A DNA stretch of 63,415 nucleotides, counting the filler, from Sluysia triapertura (lineage: Eukaryota): NCBI GenBank assembly GCA_046118255.1. It is 4 parts of 4 records of this genome, joined end to end, with 100 filler letters (N's around TTAATTAATTAA, not from the genome) between each part and the next. Parts side by side here need not be neighbours in the genome. Positions count along the whole stretch, not along the records: positions 27,439 to 51,930 come from JBJNIA010190718.1; 3 more parts are not named here. One strand, 5' to 3'. The notes beneath the pieces are model-generated. The model had not been told where the DNA came from. It saw only the letters and a list, made by a program, of their open reading frames with translations, and ran no database searches. This document shows positions 1-63,415 of this stretch, piece by piece (the stretch's first letter is position 1; each line of letters starts with the position of its first letter). Made by a program: the position numbers and the translations under genes.

Positions 1-1889
1 AAAATGTTTTCTCTTTCATGATTCTTATTTCAACAGTATTTATAATACTTCATCTGCTACTTCTCATTAATTTTTCCTTTATTTATAATTCTATATGTCT
101 TCTACTCGTCTCCTAATCCAAAGTTGGGCAATCCCAACACTCATACAAAGTGATGGATTAAACATTTAAACATTGTTGGAATAAGAATCATGAAAAAGAA
201 AACATCTACAATGGTTTTAACACCTAAAGAATTCCTTGGCATTCCAAATACCTATATAAGGTATCGAGACCTTGTGGACGCTTGAAATGGACTTGAAGAC
301 CTTTGACAGCATTAGAATACCTTTGAGCTTGTTAACCTTGAGATTTTTGAAACTTTGATAAGAATCCAAGACCTTCGAGTAAAATCTTTAAAATAGTTTT
401 TAAATAAAATCATTGTTATTAATATTAAAAATAAATCTAGTCTAACAATAATTAACATGAAGAAAAAGAAAAGGGAATAGGATGGGTGAAGATGAAAACA
501 TCTAGAGCCTCCCGAATGCCTTTTAAACTACTCAAAAACTTTAGAACATCAATAAAACCTTTAAACATAAAATAAGATTAAGTCTAAAAAATGATTAATT
601 AATTAAAAGTCTTAATTAACGTAATTAAGAAAAAGTACGTTTTTGTGAATAACTTTTGAATGTGGAATGCTATGTTAAATTTGAAACTGTGTATATGTAT
701 CTGTTTTGAAAAGACCTTTTGATGAAGGTATGGTTTGACCGAGTTCATGCAAGGAAAGCCTTAATATTGAGGAAAGTCAAATTTTAATTACTTTTTAATT
801 ATGGAATTTTGAATTTTTAATACTTAGAGTGATTAAAATGTGATGAATGGAATATGAAATGATTGCTATGAAAAATGAGAATCTATAAGTGAGTTCCAAA
901 TGTTTTTAAGAACCTTAAACAATTTCCATAAGGAAATTGGGTGTGAAAAACCAAAAATCAAGCAAATTCTGAAAACGAAAATTAAATTCATTATTTTTTA
1001 TGTATGTTAACAATAACAATGATTGTTATTTTAATGTGAGAGTTAATTTAAGTAAAAGTAGAATGAGTTTTAAAGGAAAATAATAATTAATCTAATATCA
1101 ATTTTTTGTGTTTTGTATCTAATAAAGTTTGACAGTTTGTACCATGTAACTGTCAAAGTTATTATTGTCGGATTAAATCTCATCGAATGTTGCAGTGATT
1201 TGTGTGAGCGAATGTTTAATTACAAATTTGGGAATGATTGAATGATGAGAAAATATAAATATGAATATTTAAAAATTTTACCTCTCAATAACAATAACAA
1301 TTAGTAATGCAAATAAGTAGATCCATGCTTTAAGAAACTTTGGAATTTATTTCATAATTAAAATTATTATTATTTTTGGGGGATTTTATTAAAATAGTTT
1401 TTATTTTTATGTTGTTTTGGGAAATTTATATTTGATTATTATTAAGGATTAAGCGTGAATAATAGTTAATATTTATCTTAGTGTTGGGTCTCCTCAGTTT
1501 TCATTTGGATAGATTGTAGTATCCTTAATATTACTATATACATTATTATTAATTTTGTGATTTAGTCATTTTTATTATTATTAAAGCGGAAATTTATAAC
1601 ACCAATTTGTATTTGTAATTATTAAATTATTGAGTTATTATTAATTTGATTTAAAAACGTAAAATTTGGGTTGAATAAATATCGTTATTAAGATAATAAA
1701 ATTTGTTTTAGTAATTATTGTTGAGATTCATTTAAGTAAATTAAACTGATATTTATTTATAGTTACTGTTAATTTCAAAGACGCGACAATAGTAAAAGAA
1801 AATTGCGGTTGATCAACAATCAAGTTTTTCTACTTATACTTAATACAATCTGAAAAGTAGTGCCATGTAATTGTCGGAGATGTTATTTG

Positions 1890-2005
1890 AGTAACTCGAC
1901 TTTGTGTGGAGGAACTCAGGGGCGATTAGATAATGAAAAGCAGATGAAATGTAAAATTTGCAAAACAATTATAAAGAAAGTACATATTCCATGATCCATG
2001 TATGG
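1890..2005 (+). mobile_element. Possible decayed BED zinc finger (hAT transposase N-terminus)
   Basis: Across frameshifts: FVWR...MKCKICKTIIKK / STYSMIH resembles the BED pattern VW..CK.C...ST..L..H. Confidence 0.3.
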
Positions 2006-3396
2006 GTATCTTTTTTAATCTAATTTGTTTTTGAAATAATATTGTATTATAAAATTTGATTTTTATAATTATTTATTTGATTATATCAAATATCTAAAAC
2101 TGTTTTTTAATATTTTGAATTTCTTGTGTTGCATCACCCTTAAATAAAAATGGGTAATTTTTTACACTATTGATGATCTGTAAAATTTAATTGTTATTTA
2201 TGTGATATTTGATTTTAAACTTTAATTTTTCTCGGTTGTATTGAATATTTGACTTTTATTCATGATAAGAGATATTAAATTATATTAGTAATAATTATTT
2301 TATTACTAAATTATATTATCCTTATCCCACAGAATATAAGGTTGATTTTATTTTAATTTAATGCGTTTAGAATTAATACATAGTTAAAATAGAATACTTT
2401 ATAAGACGCAACAAATCTACTGATTTTATAAATTATTTTACCGGCTATTTAAAATGTCGGGTGGAAAATTTGAATATTTTATGGTAGATTTTATCACCAC
2501 TTTATCAACAAATTTATGCCAAAATATATGATTGTCAATGAATTCCTTGTATCAACGAATTTTTTCTTGACATGTGGGATACCATTAGATTCCTTAAAAT
2601 TTCTTGTTTCAGCAAGTTTTATCGGTTTTTTCTAATTTTAATTGTGATTTCATATTAAAGCACTCTGATATTAAAAATTTTGGAATCTAATGTTACTATT
2701 ATTTGAAATTAAATATTGTTATTCTTTTAATATTATTGTTTTTTTATATATGTTTCAAGTGGTTGATGTTAGATTAACTTAACACTTAATATCATTTTAA
2801 ATATGTTTTAACACAAGTTTAAATTAATTTTAGGTACATTTGGTAAAGCGAAATTTAATATTGCACGAAAAATAATCAGTTTAAAGTAATTTAAAAAATT
2901 ACTTATAAAACCATATTAAAATTCAAGCAAATAATAAGTTCTCAATAATAAAACTCATTTTGCTGTATTGTATTGATAAAATATATTACAAATTATTATT
3001 TTGTTGAATAAAAGTTGAAAGTTTGGACAAATTTATACCTATGTTAAAACTGAATAAGCACTTACAAAGCCAACACCATTTAATAAGTTAAGATATTAAT
3101 CGTTAATTATATAGCGTACATATAAAACTACATGACTAGTTAAAGATGATAGACTATTTCCTTAATTTTATGAAATCGTAGAGGGATTCGTACTTGACAT
3201 TTAAGCCACTAAGTATGGGAGAACCCTTAAGTTTTAAAAATGTCATTGTTCTGAGTAAGCCCAATTAAATAAAATAATAGCAAACACAAAACATAAAATA
3301 TTACAAAATATTTATTATATGCAGCATGTATAACGAATAAAATAAATGAAACAATAAATGTATTAAGAGATGTGATTAAAAGAATGGATAATAGAC

Positions 3397-3678
3397 TCAA
3401 TAATTCTCAGCCCACGGATTTTCTTCTAAGAATGTATTAACTACTTCTTTCATAACAACATTTGAGATCAATTGATCTTCTGTTAAAGATTGTCTAGTTA
3501 TAGGATCAAAATGTCCAACTCTATGTAAATGCTCAATAATTGCTTGACGATCATATGTTATACCACTAGGTGCAATAACTGGATCTCGCATAATTTCGAA
3601 ACTGATTCTTCCATATAAATAGTCAGGAATATCTCCATATCTTGTTGCACCTATGCTTGACTTGTTATAAGAATAAAC
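3397..3678 (-). CDS. STUB1: Terminal exon encoding a CHIP/STUB1-type U-box domain (94 codons including stop, phase 0)
   Basis: Acceptor tttag|G at 3678. Reads [93 protein letters not shown], closely matching the CHIP C-terminus ([40 protein letters not shown]). No TPR exons seen, so orthology to full-length STUB1 is not certain. Confidence 0.88.
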
Positions 3679-6609
3679 CTAAATTAAGAGAGAGCATTTA
3701 TTTAAGTTTCAATATATACTAATAAACTATTTAATGAAATTGATTGAATATTATTCAAACATTGAATGATCGAAAATATTGAAAATTTAGCAAAGTATAT
3801 CAAATTACGTTAAAGATTATGAGGGTTTTACCCAATCGATTTTATAGTTAATATAGTTAATGTCACACTAATAAAACCTTAAAATTTGTATGTAGTAACA
3901 ATTATATTTGTCAGGTGTTAAACTTTGGATATTAGTTTAGTTAAAATCAATTAAAAAGCGCATCAGAATACAAGAAGTTAAATTTATATTTTCATTCATA
4001 TTTCTTATACACTAACAGAACATTAAGCAGATTGATATATTAGATCGAATTTAACAAGTGTATCAGCGAAATTCTAAAAGATGAAAGATGTATTATCCAC
4101 AGTTCATTAAAGTAGTATTAAAGTTTAAATTGAATTTAATATTAAAGTCTGCATTTAAATAGAAAACCAAGTATTATCAGGAAACCTAAAGATCAAAAAC
4201 AAAATTGTAACGATTACATTTTATGCTGAAACTCAAAAAATTTAACATACTCCACTTAATTAGTTACTGTCTCAATTCAATTATGGTCAATAATTAAAAT
4301 GATAAATTGCAGTATAATTTTCAAATAAAATTATAAAATAAATCCAAAATATCTAAAAGAATCCATCAGAATAAACAGTATCTTGAAATCAAAAGTTAAC
4401 TAATAGAATTCATAAAACGATTATAAAATGGTCCATTAAATTAGCTAGTCGAGAAAATTACAGATCCGACAAAACACTGGAAAAATAAATAAAATAAAAG
4501 TATACAATTGTTTTACACTAGCTAGAGATATCTAAATATTCACTTTACATATTAAAAAAATTCAAAAAATATTTTCAGAAACACCTTTAAAAATAACCTT
4601 CTGGAATTCGTAAACAGATAGAAAGGGAAAGAATCCATCACTTAATTAACATTAAGAAAATATTACGGATAAAACACAGATGTCAATAAAACATGGAAAA
4701 TCCGCTAAAAATAAATATTAAGAGACACGAATAAGTAGTAATAATCAAAGCAGATATAAGAATAAGTACATAGGTGAAATAATACTATCAAACGATAATG
4801 TATTAGTTGGGTGGTCTGTCACAAATAATAATTCAACTATTGTAAAAATATTCAATAATAATATTATTATTATTATAATTTAGAAATAACCAATATTTTG
4901 AAATATGGATTATAATTATAAAAATATTTATTCAATAATAATAATTTAATACTAAATATATGTGACAGTAATAATATTTATAAAAAAATTTTATGTTTGT
5001 CTGTAAATGAATAAGTTTTAGAAATACAATTTTATAAATAGTCCATTACATGGGAATTTTATAGAGTCCATTATGTAGTCCATTGTCTTTATAAAATCAC
5101 AACATTTATAATAACGACCAGACAAGGAATCACTGACCTACCATCAAATTATATTTATTTGATTTAAATGATAGTTGATTTTTCTTAGTCATTTTAAATA
5201 TGTTTATAAAATATTACTTCAGTTATTTTTTCTTTACATTTTTCATCTTTATTTTAAATAACCAGCTAAAACCTATTGATAAAGGCAAGTACAAGATAAA
5301 TATAAAATCTTAGATTTTAATGCGTAATTTGTAACATTTATTGTTTTTGTTATTGTTTTATTCAGCAATTTCTGATTTCATTTATTTCGTTTATGAAAGT
5401 GATAGTTAGCTTGTTCATTAATGTGAAAACCGCATTTAATAGTTAAATCCTAATAAAGAAAAATAATTTTAAAAAATCAACTGTTACAATAAAGCATAAC
5501 TTAGTATATAAAAATAAAAAAAATAAAAGAAGTAATACACAAATCATAGTAAGACAAAAACTTACAAAATCTTTAATCAAGATTCACACTTATTTAAAAT
5601 TATTCATTTATAATTGCAGGATATTGGATCTCACAATTTTCTAAATTATTGGAAAAGATTATTAACAAGCTAATTTAGTATTATATTGTTTACTGGACAA
5701 GATTCGCGTAAGTTTTTATTTATAAGTTTCTTTCTTCATTAATGAAAAATAAAATCTTAAGTAAAATCACATTCATTTTACATTTCAAATATAATTTAAT
5801 ATTGAAATAATAAGGTCTATTGTAGGTAAATATAGTTGTTTATTTCAAAAAGGCTTATTTCAATAAAAAGTTCACATCTTTTAACTTCTTATATTTGAGC
5901 AAAGGATTGTTATCTAAAAAGAATTTGAAATCTAAAAAGTATCGAAAACTAGCAGTTAGCTACTTTTATAGAAACTAAGATTTTTGAAATAATTCAAATT
6001 AAAAGTTGCATTATTAGAACTGCAATAAATATTAGTTAAAAAGAACTTTACATAAGTGTTGGATCCAGTGATGGCTGATGGTGGTAATGTTGGTAATATG
6101 GTGTATGGTGGTAATAATGAACATTGAAAAAATTAATTGACATTATTAATAAACAAAATTAATATTTTATTTTTGATTTTAATATTTTACTTTTGATTTA
6201 GAAAATGTTTTATTTTATATTATTGATCAAAAAATTATTAATATTTAATATAATTATTAAAAAATTTTTTTTATATAATATCGATAAAATTACTAAATAT
6301 TTTACTAATATTACACTTATTAGAGTTATTAAAAAACAATACATTATAAAGGAAAAATTTTGTTTTAATGAAGTAAATTATGAAATTACAAGAAACAAAA
6401 TGGAGGTAAGTAAATTTAGTATAAATACTAAACACTTTTTAGTATAAGACAGAAGATAAGTAAGATAATTTTGGAACAAAAAATTTATCCAGAGAAGACA
6501 TTCAAACAAATTGTTCATGTCCATGCAAAAGTAATTGTTTATGTTAATATATCCTAATTTTAAACAATAGGATCCATAAAATCTACTTAAAATATTTCTT
6601 AAGTATTGT

Positions 6610-6920
6610 CAGACTGTAACAAGGCTGACTTAATTTATTAAAATCAGTTCAGGTTAATGGAAACCTTAAGACTTAAAATTTTATCCATAATATAATTTTT
6701 ACAATTGTAACTTTTGTGTTTGTATAAATTGTACTTAATAAACCTGTACATTAAAGAATTATTTGTTTTTATTTAGAAATCATTTATCAATTACAATCAG
6801 ACCGTAAAAAGGCTGATTTAATTTTTAAATATTTGAACATTTCGCAAATCGTAAAAAGGCTGTCTCAATATATAAAATCAAACTGATCTTGGACAGACCG
6901 TAAGAAGGCTGTCTCAACTT
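6610..6920 (+). repeat. Four copies of the motif GAC(C/T)GTAA(A/C/G)AAGGCTG
   Basis: Copies at about 6610, 6798, 6847 and 6894; related copies at about 41912, 42103 and 58187. Confidence 0.7.
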
Positions 6921-6999
6921 ACAAATAAAACTAAATTAACGTAATTTCTGATAGATATTGCTACCAGTTGTTGGTTTACACGAAACTATCTTTTACAGT

Positions 7000-9900
7000 T
7001 AACTTCTTCACGTTATAAGTCTAATTAGACCGTCGACAGCTAGTGGCGCAAACCGTCTCTAATTAGCCGAACCTTCCCCAGACGATAATCTTTTGCTAAG
7101 TAGGTTCTTTTTAAGACAGAACATTTGCATAAGAAAAATTGAACCCTTAGGAATTATCATAGACAAAATGCATTTTAAACATTATATGAAAATTCCCATA
7201 TGTCATTATAGGCAAACCCAATAGAGCAACAAAAATCCTTTTGTACGTAATTTTAGTTCGCATATAAAATACTTGCAATTTTGATATTAAAATATAACTT
7301 TCTTAAACCTACCGCATTTCGGTGTTTAGCATAGCCTTTAATAAATTTGCAGTTGTAATTTTTAGCTTAAGAAAACTTTTAATGTTTCATACAATGTAAT
7401 TAATTTAAATTTTCAATAGTCACAATTTTAACACCTTTCATATTAACAATGTGATCCGAGTACTTAATTTTAGCAAGAGAGATTGACACTTTTCTGACTT
7501 ATTTTTAATCCTTGAACACTTTTAAATCTAATTAAATGGTCTTCTTTTGTTTAAAAAGTATTATCCACATGTACTCAACCTCTTTGTAATTTAAATTATC
7601 TAAACATCCTTATTCCTCAAATCTTGGTACTCTCTCTATTCCAAAGGAATTCTATTAAATCTAAAATGTCTGTTCTATGTTTAATATGCAGTTTTGCTTA
7701 TTGATAATACGCATTTTCTAAATCAATTGTGTTATATTCTAAGATACTTCTAATGTATTGATGATGTTTGGCATCATGGAGACAAATTTCTCTAATTATG
7801 TTTAGTTGTCTAAAGTCAACGCAATGTCTTATTTCATTTTTCCAAGCAGGAAAATTCCATGAGAACTATATTTCTGTTTTTGTCTCAAAATATTTAGGAT
7901 GTCGATAGGGCTTAAGAAAAGTAGGTTCATTGTTTGTATACATTTTGTGTATCGCAATTTTTGCAAATTCAATGTACAACTTGTGGACCGTAAAAATTAT
8001 TTATACTTCTAAAACATTTTACATAGGCCGTTATCAGTATATTAAACCATCTACCATCTATATCAATGAAATCTTTCTATTTTATTTTTTGTAATCTGAT
8101 TCCTTAACTCATTTAAAAAAGTAATAATTATAATCATTGGATTTATATTTTCAACTACATAAAATGATACTAATTTTACTTATTTACCTTTTTGTGTTTT
8201 TAAATCTGCGCAATCAAACTTTTCTAAAATGGTTTATTTGATCATTTTATATTTTTATCATATTTTATCAAGACATTTTATTATACTTATCTTTTCTTCA
8301 TTGTTCAAATAAACATGTTTGGGTAGTCTATGATGAAATTATAATTAAAGGATCTCTTATATTTACTTAATTTTAATAGAAAATTTAATTTATTGAGTTT
8401 AAGAATAATTAAGTTTTAACCTAAATTATTGATTAATTTATTTTTATTTATTTCAATGAATACTCTTTCTTTATTTAATTTTTTAATTACAATTTTATAG
8501 ATTGTGGAGGGCAATAAATACTTTAATTTATGAAATCTGTTATTATTTTTATTTAATTTCAAATTTTTATTAAAATGATTTTAACTATACGAACTTTAAT
8601 TAAACGAAAACATCTTAACATTATAACAAAATTTAAAACTACAACCAAATTTGTCGTTTTATTAATAAAAAATAAGAAATAATAAAACAAGAACATAGTT
8701 AATAACAATAAAATTACGTGTTTTTGTGTATACACTAGAATATCTTCTGAAATTTTCAACAATTTCAATAAACGATGATGTGATACTGTTTCACGTATGG
8801 TTGTCAATTGTACCATAACATAATGTTGACTACTTTCTATATCATGTACAATAAAATCGATAATTCAATTCGTAAAGATTTGATGTAAGCAGCTGATTTT
8901 TTAGTAGTATCTCTGAATAACTATAATTAGAATTTTTTAGTACGCGTACTGGAACATCATTCTTTTTACTCTAAATATAATTATCACTTCCTGATGATTT
9001 CAATATTGGTTTGTTCCAGGACAAAACAAAATCGCAAAGGCGTAATTACCGACGACGCCAACTTAAGAAGTTTCATAAAAAGAATAAACGACTGTGCGAT
9101 AACCCTTTTTTAAAGCAACATTAATTTTTTTTAAATATTATTGTTTATTATAATAAAATAACCAAGTATAATAAATTGCTTGTACAGAAATCCCTCGTTT
9201 TATAATTTTTATATACATTGTTCTACAATTTTATTCCTCTTCAGTTCAAAATCAACGCAACAACTCCAACACACCCAGCGTCCACAAGCAAAAATCATCA
9301 GTCAGATTAGGGCCTTCTATAACTCTATTGACCGTTTTTTTCCGAAAATCCCACCCTTACCTCTTTTCCTAACTCCTTTGCTACTGAATGCAAGTTAAAG
9401 TCTGAACTTACGGACATCCTGGCGACTCACATCTCCTCATTAACACCAAAGAAACCTCTTGTTTCCTTGCGAAATCTATCCAATTTACCTGATATGTTTG
9501 ACACCTTGTATATTGTATCCGCACGGGAATCTATTAAAATCACGTTAATCATCGACGGAACTCTGTTAATTCTGCGTATAGAGGGTTTGTCAACTCTTCT
9601 TCTTTCCGAGTTGAGAAAAGATTGCGAAGTTTTGGTGGAAGCTCTCGAGTTTCCAACTCATGTTTCTCTCCTTGTTGTGTTACCACCAGTCTCTCTTTTT
9701 GCTCCATCTTTCCTTCCTTTTGCGGAAGATACTGATAATTTAAGCCGGTGGAGGGTTGGAGCGTCATACACCCACGTATCGACTCTTTCAGCATATGACG
9801 AAGACCGCCTTAAGTTTGTAGCATTTCAATATGCTACTGATTTCCTGAATAAGCCGCATATAATGTGTAACATGTACCCCTACAGTAGGCAGTTTCATAC

Positions 9901-10190
9901 CGAGACCCGTATTAAACCTTGGTGCCGAATTCAGAATTTTCGTCGCAACATACAAGTAGTCACGGACGTCGATATTAAACAGGCGAAAGACATCGCGACG
10001 TCCGCCATCAGTTTATCGGGATCTTGCGAAATAAAATTTTTCTTGCGCTCAATCCACAATTTATAATTGAAGCTATGAATATCCCTTTTGGGTTGTTAAG
10101 GGTTGTAAAACTTTATTTAATATCTGTTTATTAATGTCTTTAAGATTTAGAGTGACTTCTACATTTTAGATTTAGTAGCCACATGTTTCA
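7000..10190 (-). mobile_element. Decayed Ty3/Gypsy LTR retrotransposon (RT remnants about 7000-8050; GC-richer putative gag about 9000-10100)
   Basis: Minus-strand motifs EPTFLKPYRHP (about 7895-7935), NEIRHCVDFRQLN (about 7800-7840) and NTIDLENAYYQ (about 7700-7735) are Gypsy RT signatures, broken by stops and frameshifts. The gag assignment and the boundaries are inference. Confidence 0.75.
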
Positions 10191-11165
10191 AAAATATGGA
10201 AGTGTATGAGGGTGTAAAAGTGTAAAGATGAAGATGAAACAGTTAATAATTAAATATGAATTAATAAAATTTTTGTTTAATCATTATATTAGGTTTTTAA
10301 TCACATTGCTTTTAATTAGAAAACTGAATGATATAAATTATTTATATCATTATAGAATTTATTAGCATTGAAAGCAGCTTGATTAACATCATAATAAAGA
10401 GATTTATATTGTGTTTTCAATTCGTTTCACGAACCAATTGAACCTTTATTACGAAAAAAGCAACGACTTCAACGGATCTGAAAACAAGATCATTAACCGT
10501 TTAATTTAATTTGTTCCTCAGACCTCTTATCAATAATAGTTTCTGCTATCAATAATGCATTTGCAGAATAATTTAGTTTTACGATTGTTTTAGATATTCA
10601 ATGAAGAGGAGAAGGAGTTAATATTTTATAAATATTTTATAAATAATGGAGTGCATTAGTTCTGTTGAAATGTGAGTGCGAAGCCAAAAGTGGTTGAGTG
10701 CAGACTGTTTATATTATGGGAATGCATGACTTTAGGTTTTGACTCACTGAATACACTTAAAAGTTGTGACCTATCACTTTTCCTTGCAGAAAACACCCAT
10801 TTGTTAAAATAATAACGTCAAACTTGTTTTAGATAATAAATTCATTTGCGATTAGTTTGTATTTAACCTATAATCGTCAAAGAAGGGGACCTGATAAACA
10901 ATAATGAATAAAAAATAACAACTTTGTTTCTCGGTAAAGTGAATTTTTAGCTAAAAGTTAATCAAAAACGAATTTTTCAGTTAAAATTTTTTAAATACGG
11001 TAGATAACATTAATCGGCGAATTACAGATTTAACAAATTAGGAAAACTTTGTTTTGAGATATGTTATCCTTCACTTGTATTAAATAATGAGATAGCAGGT
11101 TTAATCATAATTTTTAATAATTGCAATTGTTAAATTTTTTATTTTTTATTTGATTAAAAACTAAC

Positions 11166-11304
11166 TTGTTGATTCTTTAAAAGCGAATTCGGGAGACGAT
11201 TTTTTTCGTATATATTGAGAACTTCGCATATACGATTGAACAGAATCAGAACTGTGTCCGTCGAAACCCTGACCACCAGTTGCTCCATTCAAATTCATGT
11301 CTAT
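11166..11304 (-). CDS. Probable exon 5 (low-complexity linker) of the VHS gene
   Basis: tttcag acceptor, gttagt donor, open in phase 0: IDMNLNGATGGQGFDGHSSDSVQSYMRSSQYIRKKSSPEFAFKEST. Ends in phase 1. Confidence 0.65.
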
Positions 11305-11628
11305 CTGAAATCATTTGGTTTGTATCAACTAATAAATATTAACACTTTTATACCAGTGCGCAGGTAACGTATCACGAAAAAAAACAATGTGAAAATATAA
11401 TCATGACTAAATGAAACTTTATGCATCTACTTTTTAAATTAATTAAAAATTCTGAATTATATTACAAAGTCCATTTAACAAAAATAAAATGAAACATTAT
11501 TTTAAATTATAACATCATTTCACTTTATAAATATCTTACTTTCTAACTTAATTCATACAGATTGTGAAAAGCACACATATATTAAAATTGATATGAAATT
11601 TTTTAAAAATTTTAACAAAAAAACTAAC

Positions 11629-11739
11629 ATTTTCAATCGACTCATTTGCTAATTCATAAACGCGTTTGTTTTTCAAATTTTTGTATATTTTATACAAATC
11701 TTTATAACCAGGCACACCAGCTAAAGTTTTAATCCAATC
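11629..11739 (-). CDS. TOM1: TOM1-like VHS-domain gene, exon 4
   Basis: After a 47-nt intron; DWIKTLAGVPGYKDLYKIYKNLKNKRVYELANESIEN is the last VHS helices (W...Y..L..KG). Phase 0-0, gttagt donor. Confidence 0.85.
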
Positions 11740-11786
11740 CTAAAAAATAAGAATAAAAATTTTAATTAAAATCACAAAATACTAAC

Positions 11787-12018
11787 CTCAAACATTTGTA
11801 AAACTTTATTCTGATGGGATATTGGTGCTGCATATTTTGGTAACAAAATGCGGTGTAAATCATTTAAAAAATCTTTGTTTAAAAATACTAAATGTACGTT
11901 ATTATTACCATTTTTTACAAGTAACTCAATTAAAACCAAAGTTAACCAAAGAGTTTCTTGAGAACGACCAATAGAACTAGATAATCTTAGTTGTATTGCT
12001 TTAAAAGCATCTTTACAA
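11787..12018 (-). CDS. TOM1: TOM1-like VHS-domain gene, exon 3
   Basis: CKDAFKAIQLRL...TLVLIELLVKNGNNNVHLVFLNKDFLNDLHRILLPKYAAPISHQNKVLQMFE matches the TOM1 VHS core (KDA.RA.KKR...LTVLE.CVKNCG..FH...F....ILPK.NPP...KVL). Splice phases are consistent. Confidence 0.9.
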
Positions 12019-12054
12019 CTAAAATGTCATCATATTTACTATAAAATTAATTAC

Positions 12055-12139
12055 TCCTCTTCTGACGAATTAACATAATCGGAAATGTGTAAAAATAATG
12101 CCAGGTCTTCTTGATTTATTGAACAATCAGTTGCTTTTT
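12055..12139 (-). CDS. TOM1: TOM1-like VHS-domain gene, exon 2
   Basis: cag acceptor; KATDCSINQEDLALFLHISDYVNSSEE matches VHS [27 protein letters not shown]. 36-nt intron follows. Confidence 0.88.
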
Positions 12140-12179
12140 CTGAGATTACCTTTGGATTATATAAATATTAATTTTATAC

Positions 12180-12249
12180 TTATTAATTCGCCGACTTTAG
12201 TGGAATAGGGATGCGGTCTTGTCTTACTTCTTTGTAAAAGACTATCCAT
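12180..12249 (-). CDS. TOM1: TOM1-like VHS-domain gene, exon 1
   Basis: ATG at 12249; MDSLLQRSKTRPHPYSTKVGELI resembles the TOM1 N-terminus (MDFLLGNPFSSPVGQRI). GT donor, phase 1; 40-nt intron follows. Confidence 0.82.
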
Positions 12250-12774
12250 TGTGTAATAATGAAAAAAAAGATAGGTATTTTAATAGAACATTTGCATTAA
12301 ATTAATTGGAAATAAAATTTTCCTATATATATTCTTAATTTTAAAATCAAAACCTATTCATGTATACATTTATCACACTGCTAAAAATAAACTATGCTTT
12401 TAAACAAAAAAATCAAAAATAAATGTTACGTTAAAATAATATGAATATCTTTAATGAAGTACGCTTAAAATGTTACTGATGCGTTTTGAGTATTTCGGTA
12501 AATTTTGTTATATATTATAAATTTTCAATACATTAATATTAACCCCTTGGAGTTCTGATTTATTTGAAGTTTTTTAACATATTGAACGTATTTAATTTTA
12601 CTGTAATATTATGATTAATACATTTATTTTATAAGCATAACCAAAATATAATTCTATTCAGAAAATATGTAGATGAATACAATATTGATTAAATTTACAT
12701 AAATTAAATTAAATACATAAATTAAATTTTAATAATTTTGGACAGTGTGAAACTTTTCAAAGCAGCTTGGTAGA

Positions 12775-12975
12775 TCACTTTTAATCAATAATTTTCCTTA
12801 TGATGTTTGCATAGGAGCAGTCATAACCCATAATAAAACACAATAATGAAATGCATCAATGTTGTTAATACTAAGACACTGTGAAACATATCAACGTAGG
12901 TAACGTAAAATCATCAGTTTTAATTAATTTTTTTATAAAAAGTTAAATTTCTATATATTATAATGAGCATACTAT
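12775..12975 (+). repeat. Dispersed ~200-bp repeat, copy 1
   Basis: Shares tttccttatgatgtttgcataggagc...aaatcatcagttttaattaattt...ataatgagcatac with 41275-41475. Confidence 0.85.
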
Positions 12976-13252
12976 TGTAACTTTTATACTTTTTATTTTA
13001 CAAATTATCAATTAAAATATCGATATATTCTTTATATTATAACAAGATTATATTCTTTATAACAATAACAATACAAATTATTCTTTAATAACAAATCACA
13101 ACCAGTAGTGGCACAACTTATCTAAGATAAATTTTGACGCCTGTATTAATGTAAAATACAGTGAATGCGCCCTGATTCTTATATTATAAATGTTGTGAAC
13201 TTCACACTTTCGCATCAAAATCACAAACACATTTCATCATAAATGAATATTT

Positions 13253-13375
13253 TGTTGGGATTGGTGAAGGATAAAGGAAGACGTAAGGGTGAGGACTCAG
13301 GATAACAGAATAAGTTCAACATTATTAAAAAATTAAGATGATGTCTTATGATGAACTGTATTGGTAAGATAAATA
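13253..13375 (+). repeat. TGTTGGGATT-starting interspersed repeat (LTR-like start), copy 1
   Basis: Similar to 14876-14949 and 27225-27338 (tgttgggattagtgaaggataaggg...ggataacagaataagtt). Confidence 0.8.
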
Positions 13376-14875
13376 CATAAAATATTTAAATCAAGATAAA
13401 ATAATGAGAAATACGAAGAAATAACCCTTTGAAGGGTTTTATTTGTTAAAATATTAAAGTAGATTTGTAAATTAATTTAATTAAAATTAATTTAATTTGA
13501 TAACTAAATAAAAATGTTTGCTCATTATAAAATGATACTTGATTTAGTATTTAATATTGTAAAGTTATAATTTATATATAAAATTAAATAAAATTTATTC
13601 ATGTTTATTATTTATATTTTAATATTTTATATATTTATTTTTTATATTTTGTGTTTTGAAAAAATTAAAATATTAAAAATTATATAAATTATTATTATTT
13701 AAAAATTATAATAAAAAACTACATCAAAAATTAGAATTAAAAAATTAAATTTAAGAATAATCCAGAAAATATTTGTTTTTATCAATCAATATATGGATAT
13801 GCATCTTTATGTCAAAAATTAATATATAAATGGATATTATTCACAAAGACCACACAACAGGCAAATAAAGCTCGCAATAGAAAAATAAAGTTAACGCCAT
13901 AATTGATAAATAAAGGCGGACTAAGATAACGCTATAATTAACAACCAAATAAAGAGACAAAGTTAACGAAAATATACCAAAGACATCCACGCAGCATTCA
14001 ACAGCAATTTCAAGAAGCTGATATCAAGACGCCGTAGCAGAACTCTATTGATTCTAGACAACAATTGATATATTAAAAATATTTTCAAGTAGTACGTCTA
14101 ATTTTTATAGATTGAACTCGAATAGAGTCACAAAATCTTACGTAAAATATTCTCTTTCCATTGGTGCGTGAGGCCAATGATAAAATCATTTTTAAACTAA
14201 TTAAAATATCTGACCGAGCCTCTAGTAGATCAGGTCTTTTTAAAGGAAAAATATTTTATTATTGTTATTATTATTTTGTTTACATTAAATTAAATTAAAT
14301 TAAATTTTTAGATATTTAGTTGTTAATTGAACATTTATTCTACGCTAATATTGTCATTTTATTATTTTTTTATTGTAGATAATAAACATTAAAGTGTTTA
14401 TTATTTAATTCTTGATAATTGAATATTTAGACAACTTAATATTTAGAGTAAAAAGTCTAGAATATTGATTACTTAAGAAAATAATTTTTGATAAAGATAA
14501 CGTTTAGCATAAAATAAGAATATATTAAAGATTTTAAATATACTAATAGTAAAGCTGTTTAACAAAAACAAATTTATAGTAGTCCTTAAGTAACTGTCCA
14601 CATACTTCACGAATTTTATCGAAAGATTTTCACTTTCTTATTTCACATATCTACAGCGACGCCATTCGTAAGTCGTGTAAGATTAAGTTATAAAAAACCA
14701 CAGCACTTAATATCTGAAAATTAAGGAAAAAACTTTAAAATGTACAAAAAATGTATAAATTATGATTCGTAATAATCTGCTCTATAATCAAGATTCATCG
14801 TCAGAAACATAATTTAAATTATTTAAAATCCATTTATTAATTTTTGATAATGTTCTAATTATAATTAATTATTAT

Positions 14876-14949
14876 TGTTGGGATTAGTGAAGGATAAGGG
14901 TTGATATAAGGGTCAAAACTTGGAATAATATGATAAGTAGAGCGTTATT
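14876..14949 (+). repeat. TGTTGGGATT repeat, copy 2, running into a gap
   Basis: Same sequence as copies 1 and 3; the contig ends inside it. Confidence 0.8.
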
Positions 14950-15049
14950 NNNNNNNNNNNNNNNNNNNNNNNNNNNNNNNNNNNNNNNNNNNNTTAATTA
15001 ATTAANNNNNNNNNNNNNNNNNNNNNNNNNNNNNNNNNNNNNNNNNNNN
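14950..15049. other. Artificial contig spacer
   Basis: N44-TTAATTAATTAA-N44; stop codons in all six frames. Confidence 0.97.
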
Positions 15050-15120
15050 CTGGGGGGTAAAATTACCCCCCAGGTTGACTAAAACGTCACAATTACATTC
15101 GGTTGACGGACAAAGGTTAA
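15050..15120. mobile_element. piggyBac-like terminus with a subterminal palindrome
   Basis: CTGGGGGGTAA-aa-TTACCCCCCAG perfect inverted repeat (15050-15073); ends ...AAAGG|TTAA. Similar AAAGGG|TTAA-like ends at about 47670-47679 and 52100-52108. Confidence 0.5.
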
Positions 15121-16358
15121 TATTAAATTTAAATAGTTTCAAAATAAAATTCTCACTTGATAAAGATTGTCATAGTTAAATTTTTAATTACGAAATAAAA
15201 TTTTTAAAGGATCCTTGTCATAGGATTTCACGCAAAATATTCGCTAAATCGTTAAACCTCCAGACGATTAAAATGCACAGTTAGAAAACCAAAATTCTGT
15301 TAAACTTCCGAGACTTTCATTACACAAAATTCAACGGCTGGCCCTAACCGGTAAGTCCAATTACGTTGGTGAACTCACACTATTAAATCAACTTTTATTC
15401 TATTCTCTTAACTTTATTTCTCACACATTAAACCAAGTAAAACATTGAAGCATTAAGATTAAAAAAGAAATGCTACAATTACTCGTATATTTTCTTTCAT
15501 TTCTTTTAAATATTTTTTTCTTTCTCTTAAAGAAAAAACAAATGGTAAGATCTAAGATCTTGGATGATTTGACGCTTTCATTGTTTTAATTATTTCTTAC
15601 TATTGTTATCATCAATTTATCGTCGATTTTGATTCATTGGTATTTCTTTCATTTAAATTTTTAATATTGAAAGTGGAGCTGTTAAATGGTAAACTTGAAA
15701 GATTACATGGTACGTGGTGCATATTTGGGTCGCTGTGATTGTTTAAGAGCAACATCTTCTGAATTAAATTGTTTTTATGGTAATATTTTAATTCTATTAT
15801 TTTTAATTCTGTTACTTTAAATTCTATTCAGATTATGTCATTGGATGGATGAAATCATCTATCAGGCCTAAACTACCTCTTCGATTTATAATTGAACATT
15901 TAATTTATATATTTGATAAAATATTGTAATTGAAACACATTTTGATTGGAAGATATTTAATAGTTAAATAATATTGTTATAAAAGACGTAATAACATCAC
16001 ATAATTTTCACTGTAATTAGTCCTAATAATTTGGACATTTAAAAGCAACTTATGCTATTTGTGACTCAAAAAGGATTTAAAATTCATAAGACTTCTTATA
16101 TATTCAAGAAACAATAAATAATAGTAAAGCTTGAGTATTGCAAGGCACTTAATGCACTTAAAATCACAATGTGATTTAATAAAATGAGAACACTAACATT
16201 GTTATCAACATAGCAGACAATGTTTATTTCTAAATTTATAATGTATAATGACAATTTAAAATTTCAACATTGCTTTCTTATACACAAAGTATATAAATGC
16301 CAAGGGATCATCACGTCTCAACAAATGCGTAGTAATAAAAAACTAATAATAGTATCTA

Positions 16359-16359
<1 letters not shown>

Positions 16360-16394
<35 letters not shown>
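16360..16394. repeat. (TAA)n microsatellite
   Basis: Perfect trinucleotide run. Confidence 0.95.
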
Positions 16395-16395
<1 letters not shown>

Positions 16396-17154
16396 TGTAA
16401 AATTAATATTAATTGAAATAAATATTTTAAGGCGTAATATCTTGTGAAAAATAAGATATAAAACCCATTTAATGTGAGTGAATATAAAAGCGTGGCAATG
16501 ATAATAAAAGACAAAAAATAGCAAAATAAAAGTCTTAATAATGCAAAGGAACTATCAAACTAAAACATCATTTGATATTTAGATAATTTACACGTCTGTT
16601 TTAGTGAATCTCAATTGTTCAATGTTTATTAAATCCGTTATACTTTCGCTCAATTTGAAATTATGCCTACCATTTAATGAACATCTCAATCAATTGGAGT
16701 ATTATTTTTTTGTTTTACATCATAAAAATAGAAAATTGTAAGTTACTTACTGTTAAGATTGTTTCCTTAATTAATTTAAGAATTTAGAATATAATTGAAT
16801 GATGTAAACTGATATATGAGATGAATAATGAAAAGTTATTATAATTGTAATATGTTTGAGATTGAATATAGCTTGTATTTTTATGCTTTTGCTAGTTTTT
16901 AAGTATTTTAAAAATGATAAAATTGTAAGTTGAGAGTGAATCATAACAGTAATGTCATTAAGCAAAATCAGGAGAAATGAGTAAATGTGAAAAAAGAAAA
17001 TAAATTGGATTTAAAACAAAAGATATAGCAGTCCAATTAACACAAGCAAGATTCCAAAATACAGAGTAGTCCGAAAGTCATGATATTCCTACATAGTAAC
17101 TTAATTCTCACTATTATTTATCCTAATGTTAATAAATTTTAATATTAGTACTTA

Positions 17155-17720
17155 CAGTTCGAAAGAATGACTGCAAGTGCAAAGAACATTAGCCTGCGCA
17201 TTCAGGTGTGTGACAACTGTCTCTTCCAAAAATGATAATGCTGCAAAGGAGAAAAACGAGAAGAGATAAGTTTGGAACAATAGACACAAGAAATCATTTC
17301 GAAAAAGATCTGTGCTAGAAATTTCAAAAACCACAATGTTAACATATATAACAAAGGATCTCCATCTGAAATCGTCAAGCCAACATTTACCAATGACGAA
17401 GAGATAACGACATTGACAACGATCTGAAAGAAAATCCGCAAAATAACTTGAGTACAAACTTCACACTTGATAAAATCCTGTTTATCATCATTCATATGTG
17501 GCCATATTAAGAGTATTTTGTTCCACAGATCCAGAGATTTGATGTTGATCTGAATAATTGTTGGTTTCAACAGGGTCGCACCTTTATATTAGCCTTCCAT
17601 AAGTCCACATCTATCATATTGCTACAACGCTATGCGGGACATTATCAAGATCACAGTTGGCACAACATTTGCAACAAAGAGCAACTTCATAAAATGTCAC
17701 ATCATTCAGTGCCAAGAAAA
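17155..17720 (+). mobile_element. Decayed Tc1/mariner-superfamily transposase
   Basis: LEISKTTMLTYITKDLHLKS (second HTH, about 17316-17375) and PQIQRFDVDLNNCWFQQG..P (WFQQDGA motif, about 17523-17583); frameshifted. Boundaries approximate. Confidence 0.65.
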
Positions 17721-17951
17721 TTATGAATAAACTGATTCCACAACATCTTCTGTTATATTACATTATTAACTGCATTCTTCTATTATTCTAGGATTGCTGT
17801 ATTACTTATTGGTATGGTTAACAAGAATTTCGAATTACCCTGAAATGATTTTTATTTAGACCATTTTCCGTGTTTTATGGAAATAATTTTTCAATTTTAA
17901 ATAAACTCTCTATCTACTCAGAGTTCAAGCACTTAAAGTAGTATAATATAA

Positions 17952-18003
<52 letters not shown>
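17952..18003. repeat. (TAA)n microsatellite
   Basis: Perfect trinucleotide run. Confidence 0.95.
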
Positions 18004-18004
<1 letters not shown>

Positions 18005-18100
18005 AATTTGATTTCTCTAATCTAACTGAAAGTAATGTCATGCTGAAAAATAAATTCATTGCTTTTAAAATGCGTTTATCGTTATATTACATTGTTTCAT

Positions 18101-18189
18101 TCATTTCACTTGCGAATTATTTGGTTTTCGTGCATTACTATTCGGTAATTTTTCCAAAGCAGGTATAACTTCATCAAGAGAGTCCACGC
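18101..18189 (-). CDS. CEP70: CEP70-like gene, terminal exon
   Basis: tatag acceptor, phase 1: (G)VDSLDEVIPALEKLPNSNARKPNNSQVK*; compare the CEP70 end EIDDLDAIVPAVKKL. Confidence 0.72.
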
Positions 18190-18929
18190 CTATATTAAAA
18201 ATAATAAATAATAAGATAAAAATATTTTAAATATTTCACTATACATTATAACTTTTACTACGTTTAGGTTCGTGGAGTTTAATAATGAAATCGTCTCTGA
18301 TGATAGATAGGTAAGTGAAGTCTCAAAGCTCTAACTCGTAACAAATAGAGTATTCAACAAACTAAAGCATGTTTCTTAATAAACGAAAAGTTAATATATT
18401 AATGTACGACATGTACTTTAATTTGTTTACAAATTTTAAAATTTAAAAAGTTAACAAATTATTCTATAATTTATTTTATTTCTTGGTGTTACAGCAACAA
18501 GAAAGGATGAAATGAAGCAATCCACACATTAGTTTTATTTTCAAGTTTTTTTAAATTTTACAAAACAACAATTTTCCATTATGATTGAAAATTATTTGAA
18601 TAAGGGTATCAAATTTTTACAATTTTAAATATTCTAAGCAATCATAAATTGATAGATGTGAAACCTGTTTTGTAAAAATATTTTAACGCTTAGTTCCTTT
18701 TTTATGTAATACATAAATAAAATAAATATTTAATCATATTTTTAAATGATGGGATCACTGCTCCATCATTATTATTCCGATTTGTTTGTCTCACAACAAT
18801 TTCGTTTTTAGTTTATTACAAAGAAAATAAACTTGTCATAAGCAATGATACAATATAAAACTGTTTGGAATTGATTAACAAGAGTTTTTTTTTACATTTT
18901 TATGTTTCAGCTTAAGGAAATTAGGCTTC

Positions 18930-19990
18930 ACTAGCCTTACAATTTTATGAACATTACAACTTATATATTGAAAATACCATCAATGAATTTGTCAAATAAG
19001 GTATAGGCAAAGCATGGAGTTCCTCAGGGATAAATACTTGGTCCATTATTTTTTATAATATATATCAATGATTTTTCAAGTGTAATCGAGTCATATGGTT
19101 TTAAGTACCATATATATGTTGAGGACGTGCAAATATATACTGAATTTGAAATGAACATGTAATGTACTATTCAAATAACAGAAGAACTAGTATCTGAATT
19201 AATAAAATGGTTTGGAAATAAATACGTGAAATTAATGAAATCAGATCTTATAATCTTTAGTAATAAAAATAACAAAATAAATGAAACAAAGTTAATTGTA
19301 GGTGATAAGACACTAGATACAATTCACTATATGGATTCAAAAATGAACATGGAAGAAAATATTAATTGTATTGTTACAAAATGTAAATATCAATTAAATA
19401 AAATATGACACATTCGAAAATTAATTAATAAAGAAACAGCTAAACTTATTATTCATTCATTGATAACTAACAACACAGATTTTAACAATGGCTTGTTGTT
19501 CTTAATTTCATATAGAAAAGTGAAAAAATTACAATTAATAATTAATCAAGCAGCAAGACTAATTCTCCAAGTGGGAAGAAAATCTCATGTAACAGCTTAC
19601 CATAAGGAGTTACAATAAAAGCAATAATAGAATTCAAAATCATGACAATAATTTACAAATGCTTACATTATGGAAGTGCTAAATAATAATAATAATAATA
19701 ATAAATTTGGAAACCAAGATGAATATTTCATTGAGGCATAATAAATCTATGCAGAATCCACAGTGATAATAAGCTAGATGACAGGTTGTATACTGTTTAT
19801 GTTTCAAAAATACACAACCAGTTACCAGAAAATGTCAAATTACTGGAAAATTATGAAATATTTAAGAAAAAGGCGAAGTTGTTTCTGTTTCAGAAATATT
19901 ATGGTGAATGATATACTTTAAGCGTTTTTGATTACTTACTTTGCAGTAGATATGAGCGCAATATAAATTAATATGTTATTATTATTATCT
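18930..19990 (+). mobile_element. 5'-truncated, decayed L2-clade LINE
   Basis: HGVPQG*ILGPLFFIIYIND, YHIYVEDVQIY (YADD), IHSLITNNTDFNNGLL, KKLQLIINQAARLI and FKKKAKLFLF; 3' end gcgcaatataaat...(tta)n. Confidence 0.88.
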
Positions 19991-20529
19991 GAAATTATCA
20001 ACCATAAAAAGTTTCTATTATTAACATTTCATGACGGACAATCTTACTGAAGATAATGTTTTACTTCGAATTGTGTTATATCTCAATCAGATAATTTATT
20101 TCTTAATTAATTTGGCATTTCAGAAATGATGTGGTACATCATACGTGAAATTTCACATATAATATTGATTATGTTATAAATTTGCAAAATTATGAATAAA
20201 TCGAATATATTCAAAAAGTTAAAGTATCTTACAAAAGGCACATTTTAATTCGAATTTCTTTGAAGTGCAAACGCGATATTTTGGGTAGAACTATTTTTAA
20301 ACTATTACAAGTTTCAAAAAGATAACTTGTACAATAAAATAATTTAAAATAATAGATAACAAAGTTTTTTATTTTATGATTTTATTATATAGTAATTTTC
20401 GATAATATGTGACATAATAATGACAAAAGTGCCAATTGAAGTGTTGTTTCATAACTGCTGCATCAAGGTTAATGCATTAAACAGTATATTTATTTGGTCA
20501 TTTAAATGTTCATTTTATTTTAAACTAAC

Positions 20530-20724
20530 CTAATTTTTCCAAAACATCTTCGGCAAATGTCTTAAACAAAAGAACAAAATTGTCATATTCTTCCAGTTTC
20601 GAAACCAATAATTCCATATCCGCTGTTAATTGTAAATCGTCTGTGTATTTTTGATTTTTCAAGTCATTAAGAATTAGAAGTGATTCAATTTCGGCTACAA
20701 TACATGCAAATCCTTTTTGATTTT
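20530..20724 (-). CDS. CEP70: CEP70-like gene, penultimate exon
   Basis: tttcag acceptor and gttagt donor, 195 nt open, phase 1-1: ...ADMELLVSKLEEYDNFVLLFKTFAEDVLEKL matches CEP70 [31 protein letters not shown]. Confidence 0.72.
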
Positions 20725-23481
20725 CTGAAAATATTAATCAATTATTGTTTCATTTATCAAAATATTTTATCATAATAAAAACATTATTAATATTATATTT
20801 AATAAGTAAGGTGTGATGCCTATAGATACATAAAATAAATTATTCACAGGGTGTAATGACCATTTTGAAACGATATATAAAGAATTATAAACCTAATTTA
20901 ATTTAATAATTTAATAATTTAATAACAATAATTCAATTCACGACAAAGAGGGAAACTACGAATAAAATTCAACCGCCTCATTGGGCTCGTTATTATCGAC
21001 TTATTTACAACAGTCACATTGACATGTTTGGTAAAAATTAAGCAGTATTTATTTGAAATTGTCCCCATTAATTGAATTGTTCAGCAAAAGGTTAAGCAGA
21101 CTTTGAAATATTCTATCGATTCGTTAACTTCAGACCCATTGATTATTATAACCAAGTCCTAATTAATTTGGAAAGAGACATTTCGACCTGTTTTCTCAAA
21201 AATTGTTAAAATATCCTTAAGGCAACTTAATTAATTCAAGAAATAAAATCATAGATAAACCACCATCAATTTTTCAGATAGATTAATACTACCTTTAAAA
21301 TCAAATCTAATACTTAATATCCTAAAATAAGTATCATTATATTACATAATTTAAAAGATAATTCGAATAGTGTTTTATTTGAATTTAATTATGATTTATT
21401 TACTACTAAACAATTAGAAGTATTTTGTAGTCATTTTTGTTTAATTTGAGTATCTTTACTTATTTTACCTAGATCAAGTTGATAATAACATTGTTAATAC
21501 AAAGAGAGAGAGAGAGAGATAAAGTCTATTTTGAATACTAAGAGGAACTTAAGCTAAAATCACTCTCGAATAAAAAACCATTGAAAGTAGTTGTTAAAGG
21601 GTGAATTATCTACATAGCATGAGGAAAAAATATATAACCTTTAACATCGCTTGTACCTCTAAGAGAAATACATATTATTATAAGCAGATTCATTTAAATT
21701 AAACAGAGCTTATTAAATATCACCCAGAAGCAAAGAATCAATATTATAAAGATATTAACCGAAACAGTTAAGTCGCAACCTCAGAATTCGATCAACGTTG
21801 TATAATAAATTAAATTTCTACAAGGGTGCTTTTCAATAGGATATAAGACACTTACTAAAGGCGAACTCAACATTTAAAAGATCATTTTGCATAAGAGAAA
21901 ATTTTCTCATGACGAGCAAAATAATTATTTTTATACTTGTCTTCATATTCATTATAGTTTTACAATGTGACAATGAAATATTGTGAGAGTTTAAAAAATG
22001 AATTTTCTTTATTTTTAAATGACGATCTGATTGTTGTTTTTTCGTATATTCTTTCTGCCACAAATGATCTGTCGGCATCGATATAATATAAATTTTATTA
22101 ATTATTTTATTTTTAGATCAGTAATAATAATAATAATTTTTATTTTATTTATTTTTATAATTTCAAAGCAAGTTAATAGAAAATCTTCCTGAAGGAGTTC
22201 ACATTTCTAGATTGATCTTCTAAATTTGATTAACATGATTTTATAAGAGATTCAAGTGATTTTTATTGTTTTCATATATGTTATTATGGTTTTATTAAAT
22301 TGTTTTGTTTTTTGTCGAAAAATATGTGGTGAGCTCATGGATATTGCTGTACATTTTAAACATTGCACACACGTGGCAGAAAAAATTTTACAATCTCATT
22401 AAAATCTTGATAATAGATCTTTCCAATCAATATAAATGTAAATATTTTAGGAATTATTAAACTGTCCAGAAAATTACCCATATATTTCAAATTTTTCAGC
22501 TATAAGCATAAAAAATGTTAGAGTAGAACTTTTATCAATTTTGTCTGATTAAATTTATAACTATCGGTCTTATTAAAAACATAACCAAATAATTTACATG
22601 AAATTAAATCCTCAGTTACGCATGTTAATTGTATATTTATTAAAGATTTCAAATTTAATCTAATTTGACAAATTATTATTTTCGCAACTCTGAAGTTGAC
22701 CTTGAACATAATCGATAACAGCTGAATACAAATTAATAATATATGGTTGATATTCTGAATATATATCATTAAATATAAATCAAGACAAAACACAATAATA
22801 ACAAGTTTAATAAGATCTTATTGAACATTAAAAAATGTCACTAGAAGATACAAAAAGTACGATATTTATAAAAGAGAATTAGTATTATAATAATTAGAAT
22901 AATAACAGGTAACGGCGATAACAATGCAATAATGGCGAAAGCCAAGTGACAAGCACGATACAATGTGAAATTAATTTCATTAATTTTTATTGGAAGAGTA
23001 TAAAGAATTGAAAAAAATTAATGAATATTGCTAACATAGCTATTGTTGAAAGAATTTATTAACGAGAAAGTATATAAGATGTGAAAGCAGGTGATTGTTA
23101 ACGGAGTTTTGGTTACTTGTGATTTATTAATTTTTTGATTGGTATGTGTGATTGTGGCATTGAACCTAGTCAATAATCAATCATTATTACAATTATTGAT
23201 TAATCATTAACATACGAATAAGTAAATGATGGATATAATTAAATTAAATTTGAAAAATTAATAATGTTGCCATTATGTATTGGATATTTAAATTTGGAGG
23301 AATTGTTGCTAATTAAAGCTTTACCTAATTTTATCAACAAACTATTTAAAACAGTAAAAAATTTTAAATATTAATGAATTACGAAACAAAATAGGCTTAA
23401 TGTCTTTAAAAACAAAACTGAATTTTAGTAACATTAGAACAACAAAATTTGAAGACATCACAATGTCTAATGTTCCGGAAT

Positions 23482-23694
23482 TTATATCATTTGGTACCAA
23501 CTCGATTGCGACCAACCATAAGGAAGTTGAATAAATTTTAATAAAGCATCGTTAATTTCTTTCACCGGTGGAATACAAATTGAAAATGGTAATAAGAATA
23601 CGCAAATTACTGTTAAAAATGTAGCAAGAGGCCAAGCTAAAAGTAATGCCAATAATAACCAAATTATAGCACTTATAATTCCCGGACAAGCCAT
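23482..23694 (-). CDS. Small (~70 aa) hydrophobic membrane protein of an uncharacterised invertebrate family
   Basis: MACPGIISAIIWLLLALLLAWPLA...LLPFSICIPPVKEINDALLKFIQLPY. The pattern CPG..W....WP...PF..C....D.LLK.Q.P recalls a conserved small invertebrate protein (from memory, unverified). The C-terminus is atypical or spliced (possible G|GTTGGT donor after LPY). Confidence 0.65.
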   Translation of the reverse strand: MACPGIISAIIWLLLALLLAWPLATFLTVICVFLLPFSICIPPVKEINDALLKFIQLPYGWSQSSWYQMI

Positions 23695-25114
23695 AAATAT
23701 AATAACTTATTGCTAATTAATGGAGTTTTTGAGCGACCGATTTTTTTAACTTGGAAGTTTATTAACATTAATTTTATAATTTATTTTTAATTTTTAATTT
23801 CAGATGAGACTTTGAGTTTTCAAAGTAGGAATTTCATTCTTCAGTAGGATTCGGAAGACTGACTTGAGCCAATTCAGAATTAGTTTCATTACCACGATTA
23901 TTCAAACCAGTATTACCAATAATTGATTCAGATTCTGAAAAGCGACTGAACTTGATATGCATACTACTTGCCATTTGTGATCTTATCATTCGTTATTTTT
24001 GTGATAATTCTTTATATTGTTTTGTGAAATTCTTTGCGCACTGCTAGAAGAATTTGAATTTGTAATAGTATAGAAATCGGAACTAGCATAAAGTTGATTC
24101 CAATTGAAAAATCATGAAGTACAATTGAATAACAACTAAAGTTAGTGTTTGGCTCATGAAATACTAGTCTGTTTAAATAAGTATATTGATCTTCAAAACT
24201 ACAAGGTTTATAATGGTCCATGACAGCACTAAGGTGATTGACTGAATTTTGGATAAATGAAGTTACTTTCGAATTCATATTTAACTTATGCAATGGTGAT
24301 CCAGATGAATATGAAGCTAATTTCGTTGGAGAAAATCAATATTTCTTACTTGATTACATATATTGATGATTTTCCCAAAGCAACACCTTAACGAAGGGGT
24401 TATGAAAATATAAAATCTGTAATTGTATCGTAATATTTAATTATTTAATATTTAATTAACAGTTTTCTAGATTTACCAAGGTGCGAAATAGTCGTTTTAT
24501 TTTTTAAGTATTAAAAATCCTAATAATGTCTCCAGTAGTGGTATAAATCGTATATATTAGGCGAACCGACTCCTTAGATGTTTTGCAAGTAGGATAAGTT
24601 TTTAAAGAAAAAACTTCGCATGTATATATATGTATACGTGCATGTATATGTGTAATGTTCAAATTTTAATTATAAACAGATTAATTAAAGTTATTTATAA
24701 AACTAATTAATATTTTTAAATTATATAGTAAAATTTAATTAAAACTTTAATTTCATAAATATTACTATAATACATATTCGTTTATTGATTAGTTAAATCA
24801 AAATTATCGAAATATGAAATTAACATAAAACTCAATAGTACAGTTATAATATTGCAAAATTAATTAAAATAACGATTAAGCAAAATTACGTGTGATATTT
24901 TATTTCATCTTCACACATATGTATATTTGAGAGAGGAAATTTGAATTTTTAAACAAATAAATTTAATTGCAATTCCATCTCGAATACCGGCGACGAGTAA
25001 AAGACTAATCAAAATTTTTAGAAGTAACTTTGAGTAGTAAGATACTAGTGATTATAAAAGAACGAACTAACAAAAATTCGAAAATTAAAATTAATTCAAG
25101 TATAAATATAAACC

Positions 25115-25183
<69 letters not shown>

Positions 25184-25192
25184 TAATAATAA
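25115..25192. repeat. (TAA)n microsatellite
   Basis: Near-perfect run. Confidence 0.95.
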
Positions 25193-25596
25193 CGTAGTAA
25201 GTGAAAATCAATGTCCATTTTATCTTAAATGAAGAATCTTATTGTAAAATACCATTTTGTTAATAATGCTCATTTTGTGTTCGAAAACCTTTTTTTCATT
25301 TTCAAAATTTTATGATGTATTATGATGAATTTTATTTTTAAATATTATTATGAAATTAATTAGTCTATTAAACTTTTTGAAAGGAACATAGAAACAATAC
25401 CAAAAACATTTATTTACGAACAAGGATAAAAACATTAAAAATTTGTTTGTTATAAAATTTACCAAAAATGTTTATTTGCACTTGAATATGCCACGATTGT
25501 ATAATTAATTATTGTATAATTATGTAATTCTGAACAAAATTACATAAACATAATCATTGTGATTGTTATTTATTAATTGTAAAATATAAAATTTAC

Positions 25597-26069
25597 TTTA
25601 AAAAAATCTTTGCTATCAAAATAAGCTCGATATAGATCATGGAATCTATGGGAATAATTGCACGTTTCTCCATTCTTTATGCATACACCATTGTTTGATA
25701 AGCCATATAAACATAGAGCACTTTTATGGTAGAATGAAATGTCATGTTGCATCGTATGTTTTTTGGATGAAGATGTTGACTGTTCATTTTACTTGTATAA
25801 CTTGACATGATTTCATCATATAAAGTAGGAGATACAAATAATAGAATTTGATTTATTTGTTAATTCTTCAGGAACAAAACTTTAAAATTGATTGTTCCGA
25901 GCACATGCGTTAATACTTCGAATTTTGAGTTAGGATGGAATTCATTGAAATTATATTTGTCTTAATCTAAATTGGTATGTTTCGAATTTTGAACCTCATC
26001 AAATTTAATATATTTTTACAATGATCCTTTGGACAGCTGTCTTCATTCATTACCACCTTCGTTCGACAT
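25597..26069 (-). pseudogene. UNK: Decayed Unkempt-like CCCH zinc-finger gene fragment
   Basis: FYHKSALCLYGLSNNGVCIKNGETCNYSHRFHDLYRAYFD matches the Unkempt finger YYKT..C......G.C.KNG.HCAFAHG.HDLR..VYD. The preceding frame keeps the YDE-x13-LH-x9-FH spacing but has lost its cysteines. Frameshift and stops present. Confidence 0.72.
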
Positions 26070-27224
26070 ATTTAGTTAAATAGGAAAAATTTTAAAATAT
26101 CAAAAATAATTCTAAATTCAGATTCATTGTGTTTTCCAACAAATAATTCAAATTATTAGTTCAGACTATATTAAATATTTATTAACATAAAATTCCTCTC
26201 TAAATTAATTGTAATTGTTGCTTTTATAAAAATTGTGTTGAATAAATAAATAATTGTGTATCAAACCAACTTTATTGTGCGGCAACGTTTGCAATGAATG
26301 CTATTGGATGGCCAATTATAATGAGTAGAGTGGACTTCAACAATCAAAAAGGTTGTGAAATGACGGCAGCTGATAAATTGAATTAAATTAAAAATCTGTC
26401 AATATTGACAGTAATTTCATTAAAATTTAGAAATAACAGTGACGGTATTATGATGAGTTGGAACATGCGGTGTAGTACTAACAGCGTGAACTACGAAACT
26501 CTCAAGATTGACAGTTTATAAAATTAATAACGATGATGATAATGATAATAATAATAATAATGATCAAAAATAATATTACTAATAATAAAATGAAAACATA
26601 GAATTAAAAACGCGTGAATTCTTCTGTAATAACATATATCTTTATCTTGACATATTTCTTTTGAAATTTCTTTTAAAAGTAATCTTAAAGATTCTTAAAC
26701 ATAGTACGGTATTGTTGAAATAAAGAACAAAATGTTTGTTGGAGGAAATGTAAAACATTGTTCGACAATGAAATGATTGCATAAATTTATCTACAATTCT
26801 TTGTCTTTTCTTAACAAACTTGTTTAAAATATTAATGCATAAATATTTTAATAATTATACTTTTTCTTGAATATAATTTTGTTTTATGTAAAACTTGTGA
26901 ATGTGCAGTCTATTCGTGTCTTTTGCGATTCTTGCTTATTTATTACTTAAATCTTATCAAGTACGTTTCTTGAAATTTCTGATTATATGAATGTTTCAAT
27001 TATTTTACGAGTCTAAACTATTGTATAATGTTAAGTTAAACTTGAAATTGGTAAATTTGAAATCTGTGTTATAAAATGATTGTTGATGAAAATTAATGCT
27101 TTGGAATAAAATGAACTTTCATAAAATGAGAAAAAGAAAGGATAATAATAAAAATGGAGAAAAGAGAGATTGTAAGGGAGATTTGATGACGTTAGAAGAG
27201 AAATTCCATTTAAAATATTATTAT

Positions 27225-27338
27225 TGTTGGGATTAGTGAAGAATAAGGGTTGATATAAGGTTCAAAACTTAGGATAACAGAATAAGTTGAACGTTATTAA
27301 AGAACTAAGACGAGGCATTATGATGAACTGCAATAGTA
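27225..27338 (+). repeat. TGTTGGGATT repeat, copy 3, running into a gap
   Basis: Same sequence as copies 1 and 2; the contig ends inside it. Confidence 0.8.
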
Positions 27339-27438
27339 NNNNNNNNNNNNNNNNNNNNNNNNNNNNNNNNNNNNNNNNNNNNTTAATTAATTAANNNNNN
27401 NNNNNNNNNNNNNNNNNNNNNNNNNNNNNNNNNNNNNN
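27339..27438. other. Artificial contig spacer
   Basis: Identical 100-nt N/TTAATTAATTAA linker. Confidence 0.97.
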
Positions 27439-27810
27439 CGATCTTAGATATATTAAATTTAAATATCTATGTTTAATTTACAATTACTTTTACACAATAC
27501 ACTTTAACTAAATAATAATAGTTGAATGTGCGTGTGTATAGTGAAAAATACACAATTTCATTGTCTCGAATTAAATTACAATGTAAACCAAAATGTGATT
27601 TATTCAAAACGTCATACACTATAAAAAGTTTACAAAATGATTGTAATCGTTTTAGTAATAATAAAAAATATTTGATATTTAATAAAATATCAAAAAAGTT
27701 AATAAATTAAATTTTATCTATTTTCATAATATTGTAAAAATAATTTTATGATTAATTAAAAATTTTAAATTTTATAATTATGTAATTATTTCTAATATAT
27801 GACAAATTAC

Positions 27811-27892
27811 CTCGTGTTGATAATAAAAGAATATTTTTAATAAATAAAACTGTTATAAGTAATGCAAGAATTCTAATTTTTTCAATAATATT
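27811..27892 (-). CDS. Candidate exon of an unidentified gene (hydrophobic segment)
   Basis: tttcag acceptor, G|gtaatt donor; open in phase 0: NIIEKIRILALLITVLFIKNILLLSTR. Confidence 0.3.
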
Positions 27893-29249
27893 CTGAAAAT
27901 AGGAAATACCTTTAAATGTTTATAATCTTAGAAGTTAAAGAAAACAAAAATAGAACATAGTACAATTAATTAGCAAGGAAAAGCTGTGGATTGAGCATAA
28001 ACAACGTAGAACACAAGAATGTAATGTTAGTATAATAAATGCAAACCAACAAGGTGGATATAAATAAATTGACTACATTGAGTTATATTATAAAATGAAA
28101 TTAAATATAATATAGAGGAAATTAGTAATATAATCACAAAAGTAAAAATAAGTTTATATTTATATACTTAATTATAAAATACAATCGGCCAAATAGAGAA
28201 ACTAACTGCAGATTAAAATGAATACACAAAATGTCACTCCTGGGTTTCCGTAATAATAATAATAATGACAATATCATAATAATAGTTTGATTAACAGAAA
28301 AACAACAGCAATGATAATAATTAAATATTAATAATATTAATATTAATAATAATAAATTAAATAATTATTTAACATAATATTCATCTATTTTTAAATTTAC
28401 CATCCTTCAAAATTGTAAATCAAATCTAAAGTTCATTTAATTTAAATTATTTTAAATTAAAATTTAACTTATTATAATTATAATGCTTTTATCAACTTCA
28501 AATGAGATTTAATAGAGTTAATATAAATTCAAAATATAGTAACAAATAGTAACCAGTTTAAAAATGAAATAAAATAAATAATCGTTTTAAAATGAGATTC
28601 TGTAAAGAGAATGTAAAATCAAACTTTAAGAACATAAGATTCAATAAAAATCATTTTAATACGCAAGTTAAAATAATGTTAAACTGAGATTGTGTGTAAT
28701 GAAAAATTAGTAACATTATTCTCGGTTAAAATCAGCTTAAACTAAAGATTGAGCAGAATAGAGAAATAAATTATTCAGACAGAAAATTAGTATTACTACT
28801 TATTACTTGTATATATTTGTTAACTATTAATAATACCGAAGAATTTATTGAAGAAATTAAACTGAAGAAATTGAATTTATCCATACGCATTGCTGACGAC
28901 TGAACATTTATTACAAACTGAAATTAATTGAAAATTCCGATATTATATTGAATTATTGAAGAATGGAATAACAGTAAGTAATATTATATTTCGTCTGAAT
29001 AATAAAATAAAAATTTTTGATAGAATTTAAAGAATTAAAACTGTATATTTTTTGTTATCATTGCTTCAGTATATATCGAATAAATTTTAAATTGTTATAA
29101 TCAATAAATTTTAGTGTATTTTAGTTTCATTAATTTATTACAAGTTGAAGATAAAGTATCAAAAGGAAAGTAAAATTATAAATTGTATTAGTAAGAACTC
29201 AGACTTTTAATAGAACAAGATTTTATTTTACATCAGACTCAAAACTTAC

Positions 29250-29313
29250 TTTGCGTTTCCATTTCAGGTCACCGAAACGAGTATCCGATCTCACACTTCT
29301 AGACAAAATAAAT
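29250..29313 (-). CDS. Candidate exon of an unidentified gene
   Basis: tttag acceptor, gtaagt donor; FILSRSVRSDTRFGDLKWKRK. Ends in phase 0, compatible with 27811-27892. Confidence 0.3.
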
Positions 29314-32300
29314 CTAAAGCATAAATATTACCTATAAAGCAAAACGATAAAGAGTTTATACGATATAAGGTAAAATAATTGAAGAATAATAATTTATATA
29401 AGTGAAGATATTTAGACTATTGTCGAAGACTAAAAGTGCATATTAGTCAAAGTTAAGAATTCAAAAACATTGAAGAATAATAACATTTTGTAAACTTTAC
29501 ATTAACGAGTTTTAAATTTTACAGTCATAAAAGATCACAGTAAAAATTAGAATAAAGTGAGCATAGTGATAAAAAAAATTAGAATATTATTAAGAACAAG
29601 AATCCATAAAGAAACTTACATTGATTACAAACATATATAAACCTATTGATATAAGAAAGTGTTCACAGATATTCAATCTTTACAAAAAGTTACATAAATT
29701 TTTTAAATTGTACAATTATGAAGTAATAAATAATATTAATAATTATTATAATAAATCAGGCCATAGACACTGCGCGGAAATTATCATAGGTAAAACATAT
29801 CAATATGACCTAAGAATTTAATTGGCAAAATGAGAATAAAATGAACTGAATAAACTTGAAAAATCTTATATTAAGTTTAATTTTCATTTTGTTTCCATAA
29901 ACCTAAAATCTACTTAAAATATATTAATTGATTTCAGCGAATTAATTTTACTTTAAAATCTAAATAAATTTAAGAAAAATAAATAAAGGTGAAATAATTT
30001 AATTTGTAACATTCTTTATATTCATGTCATATAATTATGTCATATAATAATTATGTTATGTCATATTTGCGTTATATAATTATGACTTATACAATTAAGA
30101 ATATATAAATATAGCTAAAATTTATTGATAATATAGCTTCGAATTATTAATTTCCGATTAATTAAACAAATTTAATTCAGTACTTTGTTTTTGAAAGGTT
30201 ATATTCACACGTTATAAGTTGTCGATTGTAATCTTCGAACGCGCAATATAAATTTACTTTACTGATAGGTTTTAGTTTGTAAAAATAAGAAAACACATAT
30301 AAATACATAAAACTACTTTTATTTGTTACTAAACAAATTATTTATTTTAATTTGTAGTTTGTAATGGATTTTATTTATATAATTTTTCAAGGTCAATGTG
30401 TAATATTCTATGTCAATTAGACTTATTTTATTGCTTGTTTATTATGACTAATTATAACATCCATTTACATCAGTTGAATTAGTTTTTTAATTTTATTAAT
30501 TTTTTATTCAAAAAAATTAAAACTACGAAAAATAATAAGCATCTGATTCGTAAATGTCTTATAATTTTTCGTAAAACTTTAAGCTTGACATTTGGAAATT
30601 GTAAATCAAATATATGTAATACAAAGTTGTAAGACAAAAAATATGATTATATTGCTATAAAATACAGGAAAAACATGGAGTGCTGTTTTCTGTTTTATTT
30701 TTTTAATAAATCCATATTTATGAAAATAAATATTTGGTCTAACGAATAAAAGCATCCACTGAATTGAGAATACTTAGTTAAAACATTTTTTAAAAACATG
30801 AACGAATGTTTTAATCAGTTTTTATCCAAATCATATCTTACAAAAGTGCTAAAAATCAGAAACCTTTCACAATATTTTCCAATATGTAACAGTCGTATTG
30901 ATATGGAAATTCATCTTTCTCGAGTAAACAAAACATTTTTGAGATCTAAATACTGCAGATTCATCGTGGATAAATACAATCATTCTTTAAAAATAATTTA
31001 AAATTTAATTATTTTCAAATTTCAAAGTAATAATAGTTATCATTTATCGCTTAATTAATATTAGGTAATACTTATTAATCATCATAAAGTACATATTTGT
31101 AACATGCAACTAATGAATGAATAATTTCATAGTTTTACTAATAAATTCCAAAATGACGGTAAAGTGTTTAAAACAATACTTTTTAGATTTTGTTTTACAT
31201 AAAGCATTATAAGTACAATTTTATGTTAAATGTAGTACATACTTATTGTTTACTTTTATATATGTTCTACTATTTGAAGTATAATCTCGCTAAAAAATAT
31301 GGCCTCTTCAATGTTCGCGATGAATTAATTCGCAAATTGCTTTTAAATGAAATATGTATCTTATTACGTTTCACCAACCATAGCTACTATTTCGATTCTA
31401 TTAAATATATTGTAATTTAAAAAGAATTTTAATTTTTAAATTCTTTTTTAATTCTTTCGCTACCCGAGCTTCAGGGAAAAATCACCACCACAGCCACCAC
31501 TGCCCAAACGTTTTTTTATTTAAATATGATATCACTTGTCATTAGTTTTTGTGGGATGTATTTGTAACTAAGTGAAATTAATACTTATATGTAGGAATAA
31601 CATCCTGTAGCTATTTTATTCTTTTATAACATAACGATCTGGTACCAATAATTACTATAAACTAATAATGAACACTCATCACACATTTGTGACGCTCAGC
31701 TCGGGCAAGAAAATCGGGTTGTCACATATATATGACGCTGGTATAACATAAACAATAATATAATATAAAGCAATAAAAGAAATAAAATAATAAAAATTTA
31801 AATTATTTTTCAAATAATTACTTTTATTACATGTTCTTCATTTTTGTGAATAATTTAGTATTATTTGATTTAATTATATTTCATTAGATTTGATAAGTTT
31901 TCAAACGAGGAATTGAATTAAATGTGAAAATAGATGCTATGAATGCTGAGCAATTATATTTTGTTGTAGCCGTTATTTACAACTTTTTGTGTAAGAGGAA
32001 AAATTTATCTGGACCATAATTATTAATATCCTTATTTGTACGAAACCTACCTTTATCTCTTCGATAAATAAATGAATCAATAATAATATTAATATTTCCT
32101 CCTGCAGAAGTCTAGATTTCTTAGAGTTATCAGATCTGGGAAGAAATAAGTCTCAATATCTAAAACAAACTTTTATTATATTTACTCCGGTTTTATCATT
32201 TTCCTCACGAAGCACTACTTTTTGAAAGAGTCAATAATTTAGATATTTTAAAAAGTGTTACAATATTCTTAAAGAAATTTGATAATGTGATAAATATCGT

Positions 32301-33226
32301 TTAAGTTATGACTTGATATATTTTTCCTTATTTTTTTTAATTTTGTTACATCATAACTTTTACTTATGCTTGTAATTACATTCATTTTTCTATCCTTTCT
32401 CTTATTTAATTCATTATTCTTTCTTAAATGTCATTTTTTCAAATTAAGTCTATTATGAATAAAATCGATTTTTTGGCAATATTCAAAATTTGTTTTGCAG
32501 ATTTACATATTAAAATTAAATTTTTTGGTAATCCACTTTTCATTTAAAATCTATAATTTATGCATGTGTTCACAATGTATTTTTACTGAATATATTTATT
32601 AAAATAAATTTAACACCCGACCATAAAGTTCTTCGATATTTTATTTTGATATCACGTTTTGCGTATTGGTTTCAATTTTTTAGAATGCCCGAAATATGTT
32701 ATCTCAAAACAATTGTTATATTAATAATAAAGCATATTCCAGAAATAGGCTTAATTTATCATATGAAGATAGGAAGACATTGATGAAACTCATTCAATCA
32801 TAATCATATTATCTCTCTCAATCCTAAAATATTTCCATTCATTATTTCAAAAAGTGCCAAAAATACTTTTCATTGGATACTTCAGAAGATAAGTTCGAAA
32901 AATATGTATCTGATACTGATGATACGTATTTCAAAGTAATTAAATAAATAAAAGAATTTTTTGGATATTATTTATGCAAATAAAATTCATTTTTTCAAAC
33001 TATTTATTATGCATTTTGACATTTTTCTAACATATACTAAATTTAAAATTAAACAATTTATATTCAATTATCAGTCGAAACCGATTCGTCATATCACAAT
33101 GCACAATAAATTCTATCATTAAGTTTATTATTCTTAATCTAATATCAAAAATTAAAAAATTAGTAATAAAAAATAAATTTACATATGTAACAATATTAAA
33201 AATATTCATTGGCAAACCAAACTTAC

Positions 33227-33480
33227 CTTGACGTCTTTAAGTTCATTCTTAAAAAATGTTTTTGTATATAACCAAGCACGGAAGTCAAAATCGAGTAAAC
33301 TATTTTTTGGCATGGATTTGATTTTACAAATAATTGGAATACATTCAATTATACCGAGTTTTTTCGTTTTTACATCACATTGAATTGGAATGCTTGTAGT
33401 GCCTAATTTTTCATTATTGTTTGATTTTACATTATCCGTTGTATCAACCGATCTTTTTTGCCGTCCTTGGGATTTTATTT
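33227..33480 (-). CDS. Integrin alpha downstream exon (furin site + calf-2)
   Basis: tttcag acceptor, AAG|gtaagt donor, phase 1-0: IKSQGRQKRSVDTT...IQCDVKTKKLGIIECIPIICKIKSMPKNSLLDFDFRAWLYTKTFF. RQKR cleavage site and calf-2 C..C.I.C..R.WL..TF pattern. Confidence 0.85.
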
Positions 33481-34804
33481 CTGAAAATATTGTTTAATTT
33501 TGAATTATTGATTAACTTATTAATAGTTATTTACAATTATGAGTCAAAATTTTGTCATTGTTCGCATTTAAAAAGATTTTCTTTGTTAAAGTTTTTTAAT
33601 TTTTTCTTATCTTTAATTTTTAAAATCACCTTGTCATAAAACTGTCAGATCGAAACTTCTTTCATAAATGAAAGTTATTAAAAACTAAAGATATATAATA
33701 ATAATTACTATGTAAAGTATTAATATTAATAATATTGATTTCAAAAAATATTTTGAATTTATTTTAAAATTTTTAAATATTTGTTTGACTAAGAAATAAT
33801 TCAACTTAATTTGAAAGTGATATGTAACATTCGTAAGAAGACTAATAGTAATATATGTAATTAATTTATTTTTATTTTATTATTTTCAAGCCATAAGCTA
33901 ATAGTTTTTAAAGAAAAAGTAGTAGAGAACATTTCTTACGAACCATACATGTTTCGAATAGCAAAATATTAATATGCAATATAATTTGTGCCATAGAATA
34001 ATACTTAAATTCCAGAGTCTTCAGATATTTATAATATAATAGATTTTACCACTTATAAACCCGATATGATAAAAGCCTAGTTATAGGCTTACTAAAGTTC
34101 TGGATTTCAAGGTCTAAATACAATTTAGATAAGGTGGGGTTGGTACAAAACAATCCAATTAAAAACATTCTTATTATTTATATAATTAAACTAAAAGTTA
34201 ATTTAGAAAAAATATTGTACAAAAATAAGCCTTTTATGTTTATAAAACTAAATTTATTTTAATTCGAGCTAGATTAAGTTTAATAAGTTTAAAACCATTT
34301 AAATATACAAATACAATCAAATTGAAACAATATGTTACGAGTTTATTATTGGTACATAAACGATTAACTCTTGAACGAAAACAAAGATAATTATTGTATG
34401 ATTTTATATCAGTGATGAAAATTGATGAAAATCAAATATTAGAGTGATCGCGTTTACTTGCATTAGTTAATTTATTTCAGGAAAACTTAATATTCTTATA
34501 TTATTTATGTATGTTCTGAATTATTCAAATTGTCTTTAAAATAAGAATTATTATTTTAACAAATTTTAAAATTTCTTTAATCCACATATTTGCAAGTGAT
34601 CTAAGCCTACTAGATATCATAATTTAAAAACTTAATAAAAATGCAGTATAAGCATTTTAGAATATGCAAAATTCAAAATCTGTATCATGTAAATTTTATT
34701 TAAATTTATTAATAAAAAAGGTAAAGTTAAACGTTTACTTTGCATAATTAATTCAAATGCTTTTAATATAACATATATTAGAAAAAATATATGGTTATTC
34801 TGAC

Positions 34805-34805
<1 letters not shown>

Positions 34806-34856
<51 letters not shown>
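34806..34856. repeat. (TAA)n microsatellite
   Basis: Perfect run. Confidence 0.95.
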
Positions 34857-34858
<2 letters not shown>

Positions 34859-36554
34859 CATTTTTGTTTACTATATAACATATGCAATAAAAATGAAAAT
34901 ACACATCACAAGTAACTGCTTAAAAGCTCAAAAACAAATAATCAAAGAAAATAATCTATTAAACACTGAAAAAAGCATACAAAAGGTACGAAAGTAAATA
35001 TAAATGAAAACTAAAAATAAATTCTTCGTAATTTCTGCCAAATAAAACACTTATTGCATTATTAGGTTTCGTCTTCAGAATTAAAAAAATGTTTTTCTTT
35101 TAAATTAAGTACCAAAAATCTTAAAAATTTACTATTGAAAAATCAAAATTAATATTAAAATTTAATAGATGAACATTAATTTTAAAATATAAAATAAAAC
35201 ATTTTAAAAATAAAACCATAAAATATAATTAAAATATCACTGAAAGAAAACAATGTAAATTTAATAAAAAAAGATCTCTTTAGTAAATCTTTTTTCACAA
35301 TTACTCTGGATTGGATGCACGGTTATCTTTTAGGAATTTCTTGTTTCAAATAAATTTAAAAAATATAAAAATTCTTATTTTTCTTAGTATTCACTATTTG
35401 CTATTTTTATAAAATCGCACTTTTAAAAATAATCACATATAAATAAAATTATTCATATTTAATGTGAATAATTTTTAATACATATTTATAAAACTTCGAT
35501 ATTTATATAAACAAATATTGTTTAAAAATTCACTACAAATCATTATATTATATTAGACTACACTATTAAAATGAGTATTTAAATTAAAAAAAACAGGAAA
35601 AATAAATGATTAATATTTATTAATCGATTTATTTATATAAACACAGACACACACATACACGCATACAAATTATTAATGTTAAAAAAGAATGGCACAATTT
35701 TTATGTCTTATGTAATTGAAAGAAAAATAAGCCAAATAATGTACTTCGTCAAAAAATTATTAAATTCAAACTTGTCTATATATTTATTTTGTAAATTCAT
35801 TAAATTAGATAATTTTCACTTTAAGATTCGAAGCACGCAATATTACATTGACCTAATTTCAGATTAATTTATGATGGCAGTACTGTGGTAGAAAATAATT
35901 ATAAATATCATTCAATTTAATCAATATTGATATTTTAGATTAAATTTGTATTTCACAAATCATGTTTAATAGACAAAATTTATTTTATTTGTATGCCTAT
36001 TTTATATTATTGTCTATTACTTAGGTATTTTTAATTTTAATAAAACTCAATACACATGGTACTTCAAAAGTTTCTTTAATATATTGATTGATTCTAAACA
36101 CTAGAAAGTTCTCGTTTGAAATGTGATCTGGTCTAATTTATGATTCATATTTTTAAGGTAAGATTGCTATAACAAAAGCACCTATAATATTAATAAAAAT
36201 TTAGAGTTTTTTGCAACAGAAATCAAGTTTTCCTAACCATATATGTAGCCCAGAAATTCGTTTTAAACAAAGTATCCCTAGAAGTAGAAAGATTCAAAAA
36301 AAACTGTTTTAACTGTTTAGATATATAACAAAATAGATATTTGTCATTAATATTATAATAATTTTTTATTCTTAAATGAAATATTAAAGGCATTTTTGTA
36401 TCACTTCTTATATAAACCTTGAATAAAACTATTCCTATATTTTATGGTTGGAAAATATTTAAAATTAAAATATAAAATGTTTTTAAAAAACAAAATATCG
36501 ATTTACAAATAGTAACTTGTGTTAAATATAAATAAGAAACTTTCATTAAATTAC

Positions 36555-39357
36555 TTTTGGCTCGACTTGACAGTTTAACAAAATCCTGATGCGATTTTTT
36601 GGGTTTCACTGTGTCCACAATAATAAATTTGTCTGGATTAATAATAGAATAAGGTACGTGACATTTTCCTACAACTTCTCCTTGTCTTGTTATTTTTGGA
36701 GAAATATCTTCCCAGCTCGAATTATAAGCCAATCTAATTTTATCAAACAAATATAACAATATTTCTCCCTTTTCACTTGCATAGGGAATCTTAAAATTTA
36801 ATTTCATATCATTTAATTCCGGACCACGATTTTCGATCAAGAACTTGAATTTAATTTCCGGACCAAACTGTCGAATATTAATTCTATAATCAAATTCAGG
36901 TATTCGTAATGGTTGATCACGTTGATCGATAATAGCACCTCTGTCGCGATTATCAATTATTGTCAAATTTGGTCGAAAACTAATTGAATATTTAACAACA
37001 GCTTCATTATTCTTTATATTGGTATCGTCATTAATTCCCCAAATTTTAAAAGCTATATTAGTACTATTAAATAAATGTGTATCATTAATTGGACGATATA
37101 AAATATCAAAATCTACTAAAACATTGGAAATATCCATATCAGGTCGACTCATTCGGTTTTTAAAGATTATTTTAGCACTATGTAAATTGCGTGATAATTG
37201 TTTATTCCACAAGTCTGCATTACTGAATACATTATTAATAACAATGTCTTCTGAACTGATTGCTTGTAAATAAATTCTTGGTGTTATAGTGGGACCATGA
37301 TTAGATAGTGTAATTTGAATTCGTCTTTGATATATTGATTTATCACCATAATATATTGTAGAACCTTGTTTATCTGGTGATACTCGTAAAGACAGATCAG
37401 AATAGCAGCGAATTTTATTGTTAGGACATTTGAATTGTTTCAATTTGATTGCAGTACTACATCCAATCCAATTTACTCGTACGTGATTACTAGATTTAAA
37501 TTTGTAACATTGATTTGGTTGGTGAATTTTACATGGTGATACACCACGAATGGCAATTTTAAATGGATTAGATTTCATATCCCAATTAAGTACATCTCGC
37601 TGTACTTGAACACGCATTTTCAATTGATTATTATTTTTAATTATTAAATCATTATTTTGATTAAGTGGCATAATTTTAACTCGATCATCGTTTTCTAGTT
37701 GAATTTCGTTCACTTTATTACCATAATCAAGAGCTACTTGATAATAATAATTCGATACGGTGAAATTCGAATCAAATTTATTCGACTGTAATTTTAAGTC
37801 AACAAATATTTCGAATTCTTCTCCCTTGAGTAATATTCGAGATTTCTTGGTCCAGCTGAAATGACATTTTACATTCACAGACCGAGGCATCATAAATAAA
37901 TGAGCTTTGTCCGAATTTAATGAAGTTACCATAAAATCTGGAAATCCATTCGAATCTATATCAAAACCACGTGATAAACCAACTCCGAAACCCCAGGAAT
38001 TAGTCAAACTGTTAGGTGAATTTAGTCTTGGAAACACCTGAATAGGATGTGGATTGATTCGACAATCTTTGGTTGTAGTAAAAACAAATATTCTACTTTT
38101 TCGATTATTATGTGCAAATTTTGTTAACAACGGCGCTGTTACAATTACATCTTCAGTACCATCTCCATTAACATCATCTACACGGGCTACAGACCATCCA
38201 AAATAATTATAATCTTTAGTATTTAACTCGTTATTGAATCTTACGTCATATCCGCCTAACTTAAATATTCCATGACCTTTGCAAGCCAAGTATATAGCTC
38301 CCACATTCGGTTCTCCATTATCAAACATATAGGGAGATCCTATAACAACACCAGTCAAATTATCATCTAACTTAACAGTATCCAAACTTGTTCCAAATCC
38401 TGCGTATCTTTTCATTATATCATCTTTTGGTGGTGTAATTTTTTCTCGATTTTCTGCCGCTTTCAACAAATCTACAAAAGCTACTTCAACATTTCCTAAA
38501 GGTGATGCAATTAGCAACTCATCATTTTTCGAAATCGCAACAGAATATCCATAATTGAAACTATCGTCATTTATTTTAGCAGCACTAGCTATCTGACTGG
38601 TTTCAGCTTGTTGTAAATATTTTACTGAACTATTTAATGGTAAACCAAATAATACATTAATACCATTTTTACTACTAGATACATCCAATGAATATCCACC
38701 GATACATTTTTCATAACTTTTACAAATTTCAAAAACACGTTTCTCAATTCTAGTATTTATTTTTATTTGATCATCAAGCAAAACTAAAAAGCATCTTCCA
38801 GATGGAAATAGATATGGTGATTTTTTATTTACCCATAATGGATCACAATAAACGAAAGCTCCAGAATTATTTTTATATTCCACACCACGAACAACAGCAC
38901 CAAGATACTTTGAATCAGTTGCACTTTCTCGACTACTTTCAATAGTTTCACATTTTAAATCTAATTCTCCATTCACTTTATTATTAACACAAACCACTAC
39001 TATTCCGGATTTTTTTGTATAAGCACCTCCTATTCGATAATTATCGTTTACTTGAGATCCACCGAACATAACCAACGATTTATTCGAAGACGATAAATGA
39101 ACACCTGACACTGAAACCCAATCATATTTCAACCAATCTTTTACTAATTTCGGTAACAAATGTTGTGGAACATATTCGAATGGTTCATCGAATAAGTCTT
39201 CATTTTTATATTTAGGCAACCAAATTCGAGGAACATCACTATCAACATCATCATCATTAGTACTACTGGTATTATTAACTTTATTAATATTTTTCGAATT
39301 CAATGCTTCAAATAAAAAAGCAAACCAAAATAAAATTATGTATCGTTCGATATTCAT
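36555..39357 (-). CDS. Integrin alpha subunit A, giant first exon (signal peptide, FG-GAP beta-propeller, thigh, calf-1, part of calf-2)
   Basis: 971-aa ORF with signal peptide, FG-GAP repeats (YFGWSVA, GSP, TAP), Ca-binding loops DVNGDGTED and DIDSNGFPD, genu C..C.SDL and no I-domain. Probable phase-1 donor A|gtaatt at 36555; the ORF tail to 36442 looks like intron read-through. Confidence 0.93.
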
Positions 39358-41095
39358 ATTGCATTAGGATATATATATCAAAAGTTATAAAATAAATAAC
39401 TATAAAACTTTATTTATAAAATCATCAAAATGAAATAAATTTGTTTAATATGTGACATATTTTTTGGGAAAGTGTGTGATTTAATTAATGTGTGCATAAT
39501 TGTAAATATTCGATCATGAGCAATGAAAAATAAAGTAATTAATCCATTATACAGTGTTACTGCAAACTGATCTTGTAACACATAAATTGTATTTAATAAA
39601 ATGTATGAGAAAATTATTACTAACTTAAATTAAATTGTTAATTTAAATTTAGATTATTTAAAATCGTAACTTAATTATTTATTTAATCATTATTTCGTTT
39701 TACCTTAATAAATATGAATAATTGTTGCTTCAAATATTAATCTTTAAATTAGGAATTTATTTAAAATAACCAATAATTTTTATCAAATATTTTAATTAAA
39801 TCGATTTGTAATTATCAAGATATATTTAAAATCATTTGAAATAAAAATTCGAAGATGACAATAATACCGTACATAATACACAAATGACATTTATAAATTT
39901 GAATAAACAAGTTTTAATATATAGCACATTAATTACATTGAAGAGTTTAATTTACTATCATGTAAAAAAATCAGCCAATAAAATCTTGTTGATTTTAAAT
40001 TGTTATAGTTCAAGTTTAATATTTTATTGTTCTACAATTCAAATAAATGATTTAAAAAATTTAAAATGAAATGAAATACAGTAAATTGAATTAATCTATG
40101 TAGTACTAATTACAGTTTCAATTTATATTTATATATAATGGAAATTGAATGATTATTGAAACTGTTTCCGGTAGAATCACATTTATTAAAATTATAACTT
40201 ATAAATTTGTTAAATAATTAAGTATTGATTGACATTATAATATATTAATAAGGTTAATAATTTCGTTACTAAAATAATATTGGAAATTTAACTATTAAAA
40301 ACTTATAAATACATTATTTGTATTGAACTGATAAATTTGTTTTATTGTGGTCTTTTATCTAAAAGTTAACGAATACATTATTAGCCACATAAGATATTTC
40401 TTAAGTGTTCTTCAATACAATACCAGCTATAAGTAGTCTAAGTGTTTTCAATCGCTATAAAAAAAGATTTTGTAAATTGTCACTTCAAAATTAAATCTAC
40501 TAAAATCAGTATCAGTCAAGAACACAATACAAATTTTATACATAAAGTTAAACTAATTTTTGAAATGAGAAATACACACACACACACACACCAAATTTTC
40601 ATATTCAATTTTTTATTTATTATATTTGTTCGTGGATCTCAAAATGCAAAAATTGGTGGAAAAAGGAAATAATATGGAATGTCTTCGTGTACTCATCTTA
40701 TCTTTAATTGTGAATTTCAACTAGATTATAATTTAAACTGCCTAATTATTTTTGAAATTTTATCATTAAATGCATATTAAATATTCTTTATTTGAATTCT
40801 AATCCAGAAAATGTTACATTAAATAAACAAATTACTTGTTACTATACAAATCCATGTACATTTTCTCTGATCATAATCTATAATTACACTTGCAATAAAA
40901 TCAAGAATTTAGGCGGTCAACCACATGAAATAAAAGTGCATTTCAAACCAGCTAGCACATGATATGAAATCACTGGGAAATTATGAAATATTTATGATAT
41001 TGTTCTTTCCATTTCAAAAATAAAAGAAATGATGCATTCTAAGAGATTTTGAACACGTATTTCATAATAGATACAATTGCTGCATAAATTATATG

Positions 41096-41098
<3 letters not shown>

Positions 41099-41156
<58 letters not shown>

Positions 41157-41157
41157 G
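41099..41157. repeat. (TTA)n microsatellite
   Basis: Perfect run. Confidence 0.95.
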
Positions 41158-41274
41158 CGGTTGTCAAAAAATAAAGAGATTGCAGCTTGAAGATAAAGGG
41201 ATCAATATTTTAAAAAGTTTTACAAAAAATTTATACTTTTATTAATTTATTAATTTAATTTGAATTGTTTGAAA

Positions 41275-41475
41275 ATCATTTTTAATTAATATCTTTCCTT
41301 ATGATGTTTGCATAGGAGCGGGTATCACATATAATAAAGCACAATCATGAAATGTGTCAATGTTAAGAACACCAAGACAGTGTGAAATATGTCAACGTAG
41401 ATAACGTGAAATCATCAGTTTTAATTAATTTTCTTTATTATGAAGTTAAATTGTTATGTATTATAATGAGCATAC
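41275..41475 (+). repeat. Dispersed ~200-bp repeat, copy 2
   Basis: Colinear similarity to 12775-12975. Confidence 0.85.
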
Positions 41476-42320
41476 ATAATAAAATTATATATCAAATTAA
41501 TGCTCTTGAAGATGTTATTGAAATTGACGTGTGCCGTATCGTTAACGTGTTGCGCATTGTATCAAAAGTTATTATTGAATACAAGTTTTTTATTTGATTA
41601 GATTTATATTCAATTTAAGTTATTGTATTGTTGTATTGATAAGTATTATAACTATGACCTTAAATTTTAATTTATTATGTTTGTCACAAAACAAATTGCT
41701 AGATAATATTAAGACGGAAATTTGACCGAAATTCATGTTCAAATTTGAGTAATAAAATTTGTCGGCATATAACCGACTCTAAGAAGTAAGCATGTCTTGT
41801 CCACATGCACAATAATTAAGTCTAATTATCCAAACACTACACAAAGAACCACATTTTTCGATCATTTAACACAAAATAGAAAAGCAAATTATTATGACAG
41901 TTGAGACTTTTGCTGTAAGAAGGCTGATTCAATACAGTAGTGGCAAACACTGATTGAAACTCACAATTATTTAGAAATTGGACTAAATTTTATTATTTGT
42001 GGTTAGTTGAGTCTTTAGTTTTTATTGTTTATTTATTGTATTCTGGCTAGTAACATTTAGATTGAGCATTATAATTGAGTTTAATTTTATTGAATAGTAA
42101 TTGTCGTAAAAGACTGAGTGATATTGACTTAATCATTATTTAATTTTATTGTGATATATTGTGATATAATTATAATATATTGAGATTGAGACTCATTCAA
42201 TTGTCTTTTATAATTTAAAGAATATTAAAAAGATAAAAACACAACATTATTATTGTTGGTATACAGTATTAAGGTGCCACTTGGTATGGTTGACTATTAT
42301 AATCTAAAACTTGTTAGATA

Positions 42321-42393
42321 GGGCTGATAGCTCAGTGAGGAAAGCATCGAACTGAGCAGCGAGAGGTCCCGGGTTCGATTCCTGGTCAGTCTA
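42321..42393 (+). tRNA. tRNA-derived (Ala-like) pseudo-tRNA / SINE head
   Basis: Acceptor stem GGGCTGA/TCAGTCT, A-box TAGCTCAGTGAGG, T-arm CCGGG-TTCGATT-CCTGG, then TTTT. The anticodon stem is disrupted, so it is unlikely to be a functional tRNA. Confidence 0.65.
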
Positions 42394-42408
42394 TTTTATG
42401 AAGTCTTA

Positions 42409-42409
<1 letters not shown>

Positions 42410-42473
<64 letters not shown>
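42410..42473. repeat. (TTA)n microsatellite
   Basis: Perfect run between the tRNA-like head and the LINE fragment. Confidence 0.95.
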
Positions 42474-42474
<1 letters not shown>

Positions 42475-42484
42475 GTGAGAAGCA

Positions 42485-42700
42485 CATTCCTTTGAGATTA
42501 TAAAGTATTATATCATGATCTATGTATCAAAAGTAGCAACATACTGAACAATAGCATTAAAACATATTATAATTGAAACTATTTAAAATATAATTTATTC
42601 TGAAGACATCTGAGTTTATTGAATGATAGACTTTTACAATGCTTGTGAATCTGCTTTTTCAAACAATTTTGATAAAATTATTATACTTTATATGTGTCTA
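42485..42700 (-). mobile_element. L2/CR1-type LINE RT fragment
   Basis: ILSKLFEK and ATFDT/DHDIILYNLK (cf. AFDTVDH.ILL.RL), frameshifted. Confidence 0.5.
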
Positions 42701-42733
42701 TAATTATTTAAAAATAATGGATTACCAAACCTT

Positions 42734-42816
42734 CTGAGCTATCAGCTCCGTCTAACAATTTTATTTTATTATAGTCAATATTACCATCGCGGCACTTTAG
42801 GCCTTTTATCCCAACA
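42734..42816 (-). repeat. Inverted second copy of the tRNA-headed repeat's 5' part
   Basis: Reverse complement tgttgggata...gtgcc...ttgactataata...ttgttagacggagctgatagctcag aligns to 42254-42335. Confidence 0.75.
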
Positions 42817-43799
42817 ACATGTTGTCTATTGTTCATTTGGAACCCCGGCAGGTACAAATGTGTGCTCATAATTTTAATAGAATTAAAAGGCTTTAAGTCT
42901 GATGTAAAGATTTTGAAAATGATAAAAGACCCCAGTCTATTTTAAATTTTACAAATGAAATAAAAAGCCTAAAGCTTACTTTAAAGTCAATAACAGCTCT
43001 TAAGTGCCACATATTCAACTTTATAAGATTCTCTCGTACTTTTTGTCGGCATTAATTTTGACTTTAAAATTATCACTGTTTTCTTATTATTAAATATTAT
43101 TCTTATTTATTAAGCATTATTTTTATTTATACGTATTATGTTTCTTTCTCAGAAAAGAAGGTTGGTATTCATCGTTATATGTATCGTGCGTTTTTAGAAT
43201 TTGCCTGTAAATATTAAGAAAATAATTCAAATAACACAAATAATAATTCTAGTTTTTTACCTTTGAATGTGGAATTATTTAAGACATGATTTATCGATAA
43301 TGCAGACTCAAAATTGTCTGATCATAGTAATAATGATAATAGTAAACTATCTTCTATCGTAGTGAATAAATTACCACAATCTTCTCCACATCACCGCATT
43401 CGACCATACAAAACAATTGCGCATTGCAAACATAATAACCTAGCAAGAATCATTGCATTATCTGAATAAACACAATTTTCTATGGGCACAGAGTCAGCTT
43501 CTAATTTATTTCCCAACAATAATATCTTCGACAAAACTAAATCTGTATCAGTATAAGCAGGACAACAACCACAACATTCATCATTATAGCAAAGTGCAAG
43601 TATTTCTGGATAAAGCAGCTTTCTAACTAGTTCTAGGAATGAAGCTGTATGAAAAACATGACTTAAAGAATGCAAATTCCACTAGTTAGTGATGCTTGTT
43701 TACTTCGTACATAAAGGTAAAGAATGAAAGTTATGTATGATCAAGCGCAACATTTAATATACAATAGCAATCAAAGGATATTATTACATAGTACATAAT

Positions 43800-44032
43800 A
43801 TGTATCATAGACCTTCACGAAAGAAAATAGTATTTTTGAAAGAATCGCCAAAGTTCTGTTCATCAGATCACAAAATCGTTTATTTAGGTCTCTTTAATCA
43901 TGATTCATGTTCCTGGCATTTCTGTAATCGTGGACATCTCATTTACGAAATGATAGTAGAAGAAAACTACTATTGTAAAATTTTCTGATGTTATGCAGAA
44001 GAAAACTCGAAAAGTATTATAAAATGTGCTAG
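43800..44032 (+). pseudogene. Decayed Wnt ligand C-terminal region
   Basis: RPSRKKIVFLKESPKFCSSDHKIVYLG...DSCSWHFCNRGHLIYEMIVEENYYCKIF*CY...CRRKLEKYY.C matches Wnt P..DLVYL..SP.FC..D....LG / .C..LCC.RG......V.E.C.CKF.WCC. The conserved Trp codon is TGA, several Cys are Tyr, and there are deletions. Confidence 0.78.
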
Positions 44033-47000
44033 TTTGTCAAGTACACATTAAGCCTACAACTATTAGGACTTATACCACTACCATAATTACTCTAGTTCGC
44101 ATTAAACCACATACTTCGAAAACCATTTCACTATATTATTGAATTGTAAAGTAAAATTATGCAAAAAGAAACATTTTAATATTATGTCTTTATATTTTTA
44201 TTACTTATTTGATTATCAAAATTTCATCAAAGATCTATTTTATGTTGAATTTAATCACCTTTGTACTTATGATATACAATCATTATTATAATAATTAATA
44301 TTTTATTATTATTTTTCATTGTTATTTTCAAAATTGTTTTTTGTTTACATTATGTTACAAAAATAAAAATTGTAAATGTGATGCTTAAAATTAGATTCAA
44401 TTTTAAATAAGTTAAAAGAGAAAACCGTTTAATGATATTTTAGGATGTAGTAAGGTTAGTTGCGATAAAGAGAGAATCTGTAGAAGTTCTGCCGGTTTTT
44501 GGAGCAGGAAAATCATGGGATATGAAGTTAAGGAATAAACAAAGTCGCATTGTTGCAATGCGTGATTCTGTAAGTATTAAAGAAGTGTTGATTTTGGCCG
44601 GTTTCCATTTCAATATATCGTTACGTAATTTATGACGATTTATTAGTGACAACAATGTTGGACAGTATTGAGTTGCGGTGAATTTAGAAAATCTACTAAC
44701 GCAAGCTATTCTGTACGCAACGGTAGCAGGTTGGCCGCTGAAGTTTTGGATGGAAAATTTATTGAATTTTAATTTGGCGTTTTATTATGTGTTTTTTATT
44801 TGGGTTGGTCATCTCCTCCGAGGTAATTAGTACACCTTAAAAGTTTAACATAAGTTATGTATCATCTAAATTTGGTTTAAAATTAAATTGAAAGTAAACA
44901 GCTTATATAATCGGTGGTGAGTCTAAAATCCAAATTTTCTTTAATAACTTGATTACTAATAAAACATCTTCGACATAAACTTTAATAATATTTTAATTTT
45001 AAGTTTTATTTTATAATCATGAATTAAAAGAAAATGCAAGACATTTATAAATACACTTTGACAATACCATCGACCTATTGCACAAAATCAGCTTTGTGTG
45101 TAAATTTAGACTAAATGATTGTGCAATATGTACAGATAATTTATCAATTTAATTATGGAACGTTGATATTACCACATTCGCAATATCAAATGAAAAACTA
45201 TTATTCAGCCTGCTAAGATATTATGAGGACTAATTAAAATAATAATAAAATTGATAATTAGATCGATTTTCTGACTATGTAAATAACATCGTACATAATT
45301 TTTATCTACGATTTTTTCTTTTACATAATTTTATGAACAACAAAGCCTTAAAAATAAAACATTTATAAATAATCTACCATACAACAATAATAAATGGATC
45401 TTAAAATGTTAAATTATGAATTTGAAATATTTTACATGCATGTCATGGATGAATAAGTAAAATATAAAAAAACTATATATTATTATTTTTATCATTTTAT
45501 CAGTATTATTACTGGTCTCGATATGAATAAAAATTTAACATTGTGACTGACATTTGGACTGCGTTTAGACTTCTAAAACGTTTAGAATCGAATTACGAAG
45601 TTACTGGTTTTGATATTGCACAATTCAAGTACTTAATGAAAGATTGAATTACCATGTTAAACGATATTGAAAATTATCAAATTTTAGTTGAAGCGTATGA
45701 TAGAATGGAACTGAGGGAACGTAAACGTCAAGTGTATCGTACATTCAACTAAATAGTCTAAACAATTTGATTGCCAATCTCTAATTGATACCAATATGAA
45801 AACTAAGCCAATGCGTCAAATGAAAATTATTGAAATGAATTTTATGAATTTTAGTTACAATTTTAGTGAAATAAATCAAGAAGCTATTGATAATCGAAAG
45901 CTAAAAGCTTTAGAGAACTTTTGCGATAATAACAAAAAAATACTAGAATTAATCTATGAAGCTATCTAGTGTCACACAACTTTCAAAGATGTCACAGATC
46001 AAAAAGTCTCACGTGAATAACAAATTTTGCCGAATATAGTTTCAACGCTGTTTGTACGTGTATAATGTTGTAGCTCATTATTAACTTATAATTTTACCAT
46101 TCACAATTCACTAAAATATTTACAATATCCAAGAACTTAATAGGCCACAATTATATATTGCTTTTACCGTATATATATCGTGCCATACAATACAAATATT
46201 ATCCTCATAAACGAGTTGGTATTTGAAAAATTTTTAGTCAGTTCTTCTTGGATTTCAGCAAAGATTATGGAATTCAAATCCTAGCAAAATTTATGAATGT
46301 AGTAATGGATCTTGTGATTATAGAAGTAAAAAGAAAAATCGTAATTGTGATTATAATAGTCGTATGACAATAAAAGACAGTTTTGCAGTATTTCAATCTT
46401 GTATTCACCTGATTCTTTTACCTTGGCATTAATTCAATACAAACCTAAACATATGGACAATTATTTTATTATTCATTATGTAGATTTTGACAATAGATAT
46501 TATGAAGATATAAGCACTTATAAAAACCACGTTTATGATTTAGTATTTTATGTAAAATACAATGAAGATTATATACATTATATTAAGTTTAAAAATGCTT
46601 TGAAACTTTATCTAGGAAAAATTTAAAAACAATTTTTCGAGTGGCTATTAGAGTTAATGCGATTCAAGATTTGAGATAAGTCGCAGAAATGACACGATTG
46701 GAATTGTCTTATAAAAAGGTAGATTGTGTAAGAATTGTATACAATTTCAATGAGACAAATTGAAAATACATTGTATATGTTTTCGTTAAATCAATAAAGT
46801 TAAAACTTAGTATGTCATTTTATGCAAGTTTATTCAAAACCTCTTAACATTTACGTAAATCTATCAAATGCAGTAAAATCCGAATATCATTCTTGAAATA
46901 TCACATGCGAAATTTAACGAAAATTCTGATAAAGTTCTGATCAACTTATTGGTCAAATCATAGTTGAAAATTAATTAAAAGATTAAGAAACTAATCAACG

Positions 47001-48542
47001 TTTAATGTACATTGTTGCACAACTTCTGATGAGTAATGATCAGGTTCACTTTAATTGTTACTACATATCTCAAAGTAAAGTACAAGATTTGTATTTGTAC
47101 AAAAATACAAAATTTTCAGGTTGTGTAGTTTCATATATTTTGCTGCTAGGACGTTTTGAATTTGGCAACTGTAACGAATTTAGATCTCTAGTTATTTATT
47201 ATCTCAATGTATTTTTATTCACATATGATACCAAATCTTCTGTTATAGGAACAAACAATAGAAGACCCAACGTGTTAGTGTGTGTTATTCATTTTATCAT
47301 TTTTATATAGTTAAAATATATTGTAAAACTCATTTTGTGTTTATAAATCTTTGTTTTTATCTTAAAATGCAGCATCTGACAGTTTTTTTGTAACTTTAAA
47401 CTCAAAATTTTTAAATCATTGAAAAAGCTCTTAACTAAGGCCATAGGAATTGAAAGAAACTCCAAAGAAAATCCAATGTAATTAAAAATCCATATTATTT
47501 CTTCTAGATTGAAGTTATGTTGGAAAATTTGATGCAAAATGTATTTTATTTAAAAATATAAGACGAAAATGAAATTGGGATATTAAATTGATTTAAAACA
47601 AAGTTTTATTGATAAAGTAACTCATTTTTTAAATAATTGCTAAGACGCATATGTGTATTGCCCGTCTCGAAAGGGTTAAAAAATAATCTGTTGGTCAATT
47701 AAACCCTTCCAAAACTATCCCGATACGTTCACGGGCTGTCGCTGTTCAATTAAAATGTCTATCCCATTAGGTTCACAGGCTTCCAATGTTGATCAACAAT
47801 AATTATCACGATACACCCACGCGTGTCATGTTATGTATACGTCTTTTGTTTATAAGTAATTATTTTATAAAAAATTGTTTCTATTATCCAATTATAAGTT
47901 AATAAATTAAAATATGTAAAAATAGGTACACATGGATTAATATGATAGCATTTAATTTTTAAGAATCAATTAAAGCATAAAGTTATTAAAGTCAATTAAC
48001 TCAAAAAATTGTTACAATTTTTTTGAATTCATTTTATTTTTAGGAAAACGAAAATACAAAAGTATAATGAAAACTTAAGTTATAAAAATTTTTAGCATTA
48101 TATGTATCATAATATTTTAGTTTTTAATAACATCGTGAAAATTAATTTTGTAAAAATATAATTTAAAATTATAAAAACATCTTAATAATCTTAATTATAA
48201 ATAAAATAAATCTAAAATATCTTAGTAATTGTGAAACAGTATCTCAGTAAATGTAAACATCTTAAAATACCTGAAATCGAAAATTGAAAAAAAAGAATGG
48301 AGACGCAGCACATTTAATTAGCAAGCCGAAAAGGTTGCAGTATCACTCTGATTTTATGAAAATATAATGAAAACGAAGAAATAAATATTAACATAAATTA
48401 TTAAATGAATGGATATGAAAGTGTAAATGGCCAAACAAATATTAAAACAGTGAAGACATTTAAAATTTAACATTTTTAAATATGATATTTAAATGCATTT
48501 AAAATTTGTCTATTATTCTAGCCTGAATATATAAATTCTAAC

Positions 48543-51030
48543 CTGAATGCTTATGTGTTTCTTTTACTCGATAATGATAAGGATTGATAGCATAAGATGG
48601 CACAGAACAATTAGATACTATTATTCCAGACCGTGTAATAACAGGTAAAGAATTAACCCATTTTTCGGATACTGTTTGTCTAATATGATCTACTAAATAT
48701 AAAATAATCTGATCTTTCGAAATGCCAAGCTTGAAAGGTAACTTTAAAGTCAATGTTACGTTATTTAACTCCATACCATTATTCTTTATCGAATACTTGA
48801 ATAAAACTTCAGTACCTAACTCATGTATTTGAACTGCTGAGTTATCCCTCAATATAGGTGGTTTTGGACGTCTATCTAAGATTGTGTCACGTAATTCTTT
48901 TACTGATATTATCAAATCTGGTTTAATCTTCACAATAAAATTCACGAATTGTGAATTATCAGTTAAATTCTTCTCTTCATTATTACTCGATATTTCGAAT
49001 ATTACAAATTCATTTTGGGGAACTGATTCTGTTTTAGGTGGATTATAACGAACATTTACAACAATATGATAAATTTTTTTGGTTTTGTAAGGATCTAACT
49101 CAGATATGGGTTCTAATTCTTCTTTTAAAAGTATGGACTGATTCTTAGATTTATCAAAATAGTGTAAACAATGTTTTCCACAATTTACAGAATCTATTTG
49201 AATATTTTCAGATAATTTCATAGATATAAAAGTTCTTTTAACTACATCTGGGCCATTGTTATAAATCATTAATTTCAACTTCCGATTATAACTTTGAAAA
49301 TCACCGTAACTTATTACTAGATCTTGTTCATCATAATTAACCGTCAATTTCATTTCACTTATACATGTACGATCAAAACATTGGTTTTGTAAAATTGAGA
49401 CTGTATCACTAGGCATGTTGCACACAATTTCTTTGCGATTTGATTTGTAACAAGTATCTGGATCTGTAATTTTACATTTTCGAATTAGACGGGTTTTTAT
49501 TTTGAATGGAGTATATTTGAAATTCATATCATACATGTTTTGTAAAACATTTAATTCAATACGAAAATTTCCTGAACGTGTTTCAATTTTGTTAAATGTA
49601 AAACGTTTAGGTTCTTTTTCGTACATGTAATCGACAGAAACTTGTAATTCATAATTATTAATATCAAAAATTTTCATTAGTTTTAAGAGTAATACTAATT
49701 TATCATTCGATACAGATTCTTTCTCTAATTTACAAATTATTATTTCCGTGGTTGGTAACATAAAAAGATGCGGCATTACTGCATTTAATGAAGTGACAAA
49801 AAAATCAATGTGGCCATTAATATCTAAATCAAAACCTCGTGATACCCCAATTCCAAAACCCCATTTAGTCAAAATATTATTTTTAATTCGTGGAAATACT
49901 TGTATAGGTTTTGGATTTATACGACAATCTTTTGTAACTGTGAAAACAAAAATTCTGCCAACATCTGAACTCTCTGATAATAATAATGGTGCCGATACAA
50001 CAAATTCATCATTTCCATCATTATTGATATCACCTAATTTTGCAACTGACCAACCAAAATAATGATAATCTCGTTTAATTTCTATTTTAACATCATCGCC
50101 ACTAAGTTTAAATGCAGGATAACCTTCACAAGCTAAAAAGACAGCACCAATATTTGGCCTTGAGTTGCTAACCATATAAGGTGCTCCAATAATTATACCA
50201 TTTACATTACTTACTTTCAAAATATCCAATGTAGTTCCAAAACCTCCATAAGCACTTGAATTAGTACTTTCCAAAATATTCATTTTTACATGATTTCGTG
50301 AAACAAAAGCATATTTGCTACCAGTAATAGGACTTGAAACAATTATGTTATTATCATCACCATATGCAACACTGTACCCATAATGAAAATCATTAGATTG
50401 ATATGGTGATCTAGTTTCAACTTGTAATGACGGATTAAAACTTAAAATAACAGTTGTATTGTAAAATGGTCCTCCAACTATTAACTTTAATCTATTACCA
50501 ACCTCTTTCATGTCGAGAGAAAAGCCACCATTACAAGATTTTAAACAAACTTGTTCATCACGTAATTTACCTTGCGGTTCTGATAGAATTTTAAGAAAAC
50601 ATTTAGAAAATTTAGTGTCACAAAATGCGCCGACGGCTTTATCTTGAAAAAGACTAGTACGAACTGATTCTCCTAGGTAACTGTAAGAATTGTTTTTGAT
50701 AATACTACACATTAAATTAAGGTCTATTTTACCTTCATTTTTACAAAAAATTATATATCCCTTTTGATTTCTATAAACGGCATTTATATCATTTACTGTA
50801 TTTGGAATTTTAGCCCCAAATAATACATACGATGTACTGTCTAAAGAAGTACCGGAAACAGATAGCCAATCCATAGAATTAGTTTGGCCATAATTAAAAT
50901 TATCAATTTGATAATAATCAAACAGTTCTTCGAAAGAATCTGAATTTCGTAAATCTGGTTTCCAAACTAATGATGAATATAAAGAAAATTGATATTGAAT
51001 GAATAAAATAGTAATATAAAAAGGAAACAT
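48543..51030 (-). CDS. Integrin alpha subunit B, giant first exon (paralogue of A)
   Basis: Likely start MFPFYITILF at 51030; FG-GAP repeats, DINNDGNDE, DLDINGHID, and CRINP.PIQVFPR shared with A. Phase-1 donor G|gttaga at 48543. Confidence 0.92.
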
Positions 51031-51853
51031 TATAAATACAAAGATTTCAACGGAGGGAATTCGAAAAATTGTAAAAACAAATGCAATTACTGCATTCTGA
51101 TTGGTTTTTATTATTGTAAATATTACTAATTCTGACTCATTCAATTTGTACAATATTATTCACTTTTGATTGGTGAAAATTATGCATCATATTCTTAAAA
51201 TCAATAAATGAATGATTCAATAAAAATTTAGTTAATTAATTTTGAACCATAAATAAACATAAATGTATTTATAATAATAATGAATAGATTTATAATTATA
51301 AATTATAAAAATCCTATAATTTATATGATTTAATATGATTTGTATTTCTGAATTAATGTAATACATTTTAATGTGCCAAATTGAGTACGCATTTTAATCA
51401 ATATTTAGCTAATAATTGTGAATTAATGATATTCTATCTTAATTTAAATAAATTTATTTATATTTACACTTACAAGAAAGATGAAGAAGTTATTGTATTT
51501 ATGTGTTCAGGAATATTTAGAAAATCAGTATGAGATCTAACGAAAATGTAATAAAAATAGTTTATCTTTTAATATTTAATTAGAATTACTTAAATTGTAA
51601 TTAAGAGGCTGTATCTGTTGCTATTTGGGGGTGCTGTGGTTTTATATCCTAACTTACTTCCAGCATCAAAATAGATTTATAGAGTCCGTCTACAATATAC
51701 AGCTTACGAATGGTGTAGTTGTAGATACGCGAGCTAATATATCTGTAACATAATATTCATTAAAATTATTTAAATTATCATTTACTAGTAAAATTATTTA
51801 TTAAAAATTATCCATAAAATACTATAATATTACTAAAATTATTAACCCAAAAT

Positions 51854-51860
<7 letters not shown>

Positions 51861-51930
<70 letters not shown>
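51861..51930. repeat. (TTA)n microsatellite ending a contig
   Basis: Perfect run into the spacer. Confidence 0.95.
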
Positions 51931-52030
51931 NNNNNNNNNNNNNNNNNNNNNNNNNNNNNNNNNNNNNNNNNNNNTTAATTAATTAANNNNNNNNNNNNNN
52001 NNNNNNNNNNNNNNNNNNNNNNNNNNNNNN
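51931..52030. other. Artificial contig spacer
   Basis: Identical 100-nt N/TTAATTAATTAA linker. Confidence 0.97.
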
Positions 52031-53439
52031 GTAGGATCTTGCATAGCAGTTGTGTAAGAGAAAAAATCGCCATTGACGCCATATGGCGGTCCCGGGGCTG
52101 AAAGGGTAAAATGAATTAATACCAAATCGTATGTCCAAGTGAAAAAAAAGAAATTACTTAAATTACTACAAAGTTAAGGTTTAAAAAAGACTTTAATAAA
52201 ATTAAATTAAAACTAATAGAATTAAATTAAAACTAATTTTACGAATTACAAAATATTAAAATAATTAATTGTTTTGACGAAAATGAGATAATCAGGCCAC
52301 AAAAAATAATCTAATCATTATTGATGTCTTATACCAAGAAGCTAATAATCATTATGATTTATTTAGTAAAATAGTTAGATATAAGAAAATGAATGAAATT
52401 TTTTACAGTTAAAATCTGTCTTGTCAAAAATGTAATGATTATACATTAATTGTACATTATTAATTAATAATTGAAAATCGTAGAAACCGAACTGTGATAT
52501 ATTATTTTCTAATCTATACTTTTTGTGATGTAACTTAAGCATTATATGGATATTTGTTTTTAGATTTTGCACAAGTATGTCTTCGTGATATTGTTAATTC
52601 AAAAAAATTCATACGTTATGAATAATGCATTAAATATAATTAATTTATTGTGAGTTGCACTTAAACTTAATAAACTGGAATTTAGTAAAAAAATTTCTCA
52701 GCAGAAATCATTTAATCAAATTTGATTTCTCTTCCCACTTCGATGAGAAAAGATTTATAAAGATTAACTAATAAAATCTGATTTAAAATTATGTTTTCAA
52801 AATTGTGCGTTGTTTAATGAATTTTGCAACTATTTATAGTCGATTTAACTGGCCTTGGCCAGATTAAAACAAATTATTTATTTTATTTATTAAAACTAAA
52901 TTAATTTTAAAAATAATTAAATTTATATTTGATTAATAATTTAAAATTTGATATAATCATTTACGTTAGTTTATAATTTTACTCCAATTTGAAAATAATT
53001 CAATTAATTAAAATATCGATATAAGTAAAAGTCCAAAAATTGCAAAAAATAAAATTAAAAATCAATAAATTATTAATATAAAAAACAATATTAATCAATC
53101 ATAAAGTCATAAAGGTCATCGTATATTTACAGATATATAAACAAGAATAACTAAAATAAATGTTAATGAATTTAAAAAGAAACATACATCATGCAAATCT
53201 ATAAATCCACTTATGCAAAAAAAGTAATAAAGCAAATACTTTTTTATCGGTGTAATACTTCATATGTATCTTAAATTTCTGAAGGATTACTTGGTGCTTT
53301 AGGAAAATATTTACAAAGTAATGATATACATAGATTCAGTATTACGTAAATTACAAATACTACTTTTAGTATAAAATCATATTGTAGTCCTAGATCAAAG
53401 AGACAGAATCCATGAAAATACAATTCGATGGTTAACTGA

Positions 53440-53960
53440 GAAAATCAATGAACGAAAATAGAACCAAATGAATTTCGCAAGTTGATTTAATAAAAATGAT
53501 TCCTTATTTAAAAGTTAGTAATGGCTACAAATATATTTTAAATTGTATTGACCCGCACCGCATAAATCAAAGAATGGTAAATGTATAACGAAACTTATGC
53601 ATCTAAGTAAATAGTATTACAATAAAGATGTAGAACATTCTAGAAAATGGGTATTATAGAAAACATTTATTCAATAATTTAGTCGCACTTTAAGATGTTA
53701 ATTAAATATATTACAAAACAAAATAATAACAATGATTAATATATTTTTCTAATGTAAATGATACATACGATCATATCGAACAATTAAGCCTTAACAGATT
53801 TAAAACTACAGATATTAGTTCCAGTAATTTTATGTAAATTTAAATCCGAATAAATCCAAACACAAATGAATATCTAGAATTCCAACCAATCATTTCATAT
53901 GAAATTTTGAAATTTGTACAAAACAAAAACCATAAATCGTACAAGGAAAATTGTTTAATC
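53440..53960 (+). mobile_element. Decayed Maverick/Polinton RVE integrase
   Basis: QVDLIKMIPYLKVSNGYKYILNCID (53478-53552) is the Polinton integrase motif WQADLVEM..Y...N.GYKY.L..ID, followed by KSKNGKCIT, YYNK, RTL and RTIK remnants. Confidence 0.78.
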
Positions 53961-56820
53961 AATCATTACAAGTTTTTATCTGAAAATCCTATAATTTATG
54001 GTATTGAATCGATTTTAAATCTAATAATAAAGGAAAAGAAAAAACCTGAATGGAAACTTGAATCTCAATTAGTGTTATGAAGAAATAACTTTAACTTTAA
54101 ATGCAATGATATTACCAAGCAGTAGTTACCGATTTAGTCAACCAGGTGATAATACAAATATATTTAATTTTGACTACAAATATATTTAATTTTACTGTAA
54201 TACTGAAAACGACATTAGTTGAATTTACCCATAATTTAGCTAAAGAATGCCATATTTTGATGAAAGTGGTACTGATATGGAATATTTCTCTGAAGTGGAT
54301 ACATTTTTTACCAAAAGTAAATTGTTTCTAAGAAATTTGATTTTCTATATTTGTAGAATTATTTATTTATATAATCTAATTAAATTAAAAAGGACACTCA
54401 TGTCAAATCGATTTTTTAATAATCAAAATGTGAATATTTTAAAACTGATCTTATGTTTACAGATTAAAAATTAAATATTATGAAAAACATTGAAATTGAA
54501 AGTTTAATCGAACAACATATAAAACAATATTTTAATTAAGATTGTTTTGATTTTGCAAAAGCAATTAAAAACTAAATGAACTCGAACTTTAAAAAAATAT
54601 GACGTAATTATCAATAAAATTTTAGCAGAACATTTAGATTGTATAAAAGAAACAATAAATAGATTGAATAGAGCAAAGAAGTTTCCCTTACTGAGTAGAA
54701 CTGCAAATCATAAGCACATTAACCAGATAATGTTAGAAAATAGTAAAGTGTACATGAAACTCGTGGTATTGTTATTTTAAATTTAAAAAATAATTTATTT
54801 ACCTATAATGTCATCATTTATAAGCAATATATAAATCAATATTCATGATAATTCCGGCAAACCAATTCATTTTTCATATGGAAATAAAACAAATTCAACT
54901 ATTCATTCTCGAAAGTCGGCCATAAATGAATCGTGGATTATGTCCGAATGCATTACAGTAGTGGATGGCACTTGGGAGACTAGGTGTGTTTGACAGTTTT
55001 TACGTTAAACTGCAGTAAATATACTGGTTAACGAATTAATAAAAGTTAAGAAGTACTTCTCATAAATAGTAGTACAGTTTCATCAGAATCAAAAAATTAT
55101 AAACATGAAAATTAAATGGTATATTTAATAATAAGTAATAAGTTATGTAAATAATTAAATGTTTATAATGATCATCATCATTATACAAAATGCAACATTT
55201 AGGTGATTTATCATACCAAAATAATAAATAATTATCAACATTTGGAATTGATTGCCTAGAGCTTACTGATACACTACTATTTATTGAGGTGAAAGTTACA
55301 ATATCTGACTACAAATTTGTTTTAACTAATCACACATTTCATGCATTATATAAAAATATGATTCTATCACTTATACAAATAAAGCAAAAATAGAAAATAA
55401 TCTAAATTATAGCTATGATACTCAAGATATAACATTAAGTACGATTTTATATAATTTGATTAAATTTAATAGATTACTATGAATTGAAGAATCAAAAATT
55501 TGTTTTTGGAATTTTCAATCAATCCAAATTTTTGTTTTATAACTTGTCTTGATTGATGTAAAAGTTTAAGGTTTGTCATCAGTTTTAGTTTGACGTAAAT
55601 TAAGCATGAATTTTATAAATATTTATAATTATCAAAATTTGTTTTAGTTGTATTTCAAGCTGAAAGTATCTTAAAAGTTGTATCATGTTTGTTACATAGA
55701 AATATCGAATCAATTAATTGAAGTCTAAATACAGAAATTGATTTTAAATTTTGTGTAAAATTTTGGATAACTTTTCCGAGAATAGTAATAATGAAAGAGG
55801 TACCATCATTTGTACTTGCACCTGATTTCGATATAAATAAAACGAAAGATTAAACTACAGTTCTGATTTATAATGTATCGACAATTTCTTTATTTATCTA
55901 TAAATTAGTACGGCTTCACCAGTAAATGAGTTTAAGGATCTGTATCCACTAGATACCAATCCATCGTATTTAAATGAATATTACATTGTATTACAGTTTG
56001 TGTGAAATCTCAACACACTGATGCATTTGGCTTTAATTATTCGACTTTTTAATCGAATATTCTTTTAATGTTTTGTATTTATTTTGTATATCAGCAATTC
56101 ATAACCCTTTGGAAACATTTGACGAGTGGCACTCGTCACAGATGACGAATCTGAATCGTCATTGGAATTTAACATATGTGTGGTGTTTTCTTACTGTAAT
56201 TTGAACAATCGCATGCGTTGGGTCAATTCCCTACCCCGATTGGTTCCCACGTAACAATTGACGAGCGAAAATAAATACGTTCACTATGTTAAAAAGTTCA
56301 AATAAATCAAATTGGTAAACCTGTGAATTTCAGTAGAAAAGCACTTACAAATCAATTTCACCTTCATTGATGTTGGCAGCATTTTCGTTATAAGACTGAA
56401 ATTATGGCTAATGAAACTTATAGTTTCTTTCTCAAATGTATTAGTGTTAATTTAAATATATTATTAAATGTTGGATGTAAACTTATGATCAAAATAATCC
56501 AATTTTTATTAGCAAATTTCAAGATATAATAGATAAATTTAAAGACGAAAGTCAAGATAAAATAAAATATAGTGAATGGATATTTTTAAGATCAAAAGGT
56601 TATTCGTTAGTCTCTAATATTAGTGAATGTAAAATACAAAAAGAATTAGTCTAAATTATTCAGAAGTAATAGAACCATCGGTTCAATTAATAAAAATAGA
56701 ATAAAACACCACCAAAAAATGAAAAAAGCCCTCTTAAATACTGACGATGAGCAATTGGTATAATGAAGATAATGAAGATAAATTTCTAGCTCTATTCTGA
56801 TTTCAATATATTTCTTAAAA

Positions 56821-57123
56821 CAGTGGTCTTCAAACTTTTTTTGCTGCGACCCACTTTTCTAGTCCAAATTATTTCACGACCTTAGAGAATGAAATAAAAA
56901 TAATTATGTAAATTTTTTAACACCAAAAATAAAATATATTTAATAAGAACATATTAGAACTTACTATTCTTGACATTGTTTTTTGCAATAATGAAAAATT
57001 TATTATTTTATCGTCTAATAATAACAATAAAATAAAATGTATTAAAAATTATTTAAAATTAGATATCATATTCATATTTTCTTATGAATACTTTACTATA
57101 ACTTTGAAATTTCTCGCGACCCA
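56821..57123 (+). mobile_element. hAT (Buster/Charlie-like) non-autonomous element end
   Basis: Starts CAGTGGTCTTCAAACTTTTT, has repeated (g)cgaccc subterminal motifs, and is preceded by the 8-mer tctTAaaa (nnnTAnnn target consensus). Confidence 0.65.
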
Positions 57124-59779
57124 TTACCTTAATGTATTATAAAATATTAAGAGTAATTTAAAGTAACTTGCTAAATACACAACATAATGCATACCCAAGT
57201 CATCAAGAATTAGTAATCAAGTGACACATACCATTTAATATTATTTCATTGAACTTTTAATTGAGCAATCAATTAAATTTAATAAAGTGTTAAATTTGAA
57301 AAGTATTAAAACAAAAGAAAATTGAATGCCATATTTAAATTGATAATAGATTGAACGTTTTTTACGTTACATTAATTTAAAAATAGTATTACCAAACGAT
57401 GCAGTAGCTATGGAACTCATGCAAGAAAATAAATTAATATATTTAATTTTATATTTTAATATTTATCAGAATAAATAAATTTATTTTGTATAAATTTAAA
57501 TTTTTTTTCCATTAAAAACGTATAAGCTTAAATTTATTAGATATTCAGAAGTGTTTTGCATATACACAATTAACTTATTTGGAAAATAAATTTCAACACA
57601 ATAACAATGAATAAAAAATTAATTAATTGATTGTCATCTGGTTGGATTTAAAACTTTCAGATTTTGTCTCTCTTTTACAAATAAACAAACAGAATACAAA
57701 AGAATAAAAATAGAATTTCAAATAATTTGAAAAATTACAAAACATATAAGACTTTATTTTAAATAAAATTCTTGCATATAATTATCTGTACAATTTAAGC
57801 ACATGAAATATTGCAAAAATAAACGCTCAAGTACTTACAATTAAATAACAAACAATTTAAATTTTTAAAATAATAAAAAATATATTTGTTTAAATAAGTC
57901 AACAATTTGACATTGTAAGTGGCGCTTTTTCAAATGTTTTATTAAGTTCTAGTAAGAAATACGAGTTCTTCTAGCACGAAAAATGTATTGAACGATTAAC
58001 ATAATTAAAATCTATTGATATAGTAAACACTGTTTAATTTTATTAATTAAAAGACAATTTTCTAATAAAATTTGGTGAAAATTAGCCTTATAAATGTATG
58101 ATAATATATATAAAATGACTTAATAAAATAACAAATCATTTATTTTAACTATTTATACATACATTTGCTGTTTTTTTGACTATATAATCATAAAGGCTGA
58201 CTTAATTTAACAAAATCTAACATAAAAGTAAAACAAAGCTATCTAATTACATCATTAAAGAACGTCTTAGATACTAATAAAGCAAATAAACCTTAATTAA
58301 AAGAAATTAAGATAAAATTAATGCAATAAATGATATTAATTATATTTATTTAGAAAAAGATATTAGTCTAGAGTAAAATTCAAAATAAAATTTAAAAACT
58401 AATAATACAGTATAAAAATAAAACAATACAACAATAATGCAATATGGCATCAATAACATGCATGTATAATAATAATAATAATTAAAAATAATAATAATTA
58501 TTATTATTATAATAATAATAATTAAGAATTTATTAAGAATTTTTATTAAGGTTATTATTTATAATATTACTGAATGGTGGAGCATAGTAGTTGTAGTTAA
58601 AATATAAAGCTAGGTTTGAACTTGATAAATTTCTGTTAATCTTAATTAAGCAGTGGAGATGTTTCAAAAAAATATGCAAAACATATTATCAATGATCTTG
58701 ATACTGTTGGAATATTAATAAACACGATTATTGATCGATTAAAATCATCGAATATAGTTATCGATTAAGATAGGTGTGTATACGTTCAGAAAAGTACAAT
58801 CATTTGGCTGTATGCAACAGTGACTAACCATGCTGAGTCAGCTGTTTGAATTATACAATAAAAACCAAGAAATTGTGAAATATGAAAATTGATGGGATAA
58901 AATTAGAATTGGATAAATTTTCTATGAAAATTATAAAGGATATTAACCAAGAACTGGATTATATCGAAATACAAAGGGATAGACTAGTATTTGTAAATAT
59001 AAATTTCTCAAATGTTATTTGATCTAAACAGGTCTTATCACTTTTATGCTTTTTATGGTTAATAACTAAACAAGTTCGTATTAACAAGTGCGTATGCAGT
59101 ATCTGGACAAGTGAACAAGATACAAGACTATTCAAATATGTTAGATAAATTTAATATGCGAGAATAGTCGTGATTCAAATTTTTCGAGATTTAAATTTTA
59201 AAAGATATAAATTCCTTCTGATACTTTTATATGTGAATTCAAATTTAAAGTTTATAATAAATGGAAATGTAATATTTTGTTTTTGTTAAATTTGCTGTAC
59301 AACTGTATGCAGGGTTAAGGTAGCCATAAGACTTGATGTATTTTAATATGATTTGAATCTGGTTTCGTGGGGTACTGATCGTGGCTACTAAGAGACGTAA
59401 CCGAATTTAAAGTCTCACGAGCTTTAAAGATAATTAGTTCTAAGGTACATTATCCTAACATCAAAAGAATCCAACTTCTGTATAAAGAAATACTTCCTCA
59501 ATTATAAATGCATAAATGTATTCAGCTATCACTCTTGATCACCATTTACACTTTTAAAAGTAATTCTACAATCCTAACTGCACCGAACTCTTAATAAATA
59601 TTTGAACAGGGGTAAGAAAGTGATGGTAACACATACTTAATGTTCGAAAATAACAAAAATCGAGTTATAAATAAGAGATTGATATATAAGTTGAATTAAA
59701 TTTCTAAAATATTTAACTAAAAATTGTGCAGTTGATAACAATCTCAAATAATATCAAATATTTTTATATTATTGATGTT

Positions 59780-60289
59780 TAAGAACAGTTCATGTGTTCC
59801 TAGACAACTTTACAGGTTATGCCACATATTAAGTAGCAACTGGCATGTGATACACCAATTTGTTCATCTCTTCGAGCAGAACATGCACAAAGCCGTACAA
59901 AAGACACAATTCAGTCATAAACGTCACGCCAAGAACATTAATTCAGATCAACAGCTTCGAGATTATTTCCGTAATAGAGTCACCATTGTCGGACAGTTCA
60001 TAAATATCAACATCATCAAATTCATCATTTTCTAACGCTTTTAGAACGACTGTTGACTTATACTTCCTGGTTGGCATAGTTATGGCAAAATTTAAATTTC
60101 CAGAACGTAAACAAACAAAATAAACGCTAAAATCTACAAGAAAACTGTTTCTAACTTCTTTAACAACGCTTACAGCATAAATTATGAAACTTAAGTCGGA
60201 AACTGTGACATAGGAAATGAGCAGTTATTCTATTTATCACCAAGATCATTGATTTTCTGAATGCGGCCGTTTAATCGCAATAGAGTTAA
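59780..60289 (-). mobile_element. Internally deleted piggyBac-like element
   Basis: TTAA|CTCT terminus at 60289; acidic N-terminus MPTRKYKSTVVLKALENDEFDDVDIYELSDNGD from 60077, joined to a Cys-rich tail (CMFCSKR*TNWCITC...C...H) typical of piggyBac transposases. Confidence 0.5.
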
Positions 60290-60372
60290 TATTTATTTGA
60301 AATATATACTAAATTTTCAATAGAAATTACTTTGTTCCATATTAATTAAAAACATGTGTCGTACCTCTAGAA

Positions 60373-60438
60373 CAGCGATTCTCAAGCTTTTTCTTTTCGC
60401 TACATATTTTTAATAACAAAATATATTTGGCAGCACAC
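60373..60438 (+). mobile_element. hAT (Buster/Charlie-like) terminus
   Basis: CAGCGATTCTCAAGCTTTTT preceded by ctcTAgaa. Confidence 0.5.
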
Positions 60439-63415
60439 TAACATAATAATAAGATAAAATTAAAATATTTATATAAGTTTTCATATGCACCAGTAAACGA
60501 AGTAATGTGTAGCAATATAAGCCCGCTGCTAAAGCTGTAATAGCCATGCTTATGGACAATTTTCTGATGTCGCTTATGTTGGATAGTAATGGCGGAAAAC
60601 ATCAAAAATCTCGTGGTACAACAGTCTAAAATATAAATCAAGTGGTCTTCATTAAAAACAGAAATATTTCTTTTCTTTTATTTCATTTATTTTATTTTTT
60701 TCTAAATAAAATATATTATTAAAACAAAAGGAAATATTAATGTTTCTTAGTAAACTTAATAAGTGAAATTTTAACTATGGTTATTTTAAATGATAAAATA
60801 GTACTTATAAATTATATATAATTCTTACATCATTGTTTTCGAGAATTTTATTCATAAATAATTTTTAGTTATAAAGTTTATTTATACAACATTTTAAAAA
60901 GTTAAAGCTTAAGAAAAACAGACAATCTAAAATAATAAAAATAAACTGATATAAAAAATTAAAATTTAAAAATAAATTAACTTAATCAACTAGAAAGTAC
61001 AAAAACGTTTTTAAATCTGATATATAAACACAATTAAATTAATAATAATTTTATTACGAATATTTCTTAATATATTTGATTTATATTATCTCAGTAAGAG
61101 ACATGACAATACTTAAATGGCTTTAAACAAGAATAATTAATGAGTTAAAAATACGTAAGTCTAAAAAGAGGAGAATGATACTGAATAATCATATCTATTA
61201 TTTCTTGAAAATTTAATTTTATTAAATTAATTCATATTGTTTAAATGTTATATTGTTTTAAAGCCTTAGCATTTTTTATTCAATAATTTTTATTAGTTCT
61301 ATTTATTCATTTAATCTTTATACCGAAAAATATTTTACAAAACTATTATATTATATTTTTTGTCTTTAAATGATTGATTTCTTTGTGATTTAAATATTTA
61401 CTTCACACAAATCTTATTGATAGTAAGATATCTTAATATATTGACACTTTAATTATATTTTGATAAAAATGGTATTTCCTACTTGATTAGTACACTGGCT
61501 CAATCCCATACATTTTACTTATTATTTATGTAGTATACAGTAATAATAGAAAATTTTATATCAACCGATTACATCAATAAATCTTATCACTTTTTATTTT
61601 GTTTTTATAATAATCACGAATGAATTTGATTCTTTATGAAAATTTAGTGATTTAAAGTTAAATTGAAATTCATTGGGATCATAAATCAAACATTTACAAA
61701 TTTTATGAACTATTCAGAGTCGTCTTGGTTCTTTTTAAGGAAACACAATAATAAGCCAACCAAATATTTAAACCAATCATTTTCATTTATGCTCATAAAT
61801 GTGATCCATCTAAAATACTACTTCTGGTTTGAATATTTTATCCAAACCAAACATACGAATGCGATTTTTAAAATAAGAAGGGGTATTATTCAAAATTTAA
61901 ATTAAGTTCCTTGTATATAAATTAGTGTTTCATATAACTCTTACTTAATTTATGAGTACTGTTAATGGAACATGATAAATAACCGATTTGAACTTTCTCG
62001 TAACGAAAATATTTCTTTTTCTTAATTTTACATTTACATTTTAGAATTTAGATTGTTCGTTGTCATGACACTGCTTAATTATCTTTTATTGTGTTAAAAA
62101 TGTTTCGACAATTTGAATCAATGATTATTGTAAGAAATTGGATTTAGTGTTGAAACTATAAATTTATTTTTCAGTTTTATTTATTTTTTGATTTAGAAAA
62201 AATAAAGAATGAATGAGAAACAAAAGAAATAATTACAAATTCTATTTTTATTTTTATTAATTTGGAATTTTTAGGATTCTAAATATTTTGTCAAAATGTT
62301 CTGCTAAATTTGATTGGTTAGTTTTCATTATTTCTAAATAAAACTTCTTATAAATCAAACAACAACAACAAAGGCCGTTTTCAAAAATAAGCTCAATATT
62401 GGATAAGTAAGTTAAAATAAAGTTATTAGTTTATTTAAGAATCAAATCTATGATTATATTAATATTTTAAGTGCAGATTATGGAGAATAAAATTGTTTTT
62501 GTATACAATTTTGTTACAACCTTTTGAAAATAGCAAATATTAATTTTAGATCGCTTAGTATTTATACATTTGTCAGCAAATCTTAGTGATTTAAATCAAG
62601 CTTATTCAAATGGAATTAGAAAAGAGTTTATAATGAATATTATACCAAAGAAATAATTTGCAGCAGATGATTATTATTCTAGACTAATTTGATACTTTCT
62701 TTATCATTTAAAGATTCTGTCATATTTATCCTGTTATTACGTCTTCATTGAGATACAAATCGTAAATCACAGGCGAACCCATTTATTATTGCATAATTGT
62801 TGTTGATAAAGAAAAAACCAGAACACTTAGAAATAAGTTCATACGTTAAGAAAGTAACATAATAAAAAAAGAAAAATGATGGTAGAACAAGACATTAACA
62901 ATTTAGAAAATATGATAAAGATATTGATTCTTAAAAATAATTATTTAACAAGTCATATTGAACCACTGAAATCATTAAATAAATCATTGATTCAAGACAA
63001 CACTGATTACATTAATTTTTTATTCAAACACACTACTAATTTAAAGCATTTACTGGCTGATTTATCTGCTGTTTATTCTAATAATGATTTCATCCTAAAT
63101 TGTTTATGCACTTGTAAAATTAATAATGTTTTTTGCTTTTAGGACCAAATATCCCACAAATTCTTACTTAATATTTATTTATAACAATTAAACATAATCA
63201 AATTAAATTGAAAACTTGTTCAATTCGATAATAAAAGCACGGAACCATTAAGTTTCCTAAACTTCGAAGAATTTAGAGACTTTTAAGCACACACTGACTC
63301 ATTATTAATTTTAATTAATAAAATAAAATTATAATTATAATAATTTAAGGTATATGCACGCCTTTTAACTTTCAATGAAATAAAAATTTAAATAAATAAA
63401 TAAATAATATATATA

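Follow-up and report, generated by a model that had tools for sequence, protein, structure and literature searches.

Tandem giant exons on one minus strand

The window analysed here, i.e. the whole stretch of 63,415 nucleotides along which all positions are counted, comes from Sluysia triapertura, and the locus lies in one of its pieces, the 24.5 kb from 27439 to 51930, in which no N was counted. The host DNA is very AT-rich and flatworm-like. Two giant exons, A and B, are both located on the minus strand. The features of this part of the piece, the edge of which is only 0.9 kb upstream of exon B, are the following:

48543..51030, minus strand: giant exon B, 829 codons plus 1 base, from the open reading frame and its translation
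48536..48545, minus strand: exon B splice donor, TCAG/GTTAGA after 48543, phase 1
39358..48542, minus strand: interval of 9.2 kb from the B donor to the A ATG, without a detected integrin-like exon
about 47431-48230, within the B-A interval: high-copy repeat, read depth 250-3800 compared to about 20-45 nearby
42307-42480, plus strand: tRNA-Phe-like element with an (ATT)n tail, in the B-A interval
36555..39357, minus strand: giant exon A with ATG, signal peptide and ectodomain to mid calf-2, 934 codons plus 1 base
36548..36557, minus strand: exon A splice donor, AAAA/GTAATT after 36555, phase 1

The start codon of exon B is the ATG at 51030; a hydrophobic signal peptide (MFPFYITILFIQYQFSLYSS) comes next, and the exon encodes a beta-propeller, thigh, calf-1 and the first part of calf-2. 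The frame of exon A starts with the ATG at 39357 and is open as far as 36445. An in-frame stop lies at 39366-39364, two codons before this ATG, and because no AG separates the two, exon A is a first coding exon. The same stop and the lack of an acceptor led us to reject both the placement of A as an internal exon and the reading of B and A as one fused gene. The two translated exons are 32% identical over about 890 columns (E = 1e-133). A preliminary description of this DNA had reported two tandem exons on the same strand (51030-48543 and 39357-36555), each with its own ATG, signal peptide and nearly complete ectodomain, separated by gap-free sequence; all these coordinates hold, translation and Pfam searches agree with the content, and the interval is free of N.

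Both exons encode integrin-alpha heavy chains

Both exons match the Pfam FG-GAP family (E = 1.3e-8 for A and 1.6e-5 for B), and each has the seven-blade FG-GAP beta-propeller of a cleaved, non-I-domain integrin alpha. When A and B were aligned, Ca2+-binding loops of the DxDxDG type were found in both (DVNGDGTED and DIDSNGFPD in A, DINNDGNDE and DLDINGHID in B). Among PDB sequences, exon B matched alphaIIb, alpha5 and alphaV, and both exons matched the headpieces of these proteins. An AlphaFold model of exon B (pLDDT 70.6) aligned to the alphaV, alpha5 and alphaIIb ectodomains over 800-870 columns with E = 4e-27. The named best database relatives are all flatworm alphas, and the protein collections searched contain no entry from Sluysia triapertura.

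The calf-2 family of Pfam, Integrin_A_Ig_3, is divided between two exons. Its first third is matched by both A and B, with exon B covering positions 22-74, and positions 110-184 are found in a smaller exon downstream of A, described below. This division and the alignment of the exon B model together account for the thigh, calf-1 and calf-2 leg, and the furin-type cleavage site in calf-2 is present as RQKR/S in the smaller exon.

In cleaved integrin alphas, the heavy and light chains are linked by a disulfide. Exon A encodes 15 cysteines, exon B 17 and the smaller exon 3. As the counts of A and B are odd, one cysteine, that of the C.VP motif, is left unpaired in each heavy chain, and the light-chain exon offers one spare partner. 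This parity fits the heavy-light disulfide of cleaved integrin alphas, the bond itself being predicted.

A first constant exon downstream of exon A

The smaller exon and its surroundings are as follows:

33481..36554, minus strand: intron of 3.07 kb from exon A to the constant exon, boundaries read in the sequence
33227..33480, minus strand: first constant exon, phase 1 in and phase 0 out, acceptor ttttcag/AA, donor AAG/GTAAGT after 33227
33452..33463, minus strand: RQKR codons, predicted furin-type heavy/light cleavage site, from translation
27439..33226, minus strand: downstream flank of the constant exon, 5.8 kb

Its frame reads (K/E)-IKSQGRQKRSVD...DVK and encodes the RQKR furin site, the start of a light chain with three cysteines, and calf-2 strands to ...WLYTKTFFKNELKDVK. 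The RQKR and calf-2 content attributed to it earlier was thus recovered by translation and by Pfam (positions 110-184). It matched 14 flatworm alpha tails in tblastn searches (E down to 5e-8) and, at E = 7.5e-11, an HMM made from these tails (match 33493-33209). With coding potential trained on A and B, it was the top minus-strand segment besides these two exons. The other coding-potential signals mainly mark GC-richer DNA in any frame, and those ORFs have no Pfam match.

The donors of A and B are both in phase 1, as is the acceptor at 33480, and both joins are in frame, A + AA giving K in the case of exon A and G + AA giving E in that of exon B. Phase-1 GT donors after the C.VP motif in both giant exons and the in-frame joining of each to 33480, two points of the preliminary description, could therefore be read directly from the DNA. 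The intron from B to this acceptor, if used, would be 15.06 kb long, with 33481..36554 as its 3' part.

The exon B donor is of high quality. Throughout the piece, only two minus-strand sites have the form MAG/GTNAG (8e-5 per nucleotide), namely the exon B donor and that of the constant exon, and 10 minus-strand sites belong to the class of the exon A donor, A[AG]/GTAA[GT]T. The position and phase of the exon B donor are common to three relatives, L001, L002 and Hymenolepis diminuta, in all of which a phase-1 intron precedes the furin site, 10-26 residues past the C..VP..NP motif. In Hymenolepis diminuta, RRRR/SVE stands at the place aligned with RQKR, right after the homologous phase-1 intron. 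From this comparison, the exon B donor appears to be at the ancestral intron position and phase. A TAG stop is located one codon beyond the end of exon B, and the protein of an unspliced transcript would end ...HKHSG; such an mRNA would yield a neatly truncated product.

Search for further constant exons

The constant-exon peptide, searched by tblastn, matched only itself (E = 3e-55; next 0.57), and nothing else was found in 39358-48542. With the 14 flatworm tails, E values below 0.01 were obtained solely at 33520-33224 (best elsewhere 0.032), and over the 24.5 kb the tail HMM matched only 33493-33209. Its next best match, at 51601-51750 (E = 0.47), is on the plus strand and was rejected as due to chance. 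Pfam searches on the ORFs of the B-A interval gave zero matches, and neither flatworm-tail tblastn nor the HMM detected an integrin-like exon inside 33481..36554. Since the flatworm tails detect the constant exon at 23-41% identity, a copy private to B at about 30% should have shown. The claim that 39358-48542 contains no private calf-2/TM/GFFKR set was thus upheld within the sensitivity of tblastn, the tails and the HMM.

The description of 33480-33227 as the single matching downstream exon has to be narrowed: it is the only one that fits, and of the constant region it makes up only the first exon. A TM/GFF[KR]R exon and the end of calf-2 were undetected anywhere in 27439-51930 by motif, tblastn and HMM (positions 109-247), and the conserved PLWPIIVG...GFFRR block had zero matches in the piece with the 14-query tblastn and the HMM. 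Matches to the GFFKR motif lie in stop-ridden contexts and were rejected as chance. As the donor of the constant exon conforms to the consensus, more exons are expected past the edge of the piece, and the remaining constant region (end of calf-2, TM and GFFRR tail) would lie there.

These searches bear on the possibility that A and B are two complete genes, the 3' exons of B being too diverged, too finely split or lost from 39358-48542 by an assembly error. Whole-gene tandem duplicates are, from general knowledge, the usual form of integrin-alpha paralogy (Drosophila alphaPS3-5), introns are long here (3 kb; more than 5.8 kb), and even the TM exon of A escaped detection in the piece. Against this stand the ease with which the tblastn queries and the HMM find the constant exon and nothing else, the best other HMM match being on the wrong strand, and the lack of any match to the PLWPIIVG...GFFRR block. 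The piece is also without N, and contigs from an independent k-mer assembly of the public run X1 tile 45504-51030, with small gaps in the repeat and without rearrangement outside it. We consider two complete genes very unlikely. Run X1, the only public run found to contain this sequence, had been considered as RNA evidence and was rejected as such: depth is even across exon and flank (45031-51030) and a contig runs through the B donor, which shows that the run is DNA.

It is likewise improbable that the B donor joins another, non-homologous acceptor to give a novel C-terminus, either at a ttttatag site or in an unrecognised exon of the 9.2 kb. The donor looks functional and acceptor-like sites are abundant in AT-rich DNA. 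The ttttatag site, at about 39404-39397, 45 nt before the ATG of A, would add a short, hydrophobic tail out of frame; entered there in phase 1, the reading frame continues for about 30 codons, most of them hydrophobic (ORF 39409-39311). However, ORFs in AT-rich sequence are hydrophobic by default, neither coding potential nor homology backs such an exon, and the product would have an incomplete calf-2 and an unpaired Cys808.

Divergence of exon B

In a phylogenetic tree, A and B are the nearest relatives of each other (support 84/81), and a clade that comprises them, P0121 and P0123 is separate from the two sampled neodermatan families (support 100/100), to which exon B is 18-24% identical. 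The branch of B is the longest in the tree (1.87, compared to 0.95 for A). B retains 64-83% of the family-conserved residues and A 80-100%; of 41 columns invariant in the other 17 sequences, B keeps 34, the 7 losses including the CDPLW...GRC loop. Relaxed constraint and a new function would explain this divergence equally well. The chance of 829 stop-free codons in B is P = 1e-32, and the other two frames contain 77 and 104 stops. As judged by sequence comparison, a frame still open at 32% identity to its sister would mean long-term purifying selection. Within exon B, run X1 differs from the window at three positions, two synonymous and one conservative, which are too few for a test.

B might then be an orphaned partial duplicate without TM or tail, which either encodes a secreted, truncated ectodomain ending ...HKHSG or was deprived of its 3' exons so recently that stops have yet to accumulate. 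The stop one codon after the donor would suit such a fate, as would the absence of a private 3' exon from the tblastn and HMM searches of the piece, the long branch with its low retention of conserved residues, and the high-copy repeat, which lies 300 bp downstream of the donor and shows that the interval has been remodelled. The cut in mid calf-2, on the other hand, would leave half a beta-sandwich and an unpaired Cys808, and an orphan's donor would be free of selection, yet this one has kept the ancestral position and phase, and only one other donor-type site on the strand is as good. The 829-codon open frame at 32% identity implies that any loss of function would be very recent, and the three differences in X1, synonymous or conservative, are too few for a test. 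We judge an orphaned B possible but rather doubtful; if it is one, the locus is an ordinary partial tandem duplication.

Predicted complex of the B heavy chain with the constant light chain

B residues 700-829 were modelled with the part of the constant exon that follows RQKR. The complex score was 0.61, compared to 0.07 for the best of 3 controls. Of solved complexes, 51 of 78 attained this mark, as did 2 of 108 mismatched pairs. Close relatives of a true partner also pass, and a shared light chain and a lost private one are indistinguishable by this model. Between runs, at least 71% of the contacts are the same, the pLDDT of the partner is at least 54, and the lowest-error contacts include residues adjoining Cys808 of B and Cys51 of the constant exon.

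A possible locus with alternative giant first exons

Taken from the genomic sequence, these data suggest a single integrin-alpha locus with two alternative giant first exons that would both be spliced onto the acceptor at 33480, a reading to which we give an even chance. Counted in its favour are the anatomy, the single constant-type exon in the 24.5 kb, the first-exon status of A, the sister position of A and B in the tree and, indirectly, the quality and ancestral site of the B donor, the cysteine parity, the complex model and the long-kept B frame; counted against it are the position of B as the most diverged family member, the stop one codon past its donor, the lack of a motif shared above chance by the regions upstream of A and B, the inability of the complex model to tell a shared light chain from a lost one, and the TM and tail exons undetected in the piece.

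In the proposed shared-tail arrangement, each giant exon, which carries its own ATG and signal peptide, would also have its own promoter. Each encodes a heavy chain to mid calf-2, with the entire ligand-binding head and the greater part of the leg, and its phase-1 donor would be spliced to the acceptor at 33480. The constant exon would contribute the RQKR site for cleavage and the beginning of the light chain, and the calf-2 end, TM helix and GFFRR tail would come from additional constant exons beyond the piece. In transcripts started at B, exon A, which lacks an acceptor on its upstream side, would be removed as part of an intron. The choice of promoter would then put either of two heads, 32% identical, on a common light chain and tail. 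The simplest origin may be that the promoter and exon 1 were duplicated in tandem long ago, the downstream breakpoint falling in intron 1, in which case the upstream copy would have been able to splice from the outset.

If this reading is correct, adhesion specificity would be switched with the signalling end unchanged, and the splice junction would coincide with the heavy/light-chain boundary. With the choice of first exon, about 90% of the ectodomain would be exchanged while the light chain, TM and tail stay constant. This would open a new route to integrin diversity, which is otherwise known from separate alpha genes and small alternative exons. Gene predictors will label the upstream exon of such a locus a truncated gene, and the number of such designs in flatworm genomes, and in others with poor annotation, may be underestimated.

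Comparison with known systems

In the clustered protocadherins (Pcdh alpha and gamma) and UGT1A, alternative large first exons are spliced to a single set of constant exons. A locus of this type, with giant first exons (two seen, possibly more upstream) and a common light chain, TM and tail, is in our view equally apt to be right or wrong here, and would be a second, independent case of this logic in an adhesion receptor. Of the variable-first-exon design put forward in the preliminary description, the genomic prerequisites stood (same strand, own starts, one phase and a single compatible exon), and the constant part within the piece lacks the TM and tail. As in Pcdh and UGT1A, huge first exons lie in tandem on the same strand, each with an ATG, a signal peptide and the whole recognition part; their donors have one phase and are upstream of a single constant set, and the internal variable exon has no acceptor. 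In contrast to those systems, two variable exons are visible here, the arrangement is proposed from genomic sequence, the regions upstream of A and B yielded no conserved promoter element (no motif common to both rose above background), and the division falls inside the folded calf-2, just before the furin site, the variable part being the heavy chain and the constant part the light chain.

No variable/constant exon design for integrins was described in the literature searched, and a shared constant exon, though plausible, would be unusual for them. Drosophila alphaPS3/4/5 are complete tandem genes, and X1/X2 of ITGA6 and ITGA7 are mutually exclusive small exons for a segment of the propeller. 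From general knowledge, these cases resemble the present locus in that integrin-alpha diversity arises by local duplication, and differ from it in that here about nine tenths of the ectodomain would change with the first exon.

Adjacent-accession or shared-cluster protein pairs from Schistosoma and Spirometra were considered as alternative first exons and rejected as ordinary isoforms or fragments. For the relative L002, no constant or TM exon was found within 5 kb downstream of its giant exon. Platyhelminth-specific integrin-alpha families have been described, their exon structure not being given (Beckmann et al. 2012, PMC3531407). The present exons share with flatworm alphas the C..VP..NP motif, the furin site, GWLW..TFF...DVK and a very large exon size, and with the Hymenolepis diminuta alpha gene the phase-1 intron before the furin site. 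The latter gene is a single complete unit, the head of which is encoded by two large exons and the last exon of which extends from the furin site to the C-terminus, whereas here the head is a single, duplicated exon and the tail is divided again after DVK.

Structure of the two giant exons and of the constant exon

The part of the window from 27439 to 51930 (JBJNIA010190718.1) contains no N and is extremely AT-rich, with a GC content of 0.18-0.23 in the non-coding stretches and of 0.28-0.32 over two large reading frames. These are its only long ORFs and both are on the minus strand, from 39357 to 36442 (971 codons, exon A) and from 51153 to 48538 (871 codons, exon B); the latter is counted from a TTG, its first ATG being at 51030. 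The next longest stop-to-stop frame has 113 codons. Sequence inspection, Pfam and family searches, the searches being run exon by exon, confirmed the exons, starts, donors, acceptor and in-frame joins of the preliminary description as written.

Exons of the locus (slashes mark splice junctions)
39357 (ATG) to 36555 (last base), minus strand: exon A; begins MNIERYIILFWFAFLFEALNS; donor AAAA/GTAATT, phase 1; frame open beyond the donor
51030 (start) to 48543 (last base), minus strand: exon B; begins MFPFYITILFIQYQFSLYSS; donor TCAG/GTTAGA, phase 1
33480, minus strand: constant exon, 5' side; ...caatattttcag/ then AA ATA AAA TCC CAA GGA CGG CAA AAA AGA TCG
33227, minus strand: constant exon, 3' side; ...GAC GTC AAG/gtaagt, consensus donor

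Both giant exons can be joined in frame to the constant exon, A giving ...RAK-K-IKSQGRQKR and B giving ...HKHS-E-IKSQGRQKR. Pfam detected FG-GAP in both A and B, along with positions 22-74 of its calf-2 model Integrin_A_Ig_3; positions 110-184 of this calf-2 model were detected in the constant exon. The propeller, leg and cleavage site of an integrin alpha were found for A and B alike, and alpha5, alphaIIb and alphaV were the top matches of both in a PDB sequence search. The AlphaFold model of B, built from an 18-row alignment (pLDDT 70.6), aligned with the complete alphaV, alpha5 and alphaIIb ectodomains over 800-870 columns (E = 4e-27). A and B are 32% identical to each other over about 890 columns (E = 1e-133).

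Search for a second constant exon

The preliminary description had reported only one matching downstream exon and proposed a tblastn search of the interval between A and B (39358-48542), which yielded no second one. Against the whole 27439-51930 part, both strands, the constant-exon peptide found only itself (3e-55), the next best match having E = 0.57. Queries made of the last 230-250 residues from 14 flatworm integrin alphas agreed with this: all 14 matched 33520-33224 (E 5e-8 to 2e-3, identity 23-41%) and none matched the rest of this part, on either strand, below E = 0.03. An HMM of the same tails, run on all six-frame pieces of at least 8 residues, matched 33493-33209 at 7.5e-11, and its next match had E = 0.47 and was on the wrong strand. 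Because equally distant queries detect A's exon easily, a constant exon private to B and diverged by ~30% ought to show in 39358-48542, and none is there. That B has hidden private exons, or that the assembly is in error, is very unlikely. The conserved ...PLWPIIVG...CGFFRRR block left no trace anywhere in this part by motif scan, tblastn or HMM, and 33480-33227 is therefore the first constant exon only. From this absence and from the consensus donor of the constant exon, we infer that what is left of calf-2, together with the TM and tail, must be encoded below 27439.

Mobile DNA downstream of B leaves room for the alternatives to a shared exon. A high-copy dispersed repeat lies downstream of the donor of exon B, ~300 bp away, at about 47431-48230; in run X1, the only public sequencing run found to hold exon B, its Logan word depth is 250-3800 where its surroundings have about 20-45, and contig joints and loose ends are numerous there. 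At 42307-42480 on the plus strand, a tRNA-Phe(GAA)-like sequence (ARAGORN; Rfam tRNA, 35.8 bits) is directly followed by an (ATT)n tract and resembles a SINE derived from a tRNA more than a functional tRNA gene. These two elements indicate that the interval has been remodelled by mobile DNA.

Relatives and position of the intron

An exhaustive search of representative sequences yielded one close relative, P0121 (873 aa), 40% identical to A and 32% to B; every source-named match ranking after it was an integrin alpha from a cestode or trematode, so the source organism is a flatworm or close to one. The maximum-likelihood tree places A and B as sisters (support 84/81) within a clade (100/100) that also contains P0121 and a further relative, P0123, and that stands apart from two neodermatan families. 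The terminal branch of B is twice as long as that of A (1.87 vs 0.95).

Junctions in relatives (slashes mark splice junctions, except in RRRR/SVE, where the slash follows the furin site)
P0121 genomic contig: giant ORF ends ...GGC AGC G/GTAAGT
Contig of P0129, another database relative: giant ORF ends ...TCA A/GTGAGT
Hymenolepis diminuta CABIJS010000011.1, 12964 and 22156, annotated: ...TAT TCA A/GTAGGT ... ttttag/AA CCA, directly 5' of RRRR/SVE

In all three, a phase-1 intron lies 10-26 residues past the C..VP/VNP motif and before the furin site. Since the same intron occurs in three relatives, the donor of B is at an ancestral intron position. Apart from this intron, gene structure varies among the relatives. 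In H. diminuta, two large exons (432 and 440 residues) and a pair of small ones encode the head of the integrin alpha, and the sequence from furin site through stop forms one last exon, 3' of a 9.2 kb intron.

Conservation of exon B

Another alternative, that B is an orphan or truncated copy, is considered rather unlikely. Several features speak for B as an exon that still works and requires a light chain. Given the base composition of B, the probability of a stop at any random codon is 0.086, so that 829 open codons would arise by chance with P = 1e-32; the other two frames hold 77 and 104 stops. The open 829-codon frame, together with the 32% identity to its sister, indicates long purifying selection on B. 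Of 41 columns invariant in the 17 other sequences, B retains 34, and it retains 76% of the columns with at least 90% conservation; its overall identity to these sequences is far lower (18-33%). A exceeds B on the same measures (34/34 and 94%). One Ca2+-loop of B (DINNDGNDE) has N for the invariant G. Over the whole 27439-51930 part, only two minus-strand sites fit MAG/GTNAG, the ends of exon B and of the constant exon; the rate over both strands together is 8e-5 per nt. Given its quality, right phase and homologous position, B's donor is not there by chance, and it would have been lost had splicing ceased long ago.

Other features leave room for the alternatives to a shared exon. B is the most diverged sequence of the family set and has lost 7 columns that do not vary among the other 17 sequences. 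At residues 137-144 (about 50600-50640), B has CDTKF-SKC where all 17 other aligned family members have an invariant or almost invariant CDPLW...P.GRC loop. A TAG stop lies one codon past the end of exon B, the regions upstream of A and B have no common motif above background, and run X1 is DNA. Word depth in this run is about 20-50 over exon B and its flank alike, and a 386-nt contig spans 48203-48588 through the donor. One Ca2+-loop of B (DINNDGNDE) has N for the invariant G.

Cysteines and predicted pairing with the light chain

Exons A and B encode 15 and 17 cysteines, respectively, the last one lying within C.VP in either case, and the constant exon encodes 3. Integrin alphas that are cleaved form the heavy-light disulfide through the cysteine just before the cleavage loop, so each head requires a light chain with an odd number of cysteines, which these counts fit. 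As furin cleavage leaves the heavy and light chains as separate polypeptides, B residues 700-829 and the portion of the constant exon after RQKR were modelled as two chains. The complex scored 0.61, a mark attained by 51 of 78 solved complexes and by 2 of 108 mismatched pairs; the highest-scoring of 3 controls had 0.07. The runs share at least 71% of contacts, with a partner pLDDT of at least 54, and the contacts of lowest error include residues beside Cys808 of B and Cys51 of the constant exon. The model shows predicted structural compatibility of the B heavy chain and the constant-exon light chain, in a test that close relatives of the true partner also pass.

Proposed organization of the locus

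Judging from the DNA, the chances that A and B share the first constant exon appear about even. An old tandem duplication may have copied the promoter and exon 1, its downstream breakpoint lying within intron 1. Transcription from the upstream copy B would run through A and, because A is a first exon without an upstream in-frame acceptor (a stop lies at 39366-39364, with no AG between it and the ATG), A would be removed inside a 15.06 kb intron joining the B donor to 33480. The A donor would be spliced to the same acceptor across 3.07 kb. With both donors in use, separate promoters and further constant exons downstream, two heavy chains, 32% identical, would be carried on a common furin site, light chain, TM and tail. 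In its genomic layout the locus matches what defines Pcdh and UGT1A clusters, but only two variable exons are visible. A literature search found no variable/constant exon design described for integrins.

Use of some other acceptor by the B donor is very unlikely. An acceptor-like ttttatag is present at 39397-39404, 45 nt upstream of A's ATG, and may serve as acceptor for a spliced leader or in the 5' UTR; its joining to B's donor would produce a short out-of-frame hydrophobic tail.

Other sequence features

Further (ATT)n/(TAA)n tracts are found at 41085-41160, 34805-34860 and, at the edge of the part, 51860-51930. A GC-richer block (0.26-0.28) at 43290-44800, perhaps the relic of a transposon or else a non-coding element, has ORFs in both directions, 60-113 codons long, which had no Pfam match; nor did the block match Rfam at gathering score. 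At 48691, 48694 and 49257, run X1 has C at full depth instead of the T of the window, corresponding to two synonymous changes and N592D in exon B. From 48431 to 49830 this run is about twice as deep as in the flanks, which fits a stretch common to both haplotypes between heterozygous flanks.
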